A program made the translations under genes and the position numbers. The notes beneath the pieces are model-generated. The model saw only the letters and a list, made by a program, of their open reading frames with translations, was not told the DNA's origin and did not search any database. A stretch of DNA of 64,000 nt, from positions 5,330-69,329 of the forward strand of contig JAHJHC010000032.1 in assembly GCA_018824145.1 (NCBI GenBank), in the 5' to 3' direction. Shown here one piece after another: positions 1 to 64,000 of this stretch (positions within the stretch are counted from its first letter, which is position 1; each line of letters starts with the position of its first letter). This DNA is from Candidatus Omnitrophota bacterium. GTDB taxonomy: Bacteria > Omnitrophota > Gorgyraeia > Gorgyraeales > Gorgyraeaceae.

Positions 1-1445
1 AAATCTTTGGCAATCGGCTCTTTTAACTCTTCAGGAATTTTCGTATCTTCATATTTACATTTCGGACAAATCAACCTTATTAAACGCTGTGCAATAAATG
101 CCTCTACGCTCGAAGCTACCAGATACGGCTCAACACCGATATCTACCAATCTAGCAATAGCACTGGCAGCATCATTAGTATGAAGCGTAGAAAATATCAG
201 ATGTCCTGTCAAGGCAACACGAATAGCAATCTCAGCAGTCTCTGAATCCCTGACCTCTCCCACCATTATCACATCAGGATCGTGTCTTAGGATACTACGG
301 AGGCCGCGGGCAAAATCCAAACCGATTTCCGGCATAACCTGCATCTGGGTTATACCCGTAATCTCATATTCAATGGGGTCTTCTATAGTAATAATCTTAC
401 GTTCCTTAGTATTTATCTTGCTTAAACAGGCATACAGCGTCGTAGTCTTTCCGCTTCCGGTAGGGCCTGTAACAAAAATAATACCATGCGGTTTCATAAC
501 TAATCTCTCAAAGATCTGCTGATCTATACCTGAAAGCCCCAATCTCTCCAGACCAAAGAGCATCTGGGTAGGAAGGATCCTTATCACTACACTCTCCCCA
601 AAAGGTGTCGGTATGGTAGATATCCTCAAATCAAGCACTTGTTCCTGAACCCTTACAACTGCCCTGCCATCCTGCGGAAGACGGCGCTCTACAATATTTA
701 AATTAGACATGATCTTAATACGTGAAATTATGGCGTTTAAGAAACCTTTTATCCCCTGCGGGACATTGGCATCATAAAGCACACCGTCTATTCGATAACG
801 AAAATATACCTTCCCTCTATACGGCTCGATATGGATATCAGTGGCCCGTTTTCTCCACCCCTCTAAGATAATCTGATTAACCAGTTTTATTACAGAGGCG
901 TCTTCAGCTAATTTTTCAATATCTTCTACTCTTTCCTGGGAAATTTCTTGGGCACTTTCTTCAGACTTAAATCCCTGCTGCGAGTCAATACTCTCCAATG
1001 TCTCAGCTGCAGTCCCATAGTATCTGTTTAAGCCATCCGTTATATCCCTTGAGCATGAAAGGACCAATTCTATATCATAACCCAACTGTGTCCTTATCTC
1101 ATCCTGCGTCTTTATATCTAACGGATAATATGCCGCGATAGTCAAAGTCCTGCCTTTGATCTTTATAGGCAAAAATTTATAATATGAGGCGATCTTTACC
1201 GGGACCTTTTCTAACACAGCCTTATTAATGAGGCTTTTCTGCAGATTAAGATAACGTACTTTTAATTTATCTGCCAGGGCATTTAACATATCTTCTTCGG
1301 GGAGGACGCCTCTGGCGATTAAAATTTGTTGGAGGTTGCCGCCTGAGGCATCTATCTCCTTAATAAGTGCATCCAACGTCTTTTTGGAAACCAGCCCTTT
1401 CTCAACCAATGCTTCATACAAAAGTCTATCGTACTTCTTAAGCAT
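1..1445 (-). CDS. Type II secretion / type IV pilus assembly ATPase, GspE/PilB family. The start is in the window and the C-terminus runs off the window edge.
   Basis: The reverse-complement translation begins MLKKYDRLLYEALVEKGL at the ATG at 1445..1443, and the gene has a GspE_N-like N-terminus. Reverse-complementing 430-470 gives MKPHGIIFVTGPTGSGKTTTLYACL, a classic Walker A of secretion ATPases. The gene is absent from the ORF track because its stop lies outside the window. Confidence 0.85.
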   Translation of the reverse strand, partial: MLKKYDRLLYEALVEKGLVSKKTLDALIKEIDASGGNLQQILIARGVLPEEDMLNALADKLKVRYLNLQKSLINKAVLEKVPVKIASYYKFLPIKIKGRTLTIAAYYPLDIKTQDEIRTQLGYDIELVLSCSRDITDGLNRYYGTAAETLESIDSQQGFKSEESAQEISQERVEDIEKLAEDASVIKLVNQIILEGWRKRATDIHIEPYRGKVYFRYRIDGVLYDANVPQGIKGFLNAIISRIKIMSNLNIVERRLPQDGRAVVRVQEQVLDLRISTIPTPFGESVVIRILPTQMLFGLERLGLSGIDQQIFERLVMKPHGIIFVTGPTGSGKTTTLYACLSKINTKERKIITIEDPIEYEITGITQMQVMPEIGLDFARGLRSILRHDPDVIMVGEVRDSETAEIAIRVALTGHLIFSTLHTNDAASAIARLVDIGVEPYLVASSVEAFIAQRLIRLICPKCKYEDTKIPEELKEPIAKD

Positions 1446-1448
1446 ATA

Positions 1449-1898
1449 TTATCTCCCCTGCACGTATTCCCGATACCTCTCGATAATATCTTTCATATCA
1501 TCTTCGGAGACCAAAACCAATTTCAACCTGGACCCCCATGTTTCTTCTTCAGCTTTTTTCAAACCCCAGGCATCTAACGGATTGGTTATCGCAACAGTAA
1601 CTGTATCACCATCTTCCTCAATAGGAAAGCATTTATAATCTAAGATCAATGAGGGGCTGAATTTTTTTACAAAGCCCCAATCAACATATTTATATTTTAT
1701 ACTAATAAACGGGATATTAAACTGTTCGGATAACACCCCTAATAAATCCCTTTCTTTGATCTCTTTTTTTTCTACTAATATTGAGCCTAAAAATTTCTTT
1801 GTTGTTTGTTGTTCCCTTAAGGCATCCTGTAATTGCTCAGACGTTATAAGGCCCTTCTCTACTAAACTATCACCTAATCGTTTCTGTTTCTTATCCAT
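1449..1898 (-). CDS. Stand-alone MshEN / GspE N-terminal-domain protein, a candidate c-di-GMP-binding adaptor.
   Basis: This is a 149-aa protein. The segment KRLGDSLVEKGLITSEQLQDALREQ matches the RLGxxLxxxGxIxxxxLxxALxxQ MshEN motif. It sits 3 nt upstream of the GspE-like ATPase gene. Confidence 0.6.
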   Translation of the reverse strand: MDKKQKRLGDSLVEKGLITSEQLQDALREQQTTKKFLGSILVEKKEIKERDLLGVLSEQFNIPFISIKYKYVDWGFVKKFSPSLILDYKCFPIEEDGDTVTVAITNPLDAWGLKKAEEETWGSRLKLVLVSEDDMKDIIERYREYVQGR

Positions 1899-1910
1899 AA
1901 TCTCGCTGCC

Positions 1911-3323
1911 TTATTTCAATGCTCCTATAAGATAAAATTCCTGTTCCGACCTATTGTCCACCCTTCCATCTATTATCCTCTCACATCCTTCCAACGTCTC
2001 GTTCACTGTTACATAAGCACCTTTTTTGCCAGTATACGACTCTGCTACAGTAAACGGCTGCGTAAGAAAATATTGCAACTTTCTGGCACGTTCGTAAATT
2101 ATTCTGTCTGCAGGGGATAATTCATCGATTCCTATAACCAATACGATACGGCGCAACTCTTCATATTTCTGAAACATCTGAACGGCTGTATGAGCAATAT
2201 CTACATGGCGTTTTCCTACGATGTCGACATCAAGGTTGGAGCTTGATGATAATAAAGGATCGACAGCCGGATAAATACCTAGCTGAACCTTTTCACGGGA
2301 AAGGACCATCACGTTATCCATAAAGCTAAAAAGCACCACTACAGCAGGATCTGTCAGGTCATCAGCAGGAACATATACACATTCAATAGAAGTAATAGAC
2401 CCTCCTCCTTTTTGGGATGTCCTTATCCTTTCGTGAAATTCGCTTACCTCTGCCATCATTGTAGGCTGATACCCTGTCTCTGAAGGAACGCGGCCCATAA
2501 GTGTAGATGTCTCAGATCCGGCTTGAACATACCGAAAAATATTATCTACAAACAGCAAGACATCCTGGTTTTTCTTTTGAATGGCTTCTGCAAGGGTAAT
2601 CCCTGTTGCGGCTACTCCAAATCTAGCTCCGGGCGGTTCGTTCATCTGACCGAATACCATCTGCGTTTTTGAAAGGACACCTGATTCTGTAAGCTCATAG
2701 TAGAGTTCATTACCTTCACGAATACGTTCTCCTATTCCTGCGAAAACACAGGACCCTTCATGCATTTTTACGATTTTCTGAATAATTTCCAAAGTAAGTA
2801 CGCTCTTCCCCATACCAGCGCCGCCTAAGATCCCGGTTTTTGAACCTTTAACCAACGGAAAAAGAAGGTCGATAATCTTAAGCCCTGTTTCTATGACATC
2901 AAAGCTTTTTTTCTTTCTACCGCCCGTTCTGAGATAACTGCCCATATGAGTCTTGTGAATAGGCATTTTCTCAACACATTCAATTTTTCCTTTCTTGTCT
3001 ATAGGCTGTCCTAACACGTTAACCAGCCGGCCGTACATGCCTTCTCCAACAGGTATCTCTATACTCTTACCTGAATAATAAGCCTCTTGATTGCGGACTA
3101 TGTTAATCGTCGAGTTTATCGCAATACAGCGCGCAATATTCCCCGGCATGTGCTCGGAGACTTCCATAAAGACTTCTTCTCCATCAACTGTATGCGTCGT
3201 AACCAAACCAAATACATTGGGGACATCATCCTGGGACACAAACTTCACATCTACTACCGGGCCCTGGACTGAAATGACGCGTCCTACTATCTTTATATCT
3301 TTTTTATTTTTTTCCACGGACAT
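1911..3323 (-). CDS. atpD: F-type ATPase beta subunit.
   Basis: The protein has GGAGMGKSVL (P-loop), QMNEPPGARFGVAATGITLAE, YVPADDLTDPAVV, IYPAVDPL and a GIDELSPADR (DELSEED-like) segment, and aligns along its full length with F1 beta. Confidence 0.9.
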   Translation of the reverse strand: MSVEKNKKDIKIVGRVISVQGPVVDVKFVSQDDVPNVFGLVTTHTVDGEEVFMEVSEHMPGNIARCIAINSTINIVRNQEAYYSGKSIEIPVGEGMYGRLVNVLGQPIDKKGKIECVEKMPIHKTHMGSYLRTGGRKKKSFDVIETGLKIIDLLFPLVKGSKTGILGGAGMGKSVLTLEIIQKIVKMHEGSCVFAGIGERIREGNELYYELTESGVLSKTQMVFGQMNEPPGARFGVAATGITLAEAIQKKNQDVLLFVDNIFRYVQAGSETSTLMGRVPSETGYQPTMMAEVSEFHERIRTSQKGGGSITSIECVYVPADDLTDPAVVVLFSFMDNVMVLSREKVQLGIYPAVDPLLSSSSNLDVDIVGKRHVDIAHTAVQMFQKYEELRRIVLVIGIDELSPADRIIYERARKLQYFLTQPFTVAESYTGKKGAYVTVNETLEGCERIIDGRVDNRSEQEFYLIGALK

Positions 3324-4152
3324 ATCTCCCTGAAATCAGTTCGCGTAGAGCTCTATCAGCAAGCTCGTGACGGACACGAAAGTATTCTAACCTTACTTTT
3401 TTGTCTTCATCCTTCAGCTTCTCGCTCGATTCATCCAGGTGAATATAGCGGGCTGAAAATTCCGCTAGCCGGCTTACTCCAAAAATATAATGAAGCTTCT
3501 CTCCCATCCAAAGGTATACCAAATACTCGATCATATCTCCCGGCCTTGACTCCAGGATTATATCCTGATTTAAAGCGGGAATGGCCTTGCTTACATCAGG
3601 GGGGCGAAAAGGCAGAAAAGATACTGTTTCTATATGTTGCACTCCAAAGGAAACAGCTCGCGGATGTACCACTTTAACCGTATCAAACTCATTGGCCAAT
3701 GCCTTTTGGAAAATATAATCGCGCAGTTGCATTGCCTGTGTATGCCTTTCCTCATCCTGAATCCCGGGAAAGTTTACTGTCGAGTAGCCTTGTCCACTAA
3801 CATACATTTTTCCGCGCGCCCCGATAATGACCATTGTCGTAGGCATTTTCTGGGCCTCCTCAAGAGCTGCGTTTATAACTTTCATATTAAGTCCGCCCAA
3901 AAAACCGGCATCTGTGGTTATAGCAATAATAGCCTGTGCTCGTCCTTTGGCTTTCATGAAAACATGATTTACCGTATCCATATCAATATCTTTTAAAAAA
4001 CTTTCAATCGAAGGAAAAAATTCCTTAAAAACATTCAATCTCTTTTCCATCATATAATACTGTGCAATAGCAATCGATTTCAGCGTCTCAATCAAAAGCG
4101 ACAGCCCTTTATTGAATTCCATGTCTTTTTTTACGCTGATTAATGTCCTCAT
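3304..4152 (-). CDS. atpG: F-type ATPase gamma subunit.
   Basis: The 282-aa protein has AIITTDAGFLGGLNMKV (compare STDRGLCGGLN) and a C-terminal helix KVRLEYFRVRHELADRALRELISG typical of gamma. It lies between the alpha and beta genes. Confidence 0.75.
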   Translation of the reverse strand: MRTLISVKKDMEFNKGLSLLIETLKSIAIAQYYMMEKRLNVFKEFFPSIESFLKDIDMDTVNHVFMKAKGRAQAIIAITTDAGFLGGLNMKVINAALEEAQKMPTTMVIIGARGKMYVSGQGYSTVNFPGIQDEERHTQAMQLRDYIFQKALANEFDTVKVVHPRAVSFGVQHIETVSFLPFRPPDVSKAIPALNQDIILESRPGDMIEYLVYLWMGEKLHYIFGVSRLAEFSARYIHLDESSEKLKDEDKKVRLEYFRVRHELADRALRELISGRYVRGKK

Positions 4153-4153
4153 G

Positions 4154-5674
4154 CTATTTTATCTTTCCTGCAATATAATCTTTCAGGCAGCTTTCCAGCT
4201 TTTCAGCCATTTCCGTACTCATTTTTTTTGCAGTACGAAGATCACTAAAGAAAGAGGGGTGTACTTTTGTAATATACGGGCAGATATCCTCTCGGAATTG
4301 CAGGATCTGTTCTTTCGACAGGTTGTCAAGGAGCCCAAGATTCAAGGCATTCAAATAAACGATCTGGGCTTCCATTAAAACAGGCTGATTCCTATACTGA
4401 TTGATAAGGGCATTGATCGCATCTCCCCGTTTTATCTTGTCCTGAGCATCCTGTGAGATCCTGCCAGACTGCATCTGGGTCACTCTTAAAAGTTCTCTAT
4501 ACTGAATATAGTCCAGCCTTAATGTTTTACTGACCGAACGCATGGCATTCCACTGGGCCTTATTCCCGATACGAGAAACGGACAACCCAAAATCAATAGC
4601 AGGCATAAAGCCTTTCTTGAAAAGTTCGGTTGCAAAATAAAGCTGGCCGTCTGTCATCGAAACAATGTTAGTAGGAATATATCCGGTAAGGTCTCCCTGA
4701 AGGATCTCAACAATGGGGAAATATGTCATTGTCCCGTTCCCCCTTTCTTTGCTTAGATACCCCGCTCTTTCCATAAGCTGGGAATGTATATAAAAGATAT
4801 CCCCGGGATAAGCTTCACGGCCGGGAGCCCTTTCCAGGAGCAAGGATAATTGGCGATAGACCCAGGCATGCTTTGTAAGATCATCAAAGACTACAAATAC
4901 ATCCTTCCCATTGTACATGAAATATTCTCCCAGCATACTCGCAGTATAAGGGGCCAGATACTGCTCGCCGGTAGATAAGGACGCTACACCCGAAACAATA
5001 ATAGTGTATTTTAAGGCATCATGTTCTTTGAGTAAATCCACCACCTTGACAAGGCTGGAATACGGTTTTCCTATTATACAATAAATACAGATAACATCCC
5101 TTCCTTTTTGATTGAGGATGGCATCCATAGCAACCGTTGTTTTTCCTGTCTGACGGTCACCGATTAAGAGCTGGCGCTGGCCTTTGGCAGTAGGAATAAT
5201 CGCATCAAGGATCAATGTGCCTGTTTCAAATGTTTTATCAACAGGCTGCCTTTCCATAACCCCGGGAGCAACACGAAAGACAGGAAAGCTGTCATTAGCC
5301 TCAATCGGCCCGAGCCCGTCCTGAGGCATGCAAAGCCCGTTTACAATCCTGCCCACGAATGCATCACCTACAGGAAGGTCCAATGACTTGCCCTTGTTAT
5401 AGATCTCATCGCCTGCGCTAATATCCGCAACATCACCTAAAACAAGGACCTGGATATCTTCTTCAGTAAAGCCTATTACAAGGCCCAGTGTGCCATTTGC
5501 AAATTCAACGATCTGCCCGTTCATGCAAAAAGGCAACCCTTTGGCTATCACGACAAATTGCCGTACGGATTCAACGTACCCGACCTCTCTTACATCAAAG
5601 CCCGTTTGTGGTTTATCCATATCTTCTTTCTCACTACTCATCAGCCTCTTTTCCTGAGGCGTCAAGCATGGCAA
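4154..5674 (-). CDS. atpA: F-type ATPase alpha subunit. The true start is probably the internal Met near 5641.
   Basis: The protein has IGDRQTGKTTVAMDAILNQ, LLLERAPGREAYPGDIFYIHSQLMERA, PTNIVSMTDGQLYF and LSVSRIG, all hallmark F1 alpha motifs. Confidence 0.9.
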   Translation of the reverse strand: MPCLTPQEKRLMSSEKEDMDKPQTGFDVREVGYVESVRQFVVIAKGLPFCMNGQIVEFANGTLGLVIGFTEEDIQVLVLGDVADISAGDEIYNKGKSLDLPVGDAFVGRIVNGLCMPQDGLGPIEANDSFPVFRVAPGVMERQPVDKTFETGTLILDAIIPTAKGQRQLLIGDRQTGKTTVAMDAILNQKGRDVICIYCIIGKPYSSLVKVVDLLKEHDALKYTIIVSGVASLSTGEQYLAPYTASMLGEYFMYNGKDVFVVFDDLTKHAWVYRQLSLLLERAPGREAYPGDIFYIHSQLMERAGYLSKERGNGTMTYFPIVEILQGDLTGYIPTNIVSMTDGQLYFATELFKKGFMPAIDFGLSVSRIGNKAQWNAMRSVSKTLRLDYIQYRELLRVTQMQSGRISQDAQDKIKRGDAINALINQYRNQPVLMEAQIVYLNALNLGLLDNLSKEQILQFREDICPYITKVHPSFFSDLRTAKKMSTEMAEKLESCLKDYIAGKIK

Positions 5675-6377
5675 CTTGTCCCAATATCTTATGTCTCAAG
5701 CTGCCGTCCAAAACAAGACTCCCTATTTCAACAATAATCCCTGCTACGATTTTAGGATCCAGTTCTTCTTTTAAGTCCATATTACTTCCCAAAAGCTTAT
5801 TCACTTTCTTTAATAATTCGGCACGATCACTGTCACTCAACGGGAAAGCAGTCAAAACTTTTATTTCCTTGATCCCTTTTATTATCTTTAATTGACCTAT
5901 CTTCTTAAAGCCGTTTTCAATAAGGTCACGGACCCATCGCGAATGAACATCCTGCTTGAATTCCTCAGGCAAGGTATTCTGAATTGACTCACATGCCTTA
6001 TTGATTGCCTCTTTTGCTATTCTTTCATCTAATTCAGCGATAATGACCTTGCGAGACCTGTCTGCCTGTTCAACAATCTCCTCACTTCGGACTCGCGCCT
6101 CTTTTAATATCTTATCCCTTTCTGCCGCTGCCTGATTAGCAATATCTAAACGTTGTTTTTCTGCCTCATTACGGGCCACGGACAACAATTCTTCAGATTT
6201 ACGTTTTGCCTCCTCAAGCCGTCTATTTATATCCTTTTCTTTTTTACTATAATCCTGGTTTAATTCTTCAAGATGTTTTGTAGCCAAAACGACATTTCTA
6301 TTCAATATATGTTTAAACATATATATAAGCCCTATAAATATAACTATCTGGAACAATACCAAGGAAATTATAAGCAT
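5634..6377 (-). CDS. F-type ATPase b subunit fused to a delta (OSCP) C-terminal domain.
   Basis: It has an N-terminal TM helix and a long charged coiled coil typical of subunit b. The C-terminus VLTAFPLSDSDRAELLKKVNKLLGSNMDLKEELDPKIVAGIIVEIGSLVLDGSLRHKIL resembles the delta C-terminal domain. At 247 aa it appears to lack a full delta N-terminal helical bundle. Confidence 0.6.
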   Translation of the reverse strand: MLIISLVLFQIVIFIGLIYMFKHILNRNVVLATKHLEELNQDYSKKEKDINRRLEEAKRKSEELLSVARNEAEKQRLDIANQAAAERDKILKEARVRSEEIVEQADRSRKVIIAELDERIAKEAINKACESIQNTLPEEFKQDVHSRWVRDLIENGFKKIGQLKIIKGIKEIKVLTAFPLSDSDRAELLKKVNKLLGSNMDLKEELDPKIVAGIIVEIGSLVLDGSLRHKILGQVAMLDASGKEADE

Positions 6378-6398
6378 CTTATCCTCTCTTTCGGGATA

Positions 6399-6614
6399 TT
6401 ACCTTGCGAACAACTGAAACACTACCAATATTGCAATAATTGCCAAGGCCTGAGCAAAGACCAGGGCTATCACTAATGCCGTAAAAATCTTAGGGGCAGC
6501 AGACGGATTCCTGCCCAATGCGCCTATACTGGCAAAACACCCTGCAGCAAACACCGCACACGGCCCCAAGATACATACTGAAAAAATTAAAATAAGTGAA
6601 ATATTACGATCCAT
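6399..6614 (-). CDS. atpE: F-type ATPase c subunit homolog lacking the ion-binding carboxylate.
   Basis: The 71-aa protein is a two-helix hairpin with an RNP loop (compare RQP). Helix 2 reads LVFAQALAIIAIL and aligns to LVEALPIIGVV of canonical c subunits. Q55 is encoded by the CAG codon at 6452..6450 on the minus strand, which I verified from the DNA. Confidence 0.65.
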   Translation of the reverse strand: MDRNISLILIFSVCILGPCAVFAAGCFASIGALGRNPSAAPKIFTALVIALVFAQALAIIAILVVFQLFAR

Positions 6615-6861
6615 TGATTATAGGAGATGATGATTCCTCGACGACAATAGTTACTTTATTCTGATCGACTTTAACGATCCCTCTCTGTATATTAAATCTC
6701 TCTTCATCTATAAACAACGCACCTGAAATAAGCCGGCTTAAAATACGTTTGTGAAACGGTATTATCTCAAATACACCTTGCTCTCCAGGAACAATCACAC
6801 TCTGTGCCTTCCCTTTAAAAATAATCTTTCTGGGTGTTAATACATCCACATCTAATTGCAT
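6604..6861 (-). CDS. atpC: F-type ATPase epsilon subunit, N-terminal beta-sandwich domain only.
   Basis: The 85-aa protein contains LDVDVLTPRKIIFKGKAQSVIVPGEQGVFEIIPFHKRILSRL, which resembles the epsilon N-domain. It overlaps the c gene by 11 nt. Confidence 0.55.
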   Translation of the reverse strand: MQLDVDVLTPRKIIFKGKAQSVIVPGEQGVFEIIPFHKRILSRLISGALFIDEERFNIQRGIVKVDQNKVTIVVEESSSPIINGS

Positions 6862-6902
6862 TTTAACCTAGTTTTTTAAATAATACAAGACCCTATGATT
6901 TT

Positions 6903-7715
6903 TTATTCAGCCTTACTTTTATTTTCCTTGGAATCCGCCTCCGGAAATGCGGATTTCTTGGCCCCTGAAAGGCTATCTTTAGTAAGACGCGCCTGATGCT
7001 GCCACGTAAAAAACAACACCCCTGCCAAAAGGCCGCTAAATATAATAATAACGAATATTACTATCCAGGTCATGGTCTTTGAAGGAGAATCCGCCTTTAT
7101 GTTGGCATCTGCCAACATACTAGGAGAAGGCGGCCCTCCGGCAGTAACAAGGATCTTCTCCATCTTAGCAATATCTTCATCTATATTTTCTATTGCAAGT
7201 AAATTCTGACGGTAAATACCAATGTGACTCTGACGGCTAACTGACTCATCAGCCTGTGTAGTTCCAATTTCACTTAAACGTTGAAAAATACTATTGGCTA
7301 TCTCCTCAGCCTTCAGATAATACTCTGTGTCTTCAAGATTAGCTAGAATCGAGTCTGTGCGTTCCCTGAAATCAAGCAATTTAGCATCAGCTACAAGCCA
7401 GACATCTCTTACCTCGATTTCAAAGACTTTAACTTCTGAAGGTGACAGTTCCACCGTCTCTTTATACAAATAGAAGATAGATCTATCAGTATCATATTCT
7501 AAGTCCAAGCCAGCTGAATTTATAATATCATCGGGTTTTATCTCTATTGGTAAATACTTTTTAACCGGGGTAGTTTGTGTTTTTGTCTTTGATGGGTTAA
7601 CTACAACAATCTTAAAGGTCACGCTTTCAGCGGCCTTTAGTTCTCCTGAGTTTATAAAACTCCACACTGAAAACACTAATAAACCCCACACTACATTTTT
7701 TAAAATTACCCGCAT
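6903..7715 (-). CDS. Hypothetical single-pass membrane or periplasmic protein, the first gene of the ATPase-like operon.
   Basis: The 270-aa protein has an N-terminal signal or anchor helix (VVWGLLVFSVWSFINSG) and a C-terminal TM (MTWIVIFVIIIFSGLLAGVLFF). An AGGAGG SD lies about 8 nt upstream of the ATG. It shows no similarity to subunit a. Confidence 0.5.
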   Translation of the reverse strand: MRVILKNVVWGLLVFSVWSFINSGELKAAESVTFKIVVVNPSKTKTQTTPVKKYLPIEIKPDDIINSAGLDLEYDTDRSIFYLYKETVELSPSEVKVFEIEVRDVWLVADAKLLDFRERTDSILANLEDTEYYLKAEEIANSIFQRLSEIGTTQADESVSRQSHIGIYRQNLLAIENIDEDIAKMEKILVTAGGPPSPSMLADANIKADSPSKTMTWIVIFVIIIFSGLLAGVLFFTWQHQARLTKDSLSGAKKSAFPEADSKENKSKAE

Positions 7716-7801
7716 CTCTTTTTCCTCCTGTTTATTATAGTTGAATAATAACTTTTATACTAATATACCATATAATATACCCTATATACCACCTAAAGTG
7801 C

Positions 7802-7834
7802 AAAAAAAACTTGCCTTTTTTAAAAAGGCAAGTT
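7802..7834 (-). terminator. Intrinsic (rho-independent) terminator downstream of the giant gene.
   Basis: The stem CTTGCC/GGCAAG (7810-7815 and 7827-7832) has an AT loop. On the minus strand it is followed by a U8 tract, the complement of A8 at 7802-7809. Confidence 0.6.
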
Positions 7835-7857
7835 TCTCTTTTGGAAATTTGGAAATT

Positions 7858-7930
7858 GGAAATTCGGGACACATCCCAATTTTCACGCGTAGCTACAAAG
7901 CTTGAAAATTGGGATGTGTCCCGAATTTCC
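7858..7930 (-). repeat. A 27-bp perfect inverted repeat with a 19-nt loop, forming a large stem-loop in the giant-gene 3' UTR and flanked by short tandem GGAAATT repeats.
   Basis: Positions 7858-7884 (ggaaattcgggacacatcccaattttc) are the exact reverse complement of 7904-7930. The loop contains the palindrome GTAGCTAC. GGAAATT occurs three times on the left flank and CGAATTTCC twice on the right. Confidence 0.8.
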
Positions 7931-7983
7931 CGAATTTCCCTTACGCGCATCCAGCATCAAACATTGAGATTCCATAAAATACC

Positions 7984-10900
7984 TTACTGCATTAGTACAA
8001 TAGGATCTTCAATCCCGCCAATTTTACTTTCAAAAGTCTGCAACACTACATCAACTGTTCCATTTATCGCGTCTGTCTTATTGCGGATCTCTTTTACAGT
8101 AGGTGATTCTGTCAAGGCCTCTTCTAAGATTGTGCCCATATCATACCCTTCCTCACCAGCTAAGGCCTTTATCCTATCCGAGACCTCATTAATTGCATTA
8201 GTGATTACAGCAGTAGGACCTTCTTTCGACATAATCTCAGGCAAAGCATCTACGGAACTCTTAAGATTCTTTAGTGTGAGCGCAATATTTATACTATCAC
8301 CGGAAATCAATACTGCCTCTAATGCCTTTATAGCCTCCAATGCCTTCTTGGCTGCACGTGATGCCTCTGGAGCTGCGGCTGCAAGTCCTGCTACTGTAGT
8401 AATACTCATGGATTCAACCATCCCTGAACCTACCAAGACTGTACCAGTCTGCTGTTCAGTGACCATGTAGGTATAGGCCTTACCAGCAGGGAAGTTTCCG
8501 TCAGCTTCAACCTTTGCTATATACATTCCCGGTGTATCCTGGGTCATAAGTAGCCCTTCTTCAATAGCATCTCCGTCCCAGGCATAAATATATACCTGCG
8601 GCAAGAGATTCGGCAACCCTATACATTGTAGAGTAATAGTATCTCCTGTTAATGCCGGATCAGGAAATACTGCAACACTCCACTCGTATTTTCCAACCAT
8701 ACCTGAACCAGTGACCAGTCCGCCTGTCTCTGATTCTTGGATAATGAAAGAGTATGCTTTACCTGCTTCAAAACTATCATCAGCTTCAAATTCATACACA
8801 TAAACTCCGTCGCTACTCTCTTTCATTATACTACTATAGACAAGGTTACTATTAACATCGTAAATATCAATTACAGGGGCTAACCCAGGTTGACCTTGGC
8901 AGTTTATGGTTACGGTTTCATTGGTCAATACTGGATTAGGGGACACACTAGCACCCCACGAATATTTCAATGCAGTTTCCATAAGGGTTTCACCTGCTTC
9001 TACAGCCATATCAGCACCTTCCTGCAAGTCCTCAATCGCTGATTGTGTCCTTGTCTCAAAACTGGTCAGTGTCATATCAACCATTGCAATCATCTCATCA
9101 GTCTTAGAATCAATAAGGGCTGACTGTTCATTCATCTTTGTCTCAATAGTCTCAGTCTGTGCTGAAACTATATCTACGACTTCATCTGTCTTTTGATCAA
9201 GAAGGATAATCTGTTGATCCATAGAAGCCTGTATCTCGCCGCTAATCACTGACATTGGTTTATCTAACACATAGTCGATCTTATCGTCCATGTTTTCAAG
9301 AGAGTCTTCCATAGATGCCATGGCAGTAGGTATAGTAACAGTGAATGATACAGGCGTTGTGAAGTTACCTCCAGTACCAAGCACAATGTAAGTCTTTACA
9401 GTATATACCTTACCTGCCTGCAAGGTATCATAGGCAGTTCCTCCGGAAGTATGAGATGTCGGAGTCCAGGTCTGTGGGAAAAAACCAGCAAAATCAATAG
9501 GAGTCTGGATTTCACCTGTCTTATAAGTTGCGCAATCTGCTATATTCTCAAACTGGAAGCGTTCCACTTCTTGCTCTAAATCAGGATCCCAACTCGTACC
9601 AAGCCAGATATCAACAGTCGACGGTATATCTTCATAGAAGTAGTGCTTCTCAGGATCCCCTGCTTGCGGTGTATCTTCTTCCTGTACTAAGATTGTCTTT
9701 CTCTTGATCTGTTCAAATCCATCGTAAATCTTTACATCAACAACCAATGCCCCAGGAACCAATGAACCATCTCTTTCCAGCCATGAAGTTATATCCAATC
9801 TGTCAGTCTCTACATCATAAGAAAACTCTGAGTACGCCCTCCAGATATGTACAACCAATGTTTCCATAGTACGGAAAATCTTCCTGTCTCCCCATACTTT
9901 ACCTTCTTCGTCCACTCCGGTAAAATATGTTACTTCAATTGGACCATAATCTTTGTGGGTGAAGGTTGCTGTCCAATTGTCAGCTGTAACATCATGGTTT
10001 TTGGGCGAACTAACACCTGTTGCGTCCCAGCCAGGCCATCCACTTGTTGAGACTTCACTTACTGTCAACCCATTTATATGCTGGTTCGTAATTAAATCTC
10101 GTATATCCCATGTAATCGTATAGTAATCTATCTTCATTGTAGTGGATACACCAGCTGGAAAACCTGGATCAACATATGGACCCTCTATAAATACGTCAGG
10201 GTCATTGTGGTCATATATACGGATCTTTACAGTATCTGAACGATCATTAGCAATCTTCCAGTCAAATGTACCAGTATTATCCCAGTCTAATGCCTGCTGC
10301 CCTAGATCATTTTTAATAAGAATCTGATTGTCAGGCACGCCGTCTGCCGGGTCTATATCCGCGAAATTATCTTTTGAATAGTATATATCTACTTTAGGTA
10401 TAGTACCAAATGTTGTCCAGGTAACTTCACGTACTTCATTTGTAACCCAGCGACACTCATAGTCTAAAACTTCTGCCGGATCCCCGCCTTCTTTCAATGC
10501 TATGGCAGGAGAAGTAAGAGTGAAATCACCCTGAATCTTAAATTCGCCGGAATCGTCATTTACAATGCTCTCCAACAGAGTCCTTGCATCAGCTACTTTT
10601 ATCACGCAGGTAGGTGAGATATAATCCTCTACTATCCATGTGAATGAATGCGTTGCACCCGGATTCTGAGGATCATATACACCGTTGGTTACGATACCTG
10701 TATTAGCAGTGCCAGGATCATTATCTTCATCTATAGGAACAAACGGGCCTCCTACACCGTTCTGCGATATGGTTATCTTCACCTGCGGCATTGTTCCGCC
10801 CCATTCCCATGTAATGTCGTGAGAACTGGCAACTGCCCATTTTTCATCTGCAACAGGTGCATGAGTTATTATATAACCTATTATCTCAAAACTTTGGCTT

Positions 10901-13900
10901 TCGCCTATAATATCTGTCTGATCACCTACTGGAGAGGTTCCGTCTCTTGCATCAGCTACTCTGATAATAACATTTGCACTCGCCTCATCAGGAACCGTCC
11001 ATGTGAAAGTATGCTCTGCGCCTGGTCCGCCTGCGCCTGCGCCGTTAGTTACTAAGCCGGTATTTGCAGTACCAGGGTCATTGTCCTCGTCTACAGGATT
11101 AAAAGGCCCTGTAAGTCCATTGGTAGAATAAGTAATCTCAACTTCAGGAATAGTCCCTACCCAATTCCATTTTATATCCTTATCCTGTCCTATTTCCCAA
11201 GAAGGACCTCCTACAGGTGCATTAATCGTAATCTCACCCATGATCCTGAATAAGCCTGATGTATCAACTGCATCTGAATCCAATGAACTTTCTACGCGCA
11301 GTTTTACAGTATCCCTGGCAATATCATCAGGTACTGTCCAGTCAAATGAACCTCCACTTGCTCCATTAGCCACTATACCAGTATCTGCAGTCTGAGGATC
11401 ATTATCTTCATCTATAGGATCGAATGGTCCTGTATCACCGTTTAAAGAATATGTTATCTTTACATCCGTTACTGTACCGGTATTAGTCCAGGTAATTTGG
11501 TACGAATCACCAACAACCAGGTCCTGGCCCGTAATATTAGGATCTATTGTAAACTTGGCGCTGATCTTTGCATACGGTGCTGTAGTAAAGCTGTTTCGGT
11601 TCGGAAAACCAGTTTGCGCATTAACAGTATGAGGTGCAACACCATAACAATCTGAATCGTCATTGGATTCTACCTTGATCTTTAACTGGCTAGAAATGAT
11701 ATCAGGAACCTTTGGTACCCATAACCATTCTTCGTCTGTCGCAGGAGTTGAACTTCCTGATATAGCTGTCCATGAACTACCGCCGGTGAGAGAATAATAC
11801 ATAGTCACGTTGCCAAGAGTAGGCACTGTTGTATCTGTAATTGTCCACGTGATATATCTATTGGTATCATTAACAAACCACTGTTCATCACTCACTGGAG
11901 AAGTAACAATTATATCAGGCATAATTTTGAATGGACTAGCTGAATCCTTATAAGCATCTGTATCAGTCGGATCATCATAATTCGGATCTTCTACCCGCAT
12001 TATGAGCCCCATGTTATCTGTAATCAACCTATAATCAAGCGTAGTAGGTATGGTCCAGTCATAAATGCCTGCAGTACCAGATGACGGTTGAACACCAATC
12101 ACATACTTTATTGTAGGATTGGCTTGTAGATACACAGTGAGTTTTACTGCTTCCTGGGTCCTCGCTGTATCAGAATATGTTATACCTGTCTTAGTCCAGG
12201 AGATAGTCTCAGTATGTCCCAGAATCCATTTCTGTCCGCCATTAGGTGAAATACTAGTAAAGTTGACCCGGATAGTGAACGCATCAGAGATATCATAGAC
12301 ATCTGGATCATCATGTTTAGAGATACGGATTCTCATACTTTCAAATCCGACTGCCTCCGGCGGTATATTCCAGCCAAAATTACCTACGCTCCCGACAAAT
12401 TGCTCGGACGAGGTTATAACCTTTATATCCGTCGGGTCCTGCGGATCGCCAGGATCAGTAAAGTCCGGATTATTATATGCATATTCTATTTTGACTTTAT
12501 CAAAACTACTCGGGCCGTATCTCGTCCATTTGATAGTCCCCTGAGTACCAGCCTCCCAGACATATCCAGTCTCCGGTTCCTCAACCACAACCCTTGCCAT
12601 AATCTTAAACGGATTATCTGTTACATCTTTGACATCCGGAAATGCTGTATTATGGTCTTTTACCCGTATAAGCACATTCTCTGCAGTTAAAGTTATTGGT
12701 ATATCCCACGGATATTCTTTAGCACCGCTATTACTATAATTGGTTATTATATCTACCCAATCATTAGGATTGGATGGCGGTGTTGAACCAAGGTAATAAG
12801 CTATGTCTACATTAGTAATATTACCCTGCGAAGTCCATTTTACATAATGAGTTAAATCACATCCCCATTTTTCCATGTCAAGAAAATCAGGTGCTGTACC
12901 GCCATTGGGTTCAGTTACAGTAATTGTACCTTGTATAGTGAAGTCAACTGAAGTATCAAAACAATATGCAGAGTAAGTAGCATTCGCATCAGAGACACGG
13001 ATCCTATAGGTATGTGTAAGGTCTATACTATTAGGGATCGGCCAATCATAACTATTAGTAGCATCATTGGTAATCCCTGATATAACTGTCCCTGGCCATG
13101 TGTCATACGGAGCATCTTTCTTATATTTAATATCTACTGAAGTTGCTATATCTTCAGAGGTCCAAGTTACAGCATGCGTATTACCGGCTATCCACGGCAC
13201 TGTTCCGTCAGGAGTTAGTACAGTGATGTTATCTATTATCCAGAATGCTGTATCTGATTCATCCTTTACTAATTCTTGAGGATCGCTGGGATCCTTAAGC
13301 CGGATAAAGCAGTTAGTTGATCTACCTTTATCAGTAGGCACTGACCAGGAGTATTCTGTAGCACCTTCCACATAAGTCATATATTCATAATTTTCTTCTA
13401 CGTCCCCTGTTGTAGATAAGTAAATATCCACTCTGGAAATCGGACCGATCATAGTCCATATAATCTTTGAATCCTGATCAAATTGACCTGCCTTCAATTT
13501 GCTGCTAGAGTCATTAGGCTGCGTTACTGTTAACTGTCCGTGTACAGTAAACGGAGCTGATTCAGTAGTAGCACTGGAATCCTGTGCGTCACTTATTTTA
13601 ATCTGTGCCTCGTAACTTATTGCATTAGGAACTGTCCAAGGATATTGATTATTATTACTTATGGTTGAGCCGTCATTTACAAAATCAAAGTTATCCTGAT
13701 CATCTAAGCGGTATCGTATATACACATTGAGAATGGTACCTTTTGTGGTCCATTCTATAGTCTTTGCACTATTAGCCAGCCACCTGTCAGTTGAAATTGG
13801 ATGTAAGAATGTGAATCCGCCCCGCACAATGAACTCGGGTGAAAAACCTGTTACAAAAGATTTTTGATTCGTATCTTTTATCCTTATTATTGTATGCGTA

Positions 13901-16900
13901 CTGGCTACAGTAGTTACTGAATTCCAAGTATATGTGTTTGCATCCTGAGATACTGCCAAAGAAGGTTCAATTTCTGTCCAGGGCCCGGATAGACCATTAC
14001 TAGAAAATTCTATCTTAACATTAGTTATAGCGCCGGAAACCGTAAAGTTAATATCTTCCTGCTCCTGGCAAATCCACGGGTCTCCTGCTTGAGGCCGCGT
14101 AACTACTATATTAGCAATCTTAAAAACAGGCGAAGTATTTGTCACTTCATTATACAATTCATCTGTCACACGCACTACTACATTACTACTAATTGTAGGA
14201 GGTACGGTCCAGGGATAGGATTGGTCACTGGCAGTAATATCCGTATCAATGGTTATCCAATCTACGCCAGTACCTACACCGTCATAATCATAGTCTAATG
14301 TTACCTCAGGTATCGGCCCTGTTGTTGTCCAGGTAATATTCTTCTGCGCGCCGGAATCCCAAACCTGATCCAGCTGCGGGCTGGTAATCAAGAGCTTACC
14401 TCTTACGTAGAAAAAGTCTGAAACAGCCGCTATAGTAGGCTTTGTAGCGTCTGAATTAACTATCCTGACTTTCACTGAATCGCTTATGACGCTGGGAACG
14501 CTCCAGGTAGTTGAATTCTCTGTTAAATCCTCTCCGTCAGTAATATACTGATATGCACCGCCATTTATCGTAGGTTCTGACCACAATACGTCAACAAGTG
14601 GGATATTGCCTGTCTTGGTCCAGGAAATTGTCTTCTGATCCAATACATACCAGGTTTCTCCGCCTACTGGTGCACCAAGGACTATCTTACCTGTTATAGT
14701 GAAATTACCTGACTCATCTTTTACGTCATTAGGCTTGGTAGTATCTGCTATCCTGACATTGATCTCGTCAGACATCTGATCCGGGATCTTCCAGGTGAAA
14801 CTACCGTCTGAGGCAGAAATATTACTTGCCTGGCCTACAGGATCAACCTGCGGGTCTTCCCCTGCTGCCCAACCTAGTACCCAGCCAAAATCTCCGCCAG
14901 CTACTGAATATTCAATATTTACATTATTTACAACGCCTGTTACTGTCCACTCTATATCGTGATTATCATTTACTACCCATGCATCACTGGTAGTAGGACT
15001 GTCAAGGGTTATCTTTGCCCTTACCTCAAACGAGTTAGATGTATGTTTTGCATCTGCGTTATCCGGATCACTGATCTTTACCAAACACGTAGTTGATGCA
15101 ACATCACTCGGTACAGTCCATGAATAAGCACCTGAATTGGAAACAAACCCTGTACCGGGATTTCCAGCGCTTACATAGTCAATATTACGCCAAGCACCGC
15201 CATTATTGCTTGAGAATTCAAGTTTCGCAATAAGTATATCAGCTCCGTTTGGCGTCCAGGTTATGGTGCGACCTGAAGCGGAAATAACATAAGCTGGTAT
15301 AGCGTCTAACACAAATCCGCCCCTGATCTTAAAGGGAACTGATTCGTCTTCTACTTTATCAACAGCTGTCTCAGTATCCTCATCTGTTATCTTGATCTTG
15401 ACACTTTCAGATACGTGATCAGGTATTGATGACCAAGTATAGGATTGACCTGATGCTGCTACAGGCATATTTGAGGCATCTACCAGATCATATCCCTGGC
15501 CATAGTCATAGTAGATGTTTACGAGCCCTATACTTCCTGTATAGGACCAGGTGATGTTCTTATCTGTTGTCCCGACTTCCCAATTAGAATTTGAATCAGG
15601 TTTTACTACAGTTATGCTGCCTATAATGTCAAAACTCGGAGAATCGCCGTAAACACTGGAATTGACGTTATCAACTACTCTAACCACTACGTCATCACTT
15701 ATGGCATCAGGAATATTATCCCATGTGTAATCACTGGTAGCATCTACATTACCGGATACATCCAGGTCTTCAAACGAGCCGCCGTCTACACTGTAGTATA
15801 ACTTCACATAGCTAACCTGTTCAGAACCATTTAGGCTCCAGGAAATAGTGTGTCCATCTGAAAGGACCACTAAATTGCTGTCTTCTACAGGTTGTGAAAC
15901 TGTTATTACAGGCCTTATAGAGAATGGATATGTTGATACGCTATAGACATCAGTGGCTGCACCAGTATGATGCAGAGTATCTGATACTTTTATATAGCAG
16001 TTTTCTGAATTTTCGTCTTCTACTGTCCATTGATATGTATTGGAGCCATCTCCGTAAGCACCTCCGCCGTCATGATCCAGTATAATATCAATGTAATTCC
16101 CACCAGCTGAGGTCTTATATTGTATATCTACATTAGTCACGTCACCTATAGCTGTCCATGTAATATTTTTACTTTGACCTTTAAGCCAAATCGGTTTTGG
16201 AGTTTGCGAATCAGGGGCAGTGACATCCAATGAACCTACGAATTTAATATTATAGGGAACTACTGCCTTCACATCAGAATCATATTCGTGGCTGATTCTG
16301 ATCTTCACCTGATCATCTATGTCATTAGGCACGGTAAATGGATACACCCTTCTGACACCATGCGCAGAGTTAGCCACTGAAGTGAAATAATTAGTCTCCA
16401 GTTCATCCGCAAATGCATTTGTAGAGTATTCTATCTTAATCGGCCCGAATGTCCCTGTGGGTGTCCATTCAATATCATACGAAGTATTAACTGACCACAT
16501 AAGACCGCTCTCTATAGGAGACTCCCAAACAATGTCACCTTCTATCTCAAACGCCTCTGAATCATCAGTTACTTCTGTATTATCCACATCAGTTATCCTT
16601 ACTATAGCTGCCTTAGTATCATCAGTGATAGAATCAATCGCAGGGGCCCATAGATTATATGAACTAGACCCATACTCAAAATCCACTGTTGCTATATTTG
16701 TCCACGGTGCAGATCCGGTCTTGGAGAATTGAATTATCACATCACCCATATCTGCTGTCCCTAATGTAGTCCATTCTATAGTAAAGGCAGTTCCTACTGT
16801 CAATACATCCGTTGTCTCAGGTTCTGTAACAGTAATGCCGCTTTTCATCATGAAGCTATCAGACTCACCACATGCAGCTGCCAATGAAGCATCTGCTACC

Positions 16901-19900
16901 TTGATCATTGCCTGATCTTTAGTCAAAATATCTTCATCAGTAGGAATTGTCCAAGGATACGAAACAGGAGGCGTAGCAGTATATGAAGAGTTAATTACAT
17001 ATCCTCCGTACGGAGGATACGTTACTCCGTCGTCATTAGAATATACTATTTCGAATACATTAGGCGAACCTACTGTACCTATAAGACCTGTTACATTCCA
17101 CTCAATAAGATTACCTGAAGTCCCAATAACCCATTTGTCATTTGAGTCAGGTGAAGTAACAGTTATTACTGCGCGTATCTCAAATGTAGCTGATAGGTCT
17201 ACTGCTGCAGCATTGTCAGGATCACTAATTTTAAATTGGCAGGCAACAGACTTAACATCTGTAGGCACACTCCATGAACAGCTCTCTGAGTTTGTTACAA
17301 GACCCGTATGACCGGTGGGATTAGTCTTGTAGTCAATATCGTGCCATGTAGTACCGTCAAAAAATTCAAGTTTTGCAATAGGAATCTGTCCCTGCAGGTC
17401 ATAATTTTCCCATTTAATAGTATATGGATCACCTGCTGAAAGCGTTGTAGGAAGCAGAGCATCATTGATGTCAAAGTTTCCTGCAATATGGAATGTCGGG
17501 GACTCGTATTTCGTATATGTTTGACGATCCGTATCAACATCCTGGATCATAATCTGAGTAGTTAGAGTAATATGAGGTCCGACACCGTCTATACCAGCAT
17601 CCGGATCATCAAATGTCCACGTATCAGGAGAACCTGGTACAGTACTCTCAGTCTTAAGGTATTGATAGCCCTCACCGTCATCATAATCTATAAGTATATC
17701 CACACTGGTCAATTGATTACCGTATGCTGTCCAGTTAACTGTCTTATTAGTCTCTCCTACAAACCAGTTAGCATCCTGGGCAGGAGATAAACCATAGACA
17801 ATCCTTCCAAGTACGCGGAACGGAGATGAATCTCCGTATACCTTGTCCTCGAATCCAGTATCTTTATCTCTTACTCTTATCACTGCCTGGTTATAGCTTA
17901 ATTGCAGCGGGGCAGTTATAGCTGAACAGGTTTCTTCGGTATTAACATTATCCAAAAGCAATGTACCGGGAAGCCCGCCTGTTCCTGTAGATGAATAGTA
18001 GATCTGCACAGTAGATATAAGATTATCGTCGGATATAATATCTTCTGTCCAGGTCACTGTCTGATTCTCTAATCCAGCCCTCCATATAGGCGGATTAGAA
18101 CCTTCGTCACCAGCTGAAGGAGTAATGGTTACTCCGCTTATTGTCGGGTATGCACTGAATGTACCTGCTGATTCACCTTCTGCCTTTGGCGAAGTCTGTG
18201 CGTCTCTTATCCGAATCGTGCAATTGTTGCTTTTAACATCAGGTATTTGTGGTACGTTATAGGTCTCTATATTACCGTCTCCTACTGTGGCTGTGCCGCC
18301 CACAGCTAAATTATGCTCTGTTGTTCCATCATAGAGATAGATATATACTGTACTCATGGTATCTCCATAAGCACGCCATTTGACCTGTCTATTTGTATCT
18401 CCTACATTCCAGTCTATATCAAACGGCGCATAGTCTACTGTCGGAGTAAGTACAGTTATCTTACCTCGTATGTACATTGCGACTGAGGCAGCGCTTATTA
18501 CACTGCTATAATCTGTCTCATTCGCATCTCTCACCTTAAATTTAGTCGTATCCGTAAGATCAGCTGTTACCGGTATGGTCCACTGGTAAGTACCGCTTCC
18601 TACTGGGGTTGCAACTCCATTAAATGCACTTACATTAAACGGATCCAGATTTGTATCAACTGTATATTCATCTCCTGTAAAATTCCCTGAAGGAGATGCA
18701 ATGATCTTTACCTTATTTATCTCACCATGGTTTACATCCCATGATATGGCCTTTTGTTCTGTTATCCTCCAGGTAGTTGTCGTAGCAGGTGCGGTTAAGG
18801 TAAGAGCACCTCTTACCTTAAAGGCATCGCTTAGTACAAATGTCCCGTCAGTACCGGACTTTTCATAATTTGTATCTTCTATTAAAATCTTATAGTTTGG
18901 TATAAGTGGTGTTTCTGGAATTATCCATGCTGAGGCAAGTGACTGCTGTAAAGCCGCAGTTGTTGAAAATGTGCGGTCAGCAACTATTACATTCGAGAAG
19001 GTCACACCGTCTGTCGCATATTTTACACTCACTGCATTTATACGGCCATCCCTCTGCCAGGTTATCTGCGTACTATCTCTACCTACAAATCCACTGGCTA
19101 ATGTACCTGCAGTCGGAGTAATTATAGTCAGCTGTCCTTTTACTATGAAATCCAATGATTCATCTACGACATATGTGCCGAATGTTGAGGTATCTTCTAT
19201 CTTTATAAGTGAATCATCACCAGCATCCACCCTTGTTATATAATCCCCTGTTGCTGGATTTGTCGGGATAGTCCAATCGTATGAACCCTGGTTCGGAATA
19301 GTATCATCACCATCTGCATCACCGTCACCATCATCATCTTCAGCAGCCATTGAAGCAACTAGCTCTGTCCAGCCACCCCCTGTGTCTCTGGAATATGATA
19401 TCTTTACATTAGTTACAGGACCGTACACATCCCATGAAACAGTATTTGCTGTTGCGCCGTCTGCTGTCCAAATATCACCTTGACTAGGTGCAGTAACTTC
19501 TACATTACCGCATATCACAAATTCATTCGATTCTTTTGCTGTACTCGGTTGAAGCGGCGTACTTGCTGTAATCCTGAACTTTATATCTTCTGCAGCAAGA
19601 TTTAAAGGTATTGGATTATCATGTGCACCAGTCGTATCCCATGTATATGTGTTCTCATTAGCTACTCCTGAACCATGTTTATTGTTAGCAACTCCATCCT
19701 TTATCAATAACCATTCTCCACTGGCACCTGAATCTTTATTCCAGTATTCCAGTTTTACCGCGGAAACACTGTCACCGATTGTATTCCATTTGATTACAAA
19801 GGACGGCGTCAATGAATCTACATGGAAAGGCTCTCCTCCTGTTGGATATGCGAATGTAAAGGAAGAAGTTATCTTAAATGCATCTGATGTAGTAGTAGTT

Positions 19901-22900
19901 GCATCTTCATAAGCGCTGTCACCATCCTGGATCCTTACCTGTACATTGTTTCCAACTTCATTAGGAACGCCATCCGGATCCCATACGCCACCAGCTGATG
20001 CAGGATTATATCCTGCTACGCCGTCATCTACGTCAACATTCGCTTTTAAAAGCACTTCAGGATCGCCTGTGCCATAACCGTCATAATCAATATATATATC
20101 TACTGCTGTTAGATTTCCGTCATAGTGCCACTTTATAAGCTTATCAGTCGCACCTACAGGCCAGTTATGAGCACTATCAGGTTCATCTATATAAATCTTA
20201 CCTGCTACCCTGAAATTAGTAGCTGTCATTGCATTTATATAATCATCAAAATTAGAGTCCGCATCCCTGACTGCGATACGTCCCTGGGTGGTTTTATTAG
20301 TCGCTACTGTAATAGTATTACAGCTGCCCTGGGCTGTAGACCAGTTATCTACTATAGGTGTATCAGTTTCAAAGTTAAATCCGCCTGTTCCAGTAGCACT
20401 GTAATATATATCTACTGTTGTGAGCTTTGAACTTGTCTCTGTCCAGGTAACTGTCTGGTTCTCGGAATCAGATACCCATACTCCGGCTATATTAGGTGGA
20501 TTCGTCGGTGTTATTGCTACACTACTGATAGTCGGATACGCACTAAATGTACCTGACTCTCCTTCTGCATTAGGCGAAACAGCAGCATCTCTTATTCGAA
20601 TCGTACAATTATGGCTCTTTACATCCGGGACTGAAGGTACATTATAAGTCTCTATGTTGCCGTTTCCAACAGTAGATGTACCGCCTACAGCTAAATCATA
20701 CTCGGTAGTCCCATCATATAGATAAATATATACTGTACTCATGGTATCCCCATACGAACGGAACTGTACCTGTTTATCAGCCTCTCCTACCTTCCAGTCC
20801 ACACCAAACGGTGCATAATCTACGGAAGGTGTAAGTACAGTTATCTTACCTCGTATATACATTACTACTGATGCAGTACTTATTACGTCTGCAAAGTCTG
20901 TCTCATTGGCATCCCGAACTTTGAATTTAGTCGTATCAGTAAGGTCAGCTGTTACAGGTATTGTCCATGGGTAACTACCGCTTCCTACAGGAGTAGCTGC
21001 TGCACTAAATGCACTTACGTTAAATGGGTCAAGATTTGTATCAACCGTATATTCGTCCCCTGTGAAATTGCCGGAAGGAGATGCAATGATCTTTACCTTA
21101 TTTATCTGGCCATGGTCCACATCCCAGGATATGGTCTTCTGTTCAGTTATCCTCCAGGTAGTTGTAGTTGAAGGAGCGGTTATAGAAAGCGCACCTTTTA
21201 CTGTGAATGTATTACTTAATATATAGGTACCGTCTGTGCCTGATTTTTCATAATTTGTATCTTCTATTAAAATCTTATAATTAGGTGTAAGCGGGGTCTC
21301 GGGTACTATCCATGCTGAGGCAAGTGATTGCTGTGTAGCTGCAGTAGTGGCAAATGTCCGGTCAGCTGCTATCACATTGGAGAAAGTAACCCCGTCTGTT
21401 GCATACTTTACATTAACTGCATTGATACGGCCATCTCTTTGCCATGTAATCTGTGTCGAGTCTCTTCCTACAAACCCGCTAGCCAGTGTACCTGCTGTAG
21501 GCGCAATTATCGTCAGCTGTCCTTTTACTATAAAATCTAACGACTCATCATTGACGTACGTGCCATAAGTAGCAGATGCATCTTCGACCTTTATATATGA
21601 AACATCAGCTGCATCTACTCTCGTAATAAAGTCTCCTGAAGCAGGATTAACAGGGATGGTCCACTGGTATGCGCCTTTATTTGCCTGAGCATCTCCTGCC
21701 TCTGCTAACTGGGTCGGTACTATTACTGTATAACCAACGCCGCTATCTCTGGAATACGATATTTTAGCATTAGTTACAGGTCCGTATACATCCCATGAAA
21801 TCGTATTTGCTGTTGCACCATCTGCTACCCAAATCTCACCCTGTTCCGGCGCAGTCACATCCAAAGTCCCGCAAATAACGAATTCCTCTGACTCTAATTC
21901 CGTAGCAGGATGATTGGGTACGACTGATGTAATCCTGAATTTAATGTCAGTCGCAGCATAATTTACAGGAAGAGGTGTCGAAGAAGCAGGGCCCCAATCA
22001 TATGTATTGACCTGAACACCATCGCCATAGTTATTATCGACATTCCCGTCTATAAGCGTCCAGCCATTTACGTTGTGATAATATTCAAGTTTTACCTTGG
22101 ATACGTCAGACCCTGTTGTCTTCCATTGAATCTGTAACGGGCTCGGGCTGGTATCATCATCTATATGGAATGTCTCTCCGCCTAACGGATAAGCAAATTC
22201 AAATGAACCAATAATATTAAATGCAGGCGAAAGGTATTGTGTATAAGCCTTTCGGTCTGTATCAACATCTTCTATCCTTACTGTAACATTTTCCGCAGCA
22301 TAGTCACCCACGCCATCTACACCCGTATCTATATCATCATAAGTCCATGAATCAGGAGATTCAGGGACAGTATCTTCTGTCTTCTGATAGATATAGCTGC
22401 TCCCATAATCAATATAGATATCCACCTGAGTAAGCTGATCTCCATATGCTGTCCAGTTAATTAATTTATCCACAGCTCCTATTCCCCAGTTGGCACCTAG
22501 AGAAGGAGATGCACCATAAACTACCCGGCCTAAGACACTGAACACCTCTGTAGAATCTCCGTATACCTTATTTTCAAAACCTGTGTCATTATCCTGGACA
22601 CGGATCTTTGCACTCTGAAAACTCAAGTTTGTCGGAGCAGTAATAGTCGCACAGCTCTCATGCGTCAAGACATCTTCTTTGATTGTTACAGCATCAGCAA
22701 ATGTCCCTGCCTTACTGTATACAATATCAACTGTGTCTACTAGGGTATCATCTGATATATCATTTTCTGTCCACGTTACTGTCTGGTTGGCTAATTTAGC
22801 CCTCCATATAGTATGGTCTTTAGCTTCGTCGCCGACTGAAGGAACTATATCTACATTAGTTATTGTAGGATACACATAAAATGTCCCTGAAGTCTCTGAA

Positions 22901-25900
22901 ATCGTCGGATTTGAAGTAGCATTTTTTATACGGATCTGACATGCATTGCTCTTCATGTCAGGGATCTTGCCGTGAACATCCCAATTTGCTACACTCCAGG
23001 TCTTATTATCACCATCACCGCAGGCAGTTCCTCCTGCACCATTAATGCTCAATAACCACTGGTTACCGTCATAAAAATCTATCCATACAGTGGATATAGC
23101 ACCATAGGCATTCCATGTTATAAGTCTTCCTGTATCCTTTACATTCCAGTCCACGCCTGGTGTCTGAACACTAATCTTGCCTCTTATAGTAACATCAGCG
23201 CCTGATGTAGATGCTACATCATCATAATCAGTCTCGTTATAATCCTTTACCCTGATCCTTGCGATCGTACTGAGAGGTGTATCTCTCTGTATATCCCAGT
23301 CATAGAATCCCTTTGCAACAGGAGAAGTATCTTTATCAAACGCTATTTCATTATCAGCCTGCGTCTGGCCTATAATAAGATACTCGTCCCCGCCAAATGC
23401 ACCTGAAGGCGATATCTCGATCTTGACAAATGCAATATTTCCATGCTGGACATCCCATCTGATCCTCTTATCCTGATCAGTTATGTACCAGGTCGGCTGC
23501 TGCAGGTCAGGATCTGTTATCTTAACTTTTCCTTTTATCTTGAATGGCGGAGATTCGGAATCTATATCCGCATTATTCTTATCCTGGCATTTTATCTTGT
23601 AGCTGGTGCCTATAAACTCAGGCGGAGACCAGCTTGTAATATGCTCTGTCTCTGCACCGACAAAATCTATTACTCCATTTGTCCCAAGGTCAGTCATGAG
23701 GTCCCAGCTGTCTCCATCCCATAAGTATAGTTTCACGCCTTCTATATTTCCGTATCTTTTGAATTTAATGTTCTTGGCAATACCTGCTTCATATACATTG
23801 TACCCTTCGGTCCCATCATCAGGCCATAGCATCTCTACAGAACCCCTTGTCGTAAACTGGTCTGATAGAATTGCCAAAGTGTATGTCTCACGGTCTTTAT
23901 CCACGACCTTTATCTCTGCTGTAGGTGAAAGCACTACCTCTTCGTCAATATACCAGCCCCATGTCCCGTTTAATCCGTCTCCACCATGTGAAGGTACGGT
24001 CTCAGCATCGTTAAGTAAATCCCATGCAGTCTGGTCGTCTGGCCTATAATATATATTCACATTCGGGAAAGTGCCCCATTTCTGCCATTCAATAGTCTCT
24101 GTATCATTAGCTTCCCATGAATCATTGCTGTCAGGTTGCAAAACCTTACATTTTGGGGCAATAGTAAAGTTAGCTGCAGATATTCCTTGAGCAGCAGAAT
24201 TATCCGGGTCTGTAATTTTAATCTTACAAAGCTGTGACATAACTGTCGCAGGAGATGTCCAGGAGTAGCTTTCGTTATTAGAGACAAGGGTAGTTGTATC
24301 TGCTTCAAGATTATTAACTATGTTATACCAATTAGTGCCGTTCGTTGTGTATTGCATCAATACATCGCTTATCAATGTCCCTGTCTTAGCCCAGGTAACT
24401 ATCGCAGCCCTGTTAGAGACAACAACTGTATCTTCCGGGTCAACAGCAGTAACAGCTATAGTCTCGAATTTTCCTGCGATATGGAATGTTACAGAGTTAT
24501 ATTGAGTCAGAGGTCCTCTATCAGTATCATTATCCTGTAGTCTTATCTGGGCGCTTTCTGTAACATTATCTCCGACAGTGCCGCTCCCTTCAGGGTCTTC
24601 AAATGTCCATGGGCTTGAATTCGCGGCTATAGTAGTAATGTAGTTGAAGCCGGCCCCGTCATCATAATCTGCATAAACATCTAACTGGGTAATTTCTGTT
24701 CCAAAAGCTGACCATATTACCTGACGGCTGTCATCTCCGATAAACCAGTCAGCATCCAGTGAAGGAGATGCACCGTATTGTATTCTACCAAGCATCCTGA
24801 ATGCAGATGAATCTGCGTATATCTTATCCTGGAAATCTGTATCTGCGTCTCTTACCCGTACTATCGCAGAATCAAAACTCAAGGCAGCTGGAGCAGTAAT
24901 AGTATTGCATATTTCATGGGTAGTTACAGCCCCGCCTGTATTAAGCGCTGTATCAGGTGTCCCGCCTGTTGCAGTGTATAGAATCTGAACTTCACTTATA
25001 AGGCCTGGAGTAGCTATGTCATTCTCTGTCCAGGTCACTGTCTGACTCCCTAATCCTGCTCTCCATATAGGAGGATTAGAGCCTTCATCTCCTGTTGAAG
25101 GTGTAATCGTTACGCCTGTTATAGTAGGATATACACTAAATGTGCCTTGAGATTCGCCTGATACAGTAGGTGAAGATTCTGCGTTTCGTACCCGTATCGT
25201 ACAGTTAATGCTTTTTACATCAGGTACCTGCGGTACGTTATAGGTCTCCTCATTACCGTCTCCGTTAGTTGATATCCCGCCTACAGCAAGGTCATGCTCT
25301 GCTGCGCCGTCATACAGATAGATATATACTGTCCCCATGGTGTCGCCGTATGTTGTGAATTTAACCTGTTTATCAGAATCCCCGGGATGCCAGTCCGTAG
25401 AAGGCAGATAATCAACCGTGGGGGTTTTAACTGCAATTTTTCCCCTGATTAATATAGCTGGAGATGCAGCAGTTATTACAGTCGGAAAGTCTGTCTCATT
25501 GTCATCTCTGACCTTAAATTTAGTTGTATCACTTAGCACTGCTGTCACAGGGACAGTCCAACTATAACTTCCGCTTCCTACAGGAGTTGCCACTCCATTA
25601 AATGCACTTACATTAAAAGGATTCAGGTTTGTATCTACTACATATTCATCTCCCGTAAAGTTCCCTGATGGTGAAGCTATGATTTCCACTTTACTTATCT
25701 CACCATGATTTACATCCCAGGATATGGTTTTATTTGTATCTGTTATGTTCCAGGTATCAGTCGAAGATGGGGCTGTTAATGTAAGTTGTCCTTTTACTCT
25801 AAAATTACCGCTTTCTACAAATGTTCCGTCTGCGCCTGATTTTTCATAATTCGTATCTTCCACCAGTATATTATAACTTATACTTAGCGGGGTCTCCGGG

Positions 25901-28900
25901 ACTATCCATGCTGATGCAAGTGACTGTTGTGTAGCTGCGGTAGTGGCAAACGTCCTATCAGCTGTAATCACGTTCGAGAAAGTTACCCCGTCTGTTGCGT
26001 ATTTCACATTAACAGCATTGATCCTTCCGTCTCTTTCCCAGGTTATCTGGGTCGAGGCTCTTCCTGTAAATCCATTAGCGAATGTAGCTGCAGAAGGTGT
26101 TATTATCCTTAACTGTCCCTTTACTATAAAGTCAAGGGATTCGTCAGTTACATATGTACCGAATGTAGAAGTGTCTTCTACTGTTATATATGAATCATCT
26201 CCTGCATCCACCCTTGTTATATAATCTCCTGTAGCTGGATTCGTCGGTATGGTCCAATCATATGAACCTTTGTTCGGAATAGTGTCATCTTCATCTGCAT
26301 CTCCATCACCATCATCATCTTCAGCTGCCATTGTAGAAACCAACTCTACATATCCTACACCACTATCTCTGGAATATAATATCTTTACGTTAGTTACAGG
26401 TCCAAAAACATCCCATGATATGGTATTTGCTGTTGCACCATCTGCTGTCCAAATCAACCCTTGAGTAGGAGCTGTAATAGCAATATTTCCACAAATCACA
26501 AATTCATTCGATAACTTTGCTGTCGACGGCTGGTCAGGTGTGCTTGACGTAATCCTGAATTTTATATCCTCTGCTGCCAAGTTCAATGGTAATAAATTAT
26601 CATGTGCCCCGACTCTATCCCAGGTATATGTGTTTTCATTAGCTACACCAGACCCGTGTTTATTATTGGCTATACCGCTCTTTATCAATAACCATTCACC
26701 GGATGCACCTGAATCTTTATTCCAGTATTCTAATTTCACTGCAGAAACATTATCACCTATGGTATTCCACCTGATTTGAATACTCGGAGTGGTTGATGCA
26801 ACATGGAATGTCTCTCCGCCTACAGGATACGCAAACGTAAATGAGGCAGTTATCTTAAATGCCTCAGATGTTGTAGTAGTTACGGATTCATAGTTACTGT
26901 CAGCATCCTGGAGCCTTATCTGTACATTATTCCCAATCTCATTAGGAACTCCATTCGGATCCCATGCTCCGCCAGCAGATGCTGGGTTGTAGCCTGCGCT
27001 TCCCTGGGTTGCGTCAACATTTGCCTTTAAAAGTACTTCGGGATCTCCGGTCCCATAACCGTCATAGTCTATATATATATCCACTGCGCTTATATCCCCG
27101 TCATAATGCCACTTGATCAGCTTATCAGTTGCACCTACCTGCCAGTTATGTGTATCATCAGGCTCATCTATGAATATCTCACCACAAACCTTGAAATTTG
27201 CAGGTATCATGGCATTTATATAATCATCAAAATTAGAATCTGCATCCCGGACTGCAATACGGCCTTGCAGGGTCCTTTCTGTCGGTACAGTTATTGTTGC
27301 GCAACTTCCTTGAGCAGTACTCCAATTATCCACTATCGGAGTATCAGTTTCAAAATTAAACCCTCCTGTTCCTGTAGATGAATAATATATATCTACTGTC
27401 GTAAGTTCAGCACTCGTCTCTGTCCACGTCACTGTCTGATCAGCTGCCTCAGCTATCCATACACCTGCTGTATTAGGCGGATCCGTCGGGGTTATTGCTA
27501 CATTTGATATAACTGGATATGTGCTGAATGTACCACCTGACTCGCCTTCTGCAGTCGGAGAAGATTCTGCATTCCTCACCCGAATCGTACAGTTATGGCT
27601 CTTTACATCAGGAACTGTAAATTCACCGCTGCCGCCAAATGTCTCTTCACTTCCATTGCCGTTCGTTGCTATACCGCTACCTCCATCTATCTGATGCTCT
27701 GCTACTCCGTCATATAAATAGACATATACTGTACTCATGGTATCGCCGTATGTTGTGAATTTTACCTGTTTATCTGTATCCCCTACGTTCCAGTCATCAC
27801 TGGGCAAATAATCTACTGTAGGTGTCTTTACTGTAATTTTACCTCTAATATACATTGCTACTGACGCTGCGCTTATTACATCAGCATAATCTGTCTCGTT
27901 CATATCCCTTACCTTGAATTTAGTAGTATCACTCAGGACCGCTGTAACTGGTATGGTCCACTGATAACTTCCGCTTCCTACAGGAGTTGCTGCTGCACTG
28001 AACGCACTTACGCTAAATGGATTCAAGTTTGTATCAACTACATATTCATCCCCTGTGAAATTACCTGATGGAGATGCAATAATCTTGACCTTACTTATCT
28101 CACCATGAGCTACATTCCAGGATATAGTCTTATTTGTATCTGTTATATTCCATGTAGTAGTTGATGATGGGGCTGTAAGTGTAAGCGCACCTTTTACTGT
28201 AAAAGGATTACTTAGTACATACGTTCCTGATGTGCCTGACTTTTCGTAATTCGTATCTTCGATGAGTATCTTATAGTCCGGGGTTAAAGGTGTCTCTGGA
28301 ATAATCCAATCTGAAGCAAGTGACTGTTGAGTAGCTGCAGTAGTCGCAAATATACGGTCACTGACTAATGAATTGGAGAAAGTTACTCCGTCTGTTGCGT
28401 ATTTTACATTTACTGCATTGATCCTTCCGTCTCTTTCCCATGTAACAGGGGTTGTTTCTCTTCCTACAAAACCATCAGCTAATGTGGCCACAGACGGCGC
28501 TATTATCCTTAACTGTCCTTTTACTATAAAGTCAAGGGATTCATGGCTGACATACTGTCCGAAGGTTGAAGCATCTTCTACCTTTATATATGAACTCTCA
28601 GATGCATCTACCCTTGTTATATAATCACCTAATGAAGGATCTGTTGGTATAGTCCACTGGTACGCTCCTTTATTTGCAGCTGCATCTCCTGCTTCAGCTG
28701 ACATTGACGAAACCAACTCTACATAATTTGACTTACTGTCTCTTGAATAAGCTATCTTTACATTAGTCACAGGTCCGTATACATTCCATGATACGGTATT
28801 AGCTGTTGTGCCGTCTGCAACCAATGTCAATCCCTGGGTAGGAGCAGTAACTGCGATATTTCCGCAGATTACAAATTCATTCGATACCTTTGCTGTTGAA

Positions 28901-31900
28901 GGTTGCAGTGGAGTACTCGACGTAATCCTGAACTTTATATCTTCTGCAGCCAGATTCAGAGGCAGCAGATTATCATGCGCACCAACTGTATCCCATGTAT
29001 ATGTATTTTCATTAGCAACTCCTGAGCCGTGTTTATTATTGGCAACTCCATTCTTTATCAACAGCCATTCACCTGATGTCCCTGAATCCTTATTCCAGTA
29101 TTCGAGTTTTACTGCAGAAACACTATCACCTATAGTATTCCATTTAATTACAAAGGATGGCGTCAATGAAGTAACATGAAACTCCTCACTGCCTACAGGA
29201 TACGCAAATGTAAATGAGGCTGTTATTTTAAATGCCTCTGATGTAGTAGTAGTTGCATCATCATAATTATCATTGGCATCTTGGATCCTTATCTGTACAT
29301 TATTCCCGACTTCATTAGGAACACCAGCCGGATCCCATGCCCCACCAGCAGATGCTGGATTATATCCTGCTACTCCGTCATCTACGTCAACATTGGCTTT
29401 TAAGAGCACCTCACTTGTTCCGGTGCCATAACCGTCATAATCTATATATATATCTACAGCACTTACATCTCCGTCATAATGCCACTTGATCAGCTTATCA
29501 GTTGCACCTACCTGCCAATTATGTGTATCATCAGGCTCGTCTATATATATCTTACCAGCTACCCTGAAGTCTGTCTGCATCATGGCATTTACATCATCAT
29601 CAAAGTTGGAATCTGCATCCCGGACCGCGATACGTCCCTGCAGGGTCCTTGTTGAAGGTACTGTTATTGTGGCGCAGCTTCCTTGAGCAGTAGACCAATC
29701 ATCCATTATCGGCGTATCTGTCCCAAAGTTAAAACCTCCTGAACCTGTTGAACTATAGTAAATATCTACTGTATCAACCTGTGCGCTTGTATCCGTCCAT
29801 GTAACTTCCTGGTTAGTAGCACCTGTTATCCATACGTTTGCTACATCCGGTGGATCTGTAGGAGTTATTGCGACATTTGATAAAACAGGGTATGCGCTGA
29901 ATGCACCTGATTCTCCTTCTACATCAGCATCGACTCTTATCACTGTATCCCTTACCCTGACTGTACAGGCATTGCTCTTTACATCAGGAACTGACGACGG
30001 TAGAGTAAAGTCCTGCGGGTTGCCATTACCTGCTGTTGCTACACCGCCGCTGTCTAATTGATGCTCGACTCCGTCATCACCGTCATAGAGAAATACATAT
30101 ACAGTGCCTAAAGCACTTCCATAGGCAGAGAATTTTACTATCTTACCTGTATCTCCGACTTTCCAGTCAACGAACGGAGAGTAATCTACTGTAGGTGTCT
30201 GGACTAGAATATTAGCCCTCATATCCATGGCAGCTGAGGCATTGCTCTTTATATCTGTAAAACTTGCATTGTCATGCACTACCTTGAATTTTATGGTATC
30301 CACAAGGGGTGTACTAATAGGGATAGTCCAAGGATAGTTTCCGCTTCCTACCTTTGAAGGCAATAAACCTGTATTGAACGCCTCTACATTGAATGGATTA
30401 AGGCCTGTCACAACATCATATTCGTCTCCTGAGAAATTTCCGGAAGGAGACGCAATTATTTTTACATAATCCAATTGCCCGTGGTCTACCTCCCAGGATA
30501 TGGTCTTTTCCTCTGTTATCCTCCATGTAGCTGTAGCTGTAGGGGCAGTAAGGGTAAGTGCGCCTTTGATCCTGAAAGCATCACTTGGGACAAATGTTCC
30601 GTCTGTGCCTGACTTTTCATAATTTGCGTCTTCAATCAGTAATATATACTCGTCAGTTACCGGGGTCTCCGGTACCTGCCATTGGCTCGCTGTGGATTGT
30701 TGTGTAGAATTTATAGTCGCAAATGTGCGGTCTTGAGCTATTACATTGGAATAATTATCAACACCATTATTTGTAGAGTATTTTACGTTTACTGCATAGA
30801 TACGTCCGTCTCTTTCCCATGTTATAGTATTGGAACTCGCACAGTTTAAACCTGCCGAAAGCGCGCCTACAGTAGGTGCTATCAGCCTTAATTGACCTTT
30901 TACCATAAAGTCAAGAGATTCATCTGTGGCATATGTATCAAACGGAGCTACTGCATCAGATACCTTTATAAGTGAACCATGAGCGGCATCTACTCTGGTA
31001 ATAAAGTCGCCTTGTGCTGGGTCTGTTGGGATAGTCCATTGATATGCGCCTTTATTTGCTGCTGCATCTCCTGCTTCTCCTGACTGCTCAGTGAGCTCCA
31101 CATAAGATTCACTTACGTCTCTGGTGTAGAATACCTTTACGTTGCCCACAGGTCCGAAAACATTCCATGACACTGTATTAGCTGTTGTACCATCCGCAAC
31201 CCACGTTACACCTTGTGTAGGGGCAGTAACTTCTATATCTCCGCATAGCACAATAGTAGCTGATTCCAATTCTGTATCTGGCTGGTTCGGAGTTACGGCT
31301 GTAATCCTGAATTTAACATTTGTCGCAGCAAGGTTTACTGGAAGCGGCCCTGTTGAATCAGCATCCCATGTATAACTATTTTCAGTGTCTCCCCAGCTAT
31401 TGTTGGCAAGGCTGGGTTCTATGGGAGTCCATCCATTAACATTATGGAAATACTCGAGTTTCACTGCGGTTATATTCGTACCGCTGGTCTTCCATTTTAT
31501 GAGGTACCCAGTAGGATCTGTATCATCATCAATGTGATGAACTTCTCCTACTGCAGCGGGTTTTGTAAACTCAAATCCGCCAAGTATAGGGAAAGGATCT
31601 GATGTATCAGTTGTTACAGTATATGCATCAACATCATCTATTTTAATCTTTACATTGTTTCCAACATAATCACCTATACCTTCGTCAGTCGGATCTCCGG
31701 GATCTTCCCATGTCCAGCTATTATACCCGCTTGAACACGCAATCGTAGTAAGTGTCTCATCCATAGTGCCATCACCATTATAGTCAGCATAAATCTTTGC
31801 ATCCCCTATAGTACCTTTAACATTCCATTCAATCAGACGGGTCGTATCCCCTACTGTCCAGTCCAAACACGTGTCATCAGGCTTAGAAATAACGATCTCA

Positions 31901-34900
31901 CCTATGACGTCAAATGGATTTGATTCTCCATAGACAATGCCAGTATAATCTACAGGAGAAGTCTGGGCATCCTCTATACGAATATTCGCGCTGTTTGTAA
32001 GGGTTGCAGGAAGCACTACAGTGGAGGTATATGATAAACTGGCTGGAGGAATACCTGTCTTATCTATATTAGATGCAAGGGTCTTTGGATATCCTGCGCC
32101 TGAATTACCATCTTCCAGAATTATATTAATGTTCGTGGTCGGAGCAGCTATTGCACTCCATTCAATAAGATTACTATTACTTTCAGCTATCCACGCCTGT
32201 GAAGGTGTAGTAACTGTTATTTTTGGCTTTAATGTAAAAAAGGTTGTTTCTACATCGATATCATTATTCTGGTTCGATATAACACGGATCTTACATTGCT
32301 CACTTCTCTGCTGTTGTTTTGTATCTGCAGCATGCCATAAATAAGTATTGGTGCCTGACTTAAGGCCTGCTGGATTATTATCATGTCCGTCATATGCATT
32401 ATCGATCGTAGTGTATCCTGTACCTTCAACATAAAGTTCGATCTTTACAGTTGACATAATACCAGTTGCTTCCCAAGTAACATTATGGTCTTCTCCAACA
32501 TACCATGTCCCAGGTGTAGTGATCGAGGTAAGGTCTCCTTTAATAATAAATGTATCACTTTCATCCTGCAGTTCATATGGAGCGCCCAGGCCATCATAAT
32601 TTATTGCAGTGGTACGGATCTTACACAAGTTATAAATCTTATCGGGGACTGTCCAGCTTAGAGTAACTCCAGTTTCACCGGATGCTCCTGGAGTCCGTGA
32701 ATCAGGAAGGCCTGATCCTCCTGCATTGTCCAGCCAGTCACTTCCGTCCCATAATTCAAATTTAAGATTCCCTGTATCTCCGTACTTCTTCCATTTTACT
32801 GTAACACTGTCTCCAACAGTCATCTCCTGATCCAACACAGGCTGCATCATCTCTAATTGGCCGACAACAATATTTGCCTCACCTACAGCAGTTTCTGCAT
32901 ACACATCCTGTCCATCAAGGGCATCTTCAACTCGGAAAAGCACCTTATTGTCCATAGCTGGATTTGTTATATCAGAATCTATAGCAGTATAATCTGTAGA
33001 AGTTACGCCTCCTGCTAAATCACTGCCGATCTGTGTCCACTGTGTATCACCGATATTCTTATAAAATGCCTTTAAATTAGTAAAACTACCGACATTCGAC
33101 CAATTAATAGTATGTACTCCTGATCCTATTGTTATGGTCTCATTCTTTGTACTGGGATCCCCAGGCGGCTGGTCAAATAAAATATTTCCTTTAAAGGCAT
33201 GTGTAGGAGAACCAGCCATTATAGGCCCGAATATATCAAATTCGTGGTTCATCTCTCCTACTCTGATCTTCACTTCAGGCGCAGTACTTTCAGGGATATT
33301 AACAGTATAAGGCGTCCCAGGGACATTTGTGCAATAATCAGGGGCAATTTCAGTGGCTCCGGAGAATGCTACCCATGAACCATCAGGATAACTTGCTCCT
33401 GAGTTTGTATTATACATAATCTTTACATTCCCTACGTCACCCTTTACATTCCACTCTATGTCTCCTGTACTCAAGACATTGTATCCCTGATTAGTTAGAG
33501 GGCTGTCAATAACGATTTTACCTCCTATACTAAAAGTCGGAGATATAGAAACAACATCCGTATCTTCATATTTCACCTGCTCATCATCTTCTTCCACTCT
33601 TACCAGCTTGATCTTCGCATTATTATGCGCAACAGTATTAGTCTCAGGGATCGTCCATAAAGAACCACTGGCTGTAGACGCCCATGTTGGCTGTTCATAC
33701 CAATTGGTTCCATCAGGTGTAGAATAGAGTCTCACCCAGCCAATTAAACCTGTTGTGGTCCAGGTAATGGCTTTACTTTGTTCTATAATCCACAGGTCGC
33801 CGATACCAGGCGGAGTCCCTATAAAAATCCTTGGTTTTATCTCAAAGTCATACAGAGATTCATCTGATACAGAGGTATCATTATGGTCTCTTACACGCAC
33901 TCCGGCCTTATCAGTTGTAATTGTCTGCCTGTCATTCTCAGCAGGTATACTCCATGAGTAAGGTGAAGATCCTCCTCCGATTTGCGATGCAATCGTAAAA
34001 TCTGTATAATCATTATTCCCGCTATCTGTATCTAAGAGTATATCTACTTCAGCTATACCACCTGTAACAGTCCATGTAATAGTCGGAGCGCCTGTAGCAG
34101 GCGGCTGTGAAAATCCGTCAACAAACCATAACTCTATATTCTGGTCATCCATGCCAGGTGAACCTAAATACACAGCACCTTTTACTACAAAATTACTCTG
34201 AGAGTTCGCAAAGACATAGGTACCGTCATTATTATCATAAATCTTTACTCTATATGTTATACCAGCTGTGGCAGGAACCTGCATTGAATGATGGCAAATA
34301 TTGCTTCCATCTTCATTTTTGTCATGAGCAACAGTAGCTACAGGTATATCATATAAAGTGCCTGAATCATCATCATAGTATATTTCGCATGTACCTAAGT
34401 CCCCCTTATATCTCCACTGCACATCTATATCCGCGCCACCCACATAATATACCTCGCCACCGTTAGGCGCTTCCATCCAATGGTTCTTTTCGCCTCCTGA
34501 TATTGCGTAAAGTTTACCTTTAATATGGAAGTCAATATCCGTAGCATGCTTTACACTGGTCTCGTCTGCGTCTTCTATCTTTATCTCATTACCGGAAGTA
34601 GTACACTTATTTGCAGGGACTGTCCAATCGTAATAGCTGTTACCACTTGCCGGTAAAGTAGTTATAGGCGTCCCAACATTTCCTAAACCATCTTCCCATG
34701 TTACACCATCCGGCGCATAATATAATTTTAAATCACCAAGGTCATACCCGCCCGTCTTACCCACGTTGTCATTAACTACCCACTCGATCCTGAAGGTCTC
34801 TTCAGCGATCAATGCATCAGCATTTATATTGCTTGCATCCGGGCTAGTTATCTCTAACTTGCCTAGTACAGTCAGTTCTGAAGATTCCTTATATACATCA

Positions 34901-37900
34901 GTCGCATGGGCAACGCTCTCAACCCTTATACGTATATCATTGTCAGGAGGAGTAACTTGCTTGGTAACAGGGCAATCTATCTTCGGCCATGAAAACGAAT
35001 CTACATTTGATATACCACTCGCTATAGTACCACCCCAACCCCCAGTTCCTCCCTCTGTATCATATTTTACATTCACAGTCTGTACACCGTTTGTTCCTGT
35101 GCCTCCGCCTTCTGTCTCCCATGTAATATTATAGTTAGTAGTTCCTACATAAACAGTTCCAGTAGATGGAGAAAGATTGACAAACCTTGCCTTGATAGTA
35201 AGTTTATCTGCAACAGATATAGATTCTATGCGATCATCGTCTTTTGCCCTGATTTTTATCCTTATCTGTGAATTCAAACCATTGTCTCCAACCTTAAAAA
35301 CAGTATCATCATCTGGTATAGTCCATGTATATGACTCATCAGTTGCAGTAACTACACCTGGAGTATCAACAATAGCATTAGTGTAGTTATCAGAACCATT
35401 ATTCTTTGAATAATAAATATAAATGTCTCCTATGCCTGAACCTTCTGCATCCCAGATAATAGCATTCTGGGCCCCGCATTCCCAATCAGGGCTCACAGCA
35501 GGAGAGCCGGCATTCTGCGGAGGTGTTGTAAGCTCCAGACTCCCAAGGATAGCAAAGTTATTTAGTGATGCGTCACTTACATCATCTTCATCTCCTACCT
35601 TAACAGAATACACCTTTATCTTACATTGCTGGCTTACAATGCCCGGAAGATTCTCAATGGTCCAAGTGTAATAAGACTCATCCTCATATGTAGTATCATA
35701 ATTATTTTCAGAAGGGATGGAGCCGCCTAGTAAGGCATCATAGTCAGTGCCGCCATTTGTCGAGTATGCTATCATTACATCTCCAAAATCAAAATCAACA
35801 GGCTTCCACCTTATATCCATTGTCTCGCCTATTGTCTTCACTATACCTGTAGCATCAGGATAGCTCAGCTTGATCTGGGGTTTTACAGCAAAATCAGCTG
35901 TCCCTGTATTTGATTCACCAGCAGTCCCTGTAACCAGATCTTCATCTCCCTGTAAGGCCACCATTATCATATCGTTTGCCCCTTCATGCACAGGAAGGAC
36001 TGTCCAGTTGAATGTTCCAGCTGTGATGTCAGTTGTATCAGGCGTGGTCAGTTCGTAAGTATAGTTGCTTCCGCTGTTCTTTGAGAGCATTATCTTGGCC
36101 CATCCGGTTATAGATCCGTTCACATCCCAGGTTATAGCAGTTGTCTCACTTGTGTCAGAGATCTTAACAAAATTTGTAGTCGGAGCTGTAACTACTATAG
36201 ATCCTTTTATCTTGAATGCAGGGCTTTCATGATATATATTCGTCAGACTGTAGTCCTGGACCTTTACATAGACTTCATTATCCAGGTCATTAGGGATAGT
36301 CCATGCATATTTTAAATCAGTTGAAGGCTTATCTACTCCAGGGGCTATTTCAGCGTAGCCACCAGCCCCTTTCTTATAAAACACCTTTACCTTATCATCA
36401 GTTGTGCTCCCCTTTAAAGTCCACTCTATATCCCTCTGGGTTCCATATCTCCACACATCATTAAGTTCCGGCTTTGTAATTGTAACTACCTGCTCTATTG
36501 TGAAGACAGCAGCTGATTCATCATCAATATCACTAGGATATGCAGCACTCTCTATTCTGATCATGGCTTGTGTAGATTCCGGAGCTGGAACAGGATCCCA
36601 TGTCCAAAAACACTGGTTCGAATATGTAGTATTATAATTATTCGCCACATCGATCCCGACTCCGCCGTTTAACTTTTCCCATGTACCTCCAGTATTCCTT
36701 GAAATGGATATATATACCTTATTATTACCAACAGGCCCTACATCACCTTCGTATTCCCATATAATGTCATGGGAAGTACCCACCTGCCATGAAGGCGCGC
36801 CACCATCATGCTGAATAAGGGTCACGGTAGCGTCTATGTCAAAAACAAGGTCAGATTCATCCTCTACTCCTGTAAGCTCAGCCTGTGAACTCTCTATCTT
36901 GACCATGGCTTCATCACTTATAGGCAACTCCGGAGTCCACTGGTAATAGGATTGGTTCGTATAGGTAGTATTGTAATTTAGATTCGCTGCTACTTCATCT
37001 ATATACTCCCATGCAACACCGCTATTCCTTGATACGTAGAGTTTCACATTGGTCGTGGACAGGTTGCTTGTATTTGACCATACAATATGTCCGTTATCAC
37101 CTGTGGTACTGCCTGTAATCCATCTCTCATCTCCACCCATAGGCTCTACAAGTGTTATTGAACCTTGTTCTATAGTGATGCTGGCGCTTTCGCCGTATAC
37201 AGTCGAATCCGCTATGTCAGACTGGACTACCTTTATCTTGGCGTAATCATCCTGAGCAGGCTGGACAAGACTAAAAGGTATATCCCAATCATATGAACTC
37301 CCAGTGCCGGATGCCCCTGCAGGCTCATCCAATTTAATAGGCGTGTTATATGATAAGCCGTCATTATTTGAATAAAATATATTTACCGTGCCATCAGTAA
37401 TGCCTGTACCGAAATGTCCATGTTTCATCCAGGAAATAGTCTTATCCTGCTCACCAAGATACCAGGTTGTAGGAGAAGTAGGAGTTACACTGGTTATACG
37501 GCCTCTTAATGTAAACGGCTGAGATATAGTTTGTACAGTTGTATTCGGGGAATCAGGGTCATAATTTGAAGTTATCTTAATGACACAATTCGTGCCGATT
37601 AAGTTCTCTCCGTCTATTGCAGCAGGTATTGTCCAGGGAAAAGTGCCGCTTCCGCCGTCGCCTGCTCCGGTACCGACACTGGTAGTAGTGCTTAACGGCG
37701 TACTAAGGTAAGTCTGTCCTCCGTCAATAGAAAGCTTTATTGTAACAGTTGTCGTACTTAAAGTATCCAGGTGCCCCAAATAGTCCCACGTAATATCCTG
37801 CTGTTCCCCTATCCTCCAGGTATTTGGCGGCTGGTCAATAGTCAAAACTCCTTTTATAATAAAATCCTCATTGGATATATCAATGTTTCTTGCTGACATA

Positions 37901-39993
37901 TCCGTATCTGTAATCTTGACCCTAAGCTGTTCGCCTATAAGATTCGTTCCACTGATATCTGCAGGTATATCCCATCCATAGAACCCTGTAGGGCAATGTG
38001 TATCTTCTTCAACTGGCGATGCTGGCGTCTCGTAAATAGCTGTTCCTATATATCCAGAGCCGCCGTTTACAGAAAGCTCTATCTTTACTTTATGCTGATT
38101 ACTGTATCCTGTGCCTCCGCTATTGGTAGAATCAGCATAGACCCATACTATATCCTTAAGCTGTCCTACGGACCAGACCTCTTTCTCTTCTGTATAATCA
38201 GGCGGCAGTCCGCCATTGGGTACCTTTACTGTAAGAGGCGCAAGCTCCACTACATAATTACTTATGTTTATAGCCACGTAAGTATCGACTCGGTTTAAGG
38301 TAAGGGTAGTAGCAGGCGGCCCTCCTGATAGATCAGCCCTTATCCATTCAGAACCAGTAGTAGCACTCCTCGTAGTAGAGCCTCCTGAAACGCTGTAGGT
38401 TATAAATGACCTTGTATCATCTATTGTATAATCCAGGACCTGATTCTGTGCATTGGCAGCTGCAGCAATGCTCTGAGAATACTGCTGGATCAGAGTAGAT
38501 TCATCAGTAAATTCTACGACAGACCATGCGATTTCCATATTTCCTGCTGTGCCTACGCGGTCAAATGTAAGCGTAGTAGGATTAGTTATTACGCCCCGCG
38601 TAAAAGTATCATCCCAGTATGTAGCAGTAATTGCATTAAGATAACTAAACACAAGAAAGCTTTTATCTACATCCACTTCCTCTGGTATCTCTGCTGTAGT
38701 AGATGAGACTGCGACAGCCATCGTAGCATAGGAGGAATGATGCTGGACTTTGGCATCTGTCTCAAATGAGACAACCTGCCACATGATATTACAGGCCCGG
38801 GCGCCTATGCCTGTACCACGCTTGAAATACAGCGTCTTTGAAACCCCTCCTCCTGCAACCGGGGGTATATATTCATACACTTCAAAGTAAATATCCCTAT
38901 CGCTCTCAGCAGTGCCGTTCCAATAACATATGCCGTCAGGATACGGATTTCCAGTCATCCTCCTGATATTTACGTCAGAGGCAGTATTCCCTCCAGGCGT
39001 ATCGCGCAGGTCAATATAATAAGTCTGATTATCATTAAGCGTTACCGGCGTAGAGAATTCTATATCAAACCATCCCCAGCTACCAGGAAGGGTAGTCGCA
39101 TCTATATTGGTGACACTGGAATCAGTAACTATCGTACCGTTCTCTGTCTCTCTGATGGAAAAATCCACATACTGCGGAGCAGGGCTGATAGCATTTCTAT
39201 CTATGTAAAGACTGACCTTATCCAGCTGATAAGTAGCACCAGTACTGTCATACTTAAACTGTTGTGCAAGTCTATAGCTGGAAAGCGTGGTGCCCACATA
39301 ACTGACTGCACCACTATTACAGTATGAAATAGGCCCGGGTGCTGCCTCGCCCTCTATGAATTCACCCAGCGGGAATACATCAGGTACATTAGTTACAATA
39401 TAAGCATTGGGGCTTAATAGTAAAAAGCTCTTATTCATATCTACTTGGAACGGCAGAATAGTGTATCTATCCTGTTTATCTTCGGCAAGGATTGTTACGC
39501 CTCTCTGGACAAAGACCCCGTCTGTAAACTCCACAATGCGCCAGTTTATATTCCTGGTAGAATACTCTTCCTGAGCGCCCAGCTCTAACCGGTAGGCATC
39601 ATAAAAGTCCACATATATAAGATTACCTGCCTGATAACCTGCTGTTGAATCATTACTATCAAGTGTTGCAAAGGCAACGCATTTAGTTACATCACTAACA
39701 GGTGTATGGGCATCTGGAGAGCCTGTATAGCCGTCTGTGCCGTCATCTATCCAGACAACACGCACAAAGCTCGTACCCGCACTTCCTGTAGGAGCAAGTG
39801 TAGCTGTGCCTTTATAGACCTTCTTCACCTGCACTGCTTCTGCCTCTGGCACTAAATAAACCATAGAGGAAAGTAGATACACCCCTCCCGTAAGCAATAT
39901 TGCCCCAATGAAGACGCCTAGATTTTTCAGTAATCTTTTCTGCAGATTCAGATTTTTTTCTTTCATCTTCAGAAAATTATTATACGTCTTCAT
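7984..39993 (-). CDS. Giant surface or adhesin-like protein of 10,669 aa. It has an N-terminal signal-anchor, a unique roughly 600-aa N-terminal region, more than 100 tandem Ig-like beta-sandwich repeats of about 90-100 aa, and a non-Ig C-terminal region.
   Basis: It is a single uninterrupted ORF of 32,010 bp. The N-terminus KNLGVFIGAILLTGGVYLLSSMVYLV is hydrophobic. A recurring domain signature (...W.VG....I.W...G....V.I.YS.DGG.....I.......Y.WT.P......IKI.D..) runs throughout. A GGAGG SD lies upstream of the ATG. Confidence 0.9.
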   Translation of the reverse strand: MKTYNNFLKMKEKNLNLQKRLLKNLGVFIGAILLTGGVYLLSSMVYLVPEAEAVQVKKVYKGTATLAPTGSAGTSFVRVVWIDDGTDGYTGSPDAHTPVSDVTKCVAFATLDSNDSTAGYQAGNLIYVDFYDAYRLELGAQEEYSTRNINWRIVEFTDGVFVQRGVTILAEDKQDRYTILPFQVDMNKSFLLLSPNAYIVTNVPDVFPLGEFIEGEAAPGPISYCNSGAVSYVGTTLSSYRLAQQFKYDSTGATYQLDKVSLYIDRNAISPAPQYVDFSIRETENGTIVTDSSVTNIDATTLPGSWGWFDIEFSTPVTLNDNQTYYIDLRDTPGGNTASDVNIRRMTGNPYPDGICYWNGTAESDRDIYFEVYEYIPPVAGGGVSKTLYFKRGTGIGARACNIMWQVVSFETDAKVQHHSSYATMAVAVSSTTAEIPEEVDVDKSFLVFSYLNAITATYWDDTFTRGVITNPTTLTFDRVGTAGNMEIAWSVVEFTDESTLIQQYSQSIAAAANAQNQVLDYTIDDTRSFITYSVSGGSTTRSATTGSEWIRADLSGGPPATTLTLNRVDTYVAINISNYVVELAPLTVKVPNGGLPPDYTEEKEVWSVGQLKDIVWVYADSTNSGGTGYSNQHKVKIELSVNGGSGYIGTAIYETPASPVEEDTHCPTGFYGWDIPADISGTNLIGEQLRVKITDTDMSARNIDISNEDFIIKGVLTIDQPPNTWRIGEQQDITWDYLGHLDTLSTTTVTIKLSIDGGQTYLSTPLSTTTSVGTGAGDGGSGTFPWTIPAAIDGENLIGTNCVIKITSNYDPDSPNTTVQTISQPFTLRGRITSVTPTSPTTWYLGEQDKTISWMKHGHFGTGITDGTVNIFYSNNDGLSYNTPIKLDEPAGASGTGSSYDWDIPFSLVQPAQDDYAKIKVVQSDIADSTVYGESASITIEQGSITLVEPMGGDERWITGSTTGDNGHIVWSNTSNLSTTNVKLYVSRNSGVAWEYIDEVAANLNYNTTYTNQSYYQWTPELPISDEAMVKIESSQAELTGVEDESDLVFDIDATVTLIQHDGGAPSWQVGTSHDIIWEYEGDVGPVGNNKVYISISRNTGGTWEKLNGGVGIDVANNYNTTYSNQCFWTWDPVPAPESTQAMIRIESAAYPSDIDDESAAVFTIEQVVTITKPELNDVWRYGTQRDIEWTLKGSTTDDKVKVFYKKGAGGYAEIAPGVDKPSTDLKYAWTIPNDLDNEVYVKVQDYSLTNIYHESPAFKIKGSIVVTAPTTNFVKISDTSETTAITWDVNGSITGWAKIMLSKNSGSNYTYELTTPDTTDITAGTFNWTVLPVHEGANDMIMVALQGDEDLVTGTAGESNTGTADFAVKPQIKLSYPDATGIVKTIGETMDIRWKPVDFDFGDVMIAYSTNGGTDYDALLGGSIPSENNYDTTYEDESYYTWTIENLPGIVSQQCKIKVYSVKVGDEDDVSDASLNNFAILGSLELTTPPQNAGSPAVSPDWECGAQNAIIWDAEGSGIGDIYIYYSKNNGSDNYTNAIVDTPGVVTATDESYTWTIPDDDTVFKVGDNGLNSQIRIKIRAKDDDRIESISVADKLTIKARFVNLSPSTGTVYVGTTNYNITWETEGGGTGTNGVQTVNVKYDTEGGTGGWGGTIASGISNVDSFSWPKIDCPVTKQVTPPDNDIRIRVESVAHATDVYKESSELTVLGKLEITSPDASNINADALIAEETFRIEWVVNDNVGKTGGYDLGDLKLYYAPDGVTWEDGLGNVGTPITTLPASGNSYYDWTVPANKCTTSGNEIKIEDADETSVKHATDIDFHIKGKLYAISGGEKNHWMEAPNGGEVYYVGGADIDVQWRYKGDLGTCEIYYDDDSGTLYDIPVATVAHDKNEDGSNICHHSMQVPATAGITYRVKIYDNNDGTYVFANSQSNFVVKGAVYLGSPGMDDQNIELWFVDGFSQPPATGAPTITWTVTGGIAEVDILLDTDSGNNDYTDFTIASQIGGGSSPYSWSIPAENDRQTITTDKAGVRVRDHNDTSVSDESLYDFEIKPRIFIGTPPGIGDLWIIEQSKAITWTTTGLIGWVRLYSTPDGTNWYEQPTWASTASGSLWTIPETNTVAHNNAKIKLVRVEEDDEQVKYEDTDVVSISPTFSIGGKIVIDSPLTNQGYNVLSTGDIEWNVKGDVGNVKIMYNTNSGASYPDGSWVAFSGATEIAPDYCTNVPGTPYTVNIPESTAPEVKIRVGEMNHEFDIFGPIMAGSPTHAFKGNILFDQPPGDPSTKNETITIGSGVHTINWSNVGSFTNLKAFYKNIGDTQWTQIGSDLAGGVTSTDYTAIDSDITNPAMDNKVLFRVEDALDGQDVYAETAVGEANIVVGQLEMMQPVLDQEMTVGDSVTVKWKKYGDTGNLKFELWDGSDWLDNAGGSGLPDSRTPGASGETGVTLSWTVPDKIYNLCKIRTTAINYDGLGAPYELQDESDTFIIKGDLTSITTPGTWYVGEDHNVTWEATGIMSTVKIELYVEGTGYTTIDNAYDGHDNNPAGLKSGTNTYLWHAADTKQQQRSEQCKIRVISNQNNDIDVETTFFTLKPKITVTTPSQAWIAESNSNLIEWSAIAAPTTNINIILEDGNSGAGYPKTLASNIDKTGIPPASLSYTSTVVLPATLTNSANIRIEDAQTSPVDYTGIVYGESNPFDVIGEIVISKPDDTCLDWTVGDTTRLIEWNVKGTIGDAKIYADYNGDGTMDETLTTIACSSGYNSWTWEDPGDPTDEGIGDYVGNNVKIKIDDVDAYTVTTDTSDPFPILGGFEFTKPAAVGEVHHIDDDTDPTGYLIKWKTSGTNITAVKLEYFHNVNGWTPIEPSLANNSWGDTENSYTWDADSTGPLPVNLAATNVKFRITAVTPNQPDTELESATIVLCGDIEVTAPTQGVTWVADGTTANTVSWNVFGPVGNVKVFYTRDVSESYVELTEQSGEAGDAAANKGAYQWTIPTDPAQGDFITRVDAAHGSLIKVSDAVAPFDTYATDESLDFMVKGQLRLIAPTVGALSAGLNCASSNTITWERDGRIYAVNVKYSTNNGVDNYSNVIAQDRTFATINSTQQSTASQWQVPETPVTDEYILLIEDANYEKSGTDGTFVPSDAFRIKGALTLTAPTATATWRITEEKTISWEVDHGQLDYVKIIASPSGNFSGDEYDVVTGLNPFNVEAFNTGLLPSKVGSGNYPWTIPISTPLVDTIKFKVVHDNASFTDIKSNASAAMDMRANILVQTPTVDYSPFVDWKVGDTGKIVKFSAYGSALGTVYVFLYDGDDGVEHQLDSGGVATAGNGNPQDFTLPSSVPDVKSNACTVRVRDTVIRVDADVEGESGAFSAYPVLSNVAITPTDPPDVANVWITGATNQEVTWTDTSAQVDTVDIYYSSTGSGGFNFGTDTPIMDDWSTAQGSCATITVPSTRTLQGRIAVRDADSNFDDDVNAMMQTDFRVAGKIYIDEPDDTHNWQVGATDKLIKWHYDGDVSAVDIYIDYDGYGTGTSEVLLKANVDVDDGVAGYNPASAGGAWDPAGVPNEVGNNVQIRIQDANDNYDDATTTTSEAFKITASFTFAYPVGSEEFHVTSLTPSFVIKWNTIGDSVSAVKLEYWNKDSGTSGEWLLIKNGVANNKHGSGVANENTYTWDTVGAHDNLLPLNLAAEDIKFRITSSTPLQPSTAKVSNEFVICGNIAVTAPTQGLTLVADGTTANTVSWNVYGPVTNVKIAYSRDSKSNYVELVSSMSAEAGDAAANKGAYQWTIPTDPSLGDYITRVDASESSYIKVEDASTFGQYVSHESLDFIVKGQLRIIAPSVATLADGFVGRETTPVTWERDGRINAVNVKYATDGVTFSNSLVSDRIFATTAATQQSLASDWIIPETPLTPDYKILIEDTNYEKSGTSGTYVLSNPFTVKGALTLTAPSSTTTWNITDTNKTISWNVAHGEISKVKIIASPSGNFTGDEYVVDTNLNPFSVSAFSAAATPVGSGSYQWTIPVTAVLSDTTKFKVRDMNETDYADVISAASVAMYIRGKITVKTPTVDYLPSDDWNVGDTDKQVKFTTYGDTMSTVYVYLYDGVAEHQIDGGSGIATNGNGSEETFGGSGEFTVPDVKSHNCTIRVRNAESSPTAEGESGGTFSTYPVISNVAITPTDPPNTAGVWIAEAADQTVTWTETSAELTTVDIYYSSTGTGGFNFETDTPIVDNWSTAQGSCATITVPTERTLQGRIAVRDADSNFDDYINAMIPANFKVCGEIFIDEPDDTHNWQVGATDKLIKWHYDGDISAVDIYIDYDGYGTGDPEVLLKANVDATQGSAGYNPASAGGAWDPNGVPNEIGNNVQIRLQDADSNYESVTTTTSEAFKITASFTFAYPVGGETFHVASTTPSIQIRWNTIGDNVSAVKLEYWNKDSGASGEWLLIKSGIANNKHGSGVANENTYTWDRVGAHDNLLPLNLAAEDIKFRITSSTPDQPSTAKLSNEFVICGNIAITAPTQGLIWTADGATANTISWDVFGPVTNVKILYSRDSGVGYVELVSTMAAEDDDGDGDADEDDTIPNKGSYDWTIPTNPATGDYITRVDAGDDSYITVEDTSTFGTYVTDESLDFIVKGQLRIITPSAATFANGFTGRASTQITWERDGRINAVNVKYATDGVTFSNVITADRTFATTAATQQSLASAWIVPETPLSISYNILVEDTNYEKSGADGTFVESGNFRVKGQLTLTAPSSTDTWNITDTNKTISWDVNHGEISKVEIIASPSGNFTGDEYVVDTNLNPFNVSAFNGVATPVGSGSYSWTVPVTAVLSDTTKFKVRDDNETDFPTVITAASPAILIRGKIAVKTPTVDYLPSTDWHPGDSDKQVKFTTYGDTMGTVYIYLYDGAAEHDLAVGGISTNGDGNEETYNVPQVPDVKSINCTIRVRNAESSPTVSGESQGTFSVYPTITGVTITPSTGDEGSNPPIWRAGLGSQTVTWTENDIATPGLISEVQILYTATGGTPDTALNTGGAVTTHEICNTITAPAALSFDSAIVRVRDADTDFQDKIYADSSAFRMLGRIQYGASPSLDADWFIGDDSRQVIWSAFGTEITQLDVYADYDDGAGFNYITTIAANSSPWTFEDPEGSGTVGDNVTESAQIRLQDNDTDRGPLTQYNSVTFHIAGKFETIAVTAVDPEDTVVVSNRAAIVTWAKTGTLISDVLMQYTTNGTNWYNIVNNLEADTTTLVSNNESYSWTSPATVMSQLCKIKITDPDNSAAQGISAANFTIAPKCKVLQPDSNDSWEANDTETIEWQKWGTFPNVNIYYRPDDQTAWDLLNDAETVPSHGGDGLNGTWGWYIDEEVVLSPTAEIKVVDKDRETYTLAILSDQFTTRGSVEMLWPDDGTEGYNVYEAGIAKNIKFKRYGNIEGVKLYLWDGDSWDLMTDLGTNGVIDFVGAETEHITSWSPPEFIGTSYKIKCQDKNNADIDSESPPFKIKGKVKITDPDLQQPTWYITDQDKRIRWDVQHGNIAFVKIEISPSGAFGGDEYLIIGQTQADNEIAFDKDTSPVAKGFYDWDIQRDTPLSTIARIRVKDYNETDYDDVASTSGADVTIRGKISVQTPGVDWNVKDTGRLITWNAYGAISTVWIDFYDGNQWLLSINGAGGTACGDGDNKTWSVANWDVHGKIPDMKSNACQIRIKNATSNPTISETSGTFYVYPTITNVDIVPSVGDEAKDHTIWRAKLANQTVTWTENDISDDTLVDTVDIVYSKAGTFADAVTIKEDVLTHESCATITAPTNLSFQSAKIRVQDNDTGFENKVYGDSTEVFSVLGRVVYGASPSLGANWGIGAVDKLINWTAYGDQLTQVDIYIDYGSSYIYQKTEDTVPESPDSWTYDDIDTGVDGVGDYAAENVTVRIEDVDTDRKAYTQYLSPAFNIIGSFEFAYPLGGETFHIDDDTSPSPLQIQWKTTGSDVSKVKLEYYHNVNGWTLIDGNVDNNYGDGVQVNTYDWGPASSTPLPVNYAATDIKFRITSVVPNHPATELESEEFVICGTLDVTAPEQGEIWVADGATANTISWDVYGPVTNAKISYSRDSGVGYTVIVPTQLAEAGDAQANKGAYQWTIPVNPASGDFITRVDAADVSYIKVEDASATYGTYVNDESLDFIVKGQLTIIAPTAGTLASGFVGRDSTQITWQRDGRINAVNVKYATDGVTFSNVIAADRTFATTAATQQSLASAWIVPETPLTPNYKILIEDTNYEKSGTDGTYILSNTFTVKGALSITAPSTTTTWRITEQKTISWDVDHGQINKVKIIASPSGNFTGDEYTVDTNLDPFNVSAFSAAATPVGSGSYPWTIPVTADLTDTTKFKVRDANETDFADVISTASVVMYIRGKITVLTPSVDYAPFGVDWKVGEADKQVQFRSYGDTMSTVYIYLYDGTTEYDLAVGGTSTVGNGNIETYNVPSVPDVKSHNCTIRIRDAAVSPNAEGESGTFSAYPTISSVAITPTNPPNIAGVWVSDSENQTVTWTETSSKLTTVDIYYSATGTGGFNFETDTPIVDNWSTAQGSCNTITVATNKTTQGRIAVRDADSNFDDYINAMTATNFRVAGKIYIDEPDSAHNWPVGATDKLIKWHYDGNLTAVDIYIDYDGYGTGDPEVLLKANVDVDDGVAGYNPASAGGVWDPDGVPNEVGNNVQVRIQDGDSAYEDATTTTSDAFKITSSFTFAYPTGGEPFHVDSLTPSFVIKWNTIGDSVSAVKLEYWNKDSGASGEWLLIKDGVANNKHGSGVANENTYTWDTTGAHDNPIPLNLAAEDIKFRITASTPLQPSTAKESNEFVICGNVEVTAPSQGDIWTADGATANTVSWDVYGPVTNVKISYSRDTGGGWTELVASMAAEDDDGDGDADGDDTIPNQGSYDWTIPTNPATGDYITRVDAGDDSLIKIEDTSTFGTYVVDESLDFIVKGQLTIITPTAGTLASGFVGRDSTQITWQRDGRINAVSVKYATDGVTFSNVIVADRTFSTTAALQQSLASAWIIPETPLIPNYKILIEDTNYEKSGTDGTFVLSDAFKVRGALTLTAPATTTTWRITEQKAISWDVNHGEINKVKIIASPSGNFTGDEYTVDTNLDPFNVSAFNGVATPVGSGTYQWTIPVTADLTDTTKFKVRDANETDYSSVISAASVAMYIRGKITVLTPTVDYAPFDIDWNVGDTNRQVKWRAYGDTMSTVYIYLYDGTTEHNLAVGGTATVGDGNIETYNVPQIPDVKSNNCTIRIRDAQTSPKAEGESAGTFSAYPTISGVTITPSAGDEGSNPPIWRAGLENQTVTWTEDIISDDNLISTVQIYYSSTGTGGLPGTLLLDNVNTEETCSAITAPLQLSYNQAVIRVRDKDTGFEDKVYGDSSPFRVLGRIVYGLSPAQDANWFVGETNKTVNWTAYGNQLTSVDILIDYDDGEGYQYLKTESTVPGSPDTWTFDDPDAGIDGVGPHITLTTQIMIQDVDTDRQTYTKYESPTFHIAGNFDINDALLPTTLSAGDPYTIKWENYDLQGQIPIAKLEFFDGTTWHDIDYKTNPTGHTGLVTNSESCSWSVPTDVKSVACQFKISDPDNAAAVDLSATFEIRAVITVTSPDSNDKWVIGTSGNLIEWNVTGLIGTVGSPNVFEIVYSNDDGVTYPPYGGYVINSSYTATPPVSYPWTIPTDEDILTKDQAMIKVADASLAAACGESDSFMMKSGITVTEPETTDVLTVGTAFTIEWTTLGTADMGDVIIQFSKTGSAPWTNIATVDFEYGSSSYNLWAPAIDSITDDTKAAIVRITDVDNTEVTDDSEAFEIEGDIVWESPIESGLMWSVNTSYDIEWTPTGTFGPIKIEYSTNAFADELETNYFTSVANSAHGVRRVYPFTVPNDIDDQVKIRISHEYDSDVKAVVPYNIKFVGSLDVTAPDSQTPKPIWLKGQSKNITWTAIGDVTNVDIQYKTSAGGNYIDIILDHDGGGAYGDGSNTYQWTVEDENSENCYIKVSDTLHHTGAATDVYSVSTYPFSIRPVITVSQPVEDSNLVVLSDGHTISWSLNGSEQVSYVKLYYSVDGGSFEDLDVSGNVDATSDYTWDNIPDAISDDVVVRVVDNVNSSVYGDSPSFDIIGSITVVKPDSNSNWEVGTTDKNITWSYTGSIGLVNIYYDYGQGYDLVDASNMPVAASGQSYTWSSIPDHVSESVKIKITDEDTETAVDKVEDESVPFKIRGGFVLDAIPAYVISASGRTITWTPNGADILIAKLEFSSNNGGAWRNIDYVSAGNPGTGFVSNSGAYSWTVPSDVASTTCLVKISDPDNADAKHTSNSFEVRAKITLDSPTTSDAWVVNDNHDIEWTVTGVVNNVNIEYSVAGGDFGWVLGWAAGEDPQVDPVGQASNISASDGSFTWKIPDQMSDEINVRIADTTKPNDVKDESGNFTITGKIVLGAPVGGETWYVLDQKTISWTKTGNIPLVDVLWSEPTINGGAYQYITDGEDLTENSTTWSVPSVISDSVKVRIVNSDATKPTIAAVSDFFYVRGKLLITSPQLDQVWDSGAQKNITWTTTGPIPEVTLDYDYDGVGTGVDWITIDTDITASDQSYPWTVPPTISSNVVVRVTDELYNEVTNTSPVFKIANIVVTRPQAGDPWICQEQEDINFTVSGAITNVKIEFSSNGLSGPWTEIEPSLAVSQDANTYTWNSVTTVASTHTIIRIKDTNQKSFVTGFSPEFIVRGGFTFLHPISTDRWLANSAKTIEWTTKGTILNVYIRYRLDDQDNFDFVNDGSTISNNNQYPWTVPNAISYEAQIKISDAQDSSATTESAPFTVHGQLTVTQPNDSSSKLKAGQFDQDSKIIWTMIGPISRVDIYLSTTGDVEENYEYMTYVEGATEYSWSVPTDKGRSTNCFIRLKDPSDPQELVKDESDTAFWIIDNITVLTPDGTVPWIAGNTHAVTWTSEDIATSVDIKYKKDAPYDTWPGTVISGITNDATNSYDWPIPNSIDLTHTYRIRVSDANATYSAYCFDTSVDFTIQGTITVTEPNGGTAPDFLDMEKWGCDLTHYVKWTSQGNITNVDIAYYLGSTPPSNPNDWVDIITNYSNSGAKEYPWDIPITLTAENVLIRVKDHNTAFPDVKDVTDNPFKIMARVVVEEPETGYVWEAGTQGTIKWTRYGPSSFDKVKIEYAYNNPDFTDPGDPQDPTDIKVITSSEQFVGSVGNFGWNIPPEAVGFESMRIRISKHDDPDVYDISDAFTIRVNFTSISPNGGQKWILGHTETISWTKTGITYSDTARTQEAVKLTVYLQANPTIKYVIGVQPSSGTAGIYDWTIPTTLDYRLITDNMGLIMRVEDPNYDDPTDTDAYKDSASPFKIMPDIIVTSPVSDEQWFVNDTNRYITWTITDTTVPTLGNVTMYYSLTGGSSWTAISGSSTPATDEEWLWVPKVPDIISSQLKIKVESNDDSDCYGVAPHTVNAQTGFPNRNSFTTAPYAKISAKFTIDPNITGQDLVVGDSYQITWTNTGTVTDVKITYSLNGDTGPFDPIDEDNDPQTADTGIVANGASGGSFDWTVPDDIARDTVKLRVESSLDSDAVDTSGLFRIMGEITINAPVGGPSWEIGQDKDIKWNWVGTIPEVEITYSTNGLTGPFNPVDEDNDPGTANTGLVTNGAGAGGPGAEHTFTWTVPDEASANVIIRVADARDGTSPVGDQTDIIGESQSFEIIGYIITHAPVADEKWAVASSHDITWEWGGTMPQVKITISQNGVGGPFVPIDEDNDPGTANTGIVTNGVYDPQNPGATHSFTWIVEDYISPTCVIKVADARTLLESIVNDDSGEFKIQGDFTLTSPAIALKEGGDPAEVLDYECRWVTNEVREVTWTTFGTIPKVDIYYSKDNFADIDPADGVPDNQILIKNDLGQQALDWDNTGTFDWKIANDRSDTVKIRIYDHNDPDVFIEGPYVDPGFPAGVSTTMKIDYYTITWDIRDLITNQHINGLTVSEVSTSGWPGWDATGVSSPKNHDVTADNWTATFTHKDYGPIEVTYFTGVDEEGKVWGDRKIFRTMETLVVHIWRAYSEFSYDVETDRLDITSWLERDGSLVPGALVVDVKIYDGFEQIKRKTILVQEEDTPQAGDPEKHYFYEDIPSTVDIWLGTSWDPDLEQEVERFQFENIADCATYKTGEIQTPIDFAGFFPQTWTPTSHTSGGTAYDTLQAGKVYTVKTYIVLGTGGNFTTPVSFTVTIPTAMASMEDSLENMDDKIDYVLDKPMSVISGEIQASMDQQIILLDQKTDEVVDIVSAQTETIETKMNEQSALIDSKTDEMIAMVDMTLTSFETRTQSAIEDLQEGADMAVEAGETLMETALKYSWGASVSPNPVLTNETVTINCQGQPGLAPVIDIYDVNSNLVYSSIMKESSDGVYVYEFEADDSFEAGKAYSFIIQESETGGLVTGSGMVGKYEWSVAVFPDPALTGDTITLQCIGLPNLLPQVYIYAWDGDAIEEGLLMTQDTPGMYIAKVEADGNFPAGKAYTYMVTEQQTGTVLVGSGMVESMSITTVAGLAAAAPEASRAAKKALEAIKALEAVLISGDSINIALTLKNLKSSVDALPEIMSKEGPTAVITNAINEVSDRIKALAGEEGYDMGTILEEALTESPTVKEIRNKTDAINGTVDVVLQTFESKIGGIEDPIVLMQ
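17400..32200 (-). repeat. Nested tandem super-repeat inside the giant gene, with a period of about 2.33 kb (about 775 aa, 8 Ig-like domains) and five full copies.
   Basis: Conserved landmarks (KLEY[WFY]...GEWLLIK or HNVNGWT coding, read on the antisense strand) recur at about 31.4, 29.06, 26.69, 22.06 and 19.7 kb. Near-identical antisense pseudo-ORFs (..EKVTPSVAYFTLTAL..) sit at 18971, 21347, 25943 and 28373. VFSLATPEPCLLLA-type pseudo-ORFs sit at about 19.65, 26.6 and 28.9 kb. Confidence 0.85.
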
Positions 39994-40008
39994 TGTCCTC
40001 GCCTCCTT

Positions 40009-40515
40009 TTAATCGCTTATTAAGACCTCGAGCTGATTCTCAGATTCTTCTTCGGAGTCAGGCTCAGGTCTTTTTATTCTTTTTGCAGCCCTCACAAAAC
40101 TAATACTTTTTGCGAGCCATTCTTCAGTAATCCTGTTTCCTCTGTTTGGCTTAGTTACCTCATGGTAAGTCACCTTCACAGCATCGCCGACTTTTATATC
40201 GTTTAAACCCTGTTTATGCACCACCTTTGTATCTTCATCAATAAGAAAAGAATAATCAGTATTTGTCTCGGCATCACCTACGGCAATAACCGTGGGATTA
40301 AATCTGGGTGTAAAATAAATAACCTCTCCTACCAACTCTTTTTCTTTAATCATCTCTTTCACAGGAGACTGTTCGCCTTCTCCTTGCTCTTCGTCGTCTT
40401 CCTGAGCAACTCCTGCCCCTATGCCTCCTAAGAGAAAAACCGCTATTAAAAATATGAGACATACAAAAATCTTTTTCATCCCGCTATCCTCCTTACTTTT
40501 AAAAATAATATTCAT
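40009..40515 (-). CDS. Small secreted protein of unknown function, located immediately upstream of and co-oriented with the giant gene.
   Basis: The 168-aa protein has a signal peptide (KKIFVCLIFLIAVFLLGGIGAGVA), an acidic linker, a beta-rich domain and an acidic C-terminus. There is a 15-nt gap to the giant-gene ATG. Confidence 0.6.
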   Translation of the reverse strand: MNIIFKSKEDSGMKKIFVCLIFLIAVFLLGGIGAGVAQEDDEEQGEGEQSPVKEMIKEKELVGEVIYFTPRFNPTVIAVGDAETNTDYSFLIDEDTKVVHKQGLNDIKVGDAVKVTYHEVTKPNRGNRITEEWLAKSISFVRAAKRIKRPEPDSEEESENQLEVLISD

Positions 40516-41780
40516 TTCTTCATCCTATCGCCTTTAGATACAAATGTAAAATCCCTGACTGCACCGTCAGCTGAACGTTTTGTCAGCACGCCTTTTAAAA
40601 CCTCACCATCCCATTTTCCGTGCCAGCTGGCTGATTCACCCAGCTCGTTTGTCTGCATCGTCTCCCACGTAATAGTATCGTCTTTAAGCTTACGTTTCGA
40701 ATAATTTGCATCACTAAAACCTTCCCTGCTTAAATTCAGTGAAGTCAAACGATTGTATTTAAAAATGATTGTATCTTGAGCATTAAAAGCTATGCCCGGA
40801 CCTCCGACTTGCCTCAAATCAATCCTCCAGGTATACCCTTCTATTTCCATCTTCGCCTTTTCAAGTTCTTTTAAGGCATCTTCAGTCAGCCTGATCTTCC
40901 ACACGTAGTCATCTATCTCTTTATTTGCCTCAATGGCTTTATCTCTCTCACTTCTAAGCACATCTAAAGTCTTGTTATAAAGTGCCATGGTTTTATTATA
41001 CTCACTCTTCATCACAGTATGCTGTCTGTAAAAATATAAAATGACAAAGACTAAAACTAAAAATGTTATTCCACTCGAGATCATGTAAATCAGAAATGAC
41101 TTCTTAGGGACAGGTGCCTTCTTTTGTTCCTGTGCTGCACTTTCTATTCTTTTTTTAATCTCTTCTGTAAATTCCCTCGGACCCAAAATTCTTCCTTTGT
41201 GTAATTTTTTTTTAAACTCATCTATCTCTATTTGGGTAACAAATTCTGTGTATCTCTCGAATGTCTTTTCCCTGCCTTTTAAGAGTGTGAATACTTCTTC
41301 AATCTCACTACCTAACTCAGGAAAATGCCTTTTTTCCGGGTTTAAAAATTGAGGATAACTGGAAAAAGGATACGTCTTGATGTAATTTGTAAAGTCTACT
41401 CTTTTGGGATTCAGATGGATATGTCTTAAGAGCGGTAAAAGAGAACTCTCTTTCTCTGCCAGCTTAGCCTTAAACCTTTCCTGGAAAAGGTGCCCTTTTT
41501 TATTATACTTTCCGTTAAATAATTTTGTATATATGGAGTTTATATCATGCATAATACTTGAAATACCAATCTGGTTCTGTAGCTCAATAAGCATATGAAG
41601 ATGGCTAGGTAGTAAAATATAGCCGAATAGCTTAAAACTATATTGCTCTTTATATCTATTTATTAATGACACATATTCTCTATAGTCATCAGGCTGTATA
41701 AATATATTTTGATTGTGACCACCTCTTGAAGTCACGTAGTACAAAACATTTTCAACATATACTCTCGGAAGCCTTGCCAT
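40512..41780 (-). CDS. Membrane-anchored fusion protein with an N-terminal IS200/COG1943 (RAYT-like) HUH domain, a TM helix, a coiled coil and a C-terminal WETMQ domain.
   Basis: The N-terminus MARLPR...YYVTSRGG...LLPSHLHMLIE...GHLFQERF...LRHIHLNP matches the COG1943 Y1-transposase fold with HUH = HLH. A TM helix ISSGITFLVLVFVILYFY follows. The C-terminus ...ITWETMQTNELGESASWHGKWDGEVLKGVLTKRSADGAVRDFTFVS is shared with two other ORFs. The gene overlaps the next gene by 4 nt (ATGA). Confidence 0.65.
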   Translation of the reverse strand: MARLPRVYVENVLYYVTSRGGHNQNIFIQPDDYREYVSLINRYKEQYSFKLFGYILLPSHLHMLIELQNQIGISSIMHDINSIYTKLFNGKYNKKGHLFQERFKAKLAEKESSLLPLLRHIHLNPKRVDFTNYIKTYPFSSYPQFLNPEKRHFPELGSEIEEVFTLLKGREKTFERYTEFVTQIEIDEFKKKLHKGRILGPREFTEEIKKRIESAAQEQKKAPVPKKSFLIYMISSGITFLVLVFVILYFYRQHTVMKSEYNKTMALYNKTLDVLRSERDKAIEANKEIDDYVWKIRLTEDALKELEKAKMEIEGYTWRIDLRQVGGPGIAFNAQDTIIFKYNRLTSLNLSREGFSDANYSKRKLKDDTITWETMQTNELGESASWHGKWDGEVLKGVLTKRSADGAVRDFTFVSKGDRMKK

Positions 41781-41797
41781 CTTACCTTTTCTCCTTC

Positions 41798-41850
41798 AAA
41801 ATGCCTGGCACCTATCTAAAAGTGCCTGGCACTTTCTATCTAAAAACAAA
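41798..41850 (-). promoter_or_regulatory. Candidate operator or promoter region of the HUH-fusion, secreted-protein and giant-gene operon. It is a tandem 21-bp direct repeat, and each copy carries the palindrome TGCCTGGCA.
   Basis: tgcctggcacctatctaaaa (41802-) and tgcctggcactttctatctaaaaa (41823-) are centred about 25 and 45 bp upstream of the ATG at 41780. An AAGGAG SD precedes the ATG. Confidence 0.4.
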
Positions 41851-41873
41851 AAATCCAGGCGCATTGCCTGGAT
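41842..41873 (-). terminator. Intrinsic terminator separating the TMTC cluster and mini-gene from the giant-gene operon.
   Basis: The stem ATCCAGGC/GCCTGGAT (41853-41860 and 41866-41873) has the loop GCATT. On the minus strand it is followed by UUUUUGUUUUU. Confidence 0.6.
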
Positions 41874-41880
41874 TTCTCCT

Positions 41881-41979
41881 TTAAGTTTCGGCAATCTGCC
41901 TATCCGCCTGAAGCGGACGCACGATTTTGCGTCTCCAGATTACTCTGGATTTGCCTTTTTCGACCTCAAATCTCTTCAA
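41881..41979 (-). CDS. Possible 32-aa basic small protein ((M)KRFEVEKGKSRVIWRRKIVRPLQADRQIAET). It starts at TTG and carries its own promoter and terminator.
   Basis: A perfect AGGAGG SD sits at 41989-41984 with a 4-nt spacer to the TTG at 41979. A TAA stop at 41883-41881 is followed immediately by the terminator. The ORF track omits it because it is under 60 aa and starts at a non-ATG codon. Confidence 0.25.
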   Translation of the reverse strand: MKRFEVEKGKSRVIWRRKIVRPLQADRQIAET

Positions 41980-41994
41980 TTGTCCTCCTATTAA

Positions 41995-42023
41995 AGTATA
42001 CTCTATAATACATAAAAAATCAA
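41995..42023 (-). promoter_or_regulatory. Near-consensus sigma70-type promoter (TTGATT-N17-TATACT) driving the mini-gene.
   Basis: On the minus strand the -35 element ttgatt (complement of 42018-42023), a 17-nt spacer, and the -10 element tatact (complement of 41995-42000) are followed about 7 nt later by the SD. Confidence 0.45.
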
Positions 42024-42103
42024 GGGCCTCCCCAAAATTAGTACCGTTTGCTATTTAAATTCTTCGCCAACCTGCCGGGCAAACAGTACAAAAATCCTGC
42101 CTA

Positions 42104-44101
42104 TTACTCCCCCTCTTCTATACCCTTCTCCGAATACACTGCCTTCAAATGCCCCTTAATCTCAGCATTATCCGGCAAAAGAGAAGCAGCTTTTTTCAAG
42201 TAACCAAAGGCTTCATCCAAATCCCCTTTTCTATAATAAGCCCAACCCAGAGTATCCAAGGTTTCTGCACTTTCCGGATCAATAGATAAGGCCTTCTTAA
42301 GTAAGCCTATAGCCTCTGTAAAGTTATTCCTCTCAAGATAAATATAACCAAGATTATTATATGCAGCTATGCCCAATTCAGGGTCAAGTTTAATACTCTT
42401 TTTATAATATCCGATTGCTGTCTCATAATCAACTAATAAATCATACATAAGCCCAAGGTTATAGTATGCCTCTGCATAATCAGGTTCTAATTCAACGGCT
42501 TTTTTATACAATTCCGATGCCTCACTGACCTGATCTAAATCTTCATATAACACCCCTCCAAGATTATTATAAGCCTCTGCATAATCAGGCTTGATTTGAA
42601 TGGCCTTTCTAAAAGAGTTTATTGCATCATTTGTCTTTTTGCCCATATCGCGGTATGTGACACCTAAATTATTATATGTCCATGCATATCCTGAATCTAC
42701 CTCTAAGGCATTCTGATACGAATTGAGAGCATCTTCGTATAAACCAGTATTGTAGTACGCAGTACCAAGGTTATTGTAAGCCCTGTGGCTATTCGGAGAA
42801 GCCTCCACTGTCTTTGTCCAAAAAGTAACAGAGTCTCTCCAATCCAGGTTACGTTGCATGACAGTATAGGAATAGAAACTGACTACGGTAAAGATTAACA
42901 CTATAGTCGATCTTCTTGCTATCCTTTGTGGAAAAAACCGTAAGTCTAAAGAAGACAATGCTTGAACACCTATGGCAAGTAAAACGCATAATCCCACAGA
43001 AGGGATATATAGGCGCTGTTCGGCAATCGGCCTTGAGACTAAAAATATAATGTTAGAGATAGGTAAAAGGGTCAAAAATATCCAGAAAAGAAAGAATAAA
43101 ACCAGTCTCGAATGTCTAAATGCCTTAATGACTATAACTGTAAGGACAACGAGTAATAATGCAGAGAAAAGCACTGCGGGTTCAAAGAAAGATCCAGGTA
43201 TACTGAAAGACCGCTCGGCATTAAGATTAAAAGGAAATACAAGCAGTTTAACATAGTAACCTATGGTCTTTATGACAGTTAATATTTTAGGATACAGGCT
43301 GATCTTTACAACTAGATTCTTGCCTGAACCTACTGTTCCCAGGATAATTATTTTAAAAATAATATAAAGAATCGCAAGGCCCCAAAAAGGCAATGTCTTA
43401 GTTATAAAACCCTTGTATTCTTCTTTCGGAACAAAACATATAACATACAAGACTAATATAAACGGCAAAGTAATGGCCATTGCCTTTGAAAAAAGAGCGA
43501 GTATAAAACATAAAAGGCTTGCACTATAAAAAACTATACGGCTTTTCAATCTATCTTGAAGCCTGAATTTTGTAAAAAGAATGAATGATAAAATAAAAAA
43601 TATTAATGCCAAGGGATCAGAACGATTCTTTATCCACGTAATAGATTCAGTATGGATCGGGTGGACTGCAAAGAAGAGCGCTGAGAGAAAAGCCAGGTTA
43701 AATAACCTCCCGTGCCTTGTTTGCAGCGCGACTATATTAAGTATAAAGAAATATATTAAGATAACATTTATTATATGCAAGAAAAGGCTGGTCAGATGAT
43801 AGCCAAAGGGGTTTAATTTCCATAAAGAATAATCAAATGCAAAACTAGCCATTAATATAGGACGAAAATTCACCTTCTCCTCTTGATTATGCTCTCTACT
43901 CAACATTAAATAAAATTGCCTCCAATACCGGGGAGTGAATAAAGATGGGATATTCTTTGGATTACTAATATACTCCCCCTTCGACACAATAACCTTATCA
44001 TCCCAGATAAAGGAATTTTTGAAGGTATTGGAGTAGACAATAATAGATATAAGTATTAAAAATATAATAAAAATTGTGTGTTTACTGATAGCAGTATCCA
44101 T
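42104..44101 (-). CDS. TMTC/DUF1736-type GT-C membrane glycosyltransferase-like protein with C-terminal TPR repeats (paralog 5).
   Basis: The 665-aa protein has the N-terminal motif NSFIWDDKVIV and PFGYHLTSLFLHIINV, followed by about 10 TM helices and a C-terminal TPR array (AYNNLG.. repeats). Confidence 0.75.
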   Translation of the reverse strand: MDTAISKHTIFIIFLILISIIVYSNTFKNSFIWDDKVIVSKGEYISNPKNIPSLFTPRYWRQFYLMLSREHNQEEKVNFRPILMASFAFDYSLWKLNPFGYHLTSLFLHIINVILIYFFILNIVALQTRHGRLFNLAFLSALFFAVHPIHTESITWIKNRSDPLALIFFILSFILFTKFRLQDRLKSRIVFYSASLLCFILALFSKAMAITLPFILVLYVICFVPKEEYKGFITKTLPFWGLAILYIIFKIIILGTVGSGKNLVVKISLYPKILTVIKTIGYYVKLLVFPFNLNAERSFSIPGSFFEPAVLFSALLLVVLTVIVIKAFRHSRLVLFFLFWIFLTLLPISNIIFLVSRPIAEQRLYIPSVGLCVLLAIGVQALSSLDLRFFPQRIARRSTIVLIFTVVSFYSYTVMQRNLDWRDSVTFWTKTVEASPNSHRAYNNLGTAYYNTGLYEDALNSYQNALEVDSGYAWTYNNLGVTYRDMGKKTNDAINSFRKAIQIKPDYAEAYNNLGGVLYEDLDQVSEASELYKKAVELEPDYAEAYYNLGLMYDLLVDYETAIGYYKKSIKLDPELGIAAYNNLGYIYLERNNFTEAIGLLKKALSIDPESAETLDTLGWAYYRKGDLDEAFGYLKKAASLLPDNAEIKGHLKAVYSEKGIEEGE

Positions 44102-44108
44102 TATAATC

Positions 44109-46169
44109 TCAATCTTCAGTCTTCTGGAGATTTTCTAAATTCCCCTTGGCATCTTCGTTATCAGGATCAATCTCTAATATTCTCTCCCAATGACCTCTTG
44201 CCTTATTGATAAGTCCCTTATCGCGAAATATACGCGCAAGGTTTCTGTGGGCCTTTATATGATCAGGAGCTAGCTCAATAGTTTTTTCCAGGTATGTTAT
44301 TGCAGTGTCTTTTTCTCCTAAATCAGTATATAACGCGCCTATATTATTGTATGCATCAGCATATTCTGAATCAAGTTCAATAGCCTTCTTATAGTATCTC
44401 AATGCCTCTCCCTGAAGCCCTGATGAGTCATAAAATAACCCCAAGTTATAATAGGCCTCTGCATAGTCAGGTTTAAGCTCTATAGCCCTTTTATAGAGAA
44501 TCTCTACCTGACTAATCTGGCCGGACTCTGAATATAGGACCCCTGCAAGATTATTATATGCCTCTGCATAATCAGGTTTCAGTTCAATAGCCCTTTTTAG
44601 ATGCAGAAAGACATTATCAACTAAGCCATTTTCTATATAAAGCACCACACCAAGGTTACTATAGGCCTCTGCATAGCCAGGCATAAGTTCAATGGCCTTC
44701 TTGAATGCATCTATCGCCATCTCATTTTCTCCTATGTCGCGGTACGCGGCGCCAAGATTATTATACGCCATAGCATATTTTGGATCGATTTCTATAGCCT
44801 TTTTATATGAAGCTATGGCCTCCTGATATTGTCCGATATTATAGTATGCAGCGCCAAGATTATTATGGGTCCTCGCATTATTCGGAGATAAAGAAACTGC
44901 CTTTGTCCATAGTGTTAACGGCTTTCTCCAATCAAAGTTACGATTTATAGCAATAGTCGAGTAAAAAATAAATATGGCTATAGTAAATAACACTGCTAAG
45001 TTTTTCAAGATTTTACGGGAAAAAAACCTTGATTCTAAAAAAGGGATCGCCCTAATACCCATCGCAAGTATAATACAAAAACCCAATGAAGGGATGTAAA
45101 GGCGCTGTTCAGCGATAGGCCTTGCATACAAAAATATGATATTTGAAGCAGGAAGTAATGTTATGAAAAACCACAGGATTCCGAATGATACCATCCTGGA
45201 ATATTTTAATCCCCTTATAACCATAATCGCCAAAACCAACAACATCAGTGAAGATAGAACAACCCCTATCTCAAAAAACGATTTGGGGACAGATAGAAAA
45301 TGTTCGATATTAAGATTAATGGGGAGAATTAAAAGTTTCATATAATAACCCATGGTCTTAATGACTGCCAGGATATGATAATGTATGCCGAGCTTAATAA
45401 TGCTCTCATCCGAGAGCACACTTATAAGGCCCTTGAGCTTGAATGCAAGATAGAAAAATATAATTCCAAAATAGCTTCCTATACCGACCAATGCGCCTTT
45501 ATATTCTTTTTTTGGAAGGAAATAAATAGCATAGAGGATTAACACAAGGGGCAGTGTAATAGCTGTTTCTTTTGAAAAAAGTGCAAGCACGAAAGAAATC
45601 TGGCTTGCAAAATAAAGAATAATGCGGCCCCTGAGTACTTTTTCCTTAGAGACGTATTTTATAAAAAAAAGGAATGAAAGGAGTAAAAATAATAAACTCA
45701 ATAAATCAAAACGATTCTTTATCCATGCAATAGACTCTGTATGTACAGGATGCACGGCAAAGAATAATGCGGCAAGAAAAGGCAGGTCAAGTAAAACCCC
45801 CTCCTTTTCAGGCGGCCTTACTAATCTAAAAATAATAAGATATATCAGGATAACGTTTAATATATGCAGCAATAAGTTAGTCAAATGGTAACCAAAAGGT
45901 CTTAGATTCCATATTAAATAATCTAATGTAAAACTTGCAAGACTTACCGGTCGATACTGTCCCTTACTGCCCGGATAATAATAATTCCAATATTTAGGAT
46001 TAAATAAAAAGGGGATATCTTTTAAGCTCTTCGTATATCTATTATCAACGATCAACTCTTCTTCGTCCCACACGAACGGATTCTTGAAGGTATTGGAGAA
46101 AACAATAATAGAGATAAGAATCAATAAGATAAGAGGTATAAAATATTTCCTGGTATTATATTCTTCCAT
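44109..46169 (-). CDS. TMTC/DUF1736-type GT-C membrane protein with TPR repeats (paralog 4).
   Basis: The 686-aa protein has NPFVWDEEELIV and PFGYHLTNLLLHILNV, a multi-TM core and TPR repeats. Confidence 0.75.
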   Translation of the reverse strand: MEEYNTRKYFIPLILLILISIIVFSNTFKNPFVWDEEELIVDNRYTKSLKDIPFLFNPKYWNYYYPGSKGQYRPVSLASFTLDYLIWNLRPFGYHLTNLLLHILNVILIYLIIFRLVRPPEKEGVLLDLPFLAALFFAVHPVHTESIAWIKNRFDLLSLLFLLLSFLFFIKYVSKEKVLRGRIILYFASQISFVLALFSKETAITLPLVLILYAIYFLPKKEYKGALVGIGSYFGIIFFYLAFKLKGLISVLSDESIIKLGIHYHILAVIKTMGYYMKLLILPINLNIEHFLSVPKSFFEIGVVLSSLMLLVLAIMVIRGLKYSRMVSFGILWFFITLLPASNIIFLYARPIAEQRLYIPSLGFCIILAMGIRAIPFLESRFFSRKILKNLAVLFTIAIFIFYSTIAINRNFDWRKPLTLWTKAVSLSPNNARTHNNLGAAYYNIGQYQEAIASYKKAIEIDPKYAMAYNNLGAAYRDIGENEMAIDAFKKAIELMPGYAEAYSNLGVVLYIENGLVDNVFLHLKRAIELKPDYAEAYNNLAGVLYSESGQISQVEILYKRAIELKPDYAEAYYNLGLFYDSSGLQGEALRYYKKAIELDSEYADAYNNIGALYTDLGEKDTAITYLEKTIELAPDHIKAHRNLARIFRDKGLINKARGHWERILEIDPDNEDAKGNLENLQKTED

Positions 46170-47652
46170 AATTCACGACCTTTTTTTTAAAATGTGACAA
46201 ATAGTACTTTATATATATAATAAAACGGAAATCTCTTTTACAAAGTCCGATTGCTAACTGAAAGACAATAACTATAAAGCCAGGAATTATATGAAAATGC
46301 CTGTACAGCTTTTTCTTTATTATAAATCTCTTTAAAAAAGAAGGCATTACCGGAAACAACTTGTACAACTTTTCAAAATTGTCTTTCCATGCTTTATGAT
46401 GCGGGTCATTTATAGAGTCTTGATGAAAAAAATCCCCTACATTGCCTTTCTCAAAAGATTCGACATCTTTAGTATAGATTATTCCCAATTCTATAGCCCT
46501 GTCTACAATAGGCAGTTTCGGATAATACGCCAGGTAATAACATTTTAAACGATTAAAATATTTATGTGAATACATAAATTCAAGTGCTAACTCATAATCC
46601 TCTTCCTTGACCAAGGGTAAGCCGAATATTAAATCCACATCATACCTTAATTTCAGCTTGCCGCATATACTAAAGGCCTTGTCTATCTGGTCATTTGTCT
46701 CATTACGATGCAAAATATCCTTCCGTATACTCTCATTAAACGTCTGCACACCGAAATCTATACCGTAACAGCCTGAATCTTTCATTAATCTAATAAGGTC
46801 TTCGTCTACAAAACTTACATGACCCTCACATCTGAAAGGCACGGAAATCTCTTTTTTATATTCATGCAAAAATCCGCTCAGCCATTTTTTGTCCGTAAAA
46901 AACACGCTGTCAAAAAACATAACCCTTTTAAAATTATACCGTTTTTTCATTGCCTTTAATTCACTTATTACAGATGAAGCGCTCCGCCTTCTAAAATATC
47001 CATCACTATAAATCTTATGAAAATAAGCCTCGCAGCAATAACTGCAGCTAAAAACACAGCCCCTTGCTGTCATCACCATGTAATCATCTCTGTAATTTAT
47101 ATAATTCTCAAACAGTCCTTTATCCGGAAACGGCAATGAATCAAGATCCTTAATAGGCGGCCTTAGAGGATTCTTTATTACCTCGCCTCCTTTTTTATAC
47201 CATACATTAGGTATACTGTACTCTGGTCTATTTGATGAAAGAGTGTTTACTAAATCTAAAAGTGCATATTCACCTTCTCCGATAATAACAAAATCTACAA
47301 AATCATTCTTTACCACCTCTTCCGGAACAAGACTTACATGCACTCCCCCAAATACGGTCTTAACATTCATCTTTTCCTTTATGGTACGCGCAACATCACA
47401 GGTCCACTGATAGTTACTGGTATAAACCGAAAATGCAACGAGATCAGGGGTTGAACTCTCGATTCTGGAAATGACCTCATTTTTCCGGTCAAACACCCTT
47501 TCCAAAAAAGGGATATAAAACACATTGTCCTCTGTCCCGAAAAGTCCTGGATCATATGCTAATGAAATCTCATGGCCTGCTTTCTTCAAGACGCTTGACA
47601 AGTACTCTATACCTAAATGTTCTCTCCCCAAATGCACAAAGGTGACTTTCAT
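46156..47652 (-). CDS. B12-binding radical SAM enzyme (class B rSAM).
   Basis: The N-terminus is a B12-binding Rossmann-like domain (..DLVAFSVYTSNY..VFGGVHVSLVPEE). The radical SAM cluster motif is ARGCVFSCSYCCE (CxxxCxxC). Confidence 0.75.
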   Translation of the reverse strand: MKVTFVHLGREHLGIEYLSSVLKKAGHEISLAYDPGLFGTEDNVFYIPFLERVFDRKNEVISRIESSTPDLVAFSVYTSNYQWTCDVARTIKEKMNVKTVFGGVHVSLVPEEVVKNDFVDFVIIGEGEYALLDLVNTLSSNRPEYSIPNVWYKKGGEVIKNPLRPPIKDLDSLPFPDKGLFENYINYRDDYMVMTARGCVFSCSYCCEAYFHKIYSDGYFRRRSASSVISELKAMKKRYNFKRVMFFDSVFFTDKKWLSGFLHEYKKEISVPFRCEGHVSFVDEDLIRLMKDSGCYGIDFGVQTFNESIRKDILHRNETNDQIDKAFSICGKLKLRYDVDLIFGLPLVKEEDYELALEFMYSHKYFNRLKCYYLAYYPKLPIVDRAIELGIIYTKDVESFEKGNVGDFFHQDSINDPHHKAWKDNFEKLYKLFPVMPSFLKRFIIKKKLYRHFHIIPGFIVIVFQLAIGLCKRDFRFIIYIKYYLSHFKKKVVNYGRI

Positions 47653-47654
47653 CG

Positions 47655-49130
47655 TTATGTATGTCCTTTGATATAGAAATCCAATTTCTTGGCCTCTTCA
47701 TGATAGGCAATAAATTTCGGATCTTTTATAGATATATCTTCCTGGCTAAAGACCATGTCCAGAAAAGCTGAGAATTTCCTTTTGAATTCCGTAAATGAGC
47801 GGACTTTTAGTACAGCCTTTAATAAAAAATACGGTTGGGAATGGTAGCTTACATAGGCCCATCGTGCCATATGATCTATCTCTTCGTTCGTAAGTTTAGT
47901 CCAATGCCGGGGCAAAGGCCGGTCAGTCTCTTTTCCCAAGATCCAGTCCTTCCAGTAATCCTTCCCCATATTGTGCACCATTTCTTTCCATAAAGGAGTC
48001 AGGGGTTTTGCCAGGCACTTCGAAAACTGGACATAGTCTAACTTGAGTTCTTTGGCGAATCGGACTGTCTTTTTTACTGTTTTCTTAGTCTCTCCTGGAG
48101 AACCTATTAGGAAAAACCCCAATGCCCTTATCCCTAATTTTTTGGTAGCACGTATTGTCTCCCGGATCTGGTCCAATCTGATACCCTTTTTTACTCTATC
48201 AAGCATCTCTTGGGAGCCGGATTCAATCCCATAGTAGATCCTTCCACATCCTGCCTCTTTCATCTCTTTTAACATCTCTTTATCAATATCCACTCTCGAT
48301 CTGCATGCCCACAGGATATCAAGGTTTCTCTTCCTTATTTCGTGACATATAGCTATTGTCCTATCTTTATCGACTGTAAAATCATAATCGAAGATATCGA
48401 TCTCCCGGATACCATATTTATTATAGCACTCCTCCATCTCATTAACTACAGTCATTGGACGGCGTGGATTGTAGACGGTCCTGCCTGCCTCACAGAAGGT
48501 ACAATGGTACGGACAGCCAAGACTGGTAATCATGACAGTAAAATTCTTCCTCTCAGTGGGAAACTCGGCATAAAGCTCATTCGGCAAAAGGTCTCTGGCA
48601 GGATTAGGATATTTGTCAAAATCTACTAGTTTAGTAGGATTGATTTTTATCAGGCCCTTATCTTTATAAACAAGGCCATCCACGTCTTCCAGTCTTCCCT
48701 TACCTTCTAATGCAGAAAAAAGCTGGGGTATGGTATCTAAGGCCTGTTCGATTACTCCATAGTCTATCTCAGGATGGCTGATCGACTCCTCAGGATAGAC
48801 ACGCAGATTATAACCTCCTACTACTATTGGAATATCCAATCCTTTTTTAAGATACCGGATCCATTCCAATGTCTCAGGAAACATATAAGTAGTCATCATA
48901 AATCCCATTATGTCCGGCTTAAAACTCTTAAGTCTATCTAATACCCCTTCTTTAGTAAGATTTAAGGTCCGGGCATCAATAATTATTACTTCATGGCCGG
49001 CCTGACGTGCTATAGCTGCTACCCAGGCAAGGCTTAAAGGCGGAAACATCCCAAAATACTTCTGAACAATCCTTAAATTCTCCTCATGGACCTTGTATTT
49101 AAAAGGATTAAAAACTAAGGCAAATCTCAT
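47655..49130 (-). CDS. B12-binding radical SAM enzyme, a paralog of the adjacent gene.
   Basis: B12-binding N-domain (..DIMGFMMTTYMF..IVVGGYNLRVYPEE) and SLGCPYHCTFCEA (CxxxCxxC). Confidence 0.75.
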   Translation of the reverse strand: MRFALVFNPFKYKVHEENLRIVQKYFGMFPPLSLAWVAAIARQAGHEVIIIDARTLNLTKEGVLDRLKSFKPDIMGFMMTTYMFPETLEWIRYLKKGLDIPIVVGGYNLRVYPEESISHPEIDYGVIEQALDTIPQLFSALEGKGRLEDVDGLVYKDKGLIKINPTKLVDFDKYPNPARDLLPNELYAEFPTERKNFTVMITSLGCPYHCTFCEAGRTVYNPRRPMTVVNEMEECYNKYGIREIDIFDYDFTVDKDRTIAICHEIRKRNLDILWACRSRVDIDKEMLKEMKEAGCGRIYYGIESGSQEMLDRVKKGIRLDQIRETIRATKKLGIRALGFFLIGSPGETKKTVKKTVRFAKELKLDYVQFSKCLAKPLTPLWKEMVHNMGKDYWKDWILGKETDRPLPRHWTKLTNEEIDHMARWAYVSYHSQPYFLLKAVLKVRSFTEFKRKFSAFLDMVFSQEDISIKDPKFIAYHEEAKKLDFYIKGHT

Positions 49131-51418
49131 TCTTTCTCCTTCTCAAGATACTCTAACGCCTTCTTGGCAGTTTCATTAAAAGGGTCTATCTCCAAAATTT
49201 TCTCCCATTGGTCTTTGGCTAAATTGAAAAGCTCCTTATCATAATAGTAAACAAGTGCGAGATTGTTATAGGCTACGAGATAGTCAGGTTTAAGTCCAAT
49301 GGCTTTTTCAAAAGATTCTATTGCCTTTTCATACTGGCCTAAGTAACGATAGGCTATACCTAAACTATTGTAAGCGTCCACATTATCTGGTTTAAGCTCA
49401 ATGGCCTTCTTGCAATACATAACTGCTTCTTCATATAACCCTATGGTATTAAGCATCATCCCGAAATTGTAATAGGCGTTTGCATGCTCCGACTCTAATT
49501 CAATGGCCTTTTTGCAAAGCTCCATGGCCTCACGTATACGATGAGGTTCTTTATTATAAATAAGAGCCCCTAGGCTATTATAGGCATCAGCATAGTCAGG
49601 TCTTAATTCAATGGCCTTTTCATGATACCTGACTGCATCCTGATATAATCCTAAAGAGCTGTGTATCAATCCGAGATTGTTATATGCATTGGCATAGCCG
49701 GGTTTTAATTTAATTGCCTTTTTGCAGAGTTTCACAGCCTTACCGACCTGGCCTAATTCTTTAAAAAGAACCCATCCGAGATTATTATAGGCATTGGCAT
49801 AGTTTGGTTTAAGTTCTATAGCCTTTTTATAATACCGTATTACCTCATCTATTTCAGCCGATTTTCTATAGAGCATTGTCCCGATATTATCATAGGCCCG
49901 GCCATAACGTGGACTTATCTCAATGGCCTTTTTAAATGCTGCCATGGCTTCTTCATCCTTTCCGATCTTGCGATATACAATACCAAGGTTATAATGCATC
50001 CATGCGTCATCCGCACTTATTTCTATGGCTTTTTTATATGCTCTAATAGCGTCTTTATAACGACCCGCCTGGTAATAAGCAATCCCTAGATTATTATGAA
50101 CCCTTGAAATATTTGGAGAGTATTCGAGTGTCTTTGACCAAAATGTAAGAGGATCCCTCCACTCAAAGTTGCGTCTAACAGTGCTAACAGAATAAAACGC
50201 AGCTATAAAGAGAGTCAATAACATTGCCAAATTCCTAAATCCTTTTTTATAAGAAAGCCTTTCACCTAAAAAAGACAGGCCTTTAATGCCGAGAGCGAAG
50301 AATAAACAAAAACCTACGGAAGGAAAATAGAGACGCTGCTCGGCAATCGGTCTTGTATGTAGAAATATAATGTTAGAAACAGGTAAAAGCGTTACAAAAA
50401 TCCATAAGATAGAAAATAAGAGCAAATTAGAATATCTACCTCTTTCTCTGCCTAAAAATATCTTTATAACTGCAGCTATTATAACGCATAATAACGCAAA
50501 GGATAAAAATACCTCAGGCTCAAAAAAAGATCCCGGGATGTTAAATATACGTTCGGCATTGAGTTTAATCGGAAATAAAAGCATGTTTACATAAAAGCCA
50601 AGGGTCTTGATAACTGTGAGAACATTGGGATAAAACTCTAACCCGGACATATTGTCAGATAACCCAATAGTTCCCAGGAATGTCGCTTTAAACATAAGAT
50701 AAAGGAATAATAACCCAAAAAACGGGATGGTCTCTCTTATAGCTATATTACGTTCTTTCCTGGATAGAAAACATACTGCATAAAGGACCAAAATAAGAGG
50801 TAAGGTGACAGCCATTGCTTTAGATAAAAGTGCAAATATAAAGAAAATAAGCGCTCCGGCATAAAAATAAATAGGGGATTCTATCCTTTTCTGCGATATA
50901 TGCTTAATAAAAAATAAAAAGGATAAAAGAAAAAACAATAAACCAAATAGGTCAGAGCGGTTTTTTATCCAGGTAACGGATTCAGTATGCATAGGATGAG
51001 TGGCAAAGAAAAGTGCGGCAAGGAATGCTAAATGCCGTCTCTTATCATACTTTTCCACTAATCTATAAATAAGAAAGTATAGCAGTATCACGTTAAGTAT
51101 ATGCAATAGAAGATTGGTAAGATGGTAGCCGAAAGGATTTAATTTCCATAGATAAAAGTCTAAAGCAAAACTCGCCATAATTATCGGCCGGTATCCTACA
51201 CTAGTTACTTCAATAAATTCCCTGTTTCTCGGTAAGAAGGATTGCCTCCAATATATAGGAGTGAAGAAAAAAAAGACGTTTTTTAGACTTTTGATATACT
51301 TGCCTCTTACAATAACAGTCTTATCATCCCACATAAAAGAGTTTTTGCACGTATTAGAGAATATAGCGATACATATAACTATAAGCAGGATAATAGGTAT
51401 TATATTTTTATTTCCCAT
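49127..51418 (-). CDS. TMTC/DUF1736-type GT-C membrane protein with a long TPR array (paralog 3).
   Basis: The 763-aa protein has NSFMWDDKTVIV and PFGYHLTNLLLHILNV. The C-terminus carries at least 9 TPR repeats. Confidence 0.75.
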   Translation of the reverse strand: MGNKNIIPIILLIVICIAIFSNTCKNSFMWDDKTVIVRGKYIKSLKNVFFFFTPIYWRQSFLPRNREFIEVTSVGYRPIIMASFALDFYLWKLNPFGYHLTNLLLHILNVILLYFLIYRLVEKYDKRRHLAFLAALFFATHPMHTESVTWIKNRSDLFGLLFFLLSFLFFIKHISQKRIESPIYFYAGALIFFIFALLSKAMAVTLPLILVLYAVCFLSRKERNIAIRETIPFFGLLFLYLMFKATFLGTIGLSDNMSGLEFYPNVLTVIKTLGFYVNMLLFPIKLNAERIFNIPGSFFEPEVFLSFALLCVIIAAVIKIFLGRERGRYSNLLLFSILWIFVTLLPVSNIIFLHTRPIAEQRLYFPSVGFCLFFALGIKGLSFLGERLSYKKGFRNLAMLLTLFIAAFYSVSTVRRNFEWRDPLTFWSKTLEYSPNISRVHNNLGIAYYQAGRYKDAIRAYKKAIEISADDAWMHYNLGIVYRKIGKDEEAMAAFKKAIEISPRYGRAYDNIGTMLYRKSAEIDEVIRYYKKAIELKPNYANAYNNLGWVLFKELGQVGKAVKLCKKAIKLKPGYANAYNNLGLIHSSLGLYQDAVRYHEKAIELRPDYADAYNSLGALIYNKEPHRIREAMELCKKAIELESEHANAYYNFGMMLNTIGLYEEAVMYCKKAIELKPDNVDAYNSLGIAYRYLGQYEKAIESFEKAIGLKPDYLVAYNNLALVYYYDKELFNLAKDQWEKILEIDPFNETAKKALEYLEKEKE

Positions 51419-53135
51419 TAATCTCCCTATTTACGACATGGTTCGAGTTGCGATATGGTTCGAGCAGGGCCAAAAACTTAGGGTTTACCTCAGCCCTTAG
51501 CTCAATCGCCTTATCACAATATTCAACAGCCAAAGAATACTCTTTTTGATAATAATAAGCTACTGCCAGATTATTATATGCACCGGCATAATCTGGGTTC
51601 ATCTCTATGACTTTATTATATACGGATATGGCCCTTTCTTTTTTACCGCTTATCATATACATATTCGCAAGGTTATTATACGCATCTATATACTCGGGAT
51701 TGAGTTCGATGGCCTTCTTAAATGATGCTATTGCCTCTTCGTTTTTCTCAATAGCCTGATAAGCGACGCCTAGATTATTATGCGCAAGGACATACTTCGG
51801 ATAGATTTCTATGGCCTTTTTATAAGAGGCTATGGCCTTTTTAACCCTGCCAATATCGTAGTATTCTACTCCGAGGTTATTGTAGGCCCTGGGACTATTA
51901 TAGGAAGCCTCTGCGGTTTTCTGCCAAAAGGCAATAGGATTCCTCCAGTCAAAATTTCTTTTAATGGTGCTGGAAGAATAGAAGATAAATACGGTAAGGG
52001 CCAATAATACCGCAATCTTTTTAAGACCCAGGTTCCTGATACAGATAGCCAGGATAACGCAAAGGCCTACTGAAGGGATATAAAGGCGCTGTTCGGCAAT
52101 AGGCCTTGGGTATAGAAAGATTATATTGGAAACCGGTAGAATGGTTAAAAAAATCCATAGGACAATAAAGAAAAAGAACTTTGAACTTTTAAATTTTTTT
52201 ATAGCTATAATTGATGTGGAAACTACTAATGTCAAAGCAAAAAAGACCCTGGGCTCGAATATAGACTTAGGAATACGCATCACATGTTCTGCATTAAGCC
52301 CGACCGGAAAAATAAGCAGTTTTAAATAATAACCGAGTGTCTTGAAGACCATGAGTATATTAGAATAAAGCCCTATCTCAGAAATATATACCGCTGAGAC
52401 TATATTTATCAGATCTCCAAACTTTATGACAAGATAGACTATCATCAATCCAAAAAAAGGCAATATAGCAATCTTTGCTTTCTTTTGTTTATCTTTAGGG
52501 ATAAAGCTTAAGATATAAAAGAACAATATAAACGGTAAGGTAATAGCCATCTCTTTTGAAAGAAGCGCAATAGGGAAAAATAAAAGCGAACCGCAGTAAG
52601 ATAGCATCCGAAACCTTTTTCTTTCTTCTGACGTATACCTCATAAAAAGAAGGACCGATAAGAGAAAAAACAGCAACGATACAAGATCGAAACGGTTCTT
52701 TATCCATGTAACGGATTCGATATGTATGGGATGTGTGGCGAAGAATACCGCACTAAGGAAAGGGATGTTAATCAATCCTTTCCTGACATTCGGCTCCAGC
52801 AATTTAAATATAAAAAAATATATAAGTACGACATTTAAGATATGCAGCAAAAGATTAGTCAAATGATACCCAAATGCATTGTCTTCCCAAAAAAAGTAGT
52901 CTAATGCAAAGGTCATTAAGGTCACAGGCCGATATTGCCCCTTCAGCCCAGGATAATAATGGTTCCAGTATTGGGTGCTGAACAAAAAAGGGATATATTC
53001 TAAATCTTCAATATATTTATTCTCAACTATTAGATCCCTATCATCCCACATAAAGGGGTTCTTAAAGGTATTCGAGAAGATAACAGCTGATATAACTATA
53101 AGCAATATAATAGGTATTGCATGTTTATTTTTCAT
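51408..53135 (-). CDS. TMTC/DUF1736-type GT-C membrane protein with TPR repeats (paralog 2). I take the start at the internal Met (MKNKHAIPIILL...) rather than the track start at 53261.
   Basis: The protein has NPFMWDDRDLIV and AFGYHLTNLLLHILNV. The 53261 start would overlap the upstream gene by 137 nt, whereas the internal Met gives an 11-nt overlap like the other paralogs. Confidence 0.7.
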   Translation of the reverse strand: MKNKHAIPIILLIVISAVIFSNTFKNPFMWDDRDLIVENKYIEDLEYIPFLFSTQYWNHYYPGLKGQYRPVTLMTFALDYFFWEDNAFGYHLTNLLLHILNVVLIYFFIFKLLEPNVRKGLINIPFLSAVFFATHPIHIESVTWIKNRFDLVSLLFFLLSVLLFMRYTSEERKRFRMLSYCGSLLFFPIALLSKEMAITLPFILFFYILSFIPKDKQKKAKIAILPFFGLMIVYLVIKFGDLINIVSAVYISEIGLYSNILMVFKTLGYYLKLLIFPVGLNAEHVMRIPKSIFEPRVFFALTLVVSTSIIAIKKFKSSKFFFFIVLWIFLTILPVSNIIFLYPRPIAEQRLYIPSVGLCVILAICIRNLGLKKIAVLLALTVFIFYSSSTIKRNFDWRNPIAFWQKTAEASYNSPRAYNNLGVEYYDIGRVKKAIASYKKAIEIYPKYVLAHNNLGVAYQAIEKNEEAIASFKKAIELNPEYIDAYNNLANMYMISGKKERAISVYNKVIEMNPDYAGAYNNLAVAYYYQKEYSLAVEYCDKAIELRAEVNPKFLALLEPYRNSNHVVNREINGK

Positions 53136-55314
53136 CGATAACCCTATCTCGATATGGCTCAAGCAAGGCCAAAAATTCTGGTTTAACCCCTGAGCCAAGT
53201 TCAATGGCCTTATCACAATGCTCGATCGACAGGTCATATATCCGCTCGTAATAATACACAACTGCCAGATTGATGTGTGCTATTCCATATTCAGGGTCTA
53301 TTATTATGGCTTTTGTATATGAATTTATGGCCTTCTGATTATCTTTCATGGCCACATATACATTCCCGAGATTATTATACGCTTCTGCATAAGCTGAGTT
53401 GAACTCAATGGACTTTTCAAGGAAGTCTATAGCTTTATCGTTCTCTCCCATCACAGTATATATATTCCCTAGATTATTATATGCGCTTGCATTATACGGA
53501 TCGATTTTTATGGCATCCTGAAATGAGGTTATCGCCATTTGGTTATTGCCAAGCTTATGATATGCTATGCCAAGGTCATTATAGGCCCTAGAGAAATCAG
53601 GATTGATTGCCAAGGACTTTAAATACGAATCTATGGCTTTCTGGTCTTTTCCGAGATCCCTATACGCATTTCCGAGGTTATTATAGGCCAGTGCGTAATC
53701 GGAATCTATACTTACGGCTTTCTTATATGCATGTATGGCCCGTTCTGTCCTTCCGTCAGCACGATAAAGATTACCAAGACTGTTGTAGGCAGGCGCATAA
53801 TAAGGATTTACTTCTATGGCCTTCTTAAAAAGGTCCATAGCCCCTTCGTTATTATTGCCTATATCTACATATGTAATACCAAGGTTATTATAAACTTCGG
53901 CATTTGTCGGATCGATCTCTATTGCCCTTTCAAAAAATGTAATTGCCCTTAGAGACTGGCCTATTTCGCTATATATATTGCCGAGGTTATTGAACGCGTC
54001 TACGAGCTTTGGATCAAGTTCCAGTGCCTTTTCATACGACGCAATAGCATCTTCGACACTACCCCTGTCTCTGTATATATTGCCGATATTATTATATATT
54101 CCTGCGCTGTCTGGCGCATACTGTAAAATCCTTTTATAAAGCACCATAGGCTCTTTCCAGTAAGTATTCTGTCTAATGGTCAAATAAGAATAGAAACCCG
54201 ATACAACTGTTATAAGCAGTATAGTAAGTATCTTTAGATTTTTATTTCTATATAAATACACTGCTCCATTTGCCAATATAAGGAAAAATCCTATTGACGG
54301 CAGATACAACCAATGTTCAGCCATATAGGCATTTATAGGATAAAGATTGGATAAAGGGATAAGTGATATAAAAAACCAATATATAGAGAACGACAGCGGA
54401 TTGTTTTCCTTCTTTTTTATAAAACTATAAATTAATAAAGACACTGTTAATAAAATCCCTGCTATTGCCATAGGATCAACCCAGCTAAATACACTATTGC
54501 CGTACTGCATATGAAGGTCTGAAGGTAAAAATAAAAGCCTTATGTAATTAGCTATAGCGACAAAGAAACCCGGCATCCTCTGGAATACCGTAGTAGAAAA
54601 AACACTGCTATCAGGCAAAAAAGATTTTAGAATCGTTACTCTTGAAATGATGTAAATAAATGCTAAACACGATATAGGCACAAACGCCTTAATATTAAAT
54701 CTCTTCCTGAAAGTATAATGGTATAAAAAGAGCAACGCGGGAAAAATAATACTTAATTCTTTACATAAAAGAGCTAATATGTAAGTTATTAACATCACAA
54801 AATATGCACCAGGTTTTCCCGAATTTATATATTTTATATAACAAATAAATGAGGCGAGCATAAACAGCATAAATAAAGAATCCGATCTTCCAGATATATA
54901 AGCTATAGCTTCACTATGTATAGGATGGATAATAAATAAAATGCTTGTAATTAAAGACAAAAGTGCATCTTTATAAAGAATGGCAATCAGCCAATATACA
55001 GCCAGGCCGACTAAGATATGCAACAAGATATTGGTAAGATGATAACCTGAAACATTTAATCTCCATAATGAATAATCAAGACGGTAGGTAAATATCTGAA
55101 GCGGGTGATAAAGACTGCTCCTTTTTCCGACACCGGCTTCCACATCTTGCGTAAAAATCTCCGGTAAATAATCCCATTTTTTTATAAATGTATTATTTCT
55201 TACTAAATCCTCATCGTCCCAGACAAACTTATTGTTTAAAGAATTTACGTAGACACCAAGACCTAGGATGATTATTACAAAGATAGCTATAATAGTAAAC
55301 TTATGTCCTGACAT
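53125..55314 (-). CDS. TMTC/DUF1736-type GT-C membrane protein with TPR repeats (paralog 1, the most divergent).
   Basis: The 729-aa protein has NKFVWDDEDLV and VSGYHLTNILLHILV. The C-terminus carries about 9 TPR repeats. Confidence 0.7.
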   Translation of the reverse strand: MSGHKFTIIAIFVIIILGLGVYVNSLNNKFVWDDEDLVRNNTFIKKWDYLPEIFTQDVEAGVGKRSSLYHPLQIFTYRLDYSLWRLNVSGYHLTNILLHILVGLAVYWLIAILYKDALLSLITSILFIIHPIHSEAIAYISGRSDSLFMLFMLASFICYIKYINSGKPGAYFVMLITYILALLCKELSIIFPALLFLYHYTFRKRFNIKAFVPISCLAFIYIISRVTILKSFLPDSSVFSTTVFQRMPGFFVAIANYIRLLFLPSDLHMQYGNSVFSWVDPMAIAGILLTVSLLIYSFIKKKENNPLSFSIYWFFISLIPLSNLYPINAYMAEHWLYLPSIGFFLILANGAVYLYRNKNLKILTILLITVVSGFYSYLTIRQNTYWKEPMVLYKRILQYAPDSAGIYNNIGNIYRDRGSVEDAIASYEKALELDPKLVDAFNNLGNIYSEIGQSLRAITFFERAIEIDPTNAEVYNNLGITYVDIGNNNEGAMDLFKKAIEVNPYYAPAYNSLGNLYRADGRTERAIHAYKKAVSIDSDYALAYNNLGNAYRDLGKDQKAIDSYLKSLAINPDFSRAYNDLGIAYHKLGNNQMAITSFQDAIKIDPYNASAYNNLGNIYTVMGENDKAIDFLEKSIEFNSAYAEAYNNLGNVYVAMKDNQKAINSYTKAIIIDPEYGIAHINLAVVYYYERIYDLSIEHCDKAIELGSGVKPEFLALLEPYRDRVIDEK

Positions 55315-56254
55315 ATCTATTTGGGTTAACCAGTCTATTTAAGAATGGTTTTATAAAAAACAATCCGAATAAAATAGGGCAGATTACATTAACAAAAGAT
55401 AGTAAAAGACCGCTTCCTAAAAGCCTATCTGGAACCGCATATTCTGAAAAAAATACTAGAATAGCTGATTCCCTGGTGCCTAATCCCCCGAATGTTATTG
55501 GTAAGGATGCGAGAAGCAGAACAATAGGGGTAAAAATCAAAAAGGCCTCAATGGGTATTTCTATGCTGAATGCCTTAAAAAGAAAAAAGGCGTTTATCAA
55601 TTTGCATCCTTCAAACCCTAAAGAATATATAAATAAAGTAACTAGCGATTTTATACTAAACTTTTCGATAAGGACTTTGAATATTTCTCTAGGCCGAGGG
55701 CTCATCTTTCTAGAGTTCTTAATAAAATTAATAAGTATTGAATTTCTAAAAAGTATTATTATAAAAAAGAAAACTAAAAATATTACGGCAAAATAAATCT
55801 TTTGATATAGCTCAAGTTTATAGAAAAACCAGCCGACAGAAATAAAAGAGATTAAAGCAAAAAAGCTAAAACTATATACTAATATTACGGAACTTATGCC
55901 CCTGGCATAAGAGAAATCGTGTCTTTTGTGTAAATACGCCACCATAACGGATTCTCCGATTTTGAATGGAAGGATACCTTTTATAGGTGCACTACCCATG
56001 CGTAGTATAAGGGTCTCAAAAAAGGGGATATTACACCCTAATAGTTCAAGTATTTTTTTATACCTTGCCGGAGAAAAACATGTATGCGCTATAAATGAAA
56101 AAAAAATTGCTCCAGCAAGGAATCTAACCTCTATCTGTGCCAATAGGTTCTTTACTTCAGAGAACCGAATCTTTGAAAATATAATAGTAAAAACAGAGAT
56201 GGTTATTACCCAGGTGATAATAAATCTCAGTAATTGTTTTCGCTGGTTAATCAT
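55301..56254 (-). CDS. Flippase-like polytopic membrane protein (lysyl-PG-synthase TM / YbhN-like domain).
   Basis: The 317-aa protein has about 8 TM helices and a C-terminal LPITFGGLGTRESAIL motif. It sits between the GT9 and TMTC genes. Confidence 0.4.
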   Translation of the reverse strand: MINQRKQLLRFIITWVITISVFTIIFSKIRFSEVKNLLAQIEVRFLAGAIFFSFIAHTCFSPARYKKILELLGCNIPFFETLILRMGSAPIKGILPFKIGESVMVAYLHKRHDFSYARGISSVILVYSFSFFALISFISVGWFFYKLELYQKIYFAVIFLVFFFIIILFRNSILINFIKNSRKMSPRPREIFKVLIEKFSIKSLVTLFIYSLGFEGCKLINAFFLFKAFSIEIPIEAFLIFTPIVLLLASLPITFGGLGTRESAILVFFSEYAVPDRLLGSGLLLSFVNVICPILFGLFFIKPFLNRLVNPNRYVRT

Positions 56255-56257
56255 ATT

Positions 56258-57499
56258 TTACAATAGCGCCATTACCTTTTCATAGACATTCTCTACCGTT
56301 ATATTTCTCAAACATGCCCCTATTTTACAAGATGATTTCCTATGATTGTAGGCATTTACACAAGGGCTACAAACTAAATTTGAGCTAATATTTTCCCGAT
56401 GATTTTTATCTTTTCCATAAAGCAAAGGTGTTTCAGGGCCAAAAAGAATTATAGCTTTTACTGGAGTTAGACTTGAAAAAAGAGCTGGCCCGCTGTCATT
56501 CGTTACTAATATATCCGCTATGGAATACAAAGTCAGCAGATCTTTTAAAGAAGTAAGCCCGGCTACGGATGTGGCTTTTCCTATTTTAGATGCTATCAGA
56601 TCTGCCTTCTGCTTTTCTTTAACAGTACCTGTTATTAATATCGTAGACCTAGGTAATCCTTCTTGAATAAGTTTGCCTAATTTTATAAAATTCTCTTCAG
56701 GCCATCTTCTTATTGGTAACAAATCGGCTGTATTTGGATTTAATATAATAATTGGTTTGTCTAAACTAGAACATTTTCCGCCAGAGGCGGACCTGCCTCC
56801 GGCGGGCAACTGCTCAAGTTTTCTTATTAACAATTCTTTTTCATCTTCGGTAGGAGAAAAAATAGGAAGACTATCCGTTACCTTAGGGACTTCAAAAATC
56901 ATAGGAGTGCCATCTTTAGGAGGAGCATAATTCAATGCCTCTACTAAACTCACAAAAAAAACTGAAGCATGTAAGTAAGGATTATATAATAATTTATGAG
57001 TAAATAAATCTCCTCGGTAAGGCCCATCACTAGTAAATTGATGTAATCCCACTTTTTTATCCGCACCTGATAAATATGAAATAATTGCTGATGTCCTTGA
57101 AAAAAATTCCATATCTATGGCAGCATCTATTTTTTCTTTGCGTATCCTAATCAGGGCCTTAAAGCCTGAATAAATAAGGCTTATAAGATCCTTGGAATCA
57201 ACCTCTATAAGATTAGCTTGAGGGATTATATCCAGTATATCTAAAATCGGCCGATTTTTTTTGAGGACTAAAAAAAAGATATGTTCCCTTCCTGCGAAAT
57301 TTTTTGCTTTTTTTAGAGCCGGGTAAGCTAATACTGTCGAACCTTGCTCGATTAATTTTATAAAAAGAATTTTGGCGGGTTTTTTATAATGGCGGGGGTC
57401 TTTTTTGAGAATACTATAGAGCCTTCTGTGAATGGTCAGAAAAAAACAGAATGGACGACCTAAATTTTTGTCTATCCAGCGAATGAGGTCTGGATTCAC
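56258..57499 (-). CDS. Glycosyltransferase family 9 (ADP-heptose heptosyltransferase-like).
   Basis: The C-terminal motif ADILVTNDSGPALFSSL matches the GT9 signature (D-x-L-V-T-N-D-S-G-P), and the protein has a GT-B two-domain length of 413 aa. Confidence 0.65.
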   Translation of the reverse strand: MNPDLIRWIDKNLGRPFCFFLTIHRRLYSILKKDPRHYKKPAKILFIKLIEQGSTVLAYPALKKAKNFAGREHIFFLVLKKNRPILDILDIIPQANLIEVDSKDLISLIYSGFKALIRIRKEKIDAAIDMEFFSRTSAIISYLSGADKKVGLHQFTSDGPYRGDLFTHKLLYNPYLHASVFFVSLVEALNYAPPKDGTPMIFEVPKVTDSLPIFSPTEDEKELLIRKLEQLPAGGRSASGGKCSSLDKPIIILNPNTADLLPIRRWPEENFIKLGKLIQEGLPRSTILITGTVKEKQKADLIASKIGKATSVAGLTSLKDLLTLYSIADILVTNDSGPALFSSLTPVKAIILFGPETPLLYGKDKNHRENISSNLVCSPCVNAYNHRKSSCKIGACLRNITVENVYEKVMALL

Positions 57500-57533
57500 C
57501 TTTTTTTATCCTTTTCGTACCCAATTAAAAATT

Positions 57534-58268
57534 TTATCTGTTAAAAAACAGGCCTTTTTTCTTCTTTTTCTCTTCTTTCTTTAAAGGTTCGGTTTCTTGC
57601 GCGACAATTTTTTTAACGCTTTCTTCTTTTACCTCCACCACCTCCTGCTCTTCCTGAACAGGTGATTCCGCAGCCTCATCTTCTACTTCATCAGGTACGG
57701 CTTTCACTTCTTCTTTGATAATTTTCTTCTCTGATTCAATAGCCTTATCTCCTACCATTCCTTCTTCAACCTGAGTCCCAGACTCTTCTGGTTCCTCAGA
57801 TATCATTTCTTTTCCCAGGCTGACAAACGTATAATCCTTTTTTTTCTTTTCGTCTACATGCCAGCTCAAAACACCCCGCATGTTTTCACTGGAAATCTGA
57901 CCTCTCCAAAACGCAATACCTTTCTCTTCACTGGTCTGCATTGTCTCCCAGACAACGATTTCTTTATCTTTACCTTTAAGTCTTACCGTATAACCACTGG
58001 ACGGAAATCCTTCCGAAGATAATTTCTCCGAAATAATCTTATTATTTTCAAAACGCAATGTATCACTCTCTTTTTTATCGGTCTTGTCTGACATTTCTTT
58101 CAGCTCAATCTGCCACACAGTATTGTTAAGCCCGGCTTTTGCCTCAGAAATCATTTCTTGTTCTGTCCTGGGCTCTTCATCTTTTTCTTTTTCCCGCGCC
58201 ATACAAACCGAAACTAATCCTAGAGTTAAAATTATAAATGCGGAACATATTGAAATCTTCTTAATCAT
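57534..58268 (-). CDS. Secreted WETMQ-domain protein with a Glu-rich C-terminal tail (paralog 2).
   Basis: It has a signal peptide ([24 protein letters not shown]). The core ..[83 protein letters not shown] is followed by an acidic tail. Confidence 0.6.
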
Positions 58269-59757
58269 TATCAGTTTCCTCCTTTATATTATCATCTGAT
58301 TTTTGTTGTCCCTTTTTAACATATGCCTTTATAATCTGCTGCTCTTCTTTGGGCTTATCCTTGGAATCGGTTTCTACTCCCTGTATTTTTTCAACAACAT
58401 CATATCCTGATACAACTTCGCCGAATATTGTATGTTTTTTATTTAACCAGGGAGTCTGGTTTGTAGTTATAAAAAATTGGCTTTTGTTTGTATTCGGCCC
58501 GGAATTCGCCATGGCCAAAATCCCCGGCTTATCAAACTTGACTTCTTCACTTACCTCATCCTGAAACGGCTCTCCCCAAATAGATTCACCGCCTGTTCCA
58601 GTGCCGGTCGGATCTCCGGTCTGGATCATGAAATCCTTTATTACACGATGAAATATTATCCCTTCATAATATCCTTTTTCAACCAGGCCTATAAAATTCT
58701 CACACGCCATAGGTGCTATGTCAGGAAAAAGCTTCAACACTACAATACCATGATTTGTTTTAATTGCAACTAAAGTTTTCATTTTCAATTCCTCTATCTT
58801 CTTTGCACGCATTTCTTCTGCTACATAATCCCGGAACCTTGCTCTTTCTAGTAAATCTTCGAAATAGTCCTTAATAATCTTGCGTTTTTTGACTGTAGTA
58901 AGCATATCCCTGTAATATTTTTGCTTTTGTTCAGTGTATTTCTCAATATCTGCGTCTCTCTTATTCAGAAGGCGAAAGACAGCAACCCCGTAAAAAAACT
59001 CCGCTACGATAAAGTCGCCTTTTTCATGGCTAAGAATTCTATAAGCATCATCTTTAGGGATTTTCCAGAGGTCTATCAATGCTTCTAAAGACATTATATT
59101 TATCCAGGAGGCACCCTTCTGGCCTATTTCCTTCTTTTCAATATACGTATCATACCAAAGCCTTGGATTTTTTTTAACCTTCTCGGCAAACTCTTTAGCC
59201 TCTTCTTCGGTCTCAAACCTTATGTATTCACTCTCGAAAGAATTATATTGATTTAAAAATTTCTGCTTCATCTCTTCCTCGGTTACAGTTACCTCTGGCT
59301 CGGTCTTTAGCTTCATGTATTTATTGATTATCAATAAATCCTCTATACGACGCTCAAAACTATCTACTCCCTCCCCTAATTGCATAGTTACCCAGATCTT
59401 GTAATTATCGGTTCCATACTCTATATCTTTTTCTGATACCAACCTTTTTAGTTCCTCTAAAAGTTCCTCTCTTGAAACAGTAATATTAAGCCTGGCAGAT
59501 TCCTGTCTATATATTAAATTTTGCCATGCCTCTTGCCTTATCTCTTCTTCTGTCCGAGTCTCTCCTCCCTCTTTAGGACCTAATCGGGTAAAAAGAGCAG
59601 CTGTTTTATAATAATAATTAAACTCTTCCAAACTAATCGGCCGTCCAAAGGCCTCGCCGATGACTTTGGATGAGGAGTCTTCTCCATATGCCGTTCCGTT
59701 AAACAAATTCAATAAACTCAGGGAAAATAAAAAAATTATTATAAGTCTTTTATCCAT
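58261..59757 (-). CDS. Periplasmic peptidyl-prolyl cis-trans isomerase, a cyclophilin-type catalytic domain fused to a SurA-like N-terminal chaperone domain.
   Basis: It has a signal peptide. The C-terminal segment [20 protein letters not shown]...[26 protein letters not shown]...[20 protein letters not shown]...HTIFGEVV is canonical cyclophilin. Confidence 0.8.
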
Positions 59758-59761
59758 ATAT

Positions 59762-60289
59762 TTATTCGACTATCTTTATTTCAACGGCATCAGATTGAAC
59801 TTTGTTTTTAAAGGTGTCTAAGCCGATTTCCTCGCCATAACTATTTTGATAAACTCCGGTGATCTTATACGTGCCGAGTTCCTTAAAGTCAAAATAATAC
59901 TTTATGTCCCTTGGTCTATCAGAACTTATCTCCTCTCCTGTATTTAATAATACAAGGTAACCTGTCTTAGGAAGGCCGATATCTTCGGATACTCTGGATT
60001 CTTTGAACGGCAAGTCTTCTCCTGATGGAGATGTTGCAGAAAGGTATATCTCCCGGTGCGTTTCAGGGCTAGACTTTGAATTTACATAGAATCTCTTATT
60101 TGCATATATTGGTTTCTTACCCTTATTCTCCAGTTTAAAGACTACTGGTATCGGATCAGTTTTCTTATATTCAGTTTTTTCAAATGATAGGCTTAATTCC
60201 AAAGATTCATCTTTTGCGATGACTTTGCCACATTGACATAGTGGAAGTATTATGGCTAATAAAAGTAAGATAATATAAGTGATCCGCAT
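59762..60289 (-). CDS. Hypothetical secreted or lipoprotein-like protein.
   Basis: The 175-aa protein has an N-terminal signal with Cys residues (ILPLCQCG). Confidence 0.5.
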
Positions 60290-60304
60290 GTTTATACGTT
60301 ATAA

Positions 60305-60736
60305 CTATTGGCTCATAAAAGAAAACTCAAATACACGGCCATCCGTATCAATTTTCCTTAAAGTACCTCTCATAACATCGTCTTTAATTTCACCCTGCCA
60401 AAGAGCGACATTACCTTCTCCATCCCTTTGCATTGTCTCCCAGATCACTGCCTCTTCTTTTACTATGACCGTAAACCCCGTAGGAGAATAACCCGCGTTT
60501 TCTAAGTTCATCGAAGAAACCCTGCCGTCTATAAAAGTTATCGTATCGATTTCCGGATTTTGTCTTTTATCACCCGTCGAAGTCAAACTGATAATCCATT
60601 CTGTATTATTCAGCTCTTCCTTTTTAGTCTGAGCCAGTTCCCTGGCCGACATATTCTGAGCTTGAGAAACACCCTGGATGAAAATCATACTACTTATTAT
60701 TAAAAAAATTAACATTTTTTTCATAATAGACATCAT
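60305..60736 (-). CDS. Secreted WETMQ-domain protein (paralog 3, minimal).
   Basis: It has a signal peptide. The core ..TEWIISLTS..DTITFIDGRVSSMNLENAGY..FTVIVKEEAVIWETMQRDGEGNVALWQGEIKDDVMRGTLRKIDTDGRVFEFSFMS is the same domain as paralog 2. Confidence 0.6.
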   Translation of the reverse strand: MMSIMKKMLIFLIISSMIFIQGVSQAQNMSARELAQTKKEELNNTEWIISLTSTGDKRQNPEIDTITFIDGRVSSMNLENAGYSPTGFTVIVKEEAVIWETMQRDGEGNVALWQGEIKDDVMRGTLRKIDTDGRVFEFSFMSQ

Positions 60737-60743
60737 GCCTCTC

Positions 60744-61985
60744 TTATTTACGCATTATATTTTTACCTTCATATGTTTCCCAGGTAAGCAGATATTTCCT
60801 CACCCAGTCCAAGTCACTATCTCCGCTTTTAGCCAGCCTTAAATAATGCCTGAAGTGTTCTATTGCCTTTTCACGATTAATCAAATATTCCGCATAGATA
60901 TAACCCAAATTAAAATGGGCATACGCATCTTCTGGATTTATCTCCACGGCCTTTAAAAATTCAGAAATAGCCCGTTTGTATTCCTGCCTTTTAGTATAAA
61001 ACACCCCTAAATTATAGTGCATCTGGGACGTTTCTTTCAAAAGCCTTGTATTTTGCCTGGAAATCTCTGTGAATCTTTTGGGAATACGTTTCGCCTCCCG
61101 CTCCAATGCATTATTTTTCTTTACTGCATCGCTATAATTTTTCTTATATTCACTTAGATTTTCATTTATTTTTTTGACTTCTTTATCTATTTTGTCCTTA
61201 GCCTTTTCAAGATAATTAACCTCTTTCTGACTCTTTGCATAATCATTTTTGAATTTATCGATACTCTTATTTAAATCCTTGATCTCTTCTTCCTTATCAT
61301 TGCGCAGCTCCGCTAATTCCTCATCTTTATTTTTACGTAACTCGGCTATTTCTTTATTTATCCGTTCATTATCCTTCTTGAATTTATCGAGTTCTGCCTG
61401 AGTATCTTTAAGATCAGACTTCAATGTCTGGCATTCCTTTGACAAACCAGCAATTTTCTTTTCACTCTCTATTAAAGCCTTTTCACTCTCTTGTTCCAAA
61501 GTTAAAATTTTCTTCTGTAACTCTTTTACCAACGTGCCTTTTTTCGCCTTTTCGTAAGCAGTTTTAAAATGCCCGCTCTCAGACTCTAACTCTGCCACAG
61601 TATCCTTAAGCTGTTTGAGTTCTTCCTGTATTTTTTGATTCAGACTCAACATCTCTTCTTTTTCTTTTTCAAAGGCCTCTTTTTCTAACTCCAGACTCTC
61701 TATGGATTCTTCTAAATCTGCCACGCTTCTTTTCTCCTTAAGAAGGCGCTTGGCCTGAATCAATAAATTATTGCGATCCTGTTTTACTGCCTCAAATTTT
61801 TCAAGGAGTCCATTATATTCCTTCTCAAGATCACGTTTATCTAAACTAATCTCTTCATTGCCTGGCTCTGCGCCTTCTAATTGGCTTATAGAATCATGCT
61901 TGAGTACAAAGCCCGCCCCTTCATTTATCAAAAAAATAACTAATATTGAAATCACTGTCCTTAATAATAACTTATATTTACTCAT
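60744..61985 (-). CDS. Coiled-coil protein with an N-terminal anchor or signal and a C-terminal TPR module.
   Basis: The 413-aa protein has a long K/E-rich heptad region. The C-terminus YNLGVFYTKRQEYKRAISEFLKAVEINPEDAYAHFNLGYIY is a TPR pair. Confidence 0.55.
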   Translation of the reverse strand: MSKYKLLLRTVISILVIFLINEGAGFVLKHDSISQLEGAEPGNEEISLDKRDLEKEYNGLLEKFEAVKQDRNNLLIQAKRLLKEKRSVADLEESIESLELEKEAFEKEKEEMLSLNQKIQEELKQLKDTVAELESESGHFKTAYEKAKKGTLVKELQKKILTLEQESEKALIESEKKIAGLSKECQTLKSDLKDTQAELDKFKKDNERINKEIAELRKNKDEELAELRNDKEEEIKDLNKSIDKFKNDYAKSQKEVNYLEKAKDKIDKEVKKINENLSEYKKNYSDAVKKNNALEREAKRIPKRFTEISRQNTRLLKETSQMHYNLGVFYTKRQEYKRAISEFLKAVEINPEDAYAHFNLGYIYAEYLINREKAIEHFRHYLRLAKSGDSDLDWVRKYLLTWETYEGKNIMRK

Positions 61986-62019
61986 TTTTTTTCTCCTAAT
62001 ATATTATTAATCAAATAAT

Positions 62020-63882
62020 CTAATCTCTAATATCTTTTATCCCAACAGGGGATTCATCTTCTATCTCCGCCCCCTCTTCTGTTACCTCAATCTCATCTTT
62101 TAAATCCGAAGAATACTCTTTATATGGCTTTACTTTCTCCTCAGGAGGTTCCTTAACCTCTTCAAAATCTGTTTCAGTAGTAAAAGCACTGTAGTCTTCG
62201 TAATCTTTTCCCGGCATATATCCATACTCTCTAGCATCTCCTGTAGTTAAAAAATCTCCGGTTACGATATGCGGGGTAAGCATAATTAACAATTCTGTCT
62301 TATCGGTTGATTTAGTAGTTGATCTAAATAAATTGCCCAACAATGGGATATTGCCTAAAAAAGGGACCTTCTCTGTACTCTCTGCCTCCTCTTCTCTACG
62401 CATACCTCCGATAACAATGGTCGTACCGTCTTTAACCATAACTGTAGTTTCTGTAGTGGAAGTGTCAATTATCGGTATCTGATTGCCTGATGGTGTAGTA
62501 AGAGTAGATGTGACGCTGGAAATCTCCGGCTTTATTTTCATAGTTATATATCCATCGTCATTTATAGTCGGGGTTACTGACAACTGAATCCCTACGTCTA
62601 TAAAAGTCACTTCTTCCGAGACAGTAGTAGTGGTCTGTCCTGTAGTAGTAGTGGTGGTAACATACGCCTGGCGTTCACCGACGTGGATCCTGGCCTCCTG
62701 GTTATTTATTACAGCCAACTTGGGATTAGAAAGGATCTGTGTATTGCCCAGAGTCTGCAAATATTTAACTAGAAAATCCAGGTCCCTTTTAGAATCTATC
62801 ATACCTATATGCATATTTTCGCCAACAGTAGTTTTTGAACCTCCTGCATAGCTGGTCGCAGTACCACTAAATGGGATAGAGCCTATCTCACCAGCCATAT
62901 CCCTTACAACCTCCTGTCTCGATCTCCAAGTATCAGTAGTAGCTTGTACAGCACTAAACGGATAATTCCCTAAATAAGTCATTCCATATTGCTGACCTAA
63001 ATTATGTATCCCCTCCCATTCAACACCATAATCTACTTGATCGATTAATTTAATTTTTATAATTTGGGCGTCGATCAAAACCTCTTTTGTCTTTGTGTCT
63101 AATTTTGCAATCAATTTTTCAACCTCCTGCATCCTCTCCGGCAATGCCTGGACAACAATAAGATTCGAACGTTCATCTGCCTTGACTGAACCAACCTTCT
63201 TGGCATCCAGTCGCAGTTTGAGTTGTTCTTCTATATCTTTAGCCATGGCATATTTCAGGGTAAATACCTGCACTAAATTTTCCTGTTCCATAGTCGCCAA
63301 AGCTCTTTCAATTTCTATAATATTTTCCGGTGTATCCATAATCAAAGCAGTGCCCGAGTCAGGCTCGACCAATACCCTTCCGATATCGCTCTTTAAGGTA
63401 TCGAAAAGGGAAAATGCCTGGTCAGGAATAGCATATTTGAGCCGGAAGGTCTTGACCTGGCGAATATCGGCAAAGTTCTTCCCAAAAATCGCCCTATACT
63501 CTTTTTCTGTCATTATATTATAGATATCTCCCTGTTTCATATAAGCAAGCTCGTTCGAACGTAACATTATATCAAATATATCTTTAATTAATACGTTTTC
63601 AACCGTAAGTGAAATCCTGCCAGTTACTTTTTTTGTAGTAATAATGTTCAAACCTGCTTTCAATGCCACAAACTTAAGGGCATCTATTATGTCAATATTC
63701 CTCAGGTCTAAAGAGATCTTCCCTTGCATGCCTCCGGTTATAGGTATAAGAGGTCCGTTTCCTACGGCACCAGTATCATCTAAAACCATCTGTGCTAACT
63801 GGGTAGTATCTTTCTCAACTGCAAACGAATAGTTTACTAATAAGGAAATTAAGACTGTAAATAAGCATGTCTTCTTTATCAT
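62020..63882 (-). CDS. Secretin (PilQ/GspD family outer-membrane channel).
   Basis: It has a signal peptide, an N0-like domain (ISLDLRNIDIIDALKFVALKAGLNIIT), an N1-like domain (VQVFTLKYAMAKDIEEQLK) and the secretin hallmark VPFLGNIPLLGNLFR. Its ATG overlaps the upstream gene stop (ATGA). Confidence 0.85.
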   Translation of the reverse strand: MIKKTCLFTVLISLLVNYSFAVEKDTTQLAQMVLDDTGAVGNGPLIPITGGMQGKISLDLRNIDIIDALKFVALKAGLNIITTKKVTGRISLTVENVLIKDIFDIMLRSNELAYMKQGDIYNIMTEKEYRAIFGKNFADIRQVKTFRLKYAIPDQAFSLFDTLKSDIGRVLVEPDSGTALIMDTPENIIEIERALATMEQENLVQVFTLKYAMAKDIEEQLKLRLDAKKVGSVKADERSNLIVVQALPERMQEVEKLIAKLDTKTKEVLIDAQIIKIKLIDQVDYGVEWEGIHNLGQQYGMTYLGNYPFSAVQATTDTWRSRQEVVRDMAGEIGSIPFSGTATSYAGGSKTTVGENMHIGMIDSKRDLDFLVKYLQTLGNTQILSNPKLAVINNQEARIHVGERQAYVTTTTTTGQTTTTVSEEVTFIDVGIQLSVTPTINDDGYITMKIKPEISSVTSTLTTPSGNQIPIIDTSTTETTVMVKDGTTIVIGGMRREEEAESTEKVPFLGNIPLLGNLFRSTTKSTDKTELLIMLTPHIVTGDFLTTGDAREYGYMPGKDYEDYSAFTTETDFEEVKEPPEEKVKPYKEYSSDLKDEIEVTEEGAEIEDESPVGIKDIRD

Positions 63883-64000
63883 TTCAACTCCATCTCTTCT
63901 CCGGCGTAACCTAAAATAACCTTATCTTTAAAAATAGCCTGGACCTTTATGTCGCCAATCATCTGACCTCTTTTCACGAAAAAAGTCCTCATTGCCTTTG
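63880..64000 (-). CDS. The 3' end of a gene running in from beyond the window, possibly PilP-like.
   Basis: The frame is open to the window edge and translates to ...KAMRTFFVKRGQMIGDIKVQAIFKDKVILGYAGEEMELK*. The stop TGA overlaps the secretin ATG. The beta-rich C-terminus resembles PilP and the gene sits immediately upstream of a secretin. Confidence 0.3.

Follow-up and report, generated by a model that had tools for sequence, protein, structure and literature searches.

F-type ATPase genes lie between a giant open reading frame and GspE-type secretion genes with predicted c-di-GMP inputs in a conserved Omnitrophota locus

The stretch of Omnitrophota DNA analysed here (the window, 64 kb) carries a set of F-type ATPase genes flanked on one side by a giant open reading frame (ORF) and on the other by a small MshEN-domain gene and the gene of a GspE/PilB-type ATPase (Table 1). 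All genes of the window are on the minus strand in the ORF list. An initial annotation had proposed that beta, MshEN and GspE follow one another on one strand with no terminator between them; this order is borne out by the coordinates, by Pfam, and by a consensus scan, which found no terminator-like sites on the minus strand from 3323 to 1446. The 3-nt gap between MshEN and GspE was given correctly there, and the beta and MshEN genes are indeed close, although the reported gap of 13 nt is the coordinate difference and the true spacer is 12 nt. A Shine-Dalgarno-like GGGGAG lies within the 3' end of the MshEN gene ahead of the GspE start, and 465 nt separate the beta stop (1911) from the GspE start (1445), with GspF and pseudopilin genes beyond. 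Over the whole region, promoter-like sites (19, versus 21.0 +/- 4.9 in shuffles) and terminator-like sites (8, versus 6.4 +/- 2.8) occur as often as expected. Their spacing and conserved order suggest that the F-ATPase genes, MshEN and GspE are co-operonic.

Table 1. Features of the 64-kb window, with coordinates and the profile matches of each.
Feature	Position	Strand	Details
GspE/PilB-type ATPase	1..1445	-	ATG at 1445; N-terminal 481 of 718 residues, cut by window edge; Pfam T2SSE 1e-111, MshEN 5.4e-17
MshEN/GspE spacer	between 1449 and 1445	-	3 nt, TAT
Stand-alone MshEN-domain gene	1449..1898	-	149 aa; Pfam MshEN 1e-10, 41.9 bits vs 23.1
Beta/MshEN spacer	1910-1899	-	12 nt; coding strand GGCAGCGAGATT
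F1 beta	3323-1911	-	470 aa; Pfam ATP-synt_ab 2.5e-65; NCBIfam atpD 550.2 bits vs cut-off 462.85
F1 gamma, divergent	3304..4152	-	282 aa; Pfam ATP-synt 1.5e-28, 100.8 bits vs 39.9; NCBIfam gamma just 69.6 vs 194.45
F1 alpha	4154..5674	-	ORF start TTG 5674; Pfam match; NCBIfam atpA 525 vs 484.45
b-delta fusion	5634..6377	-	247 aa; N-terminal TM helix, coiled coil, C-terminal part alone of delta/OSCP
Subunit c	6399..6614	-	71 aa; Gln55 at the ion-binding carboxylate site
Epsilon	6604..6861	-	85 aa; beta-sandwich only; Pfam ATP-synt_DE_N 2.5e-15; NCBIfam positions 2-80 of 130 only
p270	6903..7715	-	270 aa; signal/TM helix, beta-sandwich, helical bundle, conserved C-terminal TM helix
Intergenic region	7716..7983	-	two very stable hairpins; RNA fold -99.5 kcal/mol, z = -8.47
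Giant ORF	7984..39993	-	10,669 aa; N-terminal signal anchor, Ig-like repeats
Periplasmic chaperone-like SurA_N + cyclophilin PPIase	58261..59757	-	Pfam Pro_isomerase 1.2e-54, SurA_N_2 1.5e-09
GspD/PilQ-type outer-membrane secretin	62020..63882	-	Pfam Secretin 7.8e-54, Secretin_N 2.6e-19

The same arrangement recurs in related genomes. Synteny was counted over 50 non-redundant clusters of related loci, each with at least 3 kb of sequence downstream of beta. GspE lies downstream of beta in 49 of them: MshEN and then GspE follow in 36/50 and GspE directly in 13/50, while the remaining cluster has a PilM/N-like gene. Median spacers in the relatives are 8 nt between beta and MshEN and 5 nt between MshEN and GspE, and the order is identical in all four loci of beta homologues, two of which are near-identical copies of one stretch. 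Placement between the giant ORF and GspE is likewise kept in 49/50 clusters, with beta identity as low as 63%. Because the order recurs in 49 of 50 non-redundant loci, the gene arrangement is far beyond chance; it is genuine and is maintained throughout Omnitrophota. Of the 120 top-ranking beta relatives, which are 70-100% identical, all but one have source names that say Omnitrophota or Omnitrophica, and the name of that one says Deltaproteobacteria. The neighbours might have been an ordinary T4P locus unrelated to the ATPase, a possibility raised at the outset, but their linkage to the ATPase genes is conserved.

The catalytic part of the ATPase is well preserved. The Walker A, catalytic GERIREGN, Walker B, and DELS..D motifs of beta are invariant across 35 family members, and the best PDB matches of alpha are canonical F1 alpha subunits. 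In the PDB, alpha and beta score higher with canonical F1 than with the Mycoplasma gliding ATPase (479 versus 349 bits). The true start of alpha is plausibly ATG 5641. Judged by sequence alone, the alpha3beta3 core is intact and canonical and could come from a working synthase. Alpha and beta pass their NCBIfam cut-offs; gamma, b-delta, and epsilon fall under theirs, and c matches no model. The b-delta fusion, which is below the cut-off of every NCBIfam b and delta model, matches Pfam OSCP (2.8e-14) only over profile positions 99-165 of 172 and ATP-synt_B at 0.0028. Epsilon has no C-terminal helices, the part of this subunit that inhibits hydrolysis. To our knowledge Glu or Asp occupies the ion-binding site of all ion-translocating c subunits, and Q55 of the window's c subunit aligns with the conserved Glu of 9itj c and of yeast V-ATPase c. 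Among 56 family members this column holds Q in 23, E in 19, A in five, L in four, T in three, and V and S in one each. Its entropy is 2.07 bits versus a helix-2 mean of 0.93, and the beta tree requires no fewer than 16 changes, whereas the R35-N36-P37 loop of c, which contacts gamma and epsilon, is invariant in the family. An HMM search for subunit a over the 64-kb window and about 85 Omnitrophota loci with 10-kb flanks found none (best E 0.2), while the same HMM finds subunit a inside 3/3 control operons (E <= 3e-83). As predicted from its subunits, this F-ATPase differs from an ordinary ATP synthase and is probably unable to move ions.

These genes might instead encode a housekeeping F1Fo ATP synthase that stands beside secretion genes by chance, its subunit a elsewhere and its neighbourhood meaningless. 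The gene for subunit a could lie in another part of the genome, the NCBIfam equivalog cut-offs of atpA and atpD are exceeded by alpha and beta, whose catalytic residues are invariant, about a third of family c subunits retain Glu (19/56), and co-orientation is weak evidence in a window that is one-stranded throughout. We nevertheless consider a housekeeping synthase very unlikely, as subunit a is missing from the window and from about 85 loci but sits inside all three control operons, and the essential carboxylate is replaced in 37/56 c subunits, the window's among them, while the remainder of c is conserved. The placement between giant ORF and GspE in 49/50 clusters also speaks against it. 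Moreover, surveys of Omnitrophota distinguish "respiratory" from "symbiotic" F-type clusters (PMC10066038), and according to a preprint most Gorgyraeia genomes have V/A-type ATPases.

GspE runs off the edge of the window, and the complete gene was recovered from contig L001, which overlaps the window (100% identical over 2657 bp) and encodes the full protein, with a PilZ domain, at 1213-3369. Extension past position 1, as the initial annotation had advised, revealed platform and pilin genes: beyond GspE, L001 encodes GspF, a Peptidase_MA_2 protein, GspG, two minor pseudopilins, and a GspK-like gene in which a GspK domain is present. The major pseudopilin passes the NCBIfam GspG equivalog model (141.4 vs 88.85). 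GspE scores 585.6 against the GspE model (cut-off 630.25) and 558.1 against the PilB model (cut-off 675.65), and GspF scores 377.8 against a cut-off of 424; both are thus below their cut-offs yet above the PilB and PilC model scores. GspC, GspL, and GspM were not found at the locus, and relatives have a PilM-PilN fusion instead. The gene content and scores are therefore a mixture of Gsp and Pil, and the system is best read as a T2SS/T4P hybrid.

The small protein between the two ATPases was proposed to be a stand-alone MshEN domain, and HMM searches agree: it exceeds the Pfam gathering score and also NCBIfam NF053729, "cyclic di-GMP-binding domain, MshE-related" (64.3 bits vs cut-off 38, positions 1-53 of 53). 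The exact 149-aa protein is present at NCBI as KJ957_01490 of "Candidatus Omnitrophica bacterium", annotated "hypothetical". Vibrio cholerae MshE(1-145) (5htl) aligns with it over the full length (E 1.7e-14). Its AlphaFold (AF2) model (pLDDT 91.6) has the four-helix N-subdomain and the C-subdomain of the MshEN fold, and Foldseek superposes it on c-di-GMP-bound MshE 5htl with a TM of 0.83-0.90 and an rmsd of 1.7-1.9 A over 137-138 residues. The published 24-residue pattern (Wang 2016) is RLGxx(L/V/I)(L/V/I)xxG(L/V/I)(L/V/I)xxxxLxxxLxxQ, with a second motif after a 5-residue spacer. The MshEN consensus claimed for the protein in the initial annotation applies to motif 1, RLGDSLVEKGLITSEQLQDALREQ, which matches this pattern strictly, but not to motif 2, FLGSILVEKKEIKERDLLGVLSEQ, which begins FLG rather than RLG and has F for R at position 1, K for G at position 10 (the turn Gly is gone), and E for a hydrophobic residue at position 11. 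Motif 2 fails even the relaxed pattern of Wang et al. while keeping G3, L6, L17, L21, and Q24.

This deviation is a property of the family, as half-site 2 fails the relaxed published pattern in 41/41 MshEN family members. In these same proteins both half-sites keep G3 and Q24 almost without exception, as they do L6, L17, and L21, and half-site 2 always has an aromatic or hydrophobic residue at position 1 (F in 34/41), which could still stack on guanine. Small motif deviations abolish c-di-GMP binding in XpsE (PMC5013675), and the deviating GSPII-A of PilF is likewise without c-di-GMP binding (PMC12002112). A search found 181 MshEN relatives; most of the 120 listed are about 150 aa long and 45-74% identical to the window protein, and their conservation makes a clear case for purifying selection. 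One lineage (L061) has two MshEN copies, and in another locus (L075) a stand-alone-type MshEN with an FLG second motif is fused to a GspE without PilZ.

A second c-di-GMP input is predicted on GspE itself. In the C-terminal PilZ domain, which lies in L001 past window position 1, RRTYAR and NISAGG preserve the RxxxR and (D/N)xSxxG motifs intact, and 50 of 52 GspE family proteins have a PilZ domain with RxxxR and [DN]xSxxG. The MshEN N-domain of GspE, by comparison, scores 30.8 with NF053729, under the cut-off of 38, and has degenerate motifs. By these motifs, PilZ on GspE is predicted to be the stronger and more universal c-di-GMP input than the MshEN protein. Profile and model comparisons support a c-di-GMP receptor role for the latter in silico, with binding as a prediction. 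The suggestion that the locus holds a c-di-GMP-responsive switch is thus strengthened in silico by NF053729, by the MshE-like fold, and by the intact PilZ motifs of GspE.

The small MshEN protein may alternatively be a decayed remnant of an ancestral GspE with multiple MshEN domains, without any part in signalling, in which case c-di-GMP would act, if at all, through PilZ only. Consistent with decay, the gene is absent from 13/50 clusters in which GspE-PilZ is still kept, half-site 2 never fits the relaxed motif, and in Thermus PilF one of the three MshEN-type domains that stand in tandem does not bind (PMC12002112). A remnant would not be expected to show the purifying selection and the conserved length and identity of the relatives listed, the near-invariant G3, L6, L17, L21, and Q24 with a fixed residue type at position 1 of half-site 2, or the duplication in L061 and the fusion in L075. 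The protein also passes the c-di-GMP-motif model, and its confident AF2 model has the pocket fold of MshE. Decay to a remnant is therefore, in our judgment, unlikely.

On its other side the ATPase cluster adjoins the giant ORF and a 270-aa ORF, p270. A Pfam scan of 6000 residues of the giant ORF gave Kre9_KNH, an Ig-like domain, as the sole match. The exact p270 protein is found at NCBI as KJ957_01525 ("Candidatus Omnitrophica bacterium"). It has no Pfam family, and its AF2 model (pLDDT 89.1) has no PDB fold match at E < 0.07 and uninformative structural neighbours; its most conserved segment is the C-terminal TM helix. In 31/45 loci the p270 module is fused to the long ORF, where it forms the C-terminus of the giant protein, and in 14/45 it is separate; the long ORF is just upstream in 12 of these 14. 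The long ORF or the anchor module is directly upstream of the ATPase genes in 43/45 resolvable loci, and the gap between the p270 module and epsilon is often 2-30 nt. Within the region between the giant ORF and p270, the second hairpin (about 7836-7802) consists of an 18-bp stem followed by a U-run, resembles a terminator, and is also in the consensus-scan list; after it come an AT-rich stretch and an AGGAGG just 5' of the p270 ATG. In this window, then, a terminator-like hairpin stands between the giant ORF and the ATPase genes.

This adjacency raises the prospect that the F-type complex works as an ATPase that exports or unfolds the giant protein, similar to FliI/FliH/FliJ in type III systems and with no mechanical role after export, and that the GspE system is an independent pseudopilus machine. 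F1 alpha and beta are homologous to FliI/SctN, both scoring 167-193 bits with NCBIfam FliI models, and the close upstream position of the giant ORF or anchor module would suit such a function. The complex has kept, however, gamma, epsilon, a c-ring whose loop is invariant, and a b-delta stalk anchored in the membrane, which is the kit of a membrane rotary motor rather than of a soluble export ATPase; the N-terminal signal anchor of the giant protein fits Sec export, and no export-gate homologue was found in the locus. An export ATPase is accordingly quite unlikely.

A comparison with published systems shows that the outline of this locus is known. Seymour et al. 2023 (Nat Microbiol, PMC10066038) described "symbiotic" non-respiratory F-type ATPase/type-4a pilus loci throughout Omnitrophota, co-located on 57/66 contigs in every class, V. 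archaeovorus included. The window shares with these loci the phylum and the presence of F-type ATPase genes within 10 kb of GspE/PilB-type pilus/secretion genes, and it is a further example of them; the linkage of F1 with T2SS/T4P motor genes, flagged as unusual when the sequence was first read, is real but had already been reported for this phylum, its outline having been published in 2023. The main text of PMC10066038 makes no mention of c-di-GMP or PilZ, "c-ring" is absent from its searched supplementary text, and we found in it no statement on a missing subunit a, a stand-alone MshEN gene, or a giant ORF directly upstream. The details given here of the ATPase, MshEN, PilZ, and giant ORF thus exceed the published descriptions we found. 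Two classifications differ. Seymour et al. assigned alpha to Mycoplasma "type 2/3", whereas in the window alpha and beta exceed the canonical atpA/atpD cut-offs but fall short of those of the Mycoplasma models; for alpha, in a comparison of curated HMM scores rather than a tree, MMOB1660 gives 387.6 vs 600 and MSC_0619 gives 298.8 vs 520, against its passing atpA score (Table 1). The neighbouring system was described as T4aP, whereas the major subunit at the window locus passes the equivalog for GspG, a T2SS pseudopilin.

A functional parallel may lie in the F1-like X0 ATPases of Mycoplasma, whose types were defined in PMC3369863. The Type 2 enzyme drives gliding in M. mobile (PMC11864180), and Type 3 is required by the MIB-MIP surface system for antibody cleavage (PMC12994834). 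Like the window cluster, these are extra F1-type ATPases of host-dependent, genome-reduced bacteria, without a proton-conducting Fo, and genetically tied to large surface-protein machinery, which they seem to power by hydrolysing ATP. The Mycoplasma clusters comprise seven genes, encoding alpha-, beta-, gamma-, and epsilon-like subunits and three unique proteins, two of which are embedded in the membrane by 3 and 12 TM helices; c and b/delta are both absent. The window cluster, unlike these, keeps c and b-delta and has alpha and beta closer to canonical F1. Identity with Mycoplasma Type 2/3 was rejected, as the MMOB1660/1670 and MSC_0618/0619 models all score under their cut-offs and c and b-delta are present. 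The N-ATPases (AtpDCQRBEFAG operons) are comparable as a second, divergent F-type cluster with rearranged gene order. They retain subunit a and an ion-binding c. An N-ATPase was rejected on the alt_F1F0 scores (beta 474.7 vs 752, alpha 510.6 vs 750.5) and because no subunit a was found. A canonical F1Fo synthase agrees with the window in alpha and beta but not in the c carboxylate, an operon-encoded subunit a, a full delta/OSCP, or epsilon C-terminal helices.

For the predicted c-di-GMP inputs, the MshE/PilB/PilF family (Wang et al. 2016, PMC5013675) shares the whole MshEN fold, with its 53-residue four-helix site and C-subdomain, and a perfect motif 1, and c-di-GMP-bound MshE is the best structural match of the 149-aa model. 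The difference is that the competent-looking domain in the window is a separate polypeptide while the N-domain of the ATPase itself is degenerate. The X. citri PilB-PilZ-FimX system (PMC8389850; 7lko) is similar in that the PilB N-domain is itself non-binding and PilZ is involved: PilB is controlled via a PilZ domain that touches its N-domain (PMC8389850), and this N-domain ranks third among the structural neighbours of the MshEN model. In Xanthomonas, however, PilZ is a separate, degenerate adaptor and FimX is the sensor, whereas GspE at the window locus has a fused C-terminal PilZ with both c-di-GMP motifs. No description of PilZ fused to the C-terminus of GspE was found in the literature searched.

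Taken together, we favor as the probable reading a conserved Omnitrophota gene string in which a non-chemiosmotic F-type motor serves a surface apparatus with a c-di-GMP-controlled GspE. The string runs from the giant surface protein through epsilon, c, b-delta, alpha, gamma, and beta to MshEN, GspE-PilZ, GspF, the metallopeptidase, and GspG to GspK, with the secretin and PPIase chaperone farther upstream; p270 would be the C-terminal membrane-anchor module of the giant protein, split off in the window as a separate ORF. We infer that the F-type complex is probably an ATP-hydrolysing, non-chemiosmotic, membrane-anchored rotary motor that would serve the surface apparatus, much as the Mycoplasma F1-like ATPases serve surface machines. 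Its likeliest targets would be the GspF platform, the conserved TM anchor of the giant protein, or both. In the same scheme c-di-GMP would toggle the GspE assembly ATPase, with PilZ acting in cis and the small MshEN protein acting in trans.

A more specific version would have the channel-less rotary ATPase rewired to act mechanically on the cell surface, with MshEN as a c-di-GMP-dependent coupler of F1 and GspE. Here the c-ring and the membrane part of b-delta would engage the C-terminal TM helix of the giant adhesin and/or the GspF platform, and ATP-driven rotation would move or tension the giant protein during pseudopilus assembly. We regard this version as speculative and rather unlikely. 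If true, the "F1 motor drives giant surface leg" principle, which we know from Mycoplasma gliding alone, would have arisen independently a second time, and a rotary ATPase would for the first time be seen to act together with a secretion ATPase in one machine.

Omnitrophota are abundant, ultra-small bacteria suspected to be predators or parasites of other microbes. In this locus, giant surface proteins are joined in one conserved unit with two other hallmarks of the phylum, a pilus/secretion machine and a second, "non-respiratory" F-type ATPase. To these our analysis adds the specifics of a rotor ring that would no longer need ions, no channel subunit at the locus, the anchor of a giant protein alongside, and a neighbouring ATPase with two predicted c-di-GMP inputs. 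It also carries a warning for annotation, in that "F0F1 ATP synthase subunit alpha/beta" in an Omnitrophota genome should not be taken to indicate chemiosmotic ATP synthesis. If the motor acts on the surface apparatus, it would be one of few examples in which a rotary ATPase has been repurposed for mechanics instead of bioenergetics, and it would provide a tangible starting point for studying how this uncultured phylum attaches to hosts.

The initial annotation had placed the gene for the F-type ATPase beta subunit, a stand-alone MshEN gene and a GspE/PilB-type ATPase gene in one string, and our analysis confirms this arrangement, with the coordinates and spacings of the three genes found to be correct. 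All notable ORFs of the window lie on the minus strand. The initial annotation also saw no terminator from beta to GspE, and a consensus scan for terminator-like sites likewise found none on the coding strand of this stretch; over positions 1-8200, promoter-like and terminator-like matches in the consensus scan showed no excess above shuffle expectation. The alpha ORF is listed with TTG 5674 as its start, which gives an overlap of 41 nt with b-delta; with ATG 5641 as the start the overlap is gone, and this position matches the onset of homology to other alpha subunits.

Table. Genes of the window, read 5' to 3' on the minus strand
Feature	Coordinates	Strand	Remark
GspD/PilQ-type secretin	63882-62020	-	Pfam Secretin 7.8e-54
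SurA_N-cyclophilin PPIase	59757-58261	-	Pfam domains
Block of glycosyltransferase-9, LPG_synthase_TM, TPR-membrane and B12-radical-SAM genes	between PPIase gene and giant ORF	-	
Giant ORF, 10,669 aa	39993-7984	-	
p270, membrane protein, 270 aa	7715-6903	-	
epsilon	6861-6604	-	F-type ATPase gene
subunit c	6614-6399	-	F-type ATPase gene
b-delta fusion	6377-5634	-	F-type ATPase gene
alpha	5674-4154	-	F-type ATPase gene
gamma	4152-3304	-	F-type ATPase gene
beta	3323-1911	-	F-type ATPase gene
MshEN-only gene, 149 aa	1898-1449	-	12-nt spacer after beta
GspE/PilB-type ATPase	1445-1	-	3 nt after MshEN gene; runs past window edge

The best 120 relatives of the beta subunit are 70-100% identical to it, and their named sources are all Omnitrophota/Omnitrophica except for one Deltaproteobacteria; the exact MshEN and p270 proteins are held at NCBI as "Candidatus Omnitrophica bacterium" KJ957_01490 and KJ957_01525. 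Four loci obtained from three beta-homologue look-ups (two being near-identical copies of one stretch) have one common order: giant ORF - (p270) - epsilon - c - b-delta - alpha - gamma - beta - (MshEN) - GspE·PilZ - GspF. Scanning a genome collection with the single beta protein returned only three Omnitrophota loci and three canonical operons, the latter serving as positive controls for subunit a, and a metagenome scan with a beta alignment supplied 80 further loci with a beta identity of 63-74%, which were annotated by phmmer searches with the proteins of the window. Once loci whose beta proteins were 95% or more identical had been merged, there were 50 clusters in which 3 kb or more of sequence extends downstream of beta. 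In 36 of these 50, beta is followed by one or two MshEN-only genes with GspE behind them; GspE comes directly after beta in 13, and a PilM/N-like gene takes the place of GspE in one. The spacer from beta to MshEN has a median of 8 nt (30 nt or less in 85%) and that from MshEN to GspE a median of 5 nt. This recurring order with short spacers across clusters therefore represents a conserved, operon-like juxtaposition and no accident of this contig. A search for decayed MshEN remnants in the 216-834-nt gaps between beta and GspE at seven loci without the gene gave no tblastn match better than E 0.08.

Judged from sequence, the F-type genes encode something other than an ordinary ATP synthase. Their catalytic core appears to be fully functional: alpha and beta score above the curated NCBIfam atpA and atpD cut-offs, the Walker A motif, the catalytic Glu of GERIREGN, the Walker B motif and DELS..D are invariant in 35 family members, and the closest PDB structures are canonical bacterial F1 (for beta, 479 bits versus 2qe7 and 349 bits versus the M. 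mobile G1-ATPase). All the parts that would couple catalysis to ion flow are altered. A subunit-a HMM built from E. coli a and the a subunits of the three control operons (L005-L007) recovered these controls at E <= 3e-83, and its best match over the 64-kb window and all Omnitrophota loci had an E of 0.2. Gln55 of subunit c aligns exactly with the essential Glu of F- and V-type c subunits. Among 56 family members, this carboxylate column holds Q in 23, E in 19, A in 5, L in 4, T in 3, and V and S in one each; its entropy is 2.07 bits versus a helix-2 mean of 0.93, and a neighbour-joining tree of beta requires 16 or more changes in it. The cytoplasmic loop R35-N36-P37 of c, which contacts gamma/epsilon in F-ATPases, is invariant across the family. 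The c-ring is probably retained for something other than ion binding. One related locus (L045, 1599-2062) carries two tandem c-subunit genes, with Glu at the carboxylate position in one and Gln in the other. Epsilon consists of the beta-sandwich only, without the C-terminal helices that inhibit hydrolysis in canonical enzymes, and delta is cut down to its C-terminal part and fused to b; gamma, b-delta and epsilon fall under their NCBIfam cut-offs, and c fits no NCBIfam model. Because the loci have no subunit a, an altered c carboxylate and a reduced epsilon and delta, the F-type complex would be an ATP-hydrolysing, membrane-anchored rotary complex without ion translocation, subunit a being judged here at the level of the locus.

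The initial annotation had proposed a look past position 1 for a platform gene and pilins, and extension of the contig found GspF and pseudopilins downstream of GspE. The extension comes from a public contig of 7.8 kb (L001), recovered by exact-sequence look-up of the 149-aa protein, which is 100% identical to window positions 2657-1 and runs 5.2 kb beyond. The full GspE on this contig is a protein of 718 aa with the architecture MshEN-T2SSE-PilZ, and its gene is followed on the 3' side by those for GspF, a Peptidase_MA_2 protein, the major pseudopilin, two N-methyl prepilins and a GspK-like protein. With 141.4 bits, the major pseudopilin clears the 88.85-bit cut-off of the NCBIfam GspG equivalog. 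For GspE and GspF, the T2SS models outscore the PilB and PilC models, yet the scores are slightly under the T2SS cut-offs. Additional genes in relatives encode GspJ, GspK and a PilM-PilN fusion. The machine is thus probably a T2SS/T4P hybrid whose pseudopilus is of the GspG type. In one lineage (L008/L009, 15265-21404), the place of the peptidase and pseudopilins after GspF is taken by genes for a response regulator, for three histidine kinases, one of which has CHASE4-PAS, and for an ABC substrate-binding protein; these may form a sensory module that controls the same locus.

The MshEN assignment of the 149-aa protein, for which an HMM search had been proposed, is borne out by the NCBI 53-residue c-di-GMP-site model (64.3 versus 38). 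The protein aligns over its full length with V. cholerae MshE(1-145) (5htl, E 1.7e-14), and the best superposition of its AlphaFold model (pLDDT 91.6) is on c-di-GMP-bound MshE (TM 0.83-0.90). Its first MshEN motif agrees strictly with the published 24-residue pattern; the second begins FLG and has K-E in place of G-hydrophobic. Positions G3, L6, L17, L21 and Q24 are nearly invariant in both half-sites of 41 family members, all of which have F, L or Y at position 1 of half-site 2. The FLG half-site is a conserved variant, not decay, lying outside the relaxed published motif. Minor departures from the MshEN motif can abolish c-di-GMP binding, according to published studies of MshEN domains. [quoted passage not shown] One locus (L075, 11377-13035) encodes a 552-aa GspE without PilZ and has no separate MshEN gene; the N-terminus of this GspE is an MshEN of the stand-alone type, with the motifs RLG... 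and then FLG..., a natural fusion which ties the small MshEN protein functionally to GspE. A homology search with the small protein gave 181 relatives, and the 120 listed are mostly of about 150 aa with MshEN as the sole Pfam domain, come where a taxon is named from Omnitrophota/Omnitrophica, and are annotated as "hypothetical" or, wrongly, "PilB". No described GspE/PilB-PilZ fusion or stand-alone MshEN regulator was found in the open-access literature. Downstream of GspE, six loci (L048, L053, L055, L064, L071 and L085) have an additional separate PilZ gene (119-192 aa), or two of them, located between GspE and GspF or nearby; their products are further predicted c-di-GMP receptors. All available in-silico tests (spacing, conserved order, HMM and fold) support the co-operonic arrangement and the putative c-di-GMP-responsive switch proposed at the outset.

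In 31 of 45 resolvable loci, the module represented by p270, the ORF between the giant ORF and epsilon, makes up the C-terminal end of a long ORF, these long ORFs mostly exceeding the locus end with more than 1500 residues visible. It is a separate ORF in 14 of the 45, with a long ORF just upstream in 12 of the 14, and its stop is often just 2-30 nt from epsilon. No Pfam family matches p270. In the AlphaFold model (pLDDT 89), p270 is made up of a beta-sandwich, a helical bundle and a long TM helix, and Foldseek against the PDB returned generic beta-sandwich matches only (E > 0.07), so the fold gives no clue to function. The most conserved segment is the TM helix, TWIVIF.IIIF.GLLAGVFFFTW, which suggests that this helix may have a specific partner within the membrane. 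In the window, a 268-bp spacer (7716-7983, minus strand) lies at the point where p270 is split from the giant ORF, and its fold has two hairpins of very high stability (-99.5 kcal/mol, z = -8.5). The first hairpin, at about 7939-7852, has a stem of ~38 bp with GGGAAATTC sub-repeats and may be a small mobile or REP-like insertion to which the split is due. The second resembles an intrinsic terminator. A promoter scan of 7716-7800 called no site, so a promoter upstream of p270 is a by-eye impression only. Over the 6000 residues scanned, the giant ORF yields a single Pfam match, a Kre9_KNH Ig-like domain. By eye, it has protein-level repeats longer than 1000 aa, and Tandem Repeats Finder detected no DNA-level tandem arrays with periods of 500 or less.

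Directly upstream of the giant gene, a 422-aa ORF (40512-41780, minus strand) carries an IS200-like Y1 transposase domain (Pfam Y1_Tnp 2.4e-10), followed by a TM segment and a C-terminal domain with the same "WETMQ...W.G" motif as two small secreted proteins (57534-58268 and 60305-60736). Five paralogues of 617-763 aa (42104-55314, minus strand) share one architecture: a polytopic N-terminal membrane domain of ~400 aa, for which three of the proteins were scanned without a Pfam match, and TPR arrays at the C-terminus. Interspersed among their genes are two for B12-binding radical SAM proteins (46156-49130), and upstream, at 55301-57499, are those for a GT9 glycosyltransferase and for an LPG_synthase_TM protein. 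The function of this block may be to modify or glycosylate the giant protein.

The association of F-type ATPase and pilus genes has been published before. Seymour et al. (2023; PMC10066038) found genes for non-respiratory F-type ATP synthase homologues adjoining type-4a pilus clusters in 56 of 111 Velamenicoccia species, with both systems within 10 kb on 57 of 66 contigs carrying both, and reported such "symbiotic" loci in every class. Their main text does not mention c-di-GMP or PilZ, "c-ring" is absent from those supplementary files that are in text form, and no statement on a missing subunit a or on giant-ORF adjacency was found in the paper. In the preprint of West-Roberts et al. on giant genes the setting differs: a Tad/T2SS-like system precedes the giant gene, small PilZ genes follow it, and ATP synthase is mentioned nowhere. 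A 2026 preprint reports alpha/beta without recognisable gamma in most of its 176 complete genomes, and V/A-type ATPases as common in most of class Gorgyraeia. The nearest functional precedents of the Omnitrophota F-type cluster are the F1-like X0 ATPases of Mycoplasma, of which Type 2 powers gliding with very large surface proteins and Type 3 is required for the MIB-MIP surface system. The window cluster differs from these in composition and falls short of the curated HMM cut-offs for types 2 and 3, and its relation to them, on sequence grounds, would be one of analogy, not membership. Membership of the N-ATPases was also rejected on curated HMM cut-offs. To the published association, our analysis adds the variable c carboxylate position and missing subunit a at these loci, the giant ORF and its anchor upstream of the ATPase genes, the fusion of PilZ to GspE, and a conserved stand-alone MshEN family with an FLG half-site. 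We infer that the rotary ATPase, the giant protein and the GspE machine would be mechanistically coupled.

Follow-up and report, generated by a model that had tools for sequence, protein, structure and literature searches.

Here we report a gene cluster, conserved among the Omnitrophota, that encodes a derivative of the F1Fo ATPase and sits between the gene for a giant surface protein and genes for type IV pilus assembly. On balance, this Omnitrophota-specific F1Fo derivative is probably a mechanical (rotary or torque) device that is driven by ATP hydrolysis and coupled to the giant protein, rather than an ion-coupled synthase. Mechanical work on the giant protein appears likelier than the making of ATP because the ion channel has been lost and because the first gene of the operon encodes the detached anchor of the giant protein.

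The stretch of DNA that was analyzed, referred to below as the window, is 64 kb long and comes from a Candidatus Omnitrophota bacterium. ORF calling in this window placed X270 (270 aa), epsilon, c, a b-delta fusion, alpha, gamma, and beta on the minus strand at 1911-7715, with the giant ORF (10,669 aa) upstream and an MshEN protein and PilB downstream. The features of the locus are as follows.

62020..63882, minus strand: secretin (PilQ/GspD-like; Pfam Secretin 7.8e-54 plus Secretin_N), at the far end of the same co-oriented locus
7984..39993, minus strand: giant surface protein, 10,669 aa
7716..7983, minus strand: intergenic region between the giant ORF and X270
6903..7715, minus strand: X270, 270 aa (homologues, alignment, AF2)
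6604..6861, minus strand: epsilon, 85 aa (Pfam ATP-synt_DE_N, 2.5e-15)
6399..6614, minus strand: c-subunit, a 71-aa hairpin (Pfam ATP-synt_C, 21.9 bits, cut-off 24)
5634..6377, minus strand: b-delta fusion, 247 aa (Pfam OSCP, C-terminal part, 2.8e-14, plus weak ATP-synt_B)
4154..5674, minus strand: alpha (Pfam 1.4e-66)
3304..4152, minus strand: gamma, 282 aa (Pfam ATP-synt, 1.5e-28)
1911..3323, minus strand: beta, 470 aa (Pfam ATP-synt_ab, 2.5e-65)
1449..1898, minus strand: stand-alone MshEN-domain protein (Pfam MshEN, 1e-10)
1..1445, minus strand: N-terminal part of PilB/GspE, a type IV pilus assembly ATPase

Pfam names six of the seven operon ORFs, all except X270, and the operon spacing consists of gaps of 41, 21, 1, and 12 nt and overlaps of 11, 41, and 20 nt. 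Judging from the lengths of its homologues, alpha likely starts at the ATG at 5641, giving a protein of 495 aa and a b-delta/alpha overlap of 8 nt instead of 41. A preliminary description of this DNA had reported seven tightly packed ORFs with epsilon first and not last among the ATPase subunits, running into MshEN and GspE genes. All seven were recovered at the same coordinates, strand, and spacing, epsilon stands at the operon front, and the MshEN and PilB/GspE genes follow at 1449-1898 and 1-1445. The 'inverted gene order' of that description has to be narrowed to the relocation of epsilon alone to the front, since c, b(-delta), alpha, gamma, and beta follow the canonical F1Fo order. The complete PilB has 718 aa (MshEN, T2SSE, and PilZ domains); beyond it lie PilC, a Peptidase_MA protein, and three pilin-like genes.

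The search for the same operon in relatives, suggested as a check in the preliminary description, yielded about 120 related loci, some of them redundant, that carry the same cluster. Gene set and order are identical in all 64 complete operons, 56 of which continue into MshEN/PilB, and synteny places the stand-alone MshEN protein between beta and PilB in most relatives. The giant ORF lies upstream in every locus with enough DNA. The named homologues of gamma and X270 all belong to Omnitrophota or to a likely mis-binned MAG. Every relative with a name is from Omnitrophota, and the cluster is conserved in this group.

Both subunits of the catalytic head are close to their canonical counterparts. 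Alpha passes the NCBIfam atpA equivalog cut-offs (525 over 484 and 560 over 554), has canonical F1 alpha proteins as its best PDB matches, and retains the motif GDRxTGKT in 68 of 71 sequences and the Arg-finger motif SVSRIG in all 71. Beta passes the atpD cut-off (550 over 463) and scores highest in the PDB against canonical F1 beta (479 bits, compared with 349 for the G1 beta of M. mobile); it contains the P-loop GGAGMGKS, the catalytic motif GxGERxREG (57/57), and a conserved Walker B motif. Profiles and motifs therefore reveal the alpha3beta3 core of a canonical F1Fo enzyme, with P-loops, catalytic Glu, and Arg finger, and from its sequence this core looks catalytically competent.

Gamma, epsilon, c, and b-delta all score below the NCBIfam cut-offs. 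Gamma is full length yet divergent, matching Pfam ATP-synt with 100.8 bits over profile positions 15-281 of 285 and reaching 69.6 bits in NCBIfam against a cut-off of 194; it has 186 homologues, and the named ones among the 120 matches listed are all from Omnitrophota or an unclassified bacterium. Epsilon, which is 74-85 aa long in most family members, consists of the beta-sandwich N-terminal domain only and is missing the C-terminal helical (inhibitory) domain that normally restrains hydrolysis. The b-delta fusion combines an N-terminal TM helix, a b-like coiled coil, and a C-terminal delta/OSCP part. Its OSCP match is limited to profile positions 99-165 of 172, and the N-terminal domain of delta was not detected by Pfam, NCBIfam, or the family alignment. 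The match of b-delta to the N-ATPase b model TIGR03321 is near full length (positions 8-229 of 246), with 41 bits against a cut-off of 225. Gamma, the truncated epsilon, c, and the membrane-anchored b-delta stalk are retained under purifying selection.

Neither Pfam nor a scan for polytopic ORFs detected ATP-synt_A or another a-subunit in the 64-kb window, as the preliminary description had stated, and the absence extends to about 16 kb beyond the window ends (about 6.6 kb at one end and 10 kb at the other), which were read from overlapping assemblies with identical flanking genes. The only polytopic ORFs of the window encode one LPG_synthase_TM protein and five TPR proteins with 8-11 TM helices, and the a-type Arg motif occurs in none of its long hydrophobic ORFs. 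None of the 64 complete operons includes a polytopic ORF, and the genome-derived related loci checked have no unassigned polytopic ORF within the operon. Polytopic ORFs in the flanks of relatives are those of about 405 aa at the position of PilC (T2SSF), one PAS protein, and one unassigned ORF of 248 aa. The a-subunit with its essential Arg that a canonical F1Fo enzyme possesses is thus absent from the related operons checked, from the window, and from its flanks of about 16 kb. With the a-subunit gone, the b-delta stator is left without an evident hold against torque, an observation that speaks against a torque device.

The membrane-embedded carboxylate of the c-ring is essential and invariant in working c-rings. 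The c-subunit of the window has Gln55 at the position of this Glu/Asp, which bears out the defect noted in the preliminary description, and the column is variable across the family, with Q in 47, E in 47, F in 4, A in 2, and W in 1 of 101 unique sequences, so that the invariant Glu/Asp of canonical F1Fo enzymes is lacking. The different states are interspersed on the alpha tree, with at least five switches among close relatives, and no covariation was found between the state of this site and the TM columns of X270 or b. Many other c positions, including the RNPS cytoplasmic loop, are at least 90% conserved. The ATP-synt_C matches of the relatives' c-subunits are unmarked, and the score of the window's c-subunit falls just below the cut-off. 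Approximately half of the family keeps Glu at this site and may bind ions, which also speaks against a purely mechanical role in those members.

The giant protein has one N-terminal hydrophobic segment and about 96 repeats of about 105-118 aa and is rich in Thr, Asp, and Ser. In this genome it has no C-terminal TM helix, and its first and last 1200 aa have no Pfam match. X270 had been described as the foreign first gene of the operon, encoding a signal- or TM-anchored periplasmic single-pass protein. The anchored periplasmic character was upheld, with the correction that X270 carries both a signal-peptide-like N-terminal helix and a C-terminal TM helix. Its foreignness was refuted by the related loci, as in 71 loci X270 is fused in frame to the C-terminal end of the giant ORF, whereas 12 loci, the window among these, have it as a separate gene. 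Moreover, the last 800 aa of the window's giant protein share about 30-62% identity with the region immediately before the X270 module in the fused ORFs of eight relatives. As indicated by these sequence relationships, X270 is the detached C-terminal membrane-anchor module of the giant surface protein, and the intergenic region at 7716-7983 was created by the gene split. This region contains a terminator-like hairpin with a T-run (7807-7835) and a 31-bp near-perfect stem-loop (7858-7930), the arm of which is unique within the window; its Rfam matches are sub-threshold hairpins only. Ahead of the X270 ATG come an AT-rich stretch resembling a promoter and the ribosome-binding site AGGAGG.

The AF2 model of X270 (mean pLDDT 84) comprises a predicted periplasmic beta-sandwich (31-103), a three-helix bundle (110-191), a GGPP linker, a long TM helix (213-256), and a short tail in the cytoplasm. 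In the alignment, the TM helix ranks with the most conserved parts of X270, and the cytoplasmic tail is conserved as well. Structure comparison found no specific structural relative, and profile searches gave no meaningful Pfam match (EmrE below threshold only) and no NCBIfam match; X270 has 78 homologues with 41-67% identity, none of which belongs to a Pfam family of its kind. In the reverse test, loci fetched via b-delta had X270 or the giant ORF upstream wherever the DNA suffices. Two estuarine loci (L094 and L101) have the giant ORF without the X270 module; the anchor is therefore not strictly required.

The preliminary description had proposed an F1Fo-derived ATPase that is not ion-coupled and perhaps serves the giant protein or the pilus. 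The proposal is strengthened by the absence of an a-subunit from the related operons checked, the variable carboxylate, and the origin of X270 as part of the giant protein; the mechanism is what we infer. F1 would turn gamma, epsilon, and the c-ring against the b-delta stalk, and the TM helix of X270 would engage the membrane part, at the c-ring (inside or on it) or next to the b helix. Torque or cyclic displacement, powered by ATP, could then be transmitted through the inner membrane to the giant fiber at its base, and the fiber would be twisted, tensioned, or retracted. When the cell attaches to a host or to prey, the device may cooperate with the neighboring type IV pilus machinery, which senses c-di-GMP. 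A more specific version, which we put forward only tentatively, is a transmembrane rotary transmission, in which an ion-blind c-ring is spun by F1. If the TM helix of the giant anchor sat in or on this ring, torque would therefore reach the giant fiber across the inner membrane, and the fiber, with its roughly 100 domains and over 10,000 residues, might be twisted, reeled in, or tensioned during prey or host attachment. If true, such a transmission would add a third use of this scaffold to ion pumping/ATP synthesis and Mycoplasma gliding, and it would be the first case with the Fo rotor itself as the mechanical output of a rotary ATPase.

Alternatively, the ATPase might be an accessory motor or energizer for the type IV pilus or a secretion system, acting in assembly, rotation, or retraction, with the adjacency of the giant gene being secondary. 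MshEN, PilB (with PilZ), PilC, and pilins do lie directly downstream in 56 of the 64 complete loci, a secretin is encoded in the same locus, and, in the data of Seymour et al. (PMC10066038), 57 of 66 contigs have the ATPase within 10 kb of type-4a pili. However, the sole physical link, the fusion, is to the giant protein and not to any pilus component, and it is the giant ORF that lies upstream in all loci with enough DNA; we consider this role unlikely. Type IV pilus systems also have their own hexameric ATPases, none of which, to our knowledge, needs an F-type partner.

An export or assembly ATPase that unfolds, hands over, or inserts the giant polypeptide or its anchor without sustained rotation was suggested in the preliminary description by analogy to FliI/FliH/FliJ. 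FliI, FliH, and FliJ are homologues of F1 alpha/beta, b-delta, and gamma, respectively, the giant protein requires export, and the cytoplasmic tail of its anchor module is conserved. The analogy is a poorer fit than a rotary or torque device, since the rotor (gamma, epsilon, and c) is kept whole, together with the stator stalk. Export does not need the complete rotor found here, with separate alpha and beta subunits, a gamma of full length, epsilon, and a c-subunit in which the loop that contacts gamma and epsilon is conserved. The ordinary N-terminal signal-like segment of the giant protein suits Sec export. With alpha and beta scoring only 166-193 bits in FliI/SctN models against cut-offs of 380-620 (e.g., 192 against 619), such a function is improbable.

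The mechanical reading must also be weighed against a conventional ion-coupled F1Fo ATP synthase/ATPase with its a-subunit encoded elsewhere in the genome. Split atp operons occur in other bacteria, alpha and beta score above the equivalog cut-offs of the canonical enzyme, public records annotate F0F1 ATP synthase subunits, and about half of the family c-subunits retain Glu. Against these points, the window's c-subunit has Gln, and Q, F, A, or W stands at this site in half of the family, with repeated switches among close relatives; the a-subunit is found neither inside the related operons checked nor in the window and the roughly 16 kb around it; the NCBIfam cut-offs are missed by gamma, epsilon, c, and b-delta alike; and the operon is locked to giant-protein and pilus genes instead of housekeeping genes, all of which makes a conventional enzyme very improbable. 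That the operon is a functionless, decaying remnant of an ATP synthase operon, as the missing a-subunit, the lost carboxylate of c, the truncated epsilon, and the divergent gamma, c, and b could suggest, is scarcely credible in view of seven intact ORFs in the same order in 64/64 complete loci from diverse species, the conserved catalytic motifs, and the strong conservation of c, b-delta, and X270.

Compared with known systems, the cluster resembles canonical F1Fo enzymes in the profile scores of alpha and beta, the order c-b-(delta)-alpha-gamma-beta, the gamma/epsilon/c rotor, and the b-type stalk. It differs in having no a-subunit, an unconserved c carboxylate, an epsilon placed in front and devoid of the C-terminal domain, and a delta with no detected N-terminal domain, and its operon is flanked by pilus genes on one side and by the gene for a giant surface protein on the other. 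Voa1 and Ac45/ATP6AP1 are accessory type I membrane proteins of V-ATPases located in the lumen of the c-ring. The likeness of X270 to them is one of topology only: a domain in the lumen or periplasm is followed by a single C-terminal TM helix and a short tail in the cytoplasm. No similarity of sequence or fold was detected. Classification as a FliI/SctN-type export ATPase was rejected, as a single homo-hexamer is expected there and alpha and beta are distinct proteins here.

The N-ATPases have the operon atpDCQRBEFAG, with beta first, and possess an a-subunit, AtpQ, AtpR, and a c-subunit with the full Na+-binding set including two Glu; they have been argued not to synthesize ATP (Dibrova et al. 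2010, PMC2881411). Shared features are the lack of a separate delta gene (atpH), a long b carrying the C-terminal part of delta, and epsilon upstream of c. In contrast to N-ATPases, the cluster lacks a, Q, and R, the carboxylate is dispensable, there are no additional membrane ORFs, and the order is X270-epsilon-c-b-delta-alpha-gamma-beta. Membership of the N-ATPase clade (TIGR03324, TIGR03305) was rejected, as alpha and beta score below the alt_F1F0 cut-offs (511 against 750 and 475 against 752).

The Type 2/3 clusters of Mycoplasma contain seven genes, encoding alpha-, beta-, gamma-, and epsilon-like proteins and three unrelated proteins (one of them with 12 TM helices and another with 3), with no recognizable c, b, or delta (PMC3369863, PMC8406192, PMC11864180). 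The gliding motor G1-ATPase of M. mobile resembles the system proposed here in being derived from F1, in performing non-chemiosmotic mechanical work, in being linked to surface proteins of very large size (Gli349, Gli521), and in occurring in a small bacterium that depends on a host, whereas the Omnitrophota cluster keeps c and b-delta, and no polytopic partner was found. Assignment to the Mycoplasma MMOB1660/1670 or MSC_0619/0618 families failed at the cut-offs (388 < 600, 418 < 850, 299 < 520, and 394 < 570). The origin of the cluster is likely independent of the Mycoplasma Type 2/3 ATPases.

Seymour et al. (2023, Nat Microbiol, PMC10066038) described a 'non-respiratory' or 'symbiotic' F-type ATPase (sF-ATP) beside type-4a pilus clusters in Omnitrophota; their data on 176 complete genomes show that F1 alpha/beta are common and KO-level gamma mostly missing, and that V/A-type ATPases occur in 70-99% of Gorgyraeia outside Pluralincolimonadales. 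The window cluster and sF-ATP very probably represent the same gene family: both are confined to Omnitrophota, sF-ATP likewise lies by type-4a pilus genes, has been proposed to be non-respiratory, and occurs in genomes with giant ORFs. On the Omnitrophota contig of the window, PilB starts 466 nt past the end of beta, with PilC and pilins beyond, which is well within the 10 kb distance used for type-4a pilus genes. In the accessible portions of that article, sF-ATP is defined by alpha/beta phylogeny and co-location only, with no mention of a missing a-subunit, a variable c carboxylate, a b-delta fusion, a short epsilon, or a link to a giant anchor, and our literature search found no paper describing this cluster anatomy. 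The article groups sF-ATP alpha with Mycoplasma type 2/3, whereas in our comparison of scores, not of trees, alpha and beta fit canonical F1 profiles and structures much better than they fit the Mycoplasma models. The idea of a repurposed ATPase is therefore not new in outline (PMC10066038); the identification of X270 as the anchor of the giant protein is new.

The F-type ATPase-like gene cluster at positions 1911-7715 is coded, like the whole region, on the minus strand, and it is surrounded by a type IV pilus locus that includes PilB with a PilZ domain as well as a secretin. Each ATPase subunit was recognised by Pfam, while the 270-aa product of the first gene (X270) had no meaningful Pfam match and no NCBIfam match.

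Genes of the cluster and its neighbours in the window, in order of transcription
7984-39993, minus strand: giant ORF, 10,669 aa, first in transcription order
Between the giant ORF and the X270 gene: spacer, 268 nt
6903-7715, minus strand: X270, 270 aa
6604-6861, minus strand: epsilon subunit (Pfam)
6399-6614, minus strand: c subunit (Pfam)
5634-6377, minus strand: b-delta fusion (Pfam)
4154-5674, minus strand: alpha subunit (Pfam)
3304-4152, minus strand: gamma subunit (Pfam)
1911-3323, minus strand: beta subunit (Pfam)
1449-1898, minus strand: small MshEN protein
1-1445, minus strand: start of PilB/GspE, last in transcription order

The existence of the cluster as read in the preliminary description was borne out by the ORFs, the Pfam matches and the search for an a-subunit, and its gene gaps and overlaps are the same as given there. 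The a-subunit, said to be missing from the window, was indeed not encountered in ORF, motif, and flank searches. The only polytopic ORFs of the window encode an LPG_synthase_TM protein and five TPR proteins with 8-11 TM helices, the a-subunit arginine motif occurs in none of the long hydrophobic ORFs of the window, and no ATP-synt_A match was found in ~6.6 kb past one window end or in 10 kb past the other. These flanks were taken from overlapping assemblies with identical flanking genes; one of them encodes PilB, PilC, a Peptidase_MA protein, and pilins, and the other contains genes of two-component signalling. For alpha, the mechanical ORF opens at TTG 5674 on the minus strand (506 aa); because most homologues have 489-497 aa, translation more likely begins at ATG 5641, which leaves an overlap with b-delta of 8 nt instead of 41 nt.

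A search for the same operon in relatives showed that the cluster recurs in ~120 partly redundant loci, collected through context look-ups and two profile scans, one with the X270 alignment over one genome per species (39 loci) and one of the reverse side, with the b-delta alignment in metagenomes (80 loci). The seven-gene order is identical in all 64 loci that hold all seven genes, and MshEN/PilB comes next after the operon in 56 of these 64. The cluster is a conserved system, not a single-genome oddity. The 78 homologues of X270 (41-67% identity) are labelled Omnitrophota nearly throughout, and a hypothetical protein from a Candidatus Omnitrophica MAG has the same sequence as the X270 of the window. 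Of the 120 listed homologues of gamma, all named ones belong to Omnitrophota or to an unclassified bacterium, and their public annotation reads 'F0F1 ATP synthase subunit gamma'. Within the operon, the genome-derived loci checked have no unassigned polytopic ORF; the polytopic ORFs of their flanks are of ~405 aa, at the position where PilC (T2SSF) is called, alongside a single PAS protein and a single unassigned ORF of 248 aa.

Additional ORFs were observed in two related loci, namely a 107-aa ORF between alpha and gamma in L018 (13564-13887), whose N-terminus is GIY-YIG nuclease-like by eye, and, in L012, an ORF for a secreted protein of 119 aa that lies between c and b-delta. The stand-alone MshEN-only protein of ~150 aa (1449-1898 in the window) is kept in most relatives between beta and the full-length PilB, which has the architecture MshEN + T2SSE + PilZ. 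Both MshEN and PilZ domains bind c-di-GMP, which suggests a layered c-di-GMP control of the locus.

In 71 loci, the counterpart of X270 in relatives (the X270 module) is fused in frame to the giant ORF as its C-terminal end, and in 12 loci, including the window, it stands alone as a gene whose product has a signal-like N-terminus of its own; ten loci are too short for the fused or split state to be read, and two estuarine loci have no module. The last 800 residues of the window giant ORF align just ahead of the module in the fused proteins, mostly with 42-62% identity and with a lower value in one relative. At the junction, '...ESKIGGIEDPIVLMQ*' of the window matches '...EAKFGGKDAPVVSTSL-PGSVKFR-NPS...' of the fused ORFs, and beyond it X270 residues 31-267 align up to the extreme end of the fused ORFs. 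These alignments indicate that the first gene of the operon is part of the giant protein. With the exception of the two loci without the module, the genomic link between the first operon product and the giant surface protein is 'obligatory' and usually covalent. The single hydrophobic segment of the window giant ORF is near its N-terminus; as none is left at the C-terminus, the split took away the C-terminal anchor.

In a small estuarine-sediment clade (L094, 14-4708; L101, 45-3333), the giant Ig-repeat ORF stops just before epsilon and has neither the X270 module nor a C-terminal TM helix, thus the X270 anchor is not universal. The fused ORFs of L027 (3313 aa) and L013 (1297 aa) were dropped as true giant-gene lengths; they begin within repeats, have no signal peptide, and probably represent broken giant genes.

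AF2 models X270, at a mean pLDDT of 84, with a signal-like helix, a beta-sandwich, a three-helix bundle, a GGPP linker, and a 44-residue TM helix that would reach into the cytoplasm; no structural relative of X270 was found. Few parts of the family are as well conserved as the TM helix and its flanks, a pattern suggestive of specific contacts between helices within the membrane.

The spacer, a product of the split, has an AT-rich stretch as well as a strong ribosome-binding site. Its minus strand contains a 31-bp stem-loop with 97% complementarity (7858-7888 / 7900-7930), followed by a second, terminator-like hairpin with a T-run (7807-7835), and the two could serve as a terminator or attenuator setting the ratio of giant-gene and ATPase transcripts. 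The stem-loop arm sequence occurs once in the window, and the Rfam search over 1300-8300 gave sub-threshold miRNA-like or hairpin matches on the spacer stem-loop only.

The block at 42104-57499 (minus strand), located between the genes for the secretin and the giant protein, codes for five paralogues that combine 8-11 TM helices with TPR repeats, together with two B12-binding radical SAM enzymes, one GT9 glycosyltransferase, and the LPG_synthase_TM protein; it may serve as an island for modifying or glycosylating the giant protein, which is rich in Thr and Ser. Three proteins (40512-41780, 57534-58268, and 60305-60736, all minus strand) have in common a small domain at the C-terminus, marked by the motif '(I/V)xWETMQ...W.G......G.L', which looks like an unrecognised family scattered over the locus; one of them is a fusion with an IS200-like Y1 transposase domain (Pfam Y1_Tnp, 2.4e-10) and a TM helix, and the remaining two, both small and secreted, have no Pfam match. 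Also upstream of the giant gene on the minus strand are a SurA_N + cyclophilin peptidyl-prolyl isomerase and a secretin (58261-59757 and 62020-63882). They recall the conserved secretion-system locus reported near giant genes of Omnitrophota by West-Roberts et al. in their giant-gene preprint; however, the isomerase there is of the Rotamase_2 type, and the window giant protein, with its Ig-like repeats and single TM segment, differs in kind from theirs. F-type ATPases are not mentioned in that preprint.

The F1 head has remained canonical. Beta (550 bits) and alpha (525 bits) pass the NCBIfam atpD and atpA equivalog cut-offs (463 and 484, respectively) and fall below those of the N-ATPase and Mycoplasma gliding/type 3 models. 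Their best solved-structure matches are ordinary F1 subunits (479 bits for beta and 485 for alpha), and the G1 beta of M. mobile scores only 349 bits against the window beta. The P-loops, the catalytic GxGERxREG motif, and Walker B are kept family-wide, as is the alpha arginine finger SVSRIG (71 of 71 sequences), and by these motifs the head is predicted to be catalytically competent. Gamma reaches 69.6 against an NCBIfam cut-off of 194, and epsilon, c, and b-delta are likewise under their cut-offs; judged by these scores, the catalytic head is canonical and the other subunits have drifted. Epsilon consists of the beta-sandwich domain alone (mostly 74-85 aa in the family) and therefore lacks the C-terminal helices that in many bacteria inhibit hydrolysis as a 'brake'. 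The b-delta protein combines an N-terminal TM helix and a b-like coiled coil with only the C-terminal part of delta.

The window c hairpin aligns cleanly with the reference c of Bacillus PS3, E. coli, and I. tartaricus, its RNPS loop lying over RQPE of the references and its Gln55 over the essential Glu56 of PS3. In ion-translocating c-rings this carboxylate site is invariant. Among 101 unique family sequences, it is occupied by Q in 47, E in 47, F in 4, A in 2, and W in 1, whereas many other positions are conserved at >=90%, and the states are interspersed over the alpha tree (neighbour-joining) with at least five switches. The site is thus unconstrained within an otherwise strongly constrained c, and this free variation, together with the missing a-subunit in the loci checked, constitutes the strongest evidence that the complex would not translocate ions. 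Covariation of the c-site state (E versus non-E) with columns of the X270 TM/tail, b TM, and c gave variable tail positions as top signals, consistent with phylogenetic noise. Tandem c genes were observed in L009 (2861-3326; one copy with Glu and the other with Trp at the carboxylate site) and L043 (988-1498; Gln in both), which hints at heteromeric c-rings in some species.

We favour, with some confidence, a mechanical device that is driven by hydrolysis, operates without chemiosmosis, and is coupled to the giant protein. The kept parts are the rotor (gamma, epsilon, and c) and the membrane-anchored stalk; the channel is not among them. Driven by ATP hydrolysis, the rotor would turn against the stalk; for its part, the conserved anchor helix would engage the membrane part of the machine in the c-ring lumen, outside the c-ring, or beside b, and force would reach the giant fibre through this helix. 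Such a specific rotor-to-fibre transmission is proposed only tentatively. A motor for the pilus apparatus is unlikely, since a physical link to pilus parts is absent, even though the adjacency to pilus genes is real; an export ATPase of the FliI kind is a still poorer candidate, given that the rotor is complete. The variable c site and the locked synteny make a normal synthase with atpB encoded elsewhere very improbable, and the conservation of the genes leaves hardly any room for a relic.

Rotary ATPases are textbook ion-coupled machines, and to our knowledge the only well-studied one repurposed mechanically is the Mycoplasma gliding motor, in which all recognisable Fo parts are lost. The cluster is a real, conserved, and unusual system that keeps the Fo rotor and stalk, without the channel or the need for an ion-binding residue. 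It offers a testable way into the role and power source of giant proteins in ultra-small predatory or episymbiotic Omnitrophota, and into the re-use of an F-type rotor as a mechanical element. Very probably it represents the same family as the F-type ATPase of Seymour et al. 2023 (PMC10066038), who already proposed its existence and non-respiratory role. The accessible portion of that paper and its supplements does not mention the a-subunit, the c-subunit, or a giant-protein link, and a literature search on F-ATPases without a, or on E-to-Q variants of the c-ring, in Omnitrophota turned up nothing else. The missing channel, dispensable carboxylate, absent epsilon brake, and N-type-like stalk thus appear not to have been described before, nor, above all, the fusion of the first operon product with a giant protein. 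A 2026 preprint on 176 complete genomes reports F1 alpha/beta in 125 and KO-level gamma in just 30, terming the F1Fo apparatus incomplete; a gamma as divergent as here would explain the few calls. The genes are publicly labelled 'F0F1 ATP synthase' and scored in metabolic reconstructions as a chemiosmotic apparatus, or as an 'incomplete' one, a labelling that should probably be dropped.

The b-delta architecture, shared with AtpF of N-ATPases, and the position of epsilon before c raised the possibility of an N-ATPase derivation. N-ATPases, however, have a, AtpQ, AtpR, and a Na+-binding c (PMC2881411), and membership was rejected, as the cluster has no AtpQ, AtpR, or a, and its alpha and beta score below the alt_F1F0 cut-offs. 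We classify the cluster with the repurposed F-type ATPases. The Mycoplasma type 2/3 clusters contain no c, b, or delta, and their membrane partners are unrelated, so the likeness to them is one of function, not of membership.

Follow-up and report, generated by a model that had tools for sequence, protein, structure and literature searches.

To our knowledge, every characterized rotor ring of the F-, V- and A-types needs both a membrane carboxylate and an a-type stator, and the only well-studied non-chemiosmotic relatives of F1, the F1-like X0 ATPases of Mycoplasma, have lost the c-ring altogether. These type 2 and type 3 enzymes include the gliding motor of M. mobile and a partner of the MIB-MIP system in M. 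mycoides (PMC3369863, PMC12994834). Within the Omnitrophota, Seymour et al. 2023 (PMC10066038) described a "non-respiratory/symbiotic" F-type ATPase, classified by alpha and beta phylogeny, whose loci lie next to type-4a pilus genes. A 2026 preprint reports that most complete Omnitrophota genomes are without a complete F1Fo, and that V/A-type ATPase subunits occur in 70-99% of most Gorgyraeia.

The cluster analyzed here, from a stretch of 64,000 nucleotides (the window), is the non-respiratory/symbiotic F-type ATPase of Seymour et al. 2023, an assignment we base on gene content and phylum, without a tree placing its alpha subunit in the 'symbiotic' clade. The features considered are as follows:

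1..1445, minus strand: N-terminal part of a PilB/GspE-type ATPase, read by frame translation, with MshEN and T2SSE domains and Walker A GPTGSGKTT; it runs off the window
1449..1898, minus strand: MshEN-domain protein, 149 aa, directly after beta (Pfam MshEN 1e-10)
1911..3323, minus strand: F1 beta, catalytic residues intact (NCBIfam atpD 550 bits, above the 463 cut-off)
3304..4152, minus strand: F1 gamma, divergent, 282 aa (Pfam ATP-synt 1.5e-28)
4154..5674, minus strand: F1 alpha, P-loop and arginine finger conserved (Pfam match)
5634..6377, minus strand: b/delta fusion, 247 aa, built of one membrane helix at the N-terminus, then a coiled coil like that of b, then the C-terminal part of delta/OSCP
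6399..6614, minus strand: c subunit, divergent F-type, 71 aa, a two-helix hairpin with the invariant cytoplasmic loop LGRNPSxAPKIFTA and Gln55 in place of the ion-binding carboxylate
6450..6452, minus strand: Gln55 codon (CAG), in the place of the canonical c ion-binding Glu/Asp (the DCCD target), from the minus-strand read and the profile column
6604..6861, minus strand: epsilon, 85 aa, N-terminal beta-sandwich only (Pfam ATP-synt_DE_N 2.5e-15, residues 3-76)
6903..7715, minus strand: sp270, with a signal peptide, an Ig-like beta-sandwich and a three-helix bundle, followed by a membrane helix of high conservation and a short tail in the cytoplasm
7984..39993, minus strand: giant ORF, 10,669 aa; a single membrane helix at the N-terminus and a C-terminal region conserved across related loci

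The open reading frame at 6399..6614, which translates to MDRNISLILIFSVCILGPCAVFAAGCFASIGALGRNPSAAPKIFTALVIALVFAQALAIIAILVVFQLFAR, is a true rotor-ring (c) subunit of an ATP-synthase-like motor on the grounds of profile match, fold and operon position, in agreement with a preliminary description of this DNA that had called it a c-subunit homolog. Its alignment to Pfam ATP-synt_C (PF00137) is weak (E 2e-4, 21.9 bits, under the 24-bit gathering score), and all NCBIfam c equivalogs score only 17-19 bits against cut-offs of 85-135. Many of its close relatives carry a precomputed PF00137 match. The profile of the c family matches solved c subunits, among them that of Chloroflexus (9itj_H, E 8.9e-7, '...iGiaFtEALAi...') and chloroplast c ('LSLAFMEALTIYG'). 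The AF2 model of the window protein is a helical hairpin (pLDDT 90, helices 3-35 and 37-70), and the best 50 Foldseek matches listed from the PDB are ATP synthase c-subunit or c-ring entries, with TM scores of 0.46-0.80. The gene is flanked by epsilon and b/delta within an atp-like operon, and its start overlaps the epsilon stop by 11 nt, which suggests translational coupling.

A generic two-helix peptide was considered as well and is ruled out, since the family profile matches solved c subunits, the fold matches are c entries, and both the RNP loop and the operon position fit.

At position 55, the minus-strand line up to 6451 ends '...tctttgctca' and the next begins with 'g', which gives CAG at 6452..6450 and glutamine where canonical c subunits have their essential carboxylate. 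This residue lies 16 positions from the C-terminus, and its column in the family profile aligns with the ion-binding Glu of solved c subunits. Alignment to Bacillus PS3 c (1wu0_A, 72 aa), in which query 26-66 pairs with chain 27-67, places Q55 on residue 56. Both the substitution and the equivalence to PS3 E56, as given in the preliminary description, are thereby borne out. The sole acidic residue of the protein is D2; neither helix has any, the middle of helix 2 included. Partners of the ion site are gone too, with chloroplast Gln28 and Tyr66 corresponding to F22 and I60 in the profile alignment. The Gly-rich packing motif of helix 1 (GxGxGxG or AxAxAxA) is likewise absent from the window protein in its alignment to chloroplast c, where G17-P-C-A-V-F-A-A-G25 (GPCAVFAAG) stands against GPGVGQGTA. 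A carboxylate shifted by one turn can be ruled out, as the helices (in the relatives, the helix cores) are without D or E both in the window protein and in 194 distinct relatives, save for one truncated sequence.

Among those 194 relatives, position 55 is E in 95, Q in 90, V in 3, A in 3 and G, S or F in one each, and is D, K or R in none; the glutamine recurs in relatives, where glutamate is about as frequent. Both CAG and CAA codons are used for Q, as are GAG and GAA for E, and one pair of sequences (L023 with E, P0032 with Q) is identical over residues 1-69 except at this position. Fitch parsimony on a neighbor-joining tree of alpha and beta from 61 loci places E at the root, with at least 15 state changes at position 55. 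Given the roughness of this tree and the reported horizontal transfer within the phylum, it is uncertain how many E/Q switches were independent. The nearest relatives of the window all carry Q, whether taken from the alpha and beta tree (L006, L007) or from among the best protein matches (P0001-P0003, P0005-P0007). Without ever meeting a stator arginine, a Glu would be expected to stay protonated, and hence neutral, in lipid, a state that Gln mimics. The likeness of protonated Glu and Gln in lipid would explain their free interchange.

As a separate observation, E or Q occupies this position in ~95% of sequences, so that it is still constrained to some degree, in favor of a long polar side chain, which a mere loss of function would not account for.

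Outside this position, c is the best-conserved protein of the operon, with a median identity to the window protein of 71.7%, compared with 69.1% for beta, 66.5% for alpha, 45.3% for b/delta and 44% for gamma. Residues I30, L33, G34, R35, N36, P37, S38 and P41 are invariant in 86 c sequences, and the termini carry new invariant residues (N4, F66 and Q67). Across the 85 related loci read, the ORF stays intact at 62-80 codons, one truncated copy aside, and the family extends to 320 species-representative genomes. It is also compact, forming 28 clusters at E <= 1e-10 in a search of the representative library; the remaining matches are canonical or concatenated c subunits with Glu and have no bearing on this locus. 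Judging from this conservation, purifying selection acts strongly on the rest of c. As far as comparison of homologs can show, however, the mid-membrane carboxylate is no longer selected as an acid in the absence of subunit a.

Neither the operon nor any sizeable ORF of the window contains subunit a (PF00119), by Pfam scans and by hydropathy of the unannotated ORFs, as the preliminary description had stated. The unannotated ORFs each have one N-terminal hydrophobic segment and the look of secreted proteins. The gene order giant ORF, sp270, epsilon, c, b/delta, alpha, gamma, beta, MshEN protein recurs in 85 related loci, with only parts of it visible on shorter contigs and type IV pilus genes following the MshEN protein. 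Nowhere within this conserved block is there room for a polytopic protein of ~25 kDa, and the order is the same in loci with E, Q, V, A, S and F. The analysis covered only 20 kb per locus, so that an a subunit elsewhere in the genome is not excluded. The membrane helices of b/delta and sp270 show neither a membrane-embedded, stator-like Arg nor any difference specific to the E types.

Two places where an a gene might hide were rejected. An insertion of 1.7 kb in one locus (L069) contains two soluble ORFs (149 and 281 aa), neither of them a-like, which we read, without a domain search, as a toxin-antitoxin-like pair. A gap in another locus (L032) has no credible ORF.

With no a subunit there is therefore no ion path. 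The preliminary description had pointed out that the stator and the rotor ion site are missing together. Both are missing in the window, but the two losses are not strictly linked, as about half of the loci without a keep Glu. Because related loci have no room for a, yet about half still have Glu, the stator seems to have been lost first; the carboxylate was then free to change, to Q many times and to A, V, S, G or F occasionally. This order of loss supports the earlier view that the machine is not ion-coupled.

The catalytic residues of F1 are intact. Window alpha exceeds the NCBIfam atpA cut-off (525 against 484 bits) and matches F1 alpha chains in the PDB at 1e-134 to 1e-144. The P-loop Lys, the Glu and Arg of GERxRE and the Walker B Asp of beta are invariant in 61 loci, as is the arginine finger of alpha, whose motifs are essentially invariant overall. 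From these invariant catalytic residues and the NCBIfam cut-offs we infer that F1 is active, its ATPase activity being itself an inference. The epsilon, gamma, b and delta homologs are divergent and fall under their NCBIfam cut-offs (69.6 against 194 bits for gamma), and delta is present only as a C-terminal part fused to b. Window epsilon matches only the first ~80 of the ~130 positions in the NCBIfam epsilon models. The b/delta fusion, presumed to be the peripheral stalk, matches Pfam ATP-synt_B over residues 2-131 and OSCP over residues 166-231, and NCBIfam alt_F1F0_F0_B covers nearly all of it with a score below cut-off.

On the other side of epsilon, sp270 always lies directly upstream. 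It has no Pfam or NCBIfam family and no informative fold match, although it is confidently modeled (AF2 pLDDT 87.7), and the window copy has 100% identity to NCBI KJ957_01525, from a Candidatus Omnitrophica MAG. The search found 78 homologs. The membrane helix of sp270 is nearly invariant, and an alignment of 34 sequences has T216, W217, F226, F236, T237, W238 and Q241 as invariant residues. Upstream of sp270 the frame stays open for >150 codons in 43 of 77 loci, mostly up to the locus edge, and the giant ORF of these loci probably has sp270 as its in-frame C-terminus; in the other loci sp270 forms a gene of its own. We regard sp270 as a candidate membrane partner or load of the motor. At the opposite end of the cluster, an MshEN protein follows beta in 64 of 85 loci examined and is, by inference from its domain family, a candidate c-di-GMP-dependent regulator of the module. 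Full-length orthologs of the PilB/GspE-type ATPase, in L001 and L004, have MshEN, T2SSE and PilZ domains and are followed by T2SSF and Peptidase_MA_2 genes, with pseudopilin genes in L004.

Since there is no proton channel and the ring acid varies freely, this motor probably burns ATP for mechanical work beside the giant surface protein rather than making ATP. We favor, with moderate confidence, an a-less F-type motor of Omnitrophota that is driven by ATP, moves no ions, uses the c-ring as its membrane rotor and delivers its torque mechanically; rotation, ATPase activity and load are all inferred. The parts kept would be a catalytically intact F1 (alpha3beta3-gamma-epsilon), the fused b/delta stalk and the c-ring, with a missing. 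ATP hydrolysis would turn gamma, epsilon and the c-ring against alpha3beta3 and b/delta without moving ions, leaving the ring as a membrane-embedded rotor or bearing. The loop of c docks gamma and epsilon in canonical enzymes, and conservation in c is highest in this loop. The most likely load would be the giant surface protein, reached through the sp270 membrane helix, and/or the adjacent type IV pilus-like apparatus, and the MshEN protein may provide c-di-GMP control.

The link of the c-ring to sp270, the giant protein and the pilus genes rests on gene order, gene fusion and helix conservation only, with no direct evidence. A more specific arrangement, in which the sp270 helix sits inside or against the carboxylate-free c-ring and F1 hydrolysis twists, rotates or winches the ~10,000-residue surface protein, is speculative and in our estimation unlikely. 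The type I topology of sp270, which places a large domain outside, crosses the membrane with one helix and leaves a short tail in the cytoplasm, would suit it, and such a helix would resemble those of Voa1, Ac45 and the (pro)renin receptor, which are held singly in V-ATPase c-rings. If this were the case, the module would be a rotary mechanical actuator derived from ATP synthase, for host-cell attachment, movement or attack.

Several other explanations of these data bear on the reading above. A sequencing or assembly error, with a true GAG read as CAG, would take a difference of one base, and there are no reads to check against. It is nonetheless excluded by the presence of Q in 90 of 194 relatives from independent assemblies, written both CAG and CAA, and the closest relatives by tree and by protein match all have Q; we leave it virtually no chance. 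Hardly more credible is that c is the decaying, non-functional or untranslated remnant of a former F1Fo operon. An essential residue has been lost and the Pfam and NCBIfam scores are under threshold, the latter far under, but c tops the operon in conservation, its ORF is intact in the 85 related loci (one truncated) with a loop signature shared across the family, it is spread over 320 species-representative genomes, and its overlap with epsilon suggests translational coupling. Continued ion coupling through a non-homologous stator (the sp270 helix, the b/delta helix or an a subunit elsewhere), at least in the Glu types, also strikes us as very unlikely; the Gln types would then use another site or have recently lost coupling. 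Glu is the inferred ancestral state and is kept in about half of the species, a long polar residue prevails at position 55, and only loci, not genomes, were covered in looking for a. Yet the Glu, Gln, Val, Ala, Ser and Phe types are alike in gene order, near-identical c proteins differ by E/Q alone, and the sp270 and b/delta helices have no Arg, Lys or other polar candidate. Furthermore, the helix-1 and helix-2 ligands of known H+/Na+ sites are hydrophobic in the window protein, c has no second acidic residue, and Asp, acceptable in canonical rings, is never seen.

The established homology between F1 and the flagellar export ATPase, with FliI, FliH and FliJ corresponding to alpha/beta, b-delta and gamma, has also been reviewed in a preprint and supports yet another reading, which we hold to be possible but unlikely. 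The c oligomer would be a mere membrane dock and the head would act like FliI/FliH/FliJ of type III secretion, energizing unfolding, export or assembly of the giant protein or of pilus parts, without sustained ring rotation as its output. The module always has a giant secreted or anchored protein on one side and secretion/pilus genes on the other, it has no ion path, and its epsilon is without the regulatory C-terminal domain, all of which would fit. Alpha and beta are, however, canonical F1 by NCBIfam cut-offs and far under those for FliI/SctN, and the kept gamma, epsilon beta-sandwich and invariant RNP loop of c (the rotor interface) are more than a dock needs. Nor do we know of any protein-conducting function of an F-type c-ring.

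Under the preferred reading of an ATP-driven motor that moves no ions, a whole bacterial phylum has kept a strongly conserved c-ring in which the carboxylate is free to change and a is absent, amounting to a natural mutagenesis experiment that distinguishes what the ring does as a structure and rotor from what it does in carrying ions. The locus points to an ATP-driven rotary motor with mechanical output next to the largest bacterial proteins known, and gives a handle on how ultra-small predatory or symbiotic Omnitrophota use giant proteins. It also corrects genome-based metabolic reconstructions that count these genes as ATP synthase.

The ring itself shares its hairpin, RNP/RQP-type loop, operon position and register with the canonical c-rings of Bacillus PS3, chloroplasts and Chloroflexus, and differs from them in having no carboxylate, none of the helix-1 Gln or helix-2 Thr/Tyr partners, and no a subunit. 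Replacement of the ion-binding Glu in a c-type hairpin has precedents: V/A-type c has one Glu per two hairpins, and in Acetobacterium woodii c1 (PDB 4BEM), whose chains are among the weak PDB matches of the c profile, the Glu is replaced by Gln. In those rings other hairpins keep their sites and a is present, so ions are still translocated, whereas the window operon has a single c gene and its ring would be homomeric, without any carboxylate and without a. A further likeness is to the N-ATPase (alternate F1Fo), whose operon order is atpDCQRBEFAG: its b subunit of ~246 aa matches window b/delta almost from end to end (TIGR03321, 41 bits), and the cyclic order around c, b, alpha and gamma is similar. 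The window cluster is nevertheless without AtpQ, AtpR and a, the N-ATPase c keeps a full Na+ site, and all alt_F1F0 models score below cut-off (alpha 510.6 against 750.5, beta 474.7 against 752, gamma 19.8 against 282, b 41 against 224.7).

With the Mycoplasma F1-like X0 ATPases the cluster has in common an alpha/beta/gamma/epsilon head without Fo a, a non-chemiosmotic use and large surface protein neighbors, and the Mycoplasma partner MMCAP2_0577, with a signal peptide and C-terminal membrane helices, resembles sp270 in topology. The seven-gene clusters of Mycoplasma have no c, b or delta and contain a 12-helix membrane protein and a 19 kDa cytoplasmic protein instead (PMC12994834). Unlike these type 2/3 clusters, that of the window keeps c and b/delta and has no polytopic protein. 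Its alpha and beta fail the models for MMOB1660/1670 and MSC_0619/0618 (387.6, 417.8, 298.8 and 394.3 bits against cut-offs of 600, 850, 520 and 570, respectively) and are canonical atpA/atpD by NCBIfam.

The loci of Seymour et al. 2023 agree with ours in phylum and cluster, with alpha, beta and gamma homologs <10 kb from pilus genes, here the MshEN protein and PilB-like ATPase in the window and, in orthologous loci, PilC and pseudopilins. Genomes with loci of this type commonly have giant ORFs as well; the study of giant genes by West-Roberts 2023 makes no mention of an ATPase. Subunit a, subunit c and the c-ring go unmentioned in the main text of Seymour et al. 2023, and a term search of its supplements returned neither 'subunit a' nor 'subunit c'. 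Beyond that study, we found no prior description in the literature of an a-less F-ATPase with a carboxylate-free c-ring. Relative to it, what is new here is the fixed gene order behind a giant gene, the missing a, a retained c-ring whose former ion site varies, the b/delta fusion and sp270.

The flagged ORF sits in a compact operon on the minus strand within the first 8 kb of the window, whose gene assignments were confirmed by Pfam. It is listed here with sp270, a 270-aa protein, and the giant ORF beyond it.

7984-39993, minus strand: giant ORF, 10,669 aa, with a single N-terminal hydrophobic/membrane helix
6903-7715, minus strand: sp270, with a signal peptide, Ig-like sandwich, three-helix bundle, one membrane helix and a short tail
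6604-6861, minus strand: epsilon, 85 aa, beta-sandwich domain only (Pfam)
6399-6614, minus strand: flagged ORF (c), sequence MDRNISLILIFSVCILGPCAVFAAGCFASIGALGRNPSAAPKIFTALVIALVFAQALAIIAILVVFQLFAR
5634-6377, minus strand: b/delta fusion, 247 aa, with b-like residues 2-131 and the C-terminal part of delta/OSCP at 166-231 (Pfam)
4154-5674, minus strand: alpha (Pfam)
3304-4152, minus strand: gamma (Pfam)
1911-3323, minus strand: beta (Pfam)
1449-1898, minus strand: stand-alone MshEN-domain protein, 149 aa (Pfam)
Past the MshEN gene and off the window edge, minus strand: N-terminal part of a PilB/GspE-type ATPase, incomplete in the window

The epsilon stop and the c start codon overlap by 11 nt. 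As a single sequence, the flagged ORF falls short of the Pfam ATP-synt_C threshold (E 2e-4, 21.9 bits against 24 bits) and scores far under the cut-offs of the NCBIfam c models. A family profile of 38 members (A1), used against solved structures, matches solved c subunits, with Chloroflexus 9itj_H as the best match (E 8.9e-7) and chloroplast, Spirulina, mitochondrial and V-type c chains ranking next. AF2 predicts a hairpin with high confidence (pLDDT 90, helices 3-35 and 37-70), and the best 50 Foldseek matches listed against the PDB are entries for ATP synthase c subunits or c-rings. The ORF is thus a c-subunit homolog, as first proposed, and the profile and fold matches rule out a generic two-helix peptide.

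Column 55 falls on the ion-binding Glu in the A1 alignments ('ialvfaEala' against 'iGiaFtEALAi' and LSLAFMEALTIYG), and Q55 corresponds to residue 56 in the register of the 72-aa Bacillus PS3 c. The codon, read directly from the DNA, is CAG at 6452-6450. The preliminary description was therefore correct in placing a CAG-encoded Gln at the position of the ion-binding carboxylate. A carboxylate shifted by a turn can be dismissed, as the helices contain no acid and D2 is the sole acidic residue of the window protein. The remaining known H+/Na+ site ligands are replaced by hydrophobic residues in the same alignments, with F22 aligned to chloroplast Gln28 and I60 to chloroplast Tyr66, and GPCAVFA stands against the helix-1 glycine motif GPGVGQG.

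More than 300 relatives of this protein are found in public data, almost always from Omnitrophota where the organism is named, and 320 species-representative genomes encode one. In a set of 194 distinct sequences, position 55 is mostly occupied by E (95) or Q (90); the rest have V (3), A (3), G (1), S (1) or F (1). D, K or R never occurs there, nor does any further acidic residue in the c helices. Glu is encoded by GAG and GAA. One E/Q pair (locus L023 and database match P0032) is identical over residues 1-69 apart from position 55, and several more differ at only 3-4 sites. Parsimony on a rough neighbor-joining tree of concatenated alpha and beta from 61 loci places Glu at the root, with at least 15 state changes at this position; the window groups with L006 and L007, its closest relatives, in a Q clade. 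Canonical c subunits have the carboxylate as their invariant residue. Here, by contrast, it is the only place in c where charge varies freely, and the former ion site tolerates neutral residues. Separately, MAG STD1_64 carries two copies of the giant ORF-ATPase-MshEN block on different contigs (L008 and L010), both with a Gln-type c.

A sequencing error at the Gln55 codon is unlikely given how often Q recurs among the distinct sequences, through both CAG and CAA codons; Gln55 is a family trait. Decay of the c gene is likewise an unlikely explanation, since c is the best-conserved protein of the operon, with a median identity to the window protein of 71.7% (beta 69.1%, alpha 66.5%, epsilon 58.4%, b/delta 45.3%, gamma 44%). 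Essentially no variation is seen in its loop, I30-A-L-G-R-N-P-S-x-A-P-K-I-F-T-A, or at F11, L63 and, bar one truncated ORF, Q67. The c-ring protein is under strong selection.

By NCBIfam cut-offs, window alpha and beta qualify as canonical atpA and atpD and fall below the thresholds of the Mycoplasma MMOB1660/1670 and MSC_0619/0618, N-ATPase and FliI/SctN models; PDB F1 alpha chains match window alpha at 1e-134 to 1e-144. The beta P-loop Lys, the Glu and Arg of GERxRE, the Walker B Asp and the alpha arginine finger are invariant across 61 loci, including those with V, A, S or F at position 55. The catalytic sites are intact, as are the rotor interface (c loop, epsilon sandwich and gamma) and the b/delta stalk. 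Judged by its sequence, the head is a working F1.

Subunit a, which carries the stator arginine, is missing, as the preliminary description had stated: ATP-synt_A has no Pfam match in any sizeable ORF of the window, and none lies in the conserved block of 85 related loci. Each unannotated ORF of the window has just one hydrophobic segment, at its N-terminus, and the look of a secreted protein. Window proteins were mapped by tblastn onto these loci, covering 20 kb per locus with the rest of the genomes outside our scope; within these limits, the module has no a subunit. A single fixed order runs from the giant-ORF C-terminus through sp270, epsilon, c, b/delta, alpha, gamma and beta to MshEN, visible only in parts on shorter contigs and unchanged across E, Q, V, A, S and F ring types. 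Gaps within the block are short, the one large insertion, of 1.7 kb, being in L069, and a second gap inspected for ORFs was empty. Within the insertion (L069 1350-3030, between c and b/delta) lie two ORFs of 149 and 281 aa, both soluble; by eye and without a domain search, they resemble a nucleotidyltransferase/HEPN-type toxin-antitoxin pair. A 2026 preprint reports that a complete F1Fo is missing from most of 176 complete Omnitrophota genomes, and that V/A-type ATPase subunits occur in 70-99% of class Gorgyraeia, one small order excepted.

The fixed neighbor of the ATPase genes, sp270, has a confident AF2 model (pLDDT 87.7), no Pfam or NCBIfam family, and no informative match or functional lead from fold searches. 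Its membrane helix is strikingly conserved, with T216, W217, F226, F236, T237, W238 and Q241 invariant in 34 sequences. The frame continues without a stop for over 150 codons upstream of the region homologous to sp270 in 43 of the 77 loci, in most of them as far as the locus edge. In these 43, sp270 probably forms the C-terminus of the giant ORF, in frame with it; in the remaining loci, as in the window, a separate gene encodes it. This alternation links sp270 in function to the giant protein and sets its membrane anchor directly beside the ATPase genes. The last ~800 residues of the giant ORF share 26-67% identity with the matching region in related loci. An MshEN protein follows beta in most related loci, and then a PilB-like ATPase with its own MshEN and PilZ domains. 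Other features of the window are as follows.

40512-41780, minus strand: IS200-like Y1 transposase ORF, 422 aa, domain in the first ~110 residues, just upstream of the giant gene
42104-55314, minus strand: five large TPR proteins (617-763 aa), the run broken by two radical-SAM enzymes
46156-47652 and 47655-49130, minus strand: these two adjacent B12-binding radical-SAM enzymes
55301-63882, minus strand: LPG_synthase_TM, GT9 heptosyltransferase-like protein, cyclophilin-SurA fusion (498 aa) and secretin (620 aa)

A protein of 168 aa, without a family and with a hydrophobic segment at its N-terminus, lies between the transposase ORF and the giant gene; the 55301-63882 region also carries small ORFs with such a segment. 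The secretin and prolyl isomerase recall part of the conserved secretion locus that West-Roberts 2023 reports upstream of giant genes in Omnitrophota.

What the ATPase module does can only be inferred from these sequences. We propose that it would hydrolyse ATP, with gamma, epsilon and the c-ring turning against alpha3beta3-b/delta and no ions being moved. Without the stator arginine, a ring Glu would remain protonated in lipid; Gln would be a neutral mimic of this state. That would account for E and Q exchanging freely and for Asp, Lys and Arg never being seen. Because an unloaded rotor would be futile, the torque would have to go somewhere. The best candidate for the load is the conserved sp270/giant-protein helix, and the second the adjacent pilus-type machine. 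The MshEN protein after beta and the PilB-like ATPase suggest possible c-di-GMP control of the ATPase/pilus block. The main rival to a turning rotor would use the same parts: by analogy with FliI/FliH/FliJ, the ring may stay static and merely dock an export-type ATPase. Ion coupling could also persist through an unknown stator, which is unlikely; a membrane-embedded arginine is absent from both the b/delta helix and the sp270 helix.

The profile search also retrieved, outside the window, polypeptides in which many c hairpins are fused into one chain: one of 1139 aa (15 profile matches), one of 631 aa (8) and one of 968 aa (9). All keep Glu, and the 1139- and 631-aa proteins carry an archaeal-type PETFSK...VLAEAL motif. 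Two-hairpin relatives of the window c family measure 138 and 140 aa. The fused and two-hairpin set comprises database matches P0223, P0334, P0252, P0262, P0232, P0235, P0202 and P0211.

The locus type is already known. Clusters of 'non-respiratory', 'symbiotic' F-type ATPase genes beside type-4a pilus genes were reported from every Omnitrophota class by Seymour et al. 2023 (PMC10066038), who compared them with Mycoplasma type 2/3 ATPases through alpha and beta trees; the window cluster belongs to this set. As window alpha and beta score as canonical and miss the cut-offs of the Mycoplasma type 2/3 models, the published 'type-2/type-3' label for the Omnitrophota clade rests on tree position only. 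Subunit a, subunit c and the c-ring go unmentioned in the main text of that paper, term searches of its supplement added nothing, and we found no other description of them for these clusters in searchable papers. An a-less, carboxylate-optional c-ring with a fixed link to the giant protein's anchor is, as far as we could find, undescribed. The module differs from N-ATPases, whose NCBIfam models it fails, and from the Mycoplasma F1-like X0 ATPases, which lack c, b and delta and have a 12-helix protein instead, whereas c and b/delta are retained here. It is also unlike the carboxylate-free hairpins of hybrid rings, A. woodii c1 for example, in which the ring's other sites and subunit a are kept.

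Follow-up and report, generated by a model that had tools for sequence, protein, structure and literature searches.

The closest described systems are the REP, BIME and REPIN sequences of E. coli and Pseudomonas with their RAYT proteins (PMC3116915, PMC3337134, PMC3733652). Such repeats consist of short (20-40 nt) imperfect palindromic units that mostly stand in opposite orientation, so that a pair forms one larger hairpin. They are found between co-directional genes or downstream of them, where they are transcribed, and occasionally within genes, and different families may occupy the same spacer in related species. The typical unit carries an unpaired GTAG/CGTC tag, and the cognate RAYT gene, usually present in a single copy, is flanked by the repeats. 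Where the REPIN is the replicating unit, the whole doublet, spacer included, is expected to be conserved, and the literature presents REPIN-RAYT systems as inherited vertically and specific to their lineage. Bacterial MITEs, such as the Correia/NEMIS elements of Neisseria (PMC2649163, PMC10969869), have inverted-repeat ends of about 26 nt and flanks that may be TA, insert between genes and are co-transcribed, and the hairpins of Correia RNA are bound and cut by RNase III (PMC2649163). In addition, template switching at inverted repeats is known to homogenise the arms and to invert the spacers (PMC8604942, PMC8794818).

The stem-loop analysed here lies in a Candidatus Omnitrophota MAG and has the REP/REPIN traits of unit size, opposed arrangement, genomic placement and spacer sharing between families, with its 22-nt unit present at eight or more loci of the same MAGs. 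With the Correia/NEMIS MITEs it has in common the inverted-repeat ends, the possible TA flanks, intergenic insertion and, presumably, co-transcription. Unlike REP and REPIN sequences, the unit has no unpaired GTAG/CGTC tag, the doublet with its spacer is not conserved as a whole, the core is common to several phyla and the copy number is low so far. Because no flanked RAYT was found in the window or near the fetched copies and the tag is absent, we do not file the element as a member of a REPIN-RAYT system. It also differs from Correia/NEMIS elements in being much shorter (50-100 bp), in having no conserved interior and in the existence of singlet units, and no parent IS with matching ends was identified. 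In its behaviour the element resembles a REP/BIME doublet or a MITE of very small size, and we think it likely that the stem-loop is one copy of a short, non-coding, dispersed palindromic repeat family with a REP/BIME/REPIN-like layout and MITE-like inverted ends. Literature searches for Omnitroph* together with REP, REPIN or RAYT found nothing, and REP-like palindromic repeats are apparently documented here for the first time in Omnitrophota.

The window, by which we mean the whole 64,000-nt stretch of DNA, contains no stronger inverted repeat than this element (Table 1). Its arms (7858-7885, GGAAATTCGGGACACATCCCAATTTTCA on the + strand, and 7903-7930) extend to 31 nt if one mismatch is allowed, and the loop reads CGCGTAGCTACAAAGCT on the + strand. 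A reading of the sequence only had described a perfect stem-loop with a 27-bp stem and a 19-nt loop, 54 nt past the stop codon of the giant gene and with an intrinsic terminator about 25 nt downstream. The perfect stem-loop, its placement after the stop codon and the downstream terminator all stand; the measured values are 28 bp, 17 nt, 53 nt and 22 nt, respectively. The palindrome GTAGCTAC that it had placed in the loop was found there, at 7889-7896. Folding, which it had also proposed, gave a free energy of -51.2 kcal/mol for the 73-nt RNA, against a shuffle mean of -15.1 (z = -10.4). A 98-nt version that includes the flanking micro-repeats gave -58.8 kcal/mol as RNA and -40.5 kcal/mol as DNA (z = -11.5), and the 27-mer inverted repeat was matched in 0 of 100 shuffles. 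The hairpin is far beyond chance.

Table 1. Coordinates of the element, its parts and its surroundings (window positions unless an L-numbered fetched locus is given)
Feature	Location	Strand	Remarks
Whole palindromic element	7858..7930	.	28-bp perfect arms and 17-nt spacer
Repeat unit 1 (AAATTCGGGACACATCCCAATT), conserved 22-nt core of the left arm	7860..7881	+	Matrix of 39 units; exact 21-mer/18-mer matches elsewhere
Copy-specific spacer (loop), with GTAGCTAC	7886..7902	.	Both orientations in two near-identical strains
Repeat unit 2, right arm, 22-nt core inverted	7907..7928	-	
Two additional GGAAATT(T) copies	7843..7857	+	Partial tandem duplications of the outer end of the unit
Additional CGAATTTCC copy	7931..7939	+	Outer end of unit 2 partly duplicated
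Intrinsic terminator of the giant-gene operon	7802..7840	-	CTTGCC...GGCAAG stem and T8; separate, outside the repeat
Giant ORF	7984..39993	-	10,669 aa; element in its 3' untranslated spacer
Atypical F-type ATP-synthase operon	1911..7715	-	
Y1/IS200-like domain protein	40512..41780	-	422 aa
c-di-GMP-I riboswitch	41886..41964	-	
Paralogous copies of the C-terminal domain of the Y1-domain protein	57804..58151, 60308..60649	-	
In-frame copy inside folC	L033:618-691		folC ORF 216-1667; aa 135-159
GTAG-tagged REP GTAGCGCAGGCTTAAGCCTGCGCTAC copies	L043:3952-3977, 5581-5606, 6769-6790, 6802-6827		

The contigs L002 and L003, which come from independent short-read assemblies, break within the palindrome at the inner edge of an arm (window 7885-7887), as might be expected if an assembly error or chimeric reads had produced a false palindrome. 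The same arms and flanks, however, are present in the window, in an NCBI MAG and in Logan and JGI assemblies, and the family is seen at many loci in many assemblies. Since the hairpin sequence was recovered in four independent assemblies it is not an assembly artefact, and we regard the chance of an artefactual origin as negligible. These repeats do break short-read assemblies, with two contigs ending in the window copy, and they matter for MAG quality.

All the genes around the hairpin lie on the - strand, and on this strand the stop codon of the giant ORF is upstream of the hairpin. The sequence directly after the palindromic hairpin is AAUUUCCAAAUUUCCAAAAG; the U8 belongs to the separate downstream hairpin (stem 7807-7835, then T8). 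The next gene (6903..7715) is preceded by an AT-rich upstream region of its own. We rejected the palindromic hairpin as an intrinsic terminator because it has no U-tract and the element is dispersed at unrelated loci, and a DGR-type target hairpin was dropped on the same two grounds.

A position matrix of 39 units from about 24 loci has an invariant block of 22 nt, aAATTCGGGACACATCCCAATT, with free flanks. Each unit also forms a small imperfect palindrome of its own, AATT(C)GGGA-CACA-TCCCAATT, and the only ends seen in the matrix are aAATTC...CAATT. No GTAG/CGTC tag is present in the unit according to the matrix, and GTAG is found only in the private spacer of the window copy. Inverted pairs occur in the window and at L021, L022, L024, L025, L027, L033, L035 (three pairs), L006, L014 and L019, and in every pair the AAATTCGGG end faces outward. 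The paired arms, of 24-29 nt, are identical between copies, with a symmetric extension of a few bases that is particular to each copy (TTCA, TTCTC, TCG etc.); the gap between the paired 21-mers varies from 6 to 33 nt, and the spacer sequences are unrelated among copies. One singlet (L024:920-943) is a perfect 24-nt palindrome, AAATTCGGGACACATCCCGAATTT.

The arm 18-mer TTCGGGACACATCCCAAT was scanned against one genome per species and the 21-mer AATTCGGGACACATCCCAATT against JGI metagenomes, where exact matches to the latter were found at 16 loci. By our own calculation, about 17 matches to the 18-mer are expected by chance in 596 Gb, both strands included. Matches in high-GC coding regions and in two Asgard genomes (L010-L013, L016, L020) were taken as chance because they have neither the flanking consensus nor a partner arm. 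There were 0 matches to the 18-mer in viral contigs, and plasmids and phages gave no meaningful matches to the element, at most at chance level; as far as these comparisons go, nothing points to an origin from a phage or plasmid, or to the end of a known IS. Rfam had no match to the element at gathering thresholds, in the window or in repeat-bearing loci. Generic long-hairpin miRNA models of Rfam, which matched at permissive E-values only, were rejected as structure-only mimicry, and in the literature the GGGACACATCCC core turned up only as primer coincidences.

The proteins of the window carry two NCBI accessions each (MBU1061697/MBU1062058 and MBU1852709/MBU1852712), indicating that they come from two sibling MAGs. 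The JGI sample 3300014656, which also contains the window locus (L003 = L031), has six more inverted pairs (L021, L022, L024, L025, L027 and L033) and two singlets. The proteins adjacent to the repeats at these six loci and at L034 fall within the two accession blocks of the window (MBU1061697-1062489 and MBU1852480-1853736), and GCA_018817745.1, a MAG that also contains L001, itself yielded the rodA and ftcD loci. Moreover, the tetranucleotide correlation with the window is 0.88-0.95 for the repeat contigs, compared with 0.77-0.89 for other Omnitrophota. The genome search for copies suggested by the sequence-only reading thus yielded at least seven further loci of the unit, binned into the window's own MAGs; the number of exact 21-mer copies is modest, at about 8 loci in MAGs that are fragmented. 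Copies of the family lie between the leuB stop and the asd start, between secG and an ABC-transporter gene, between fhs and ftcD, between rodA and a radical-SAM gene, and after tag. This dispersal, which that reading had itself named as the sign of a repeat element, bears out its fallback, a REP/MITE-like palindromic element, and argues against a role in stabilising one particular mRNA.

A further copy lies in frame inside folC. The product of this gene, of 483 aa, is deposited as MBU1061765.1, and the copy adds about 25 translated residues; FolC sequences from the PDB align on both sides of the insert and are about 36 residues shorter there. The Rickettsia palindromic elements (RPEs) reportedly also insert in frame into protein-coding genes and are translated. 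RPEs are 100-150 bp long and restricted to Rickettsia. The folC copy resembles them as an in-frame palindromic repeat in a protein-coding gene; its sequence is unrelated, and RPEs are longer and confined to their own genus. Because they can be translated inside genes and can add long RNA duplexes to operon transcripts, the repeats described here matter for annotation.

A filled and an empty site could be compared between leuB and asd. The C-terminus of LeuB (...DLVVKNL*) is identical in L024 and in the relative L038. The leuB-asd spacer of L024 measures 83 nt and holds the element; in L038 it has 14 nt, and in L037 leuB and asd overlap. The filled and empty sites show insertion. The comparison is compatible with duplication of a TA, with a boundary made ambiguous by the AT-rich palindromic ends. 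Possible TA...TA flanks, blurred by the same AT-rich ends, were seen at L024, L022, L027, L024b, L023, L029, L006 and L014, and the window and L035 copies have no TA flanks.

The order giant gene, 270-aa gene, ATP-synthase operon is kept in three related Omnitrophota (L040/41, L042 and L043), whose giant orthologues have 8,471 aa, 5,484 aa and more than 3,411 aa. The 3' spacers of the giant genes measure 76-123 nt in these relatives, as opposed to 268 nt in the window, and GGGACACATCC is absent from all three. The spacer of L042 has an ordinary terminator and that of L040 an unrelated imperfect hairpin. In L043 (GCA_043797125.1), the spacer contains another palindrome, GTAGCGCAGGCTTAAGCCTGCGCTAC, of which a further three copies lie within 8.8 kb, inside the ATP-synthase operon (Table 1), and which by its sequence is a classical GTAG-tagged REP as defined in PMC3733652. 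That L043 has a different REP, together with the absence of the element from the relatives, indicates that the giant-gene spacer is a landing place for palindromic repeats. The window element is thus an arrival specific to its lineage and not a conserved part of the giant gene.

These comparisons bear on the main proposal of the sequence-only reading, namely a dedicated element in the 3' UTR, selected because it keeps 3' exonucleases away from an mRNA of about 33 kb or because a stabilising protein binds to it. Hairpins formed by E. coli REP sequences can stabilise upstream mRNA, and both the position between stop codon and terminator and the very high stability of the RNA hairpin (-51 kcal/mol) would suit such a function. 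However, three related giant genes have no such element in their orthologous 3' spacers, an identical element sits at leuB-asd, secG-ABC transporter, fhs-ftcD and rodA-radical SAM and inside folC, and the terminator hairpin already caps the transcript. Moreover, RNase III would find an ideal substrate in a perfect duplex of 28 bp, so that the net effect could be destabilising. We therefore hold a dedicated stability element to be improbable; the account of a special stabiliser for a 33-kb mRNA, tempting but wrong, is thereby removed.

Outside the window's own MAGs, the 18-mer was found in Omnitrophota nzgw313 (three sites at L006, and L014), with one copy between bolA and grxD, in Ca. Auribacter fodinae (L009 and L017), on three contigs (3 loci) of a Latescibacterota MAG and on a RIFCSP 'Deltaproteobacteria' contig; a Brocadiaceae/Planctomycetota contig has the unit as an inverted pair. 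The core is identical in nzgw313, Planctomycetota, Latescibacterota, Deltaproteobacteria RIFCSP and a 60%-GC contig with three pairs (L035), and is present across genomes of 37-60% GC. A family with an identical 22-nt core over several phyla and a wide GC range, with free spacers and no GTAG/CGTC tag, is unusual. That the core is strongly conserved from phylum to phylum while the spacers are free counts against the dispersed-repeat reading and also fits a protein-binding DNA site. In that case a conserved dimeric DNA-binding protein would use the near-palindromic 22-nt unit as an operator or architectural site, and the pairs would be double sites. Such a site would account for a core whose 22 nt stay the same in all 39 units whereas flanks and spacers vary freely, for its occurrence in several phyla, and for the many copies found 10-30 nt upstream of a start codon. 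On the other hand, no coherent regulon emerges from the neighbouring genes, one copy falls within an ORF, the element is present or absent at orthologous sites, and the window copy is downstream of its gene, ahead of a terminator. Closeness to start codons is also expected of any insertion into short spacers, and we give the binding-site explanation little chance.

The micro-repeats that the sequence-only reading had seen flanking the hairpin were all located, with GGAAATT at 7843-7849, 7851-7857 and 7858-7864 and CGAATTTCC at 7922-7930 and 7931-7939. Partial tandem duplication of the outer 8-14 nt of the unit is found at several loci, including L007/L032 (GGGGGAATTCGGGGAATTCGGGAC), L025 (AAAATTCGTAAAATTCGGGAC), L005/L026 (AAAAATTCGGTAAAAATTCGGGAC), L014 (GTCCCGAATTAAATGTCCCGAATT) and L006. 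The three GGAAATT and two CGAATTTCC copies of the window are the local form of this family trait and no independent signal.

L001 and the window are identical over 5,226 nt except for the 17-nt spacer, which is exactly reverse-complemented, and for two SNPs, at window positions 6379 and 6090. L002 and L003 carry both L001 SNPs, and the one informative spacer base of L002 agrees with L001; L004 is identical to the window. Thus, the orientation of the spacer co-segregates with the haplotype across independent assemblies. The rodA and ftcD copies are similar in the size of arms and loop, and their orientation agrees in four and five assemblies, respectively, suggesting that assemblers resolve these hairpins reproducibly and that inversion is rare. 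A spacer found in both orientations in otherwise near-identical sequences could also point to a programmed inverton, with the arms as recombinase sites and a spacer that flips to alter expression. At 17 nt, however, the spacer is too short for synapsis by known invertases and has no promoter, and there is no recombinase gene in the neighbourhood. The orientation also tracks two SNPs, as expected of a fixed strain difference, and two other copies are invariant in 4-5 assemblies each; an inverton is very improbable. The strain-level inversion fits template switching during replication, of which it would be a clean natural case at a perfect palindrome. Quasipalindrome or template-switch mutation (PMC8604942, PMC8794818, PMC7202029) could account for the perfect arms, the copy-specific symmetric extension and the inverted spacer; it is a process that acts on the element, and it leaves the spread to new loci and genomes unexplained.

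A mobiliser was sought in the window and near the copies. The only Y1-domain gene of the window (Table 1) matches Pfam PF01797 (2.4e-10) and scores 68.9 bits against NF047646, 'REP-associated tyrosine transposase' of NCBIfam, for which the cut-off is 80. Its product has a transmembrane segment and a C-terminal domain, of which two paralogous copies are encoded elsewhere in the window. The family is conserved across Omnitrophota at 45-58% identity with invariant HUH histidines; the position of the catalytic Tyr is Y/H variable among orthologues and is His in the window. The gene is not flanked by units, and tblastn with the protein against all the fetched loci detected no RAYT-like ORF near the repeat copies. 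We rejected this protein as the obvious mobiliser, since it has His at the Tyr position, is membrane-anchored and has no flanking units; from its sequence it looks like a domesticated Y1 domain and no transposase. It also seemed conceivable that hairpins of this kind are bound by the degenerate RAYT-like protein, whose gene heads the giant-gene operon; this extension is weakened because orthologous operons retain the protein and not the element.

Several observations count against a dispersed repeat. No mobilising enzyme was found near any fetched copy or in the window, and the typical REP tag is absent (PMC3733652). The spacers differ, unlike in simple copy-and-paste of a whole REPIN or MITE, target-site duplication is ambiguous and copy number is modest. 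Even so, the best reading of the sequence data is a REP/BIME- or MITE-like non-autonomous repeat with a putative mobiliser in trans. We suggest that the element is, or formerly was, moved by an enzyme encoded elsewhere, for which an HUH/Y1 transposase that recognises single-strand hairpins or a DDE transposase that targets TA would be candidates. The window copy landed between the stop codon of the giant gene and a pre-existing terminator. After insertion, template switching within the palindrome during replication may keep the arms perfect, extend them symmetrically, yield the GGAAATT and CGAATTTCC partial duplications and occasionally invert the spacer. Unless transcription terminates earlier, the element would be co-transcribed in the 3' UTR to give an RNA duplex of 28-35 bp, which may passively block a 3'-to-5' exonuclease, in the way that REPs of E. 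coli stall such enzymes, or serve as a substrate for RNase III; the cutting of Correia RNA makes the latter a plausible fate for the 28-bp duplex of the window. Any such RNA effect may be a by-product of insertion and not the reason for the sequence. A bolder version, which we consider unlikely, is that the 22-nt unit aAATTCGGGACACATCCCAATT serves as the recognition element for a mobilisation system that has yet to be described and that spreads horizontally, belongs neither to the GTAG/RAYT type nor to any known IS, and is common to subsurface Omnitrophota, Planctomycetota, Latescibacterota and others, with inverted doublets made de novo at each insertion site. De novo formation of the doublets would explain the unrelated spacers.

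Other features were noted around the giant gene. The first and last 1,000 residues of the giant protein (7987-10986 and 36994-39993, - strand) had no Pfam match at E <= 0.001. A c-di-GMP-I riboswitch heads its operon (window 40009-41964, - strand) and is followed by the RAYT-like membrane protein, at least one small ORF and the giant gene. This order, including the riboswitch, is conserved in two other Omnitrophota species (L044:2787-7269 and L045:2779-7299), and the riboswitch suggests that the giant protein is under c-di-GMP control. Directly downstream of the giant gene, the atypical ATP-synthase operon encodes the epsilon, c, delta/OSCP-like, alpha, gamma and beta subunits; ahead of it comes a conserved protein of 270 aa, for which neither Pfam nor NCBIfam gave a match.

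In one Latescibacterota genome, the unit forms the exact 5' boundary of a non-coding repeat of 380-800 nt, with no Rfam match, at three loci (L005/L026, L008/L028/L030 and L015/L036, with the unit at the left boundary), and an RBS and a tiny ORF (MTMKIRMTLIFPSNDSSR) come immediately after the unit. At L035 (60% GC), the three inverted pairs of the AT-rich unit (125-181, 1396-1452 and 1565-1620) lie within 2 kb, around mnmE/folC-like genes, and the ORFs of the contig look frameshifted; two of these pairs are followed by a second common repeat, GGGTTGACGTAGAACCCGCCGGACCGGGTCCGGTTCAA.
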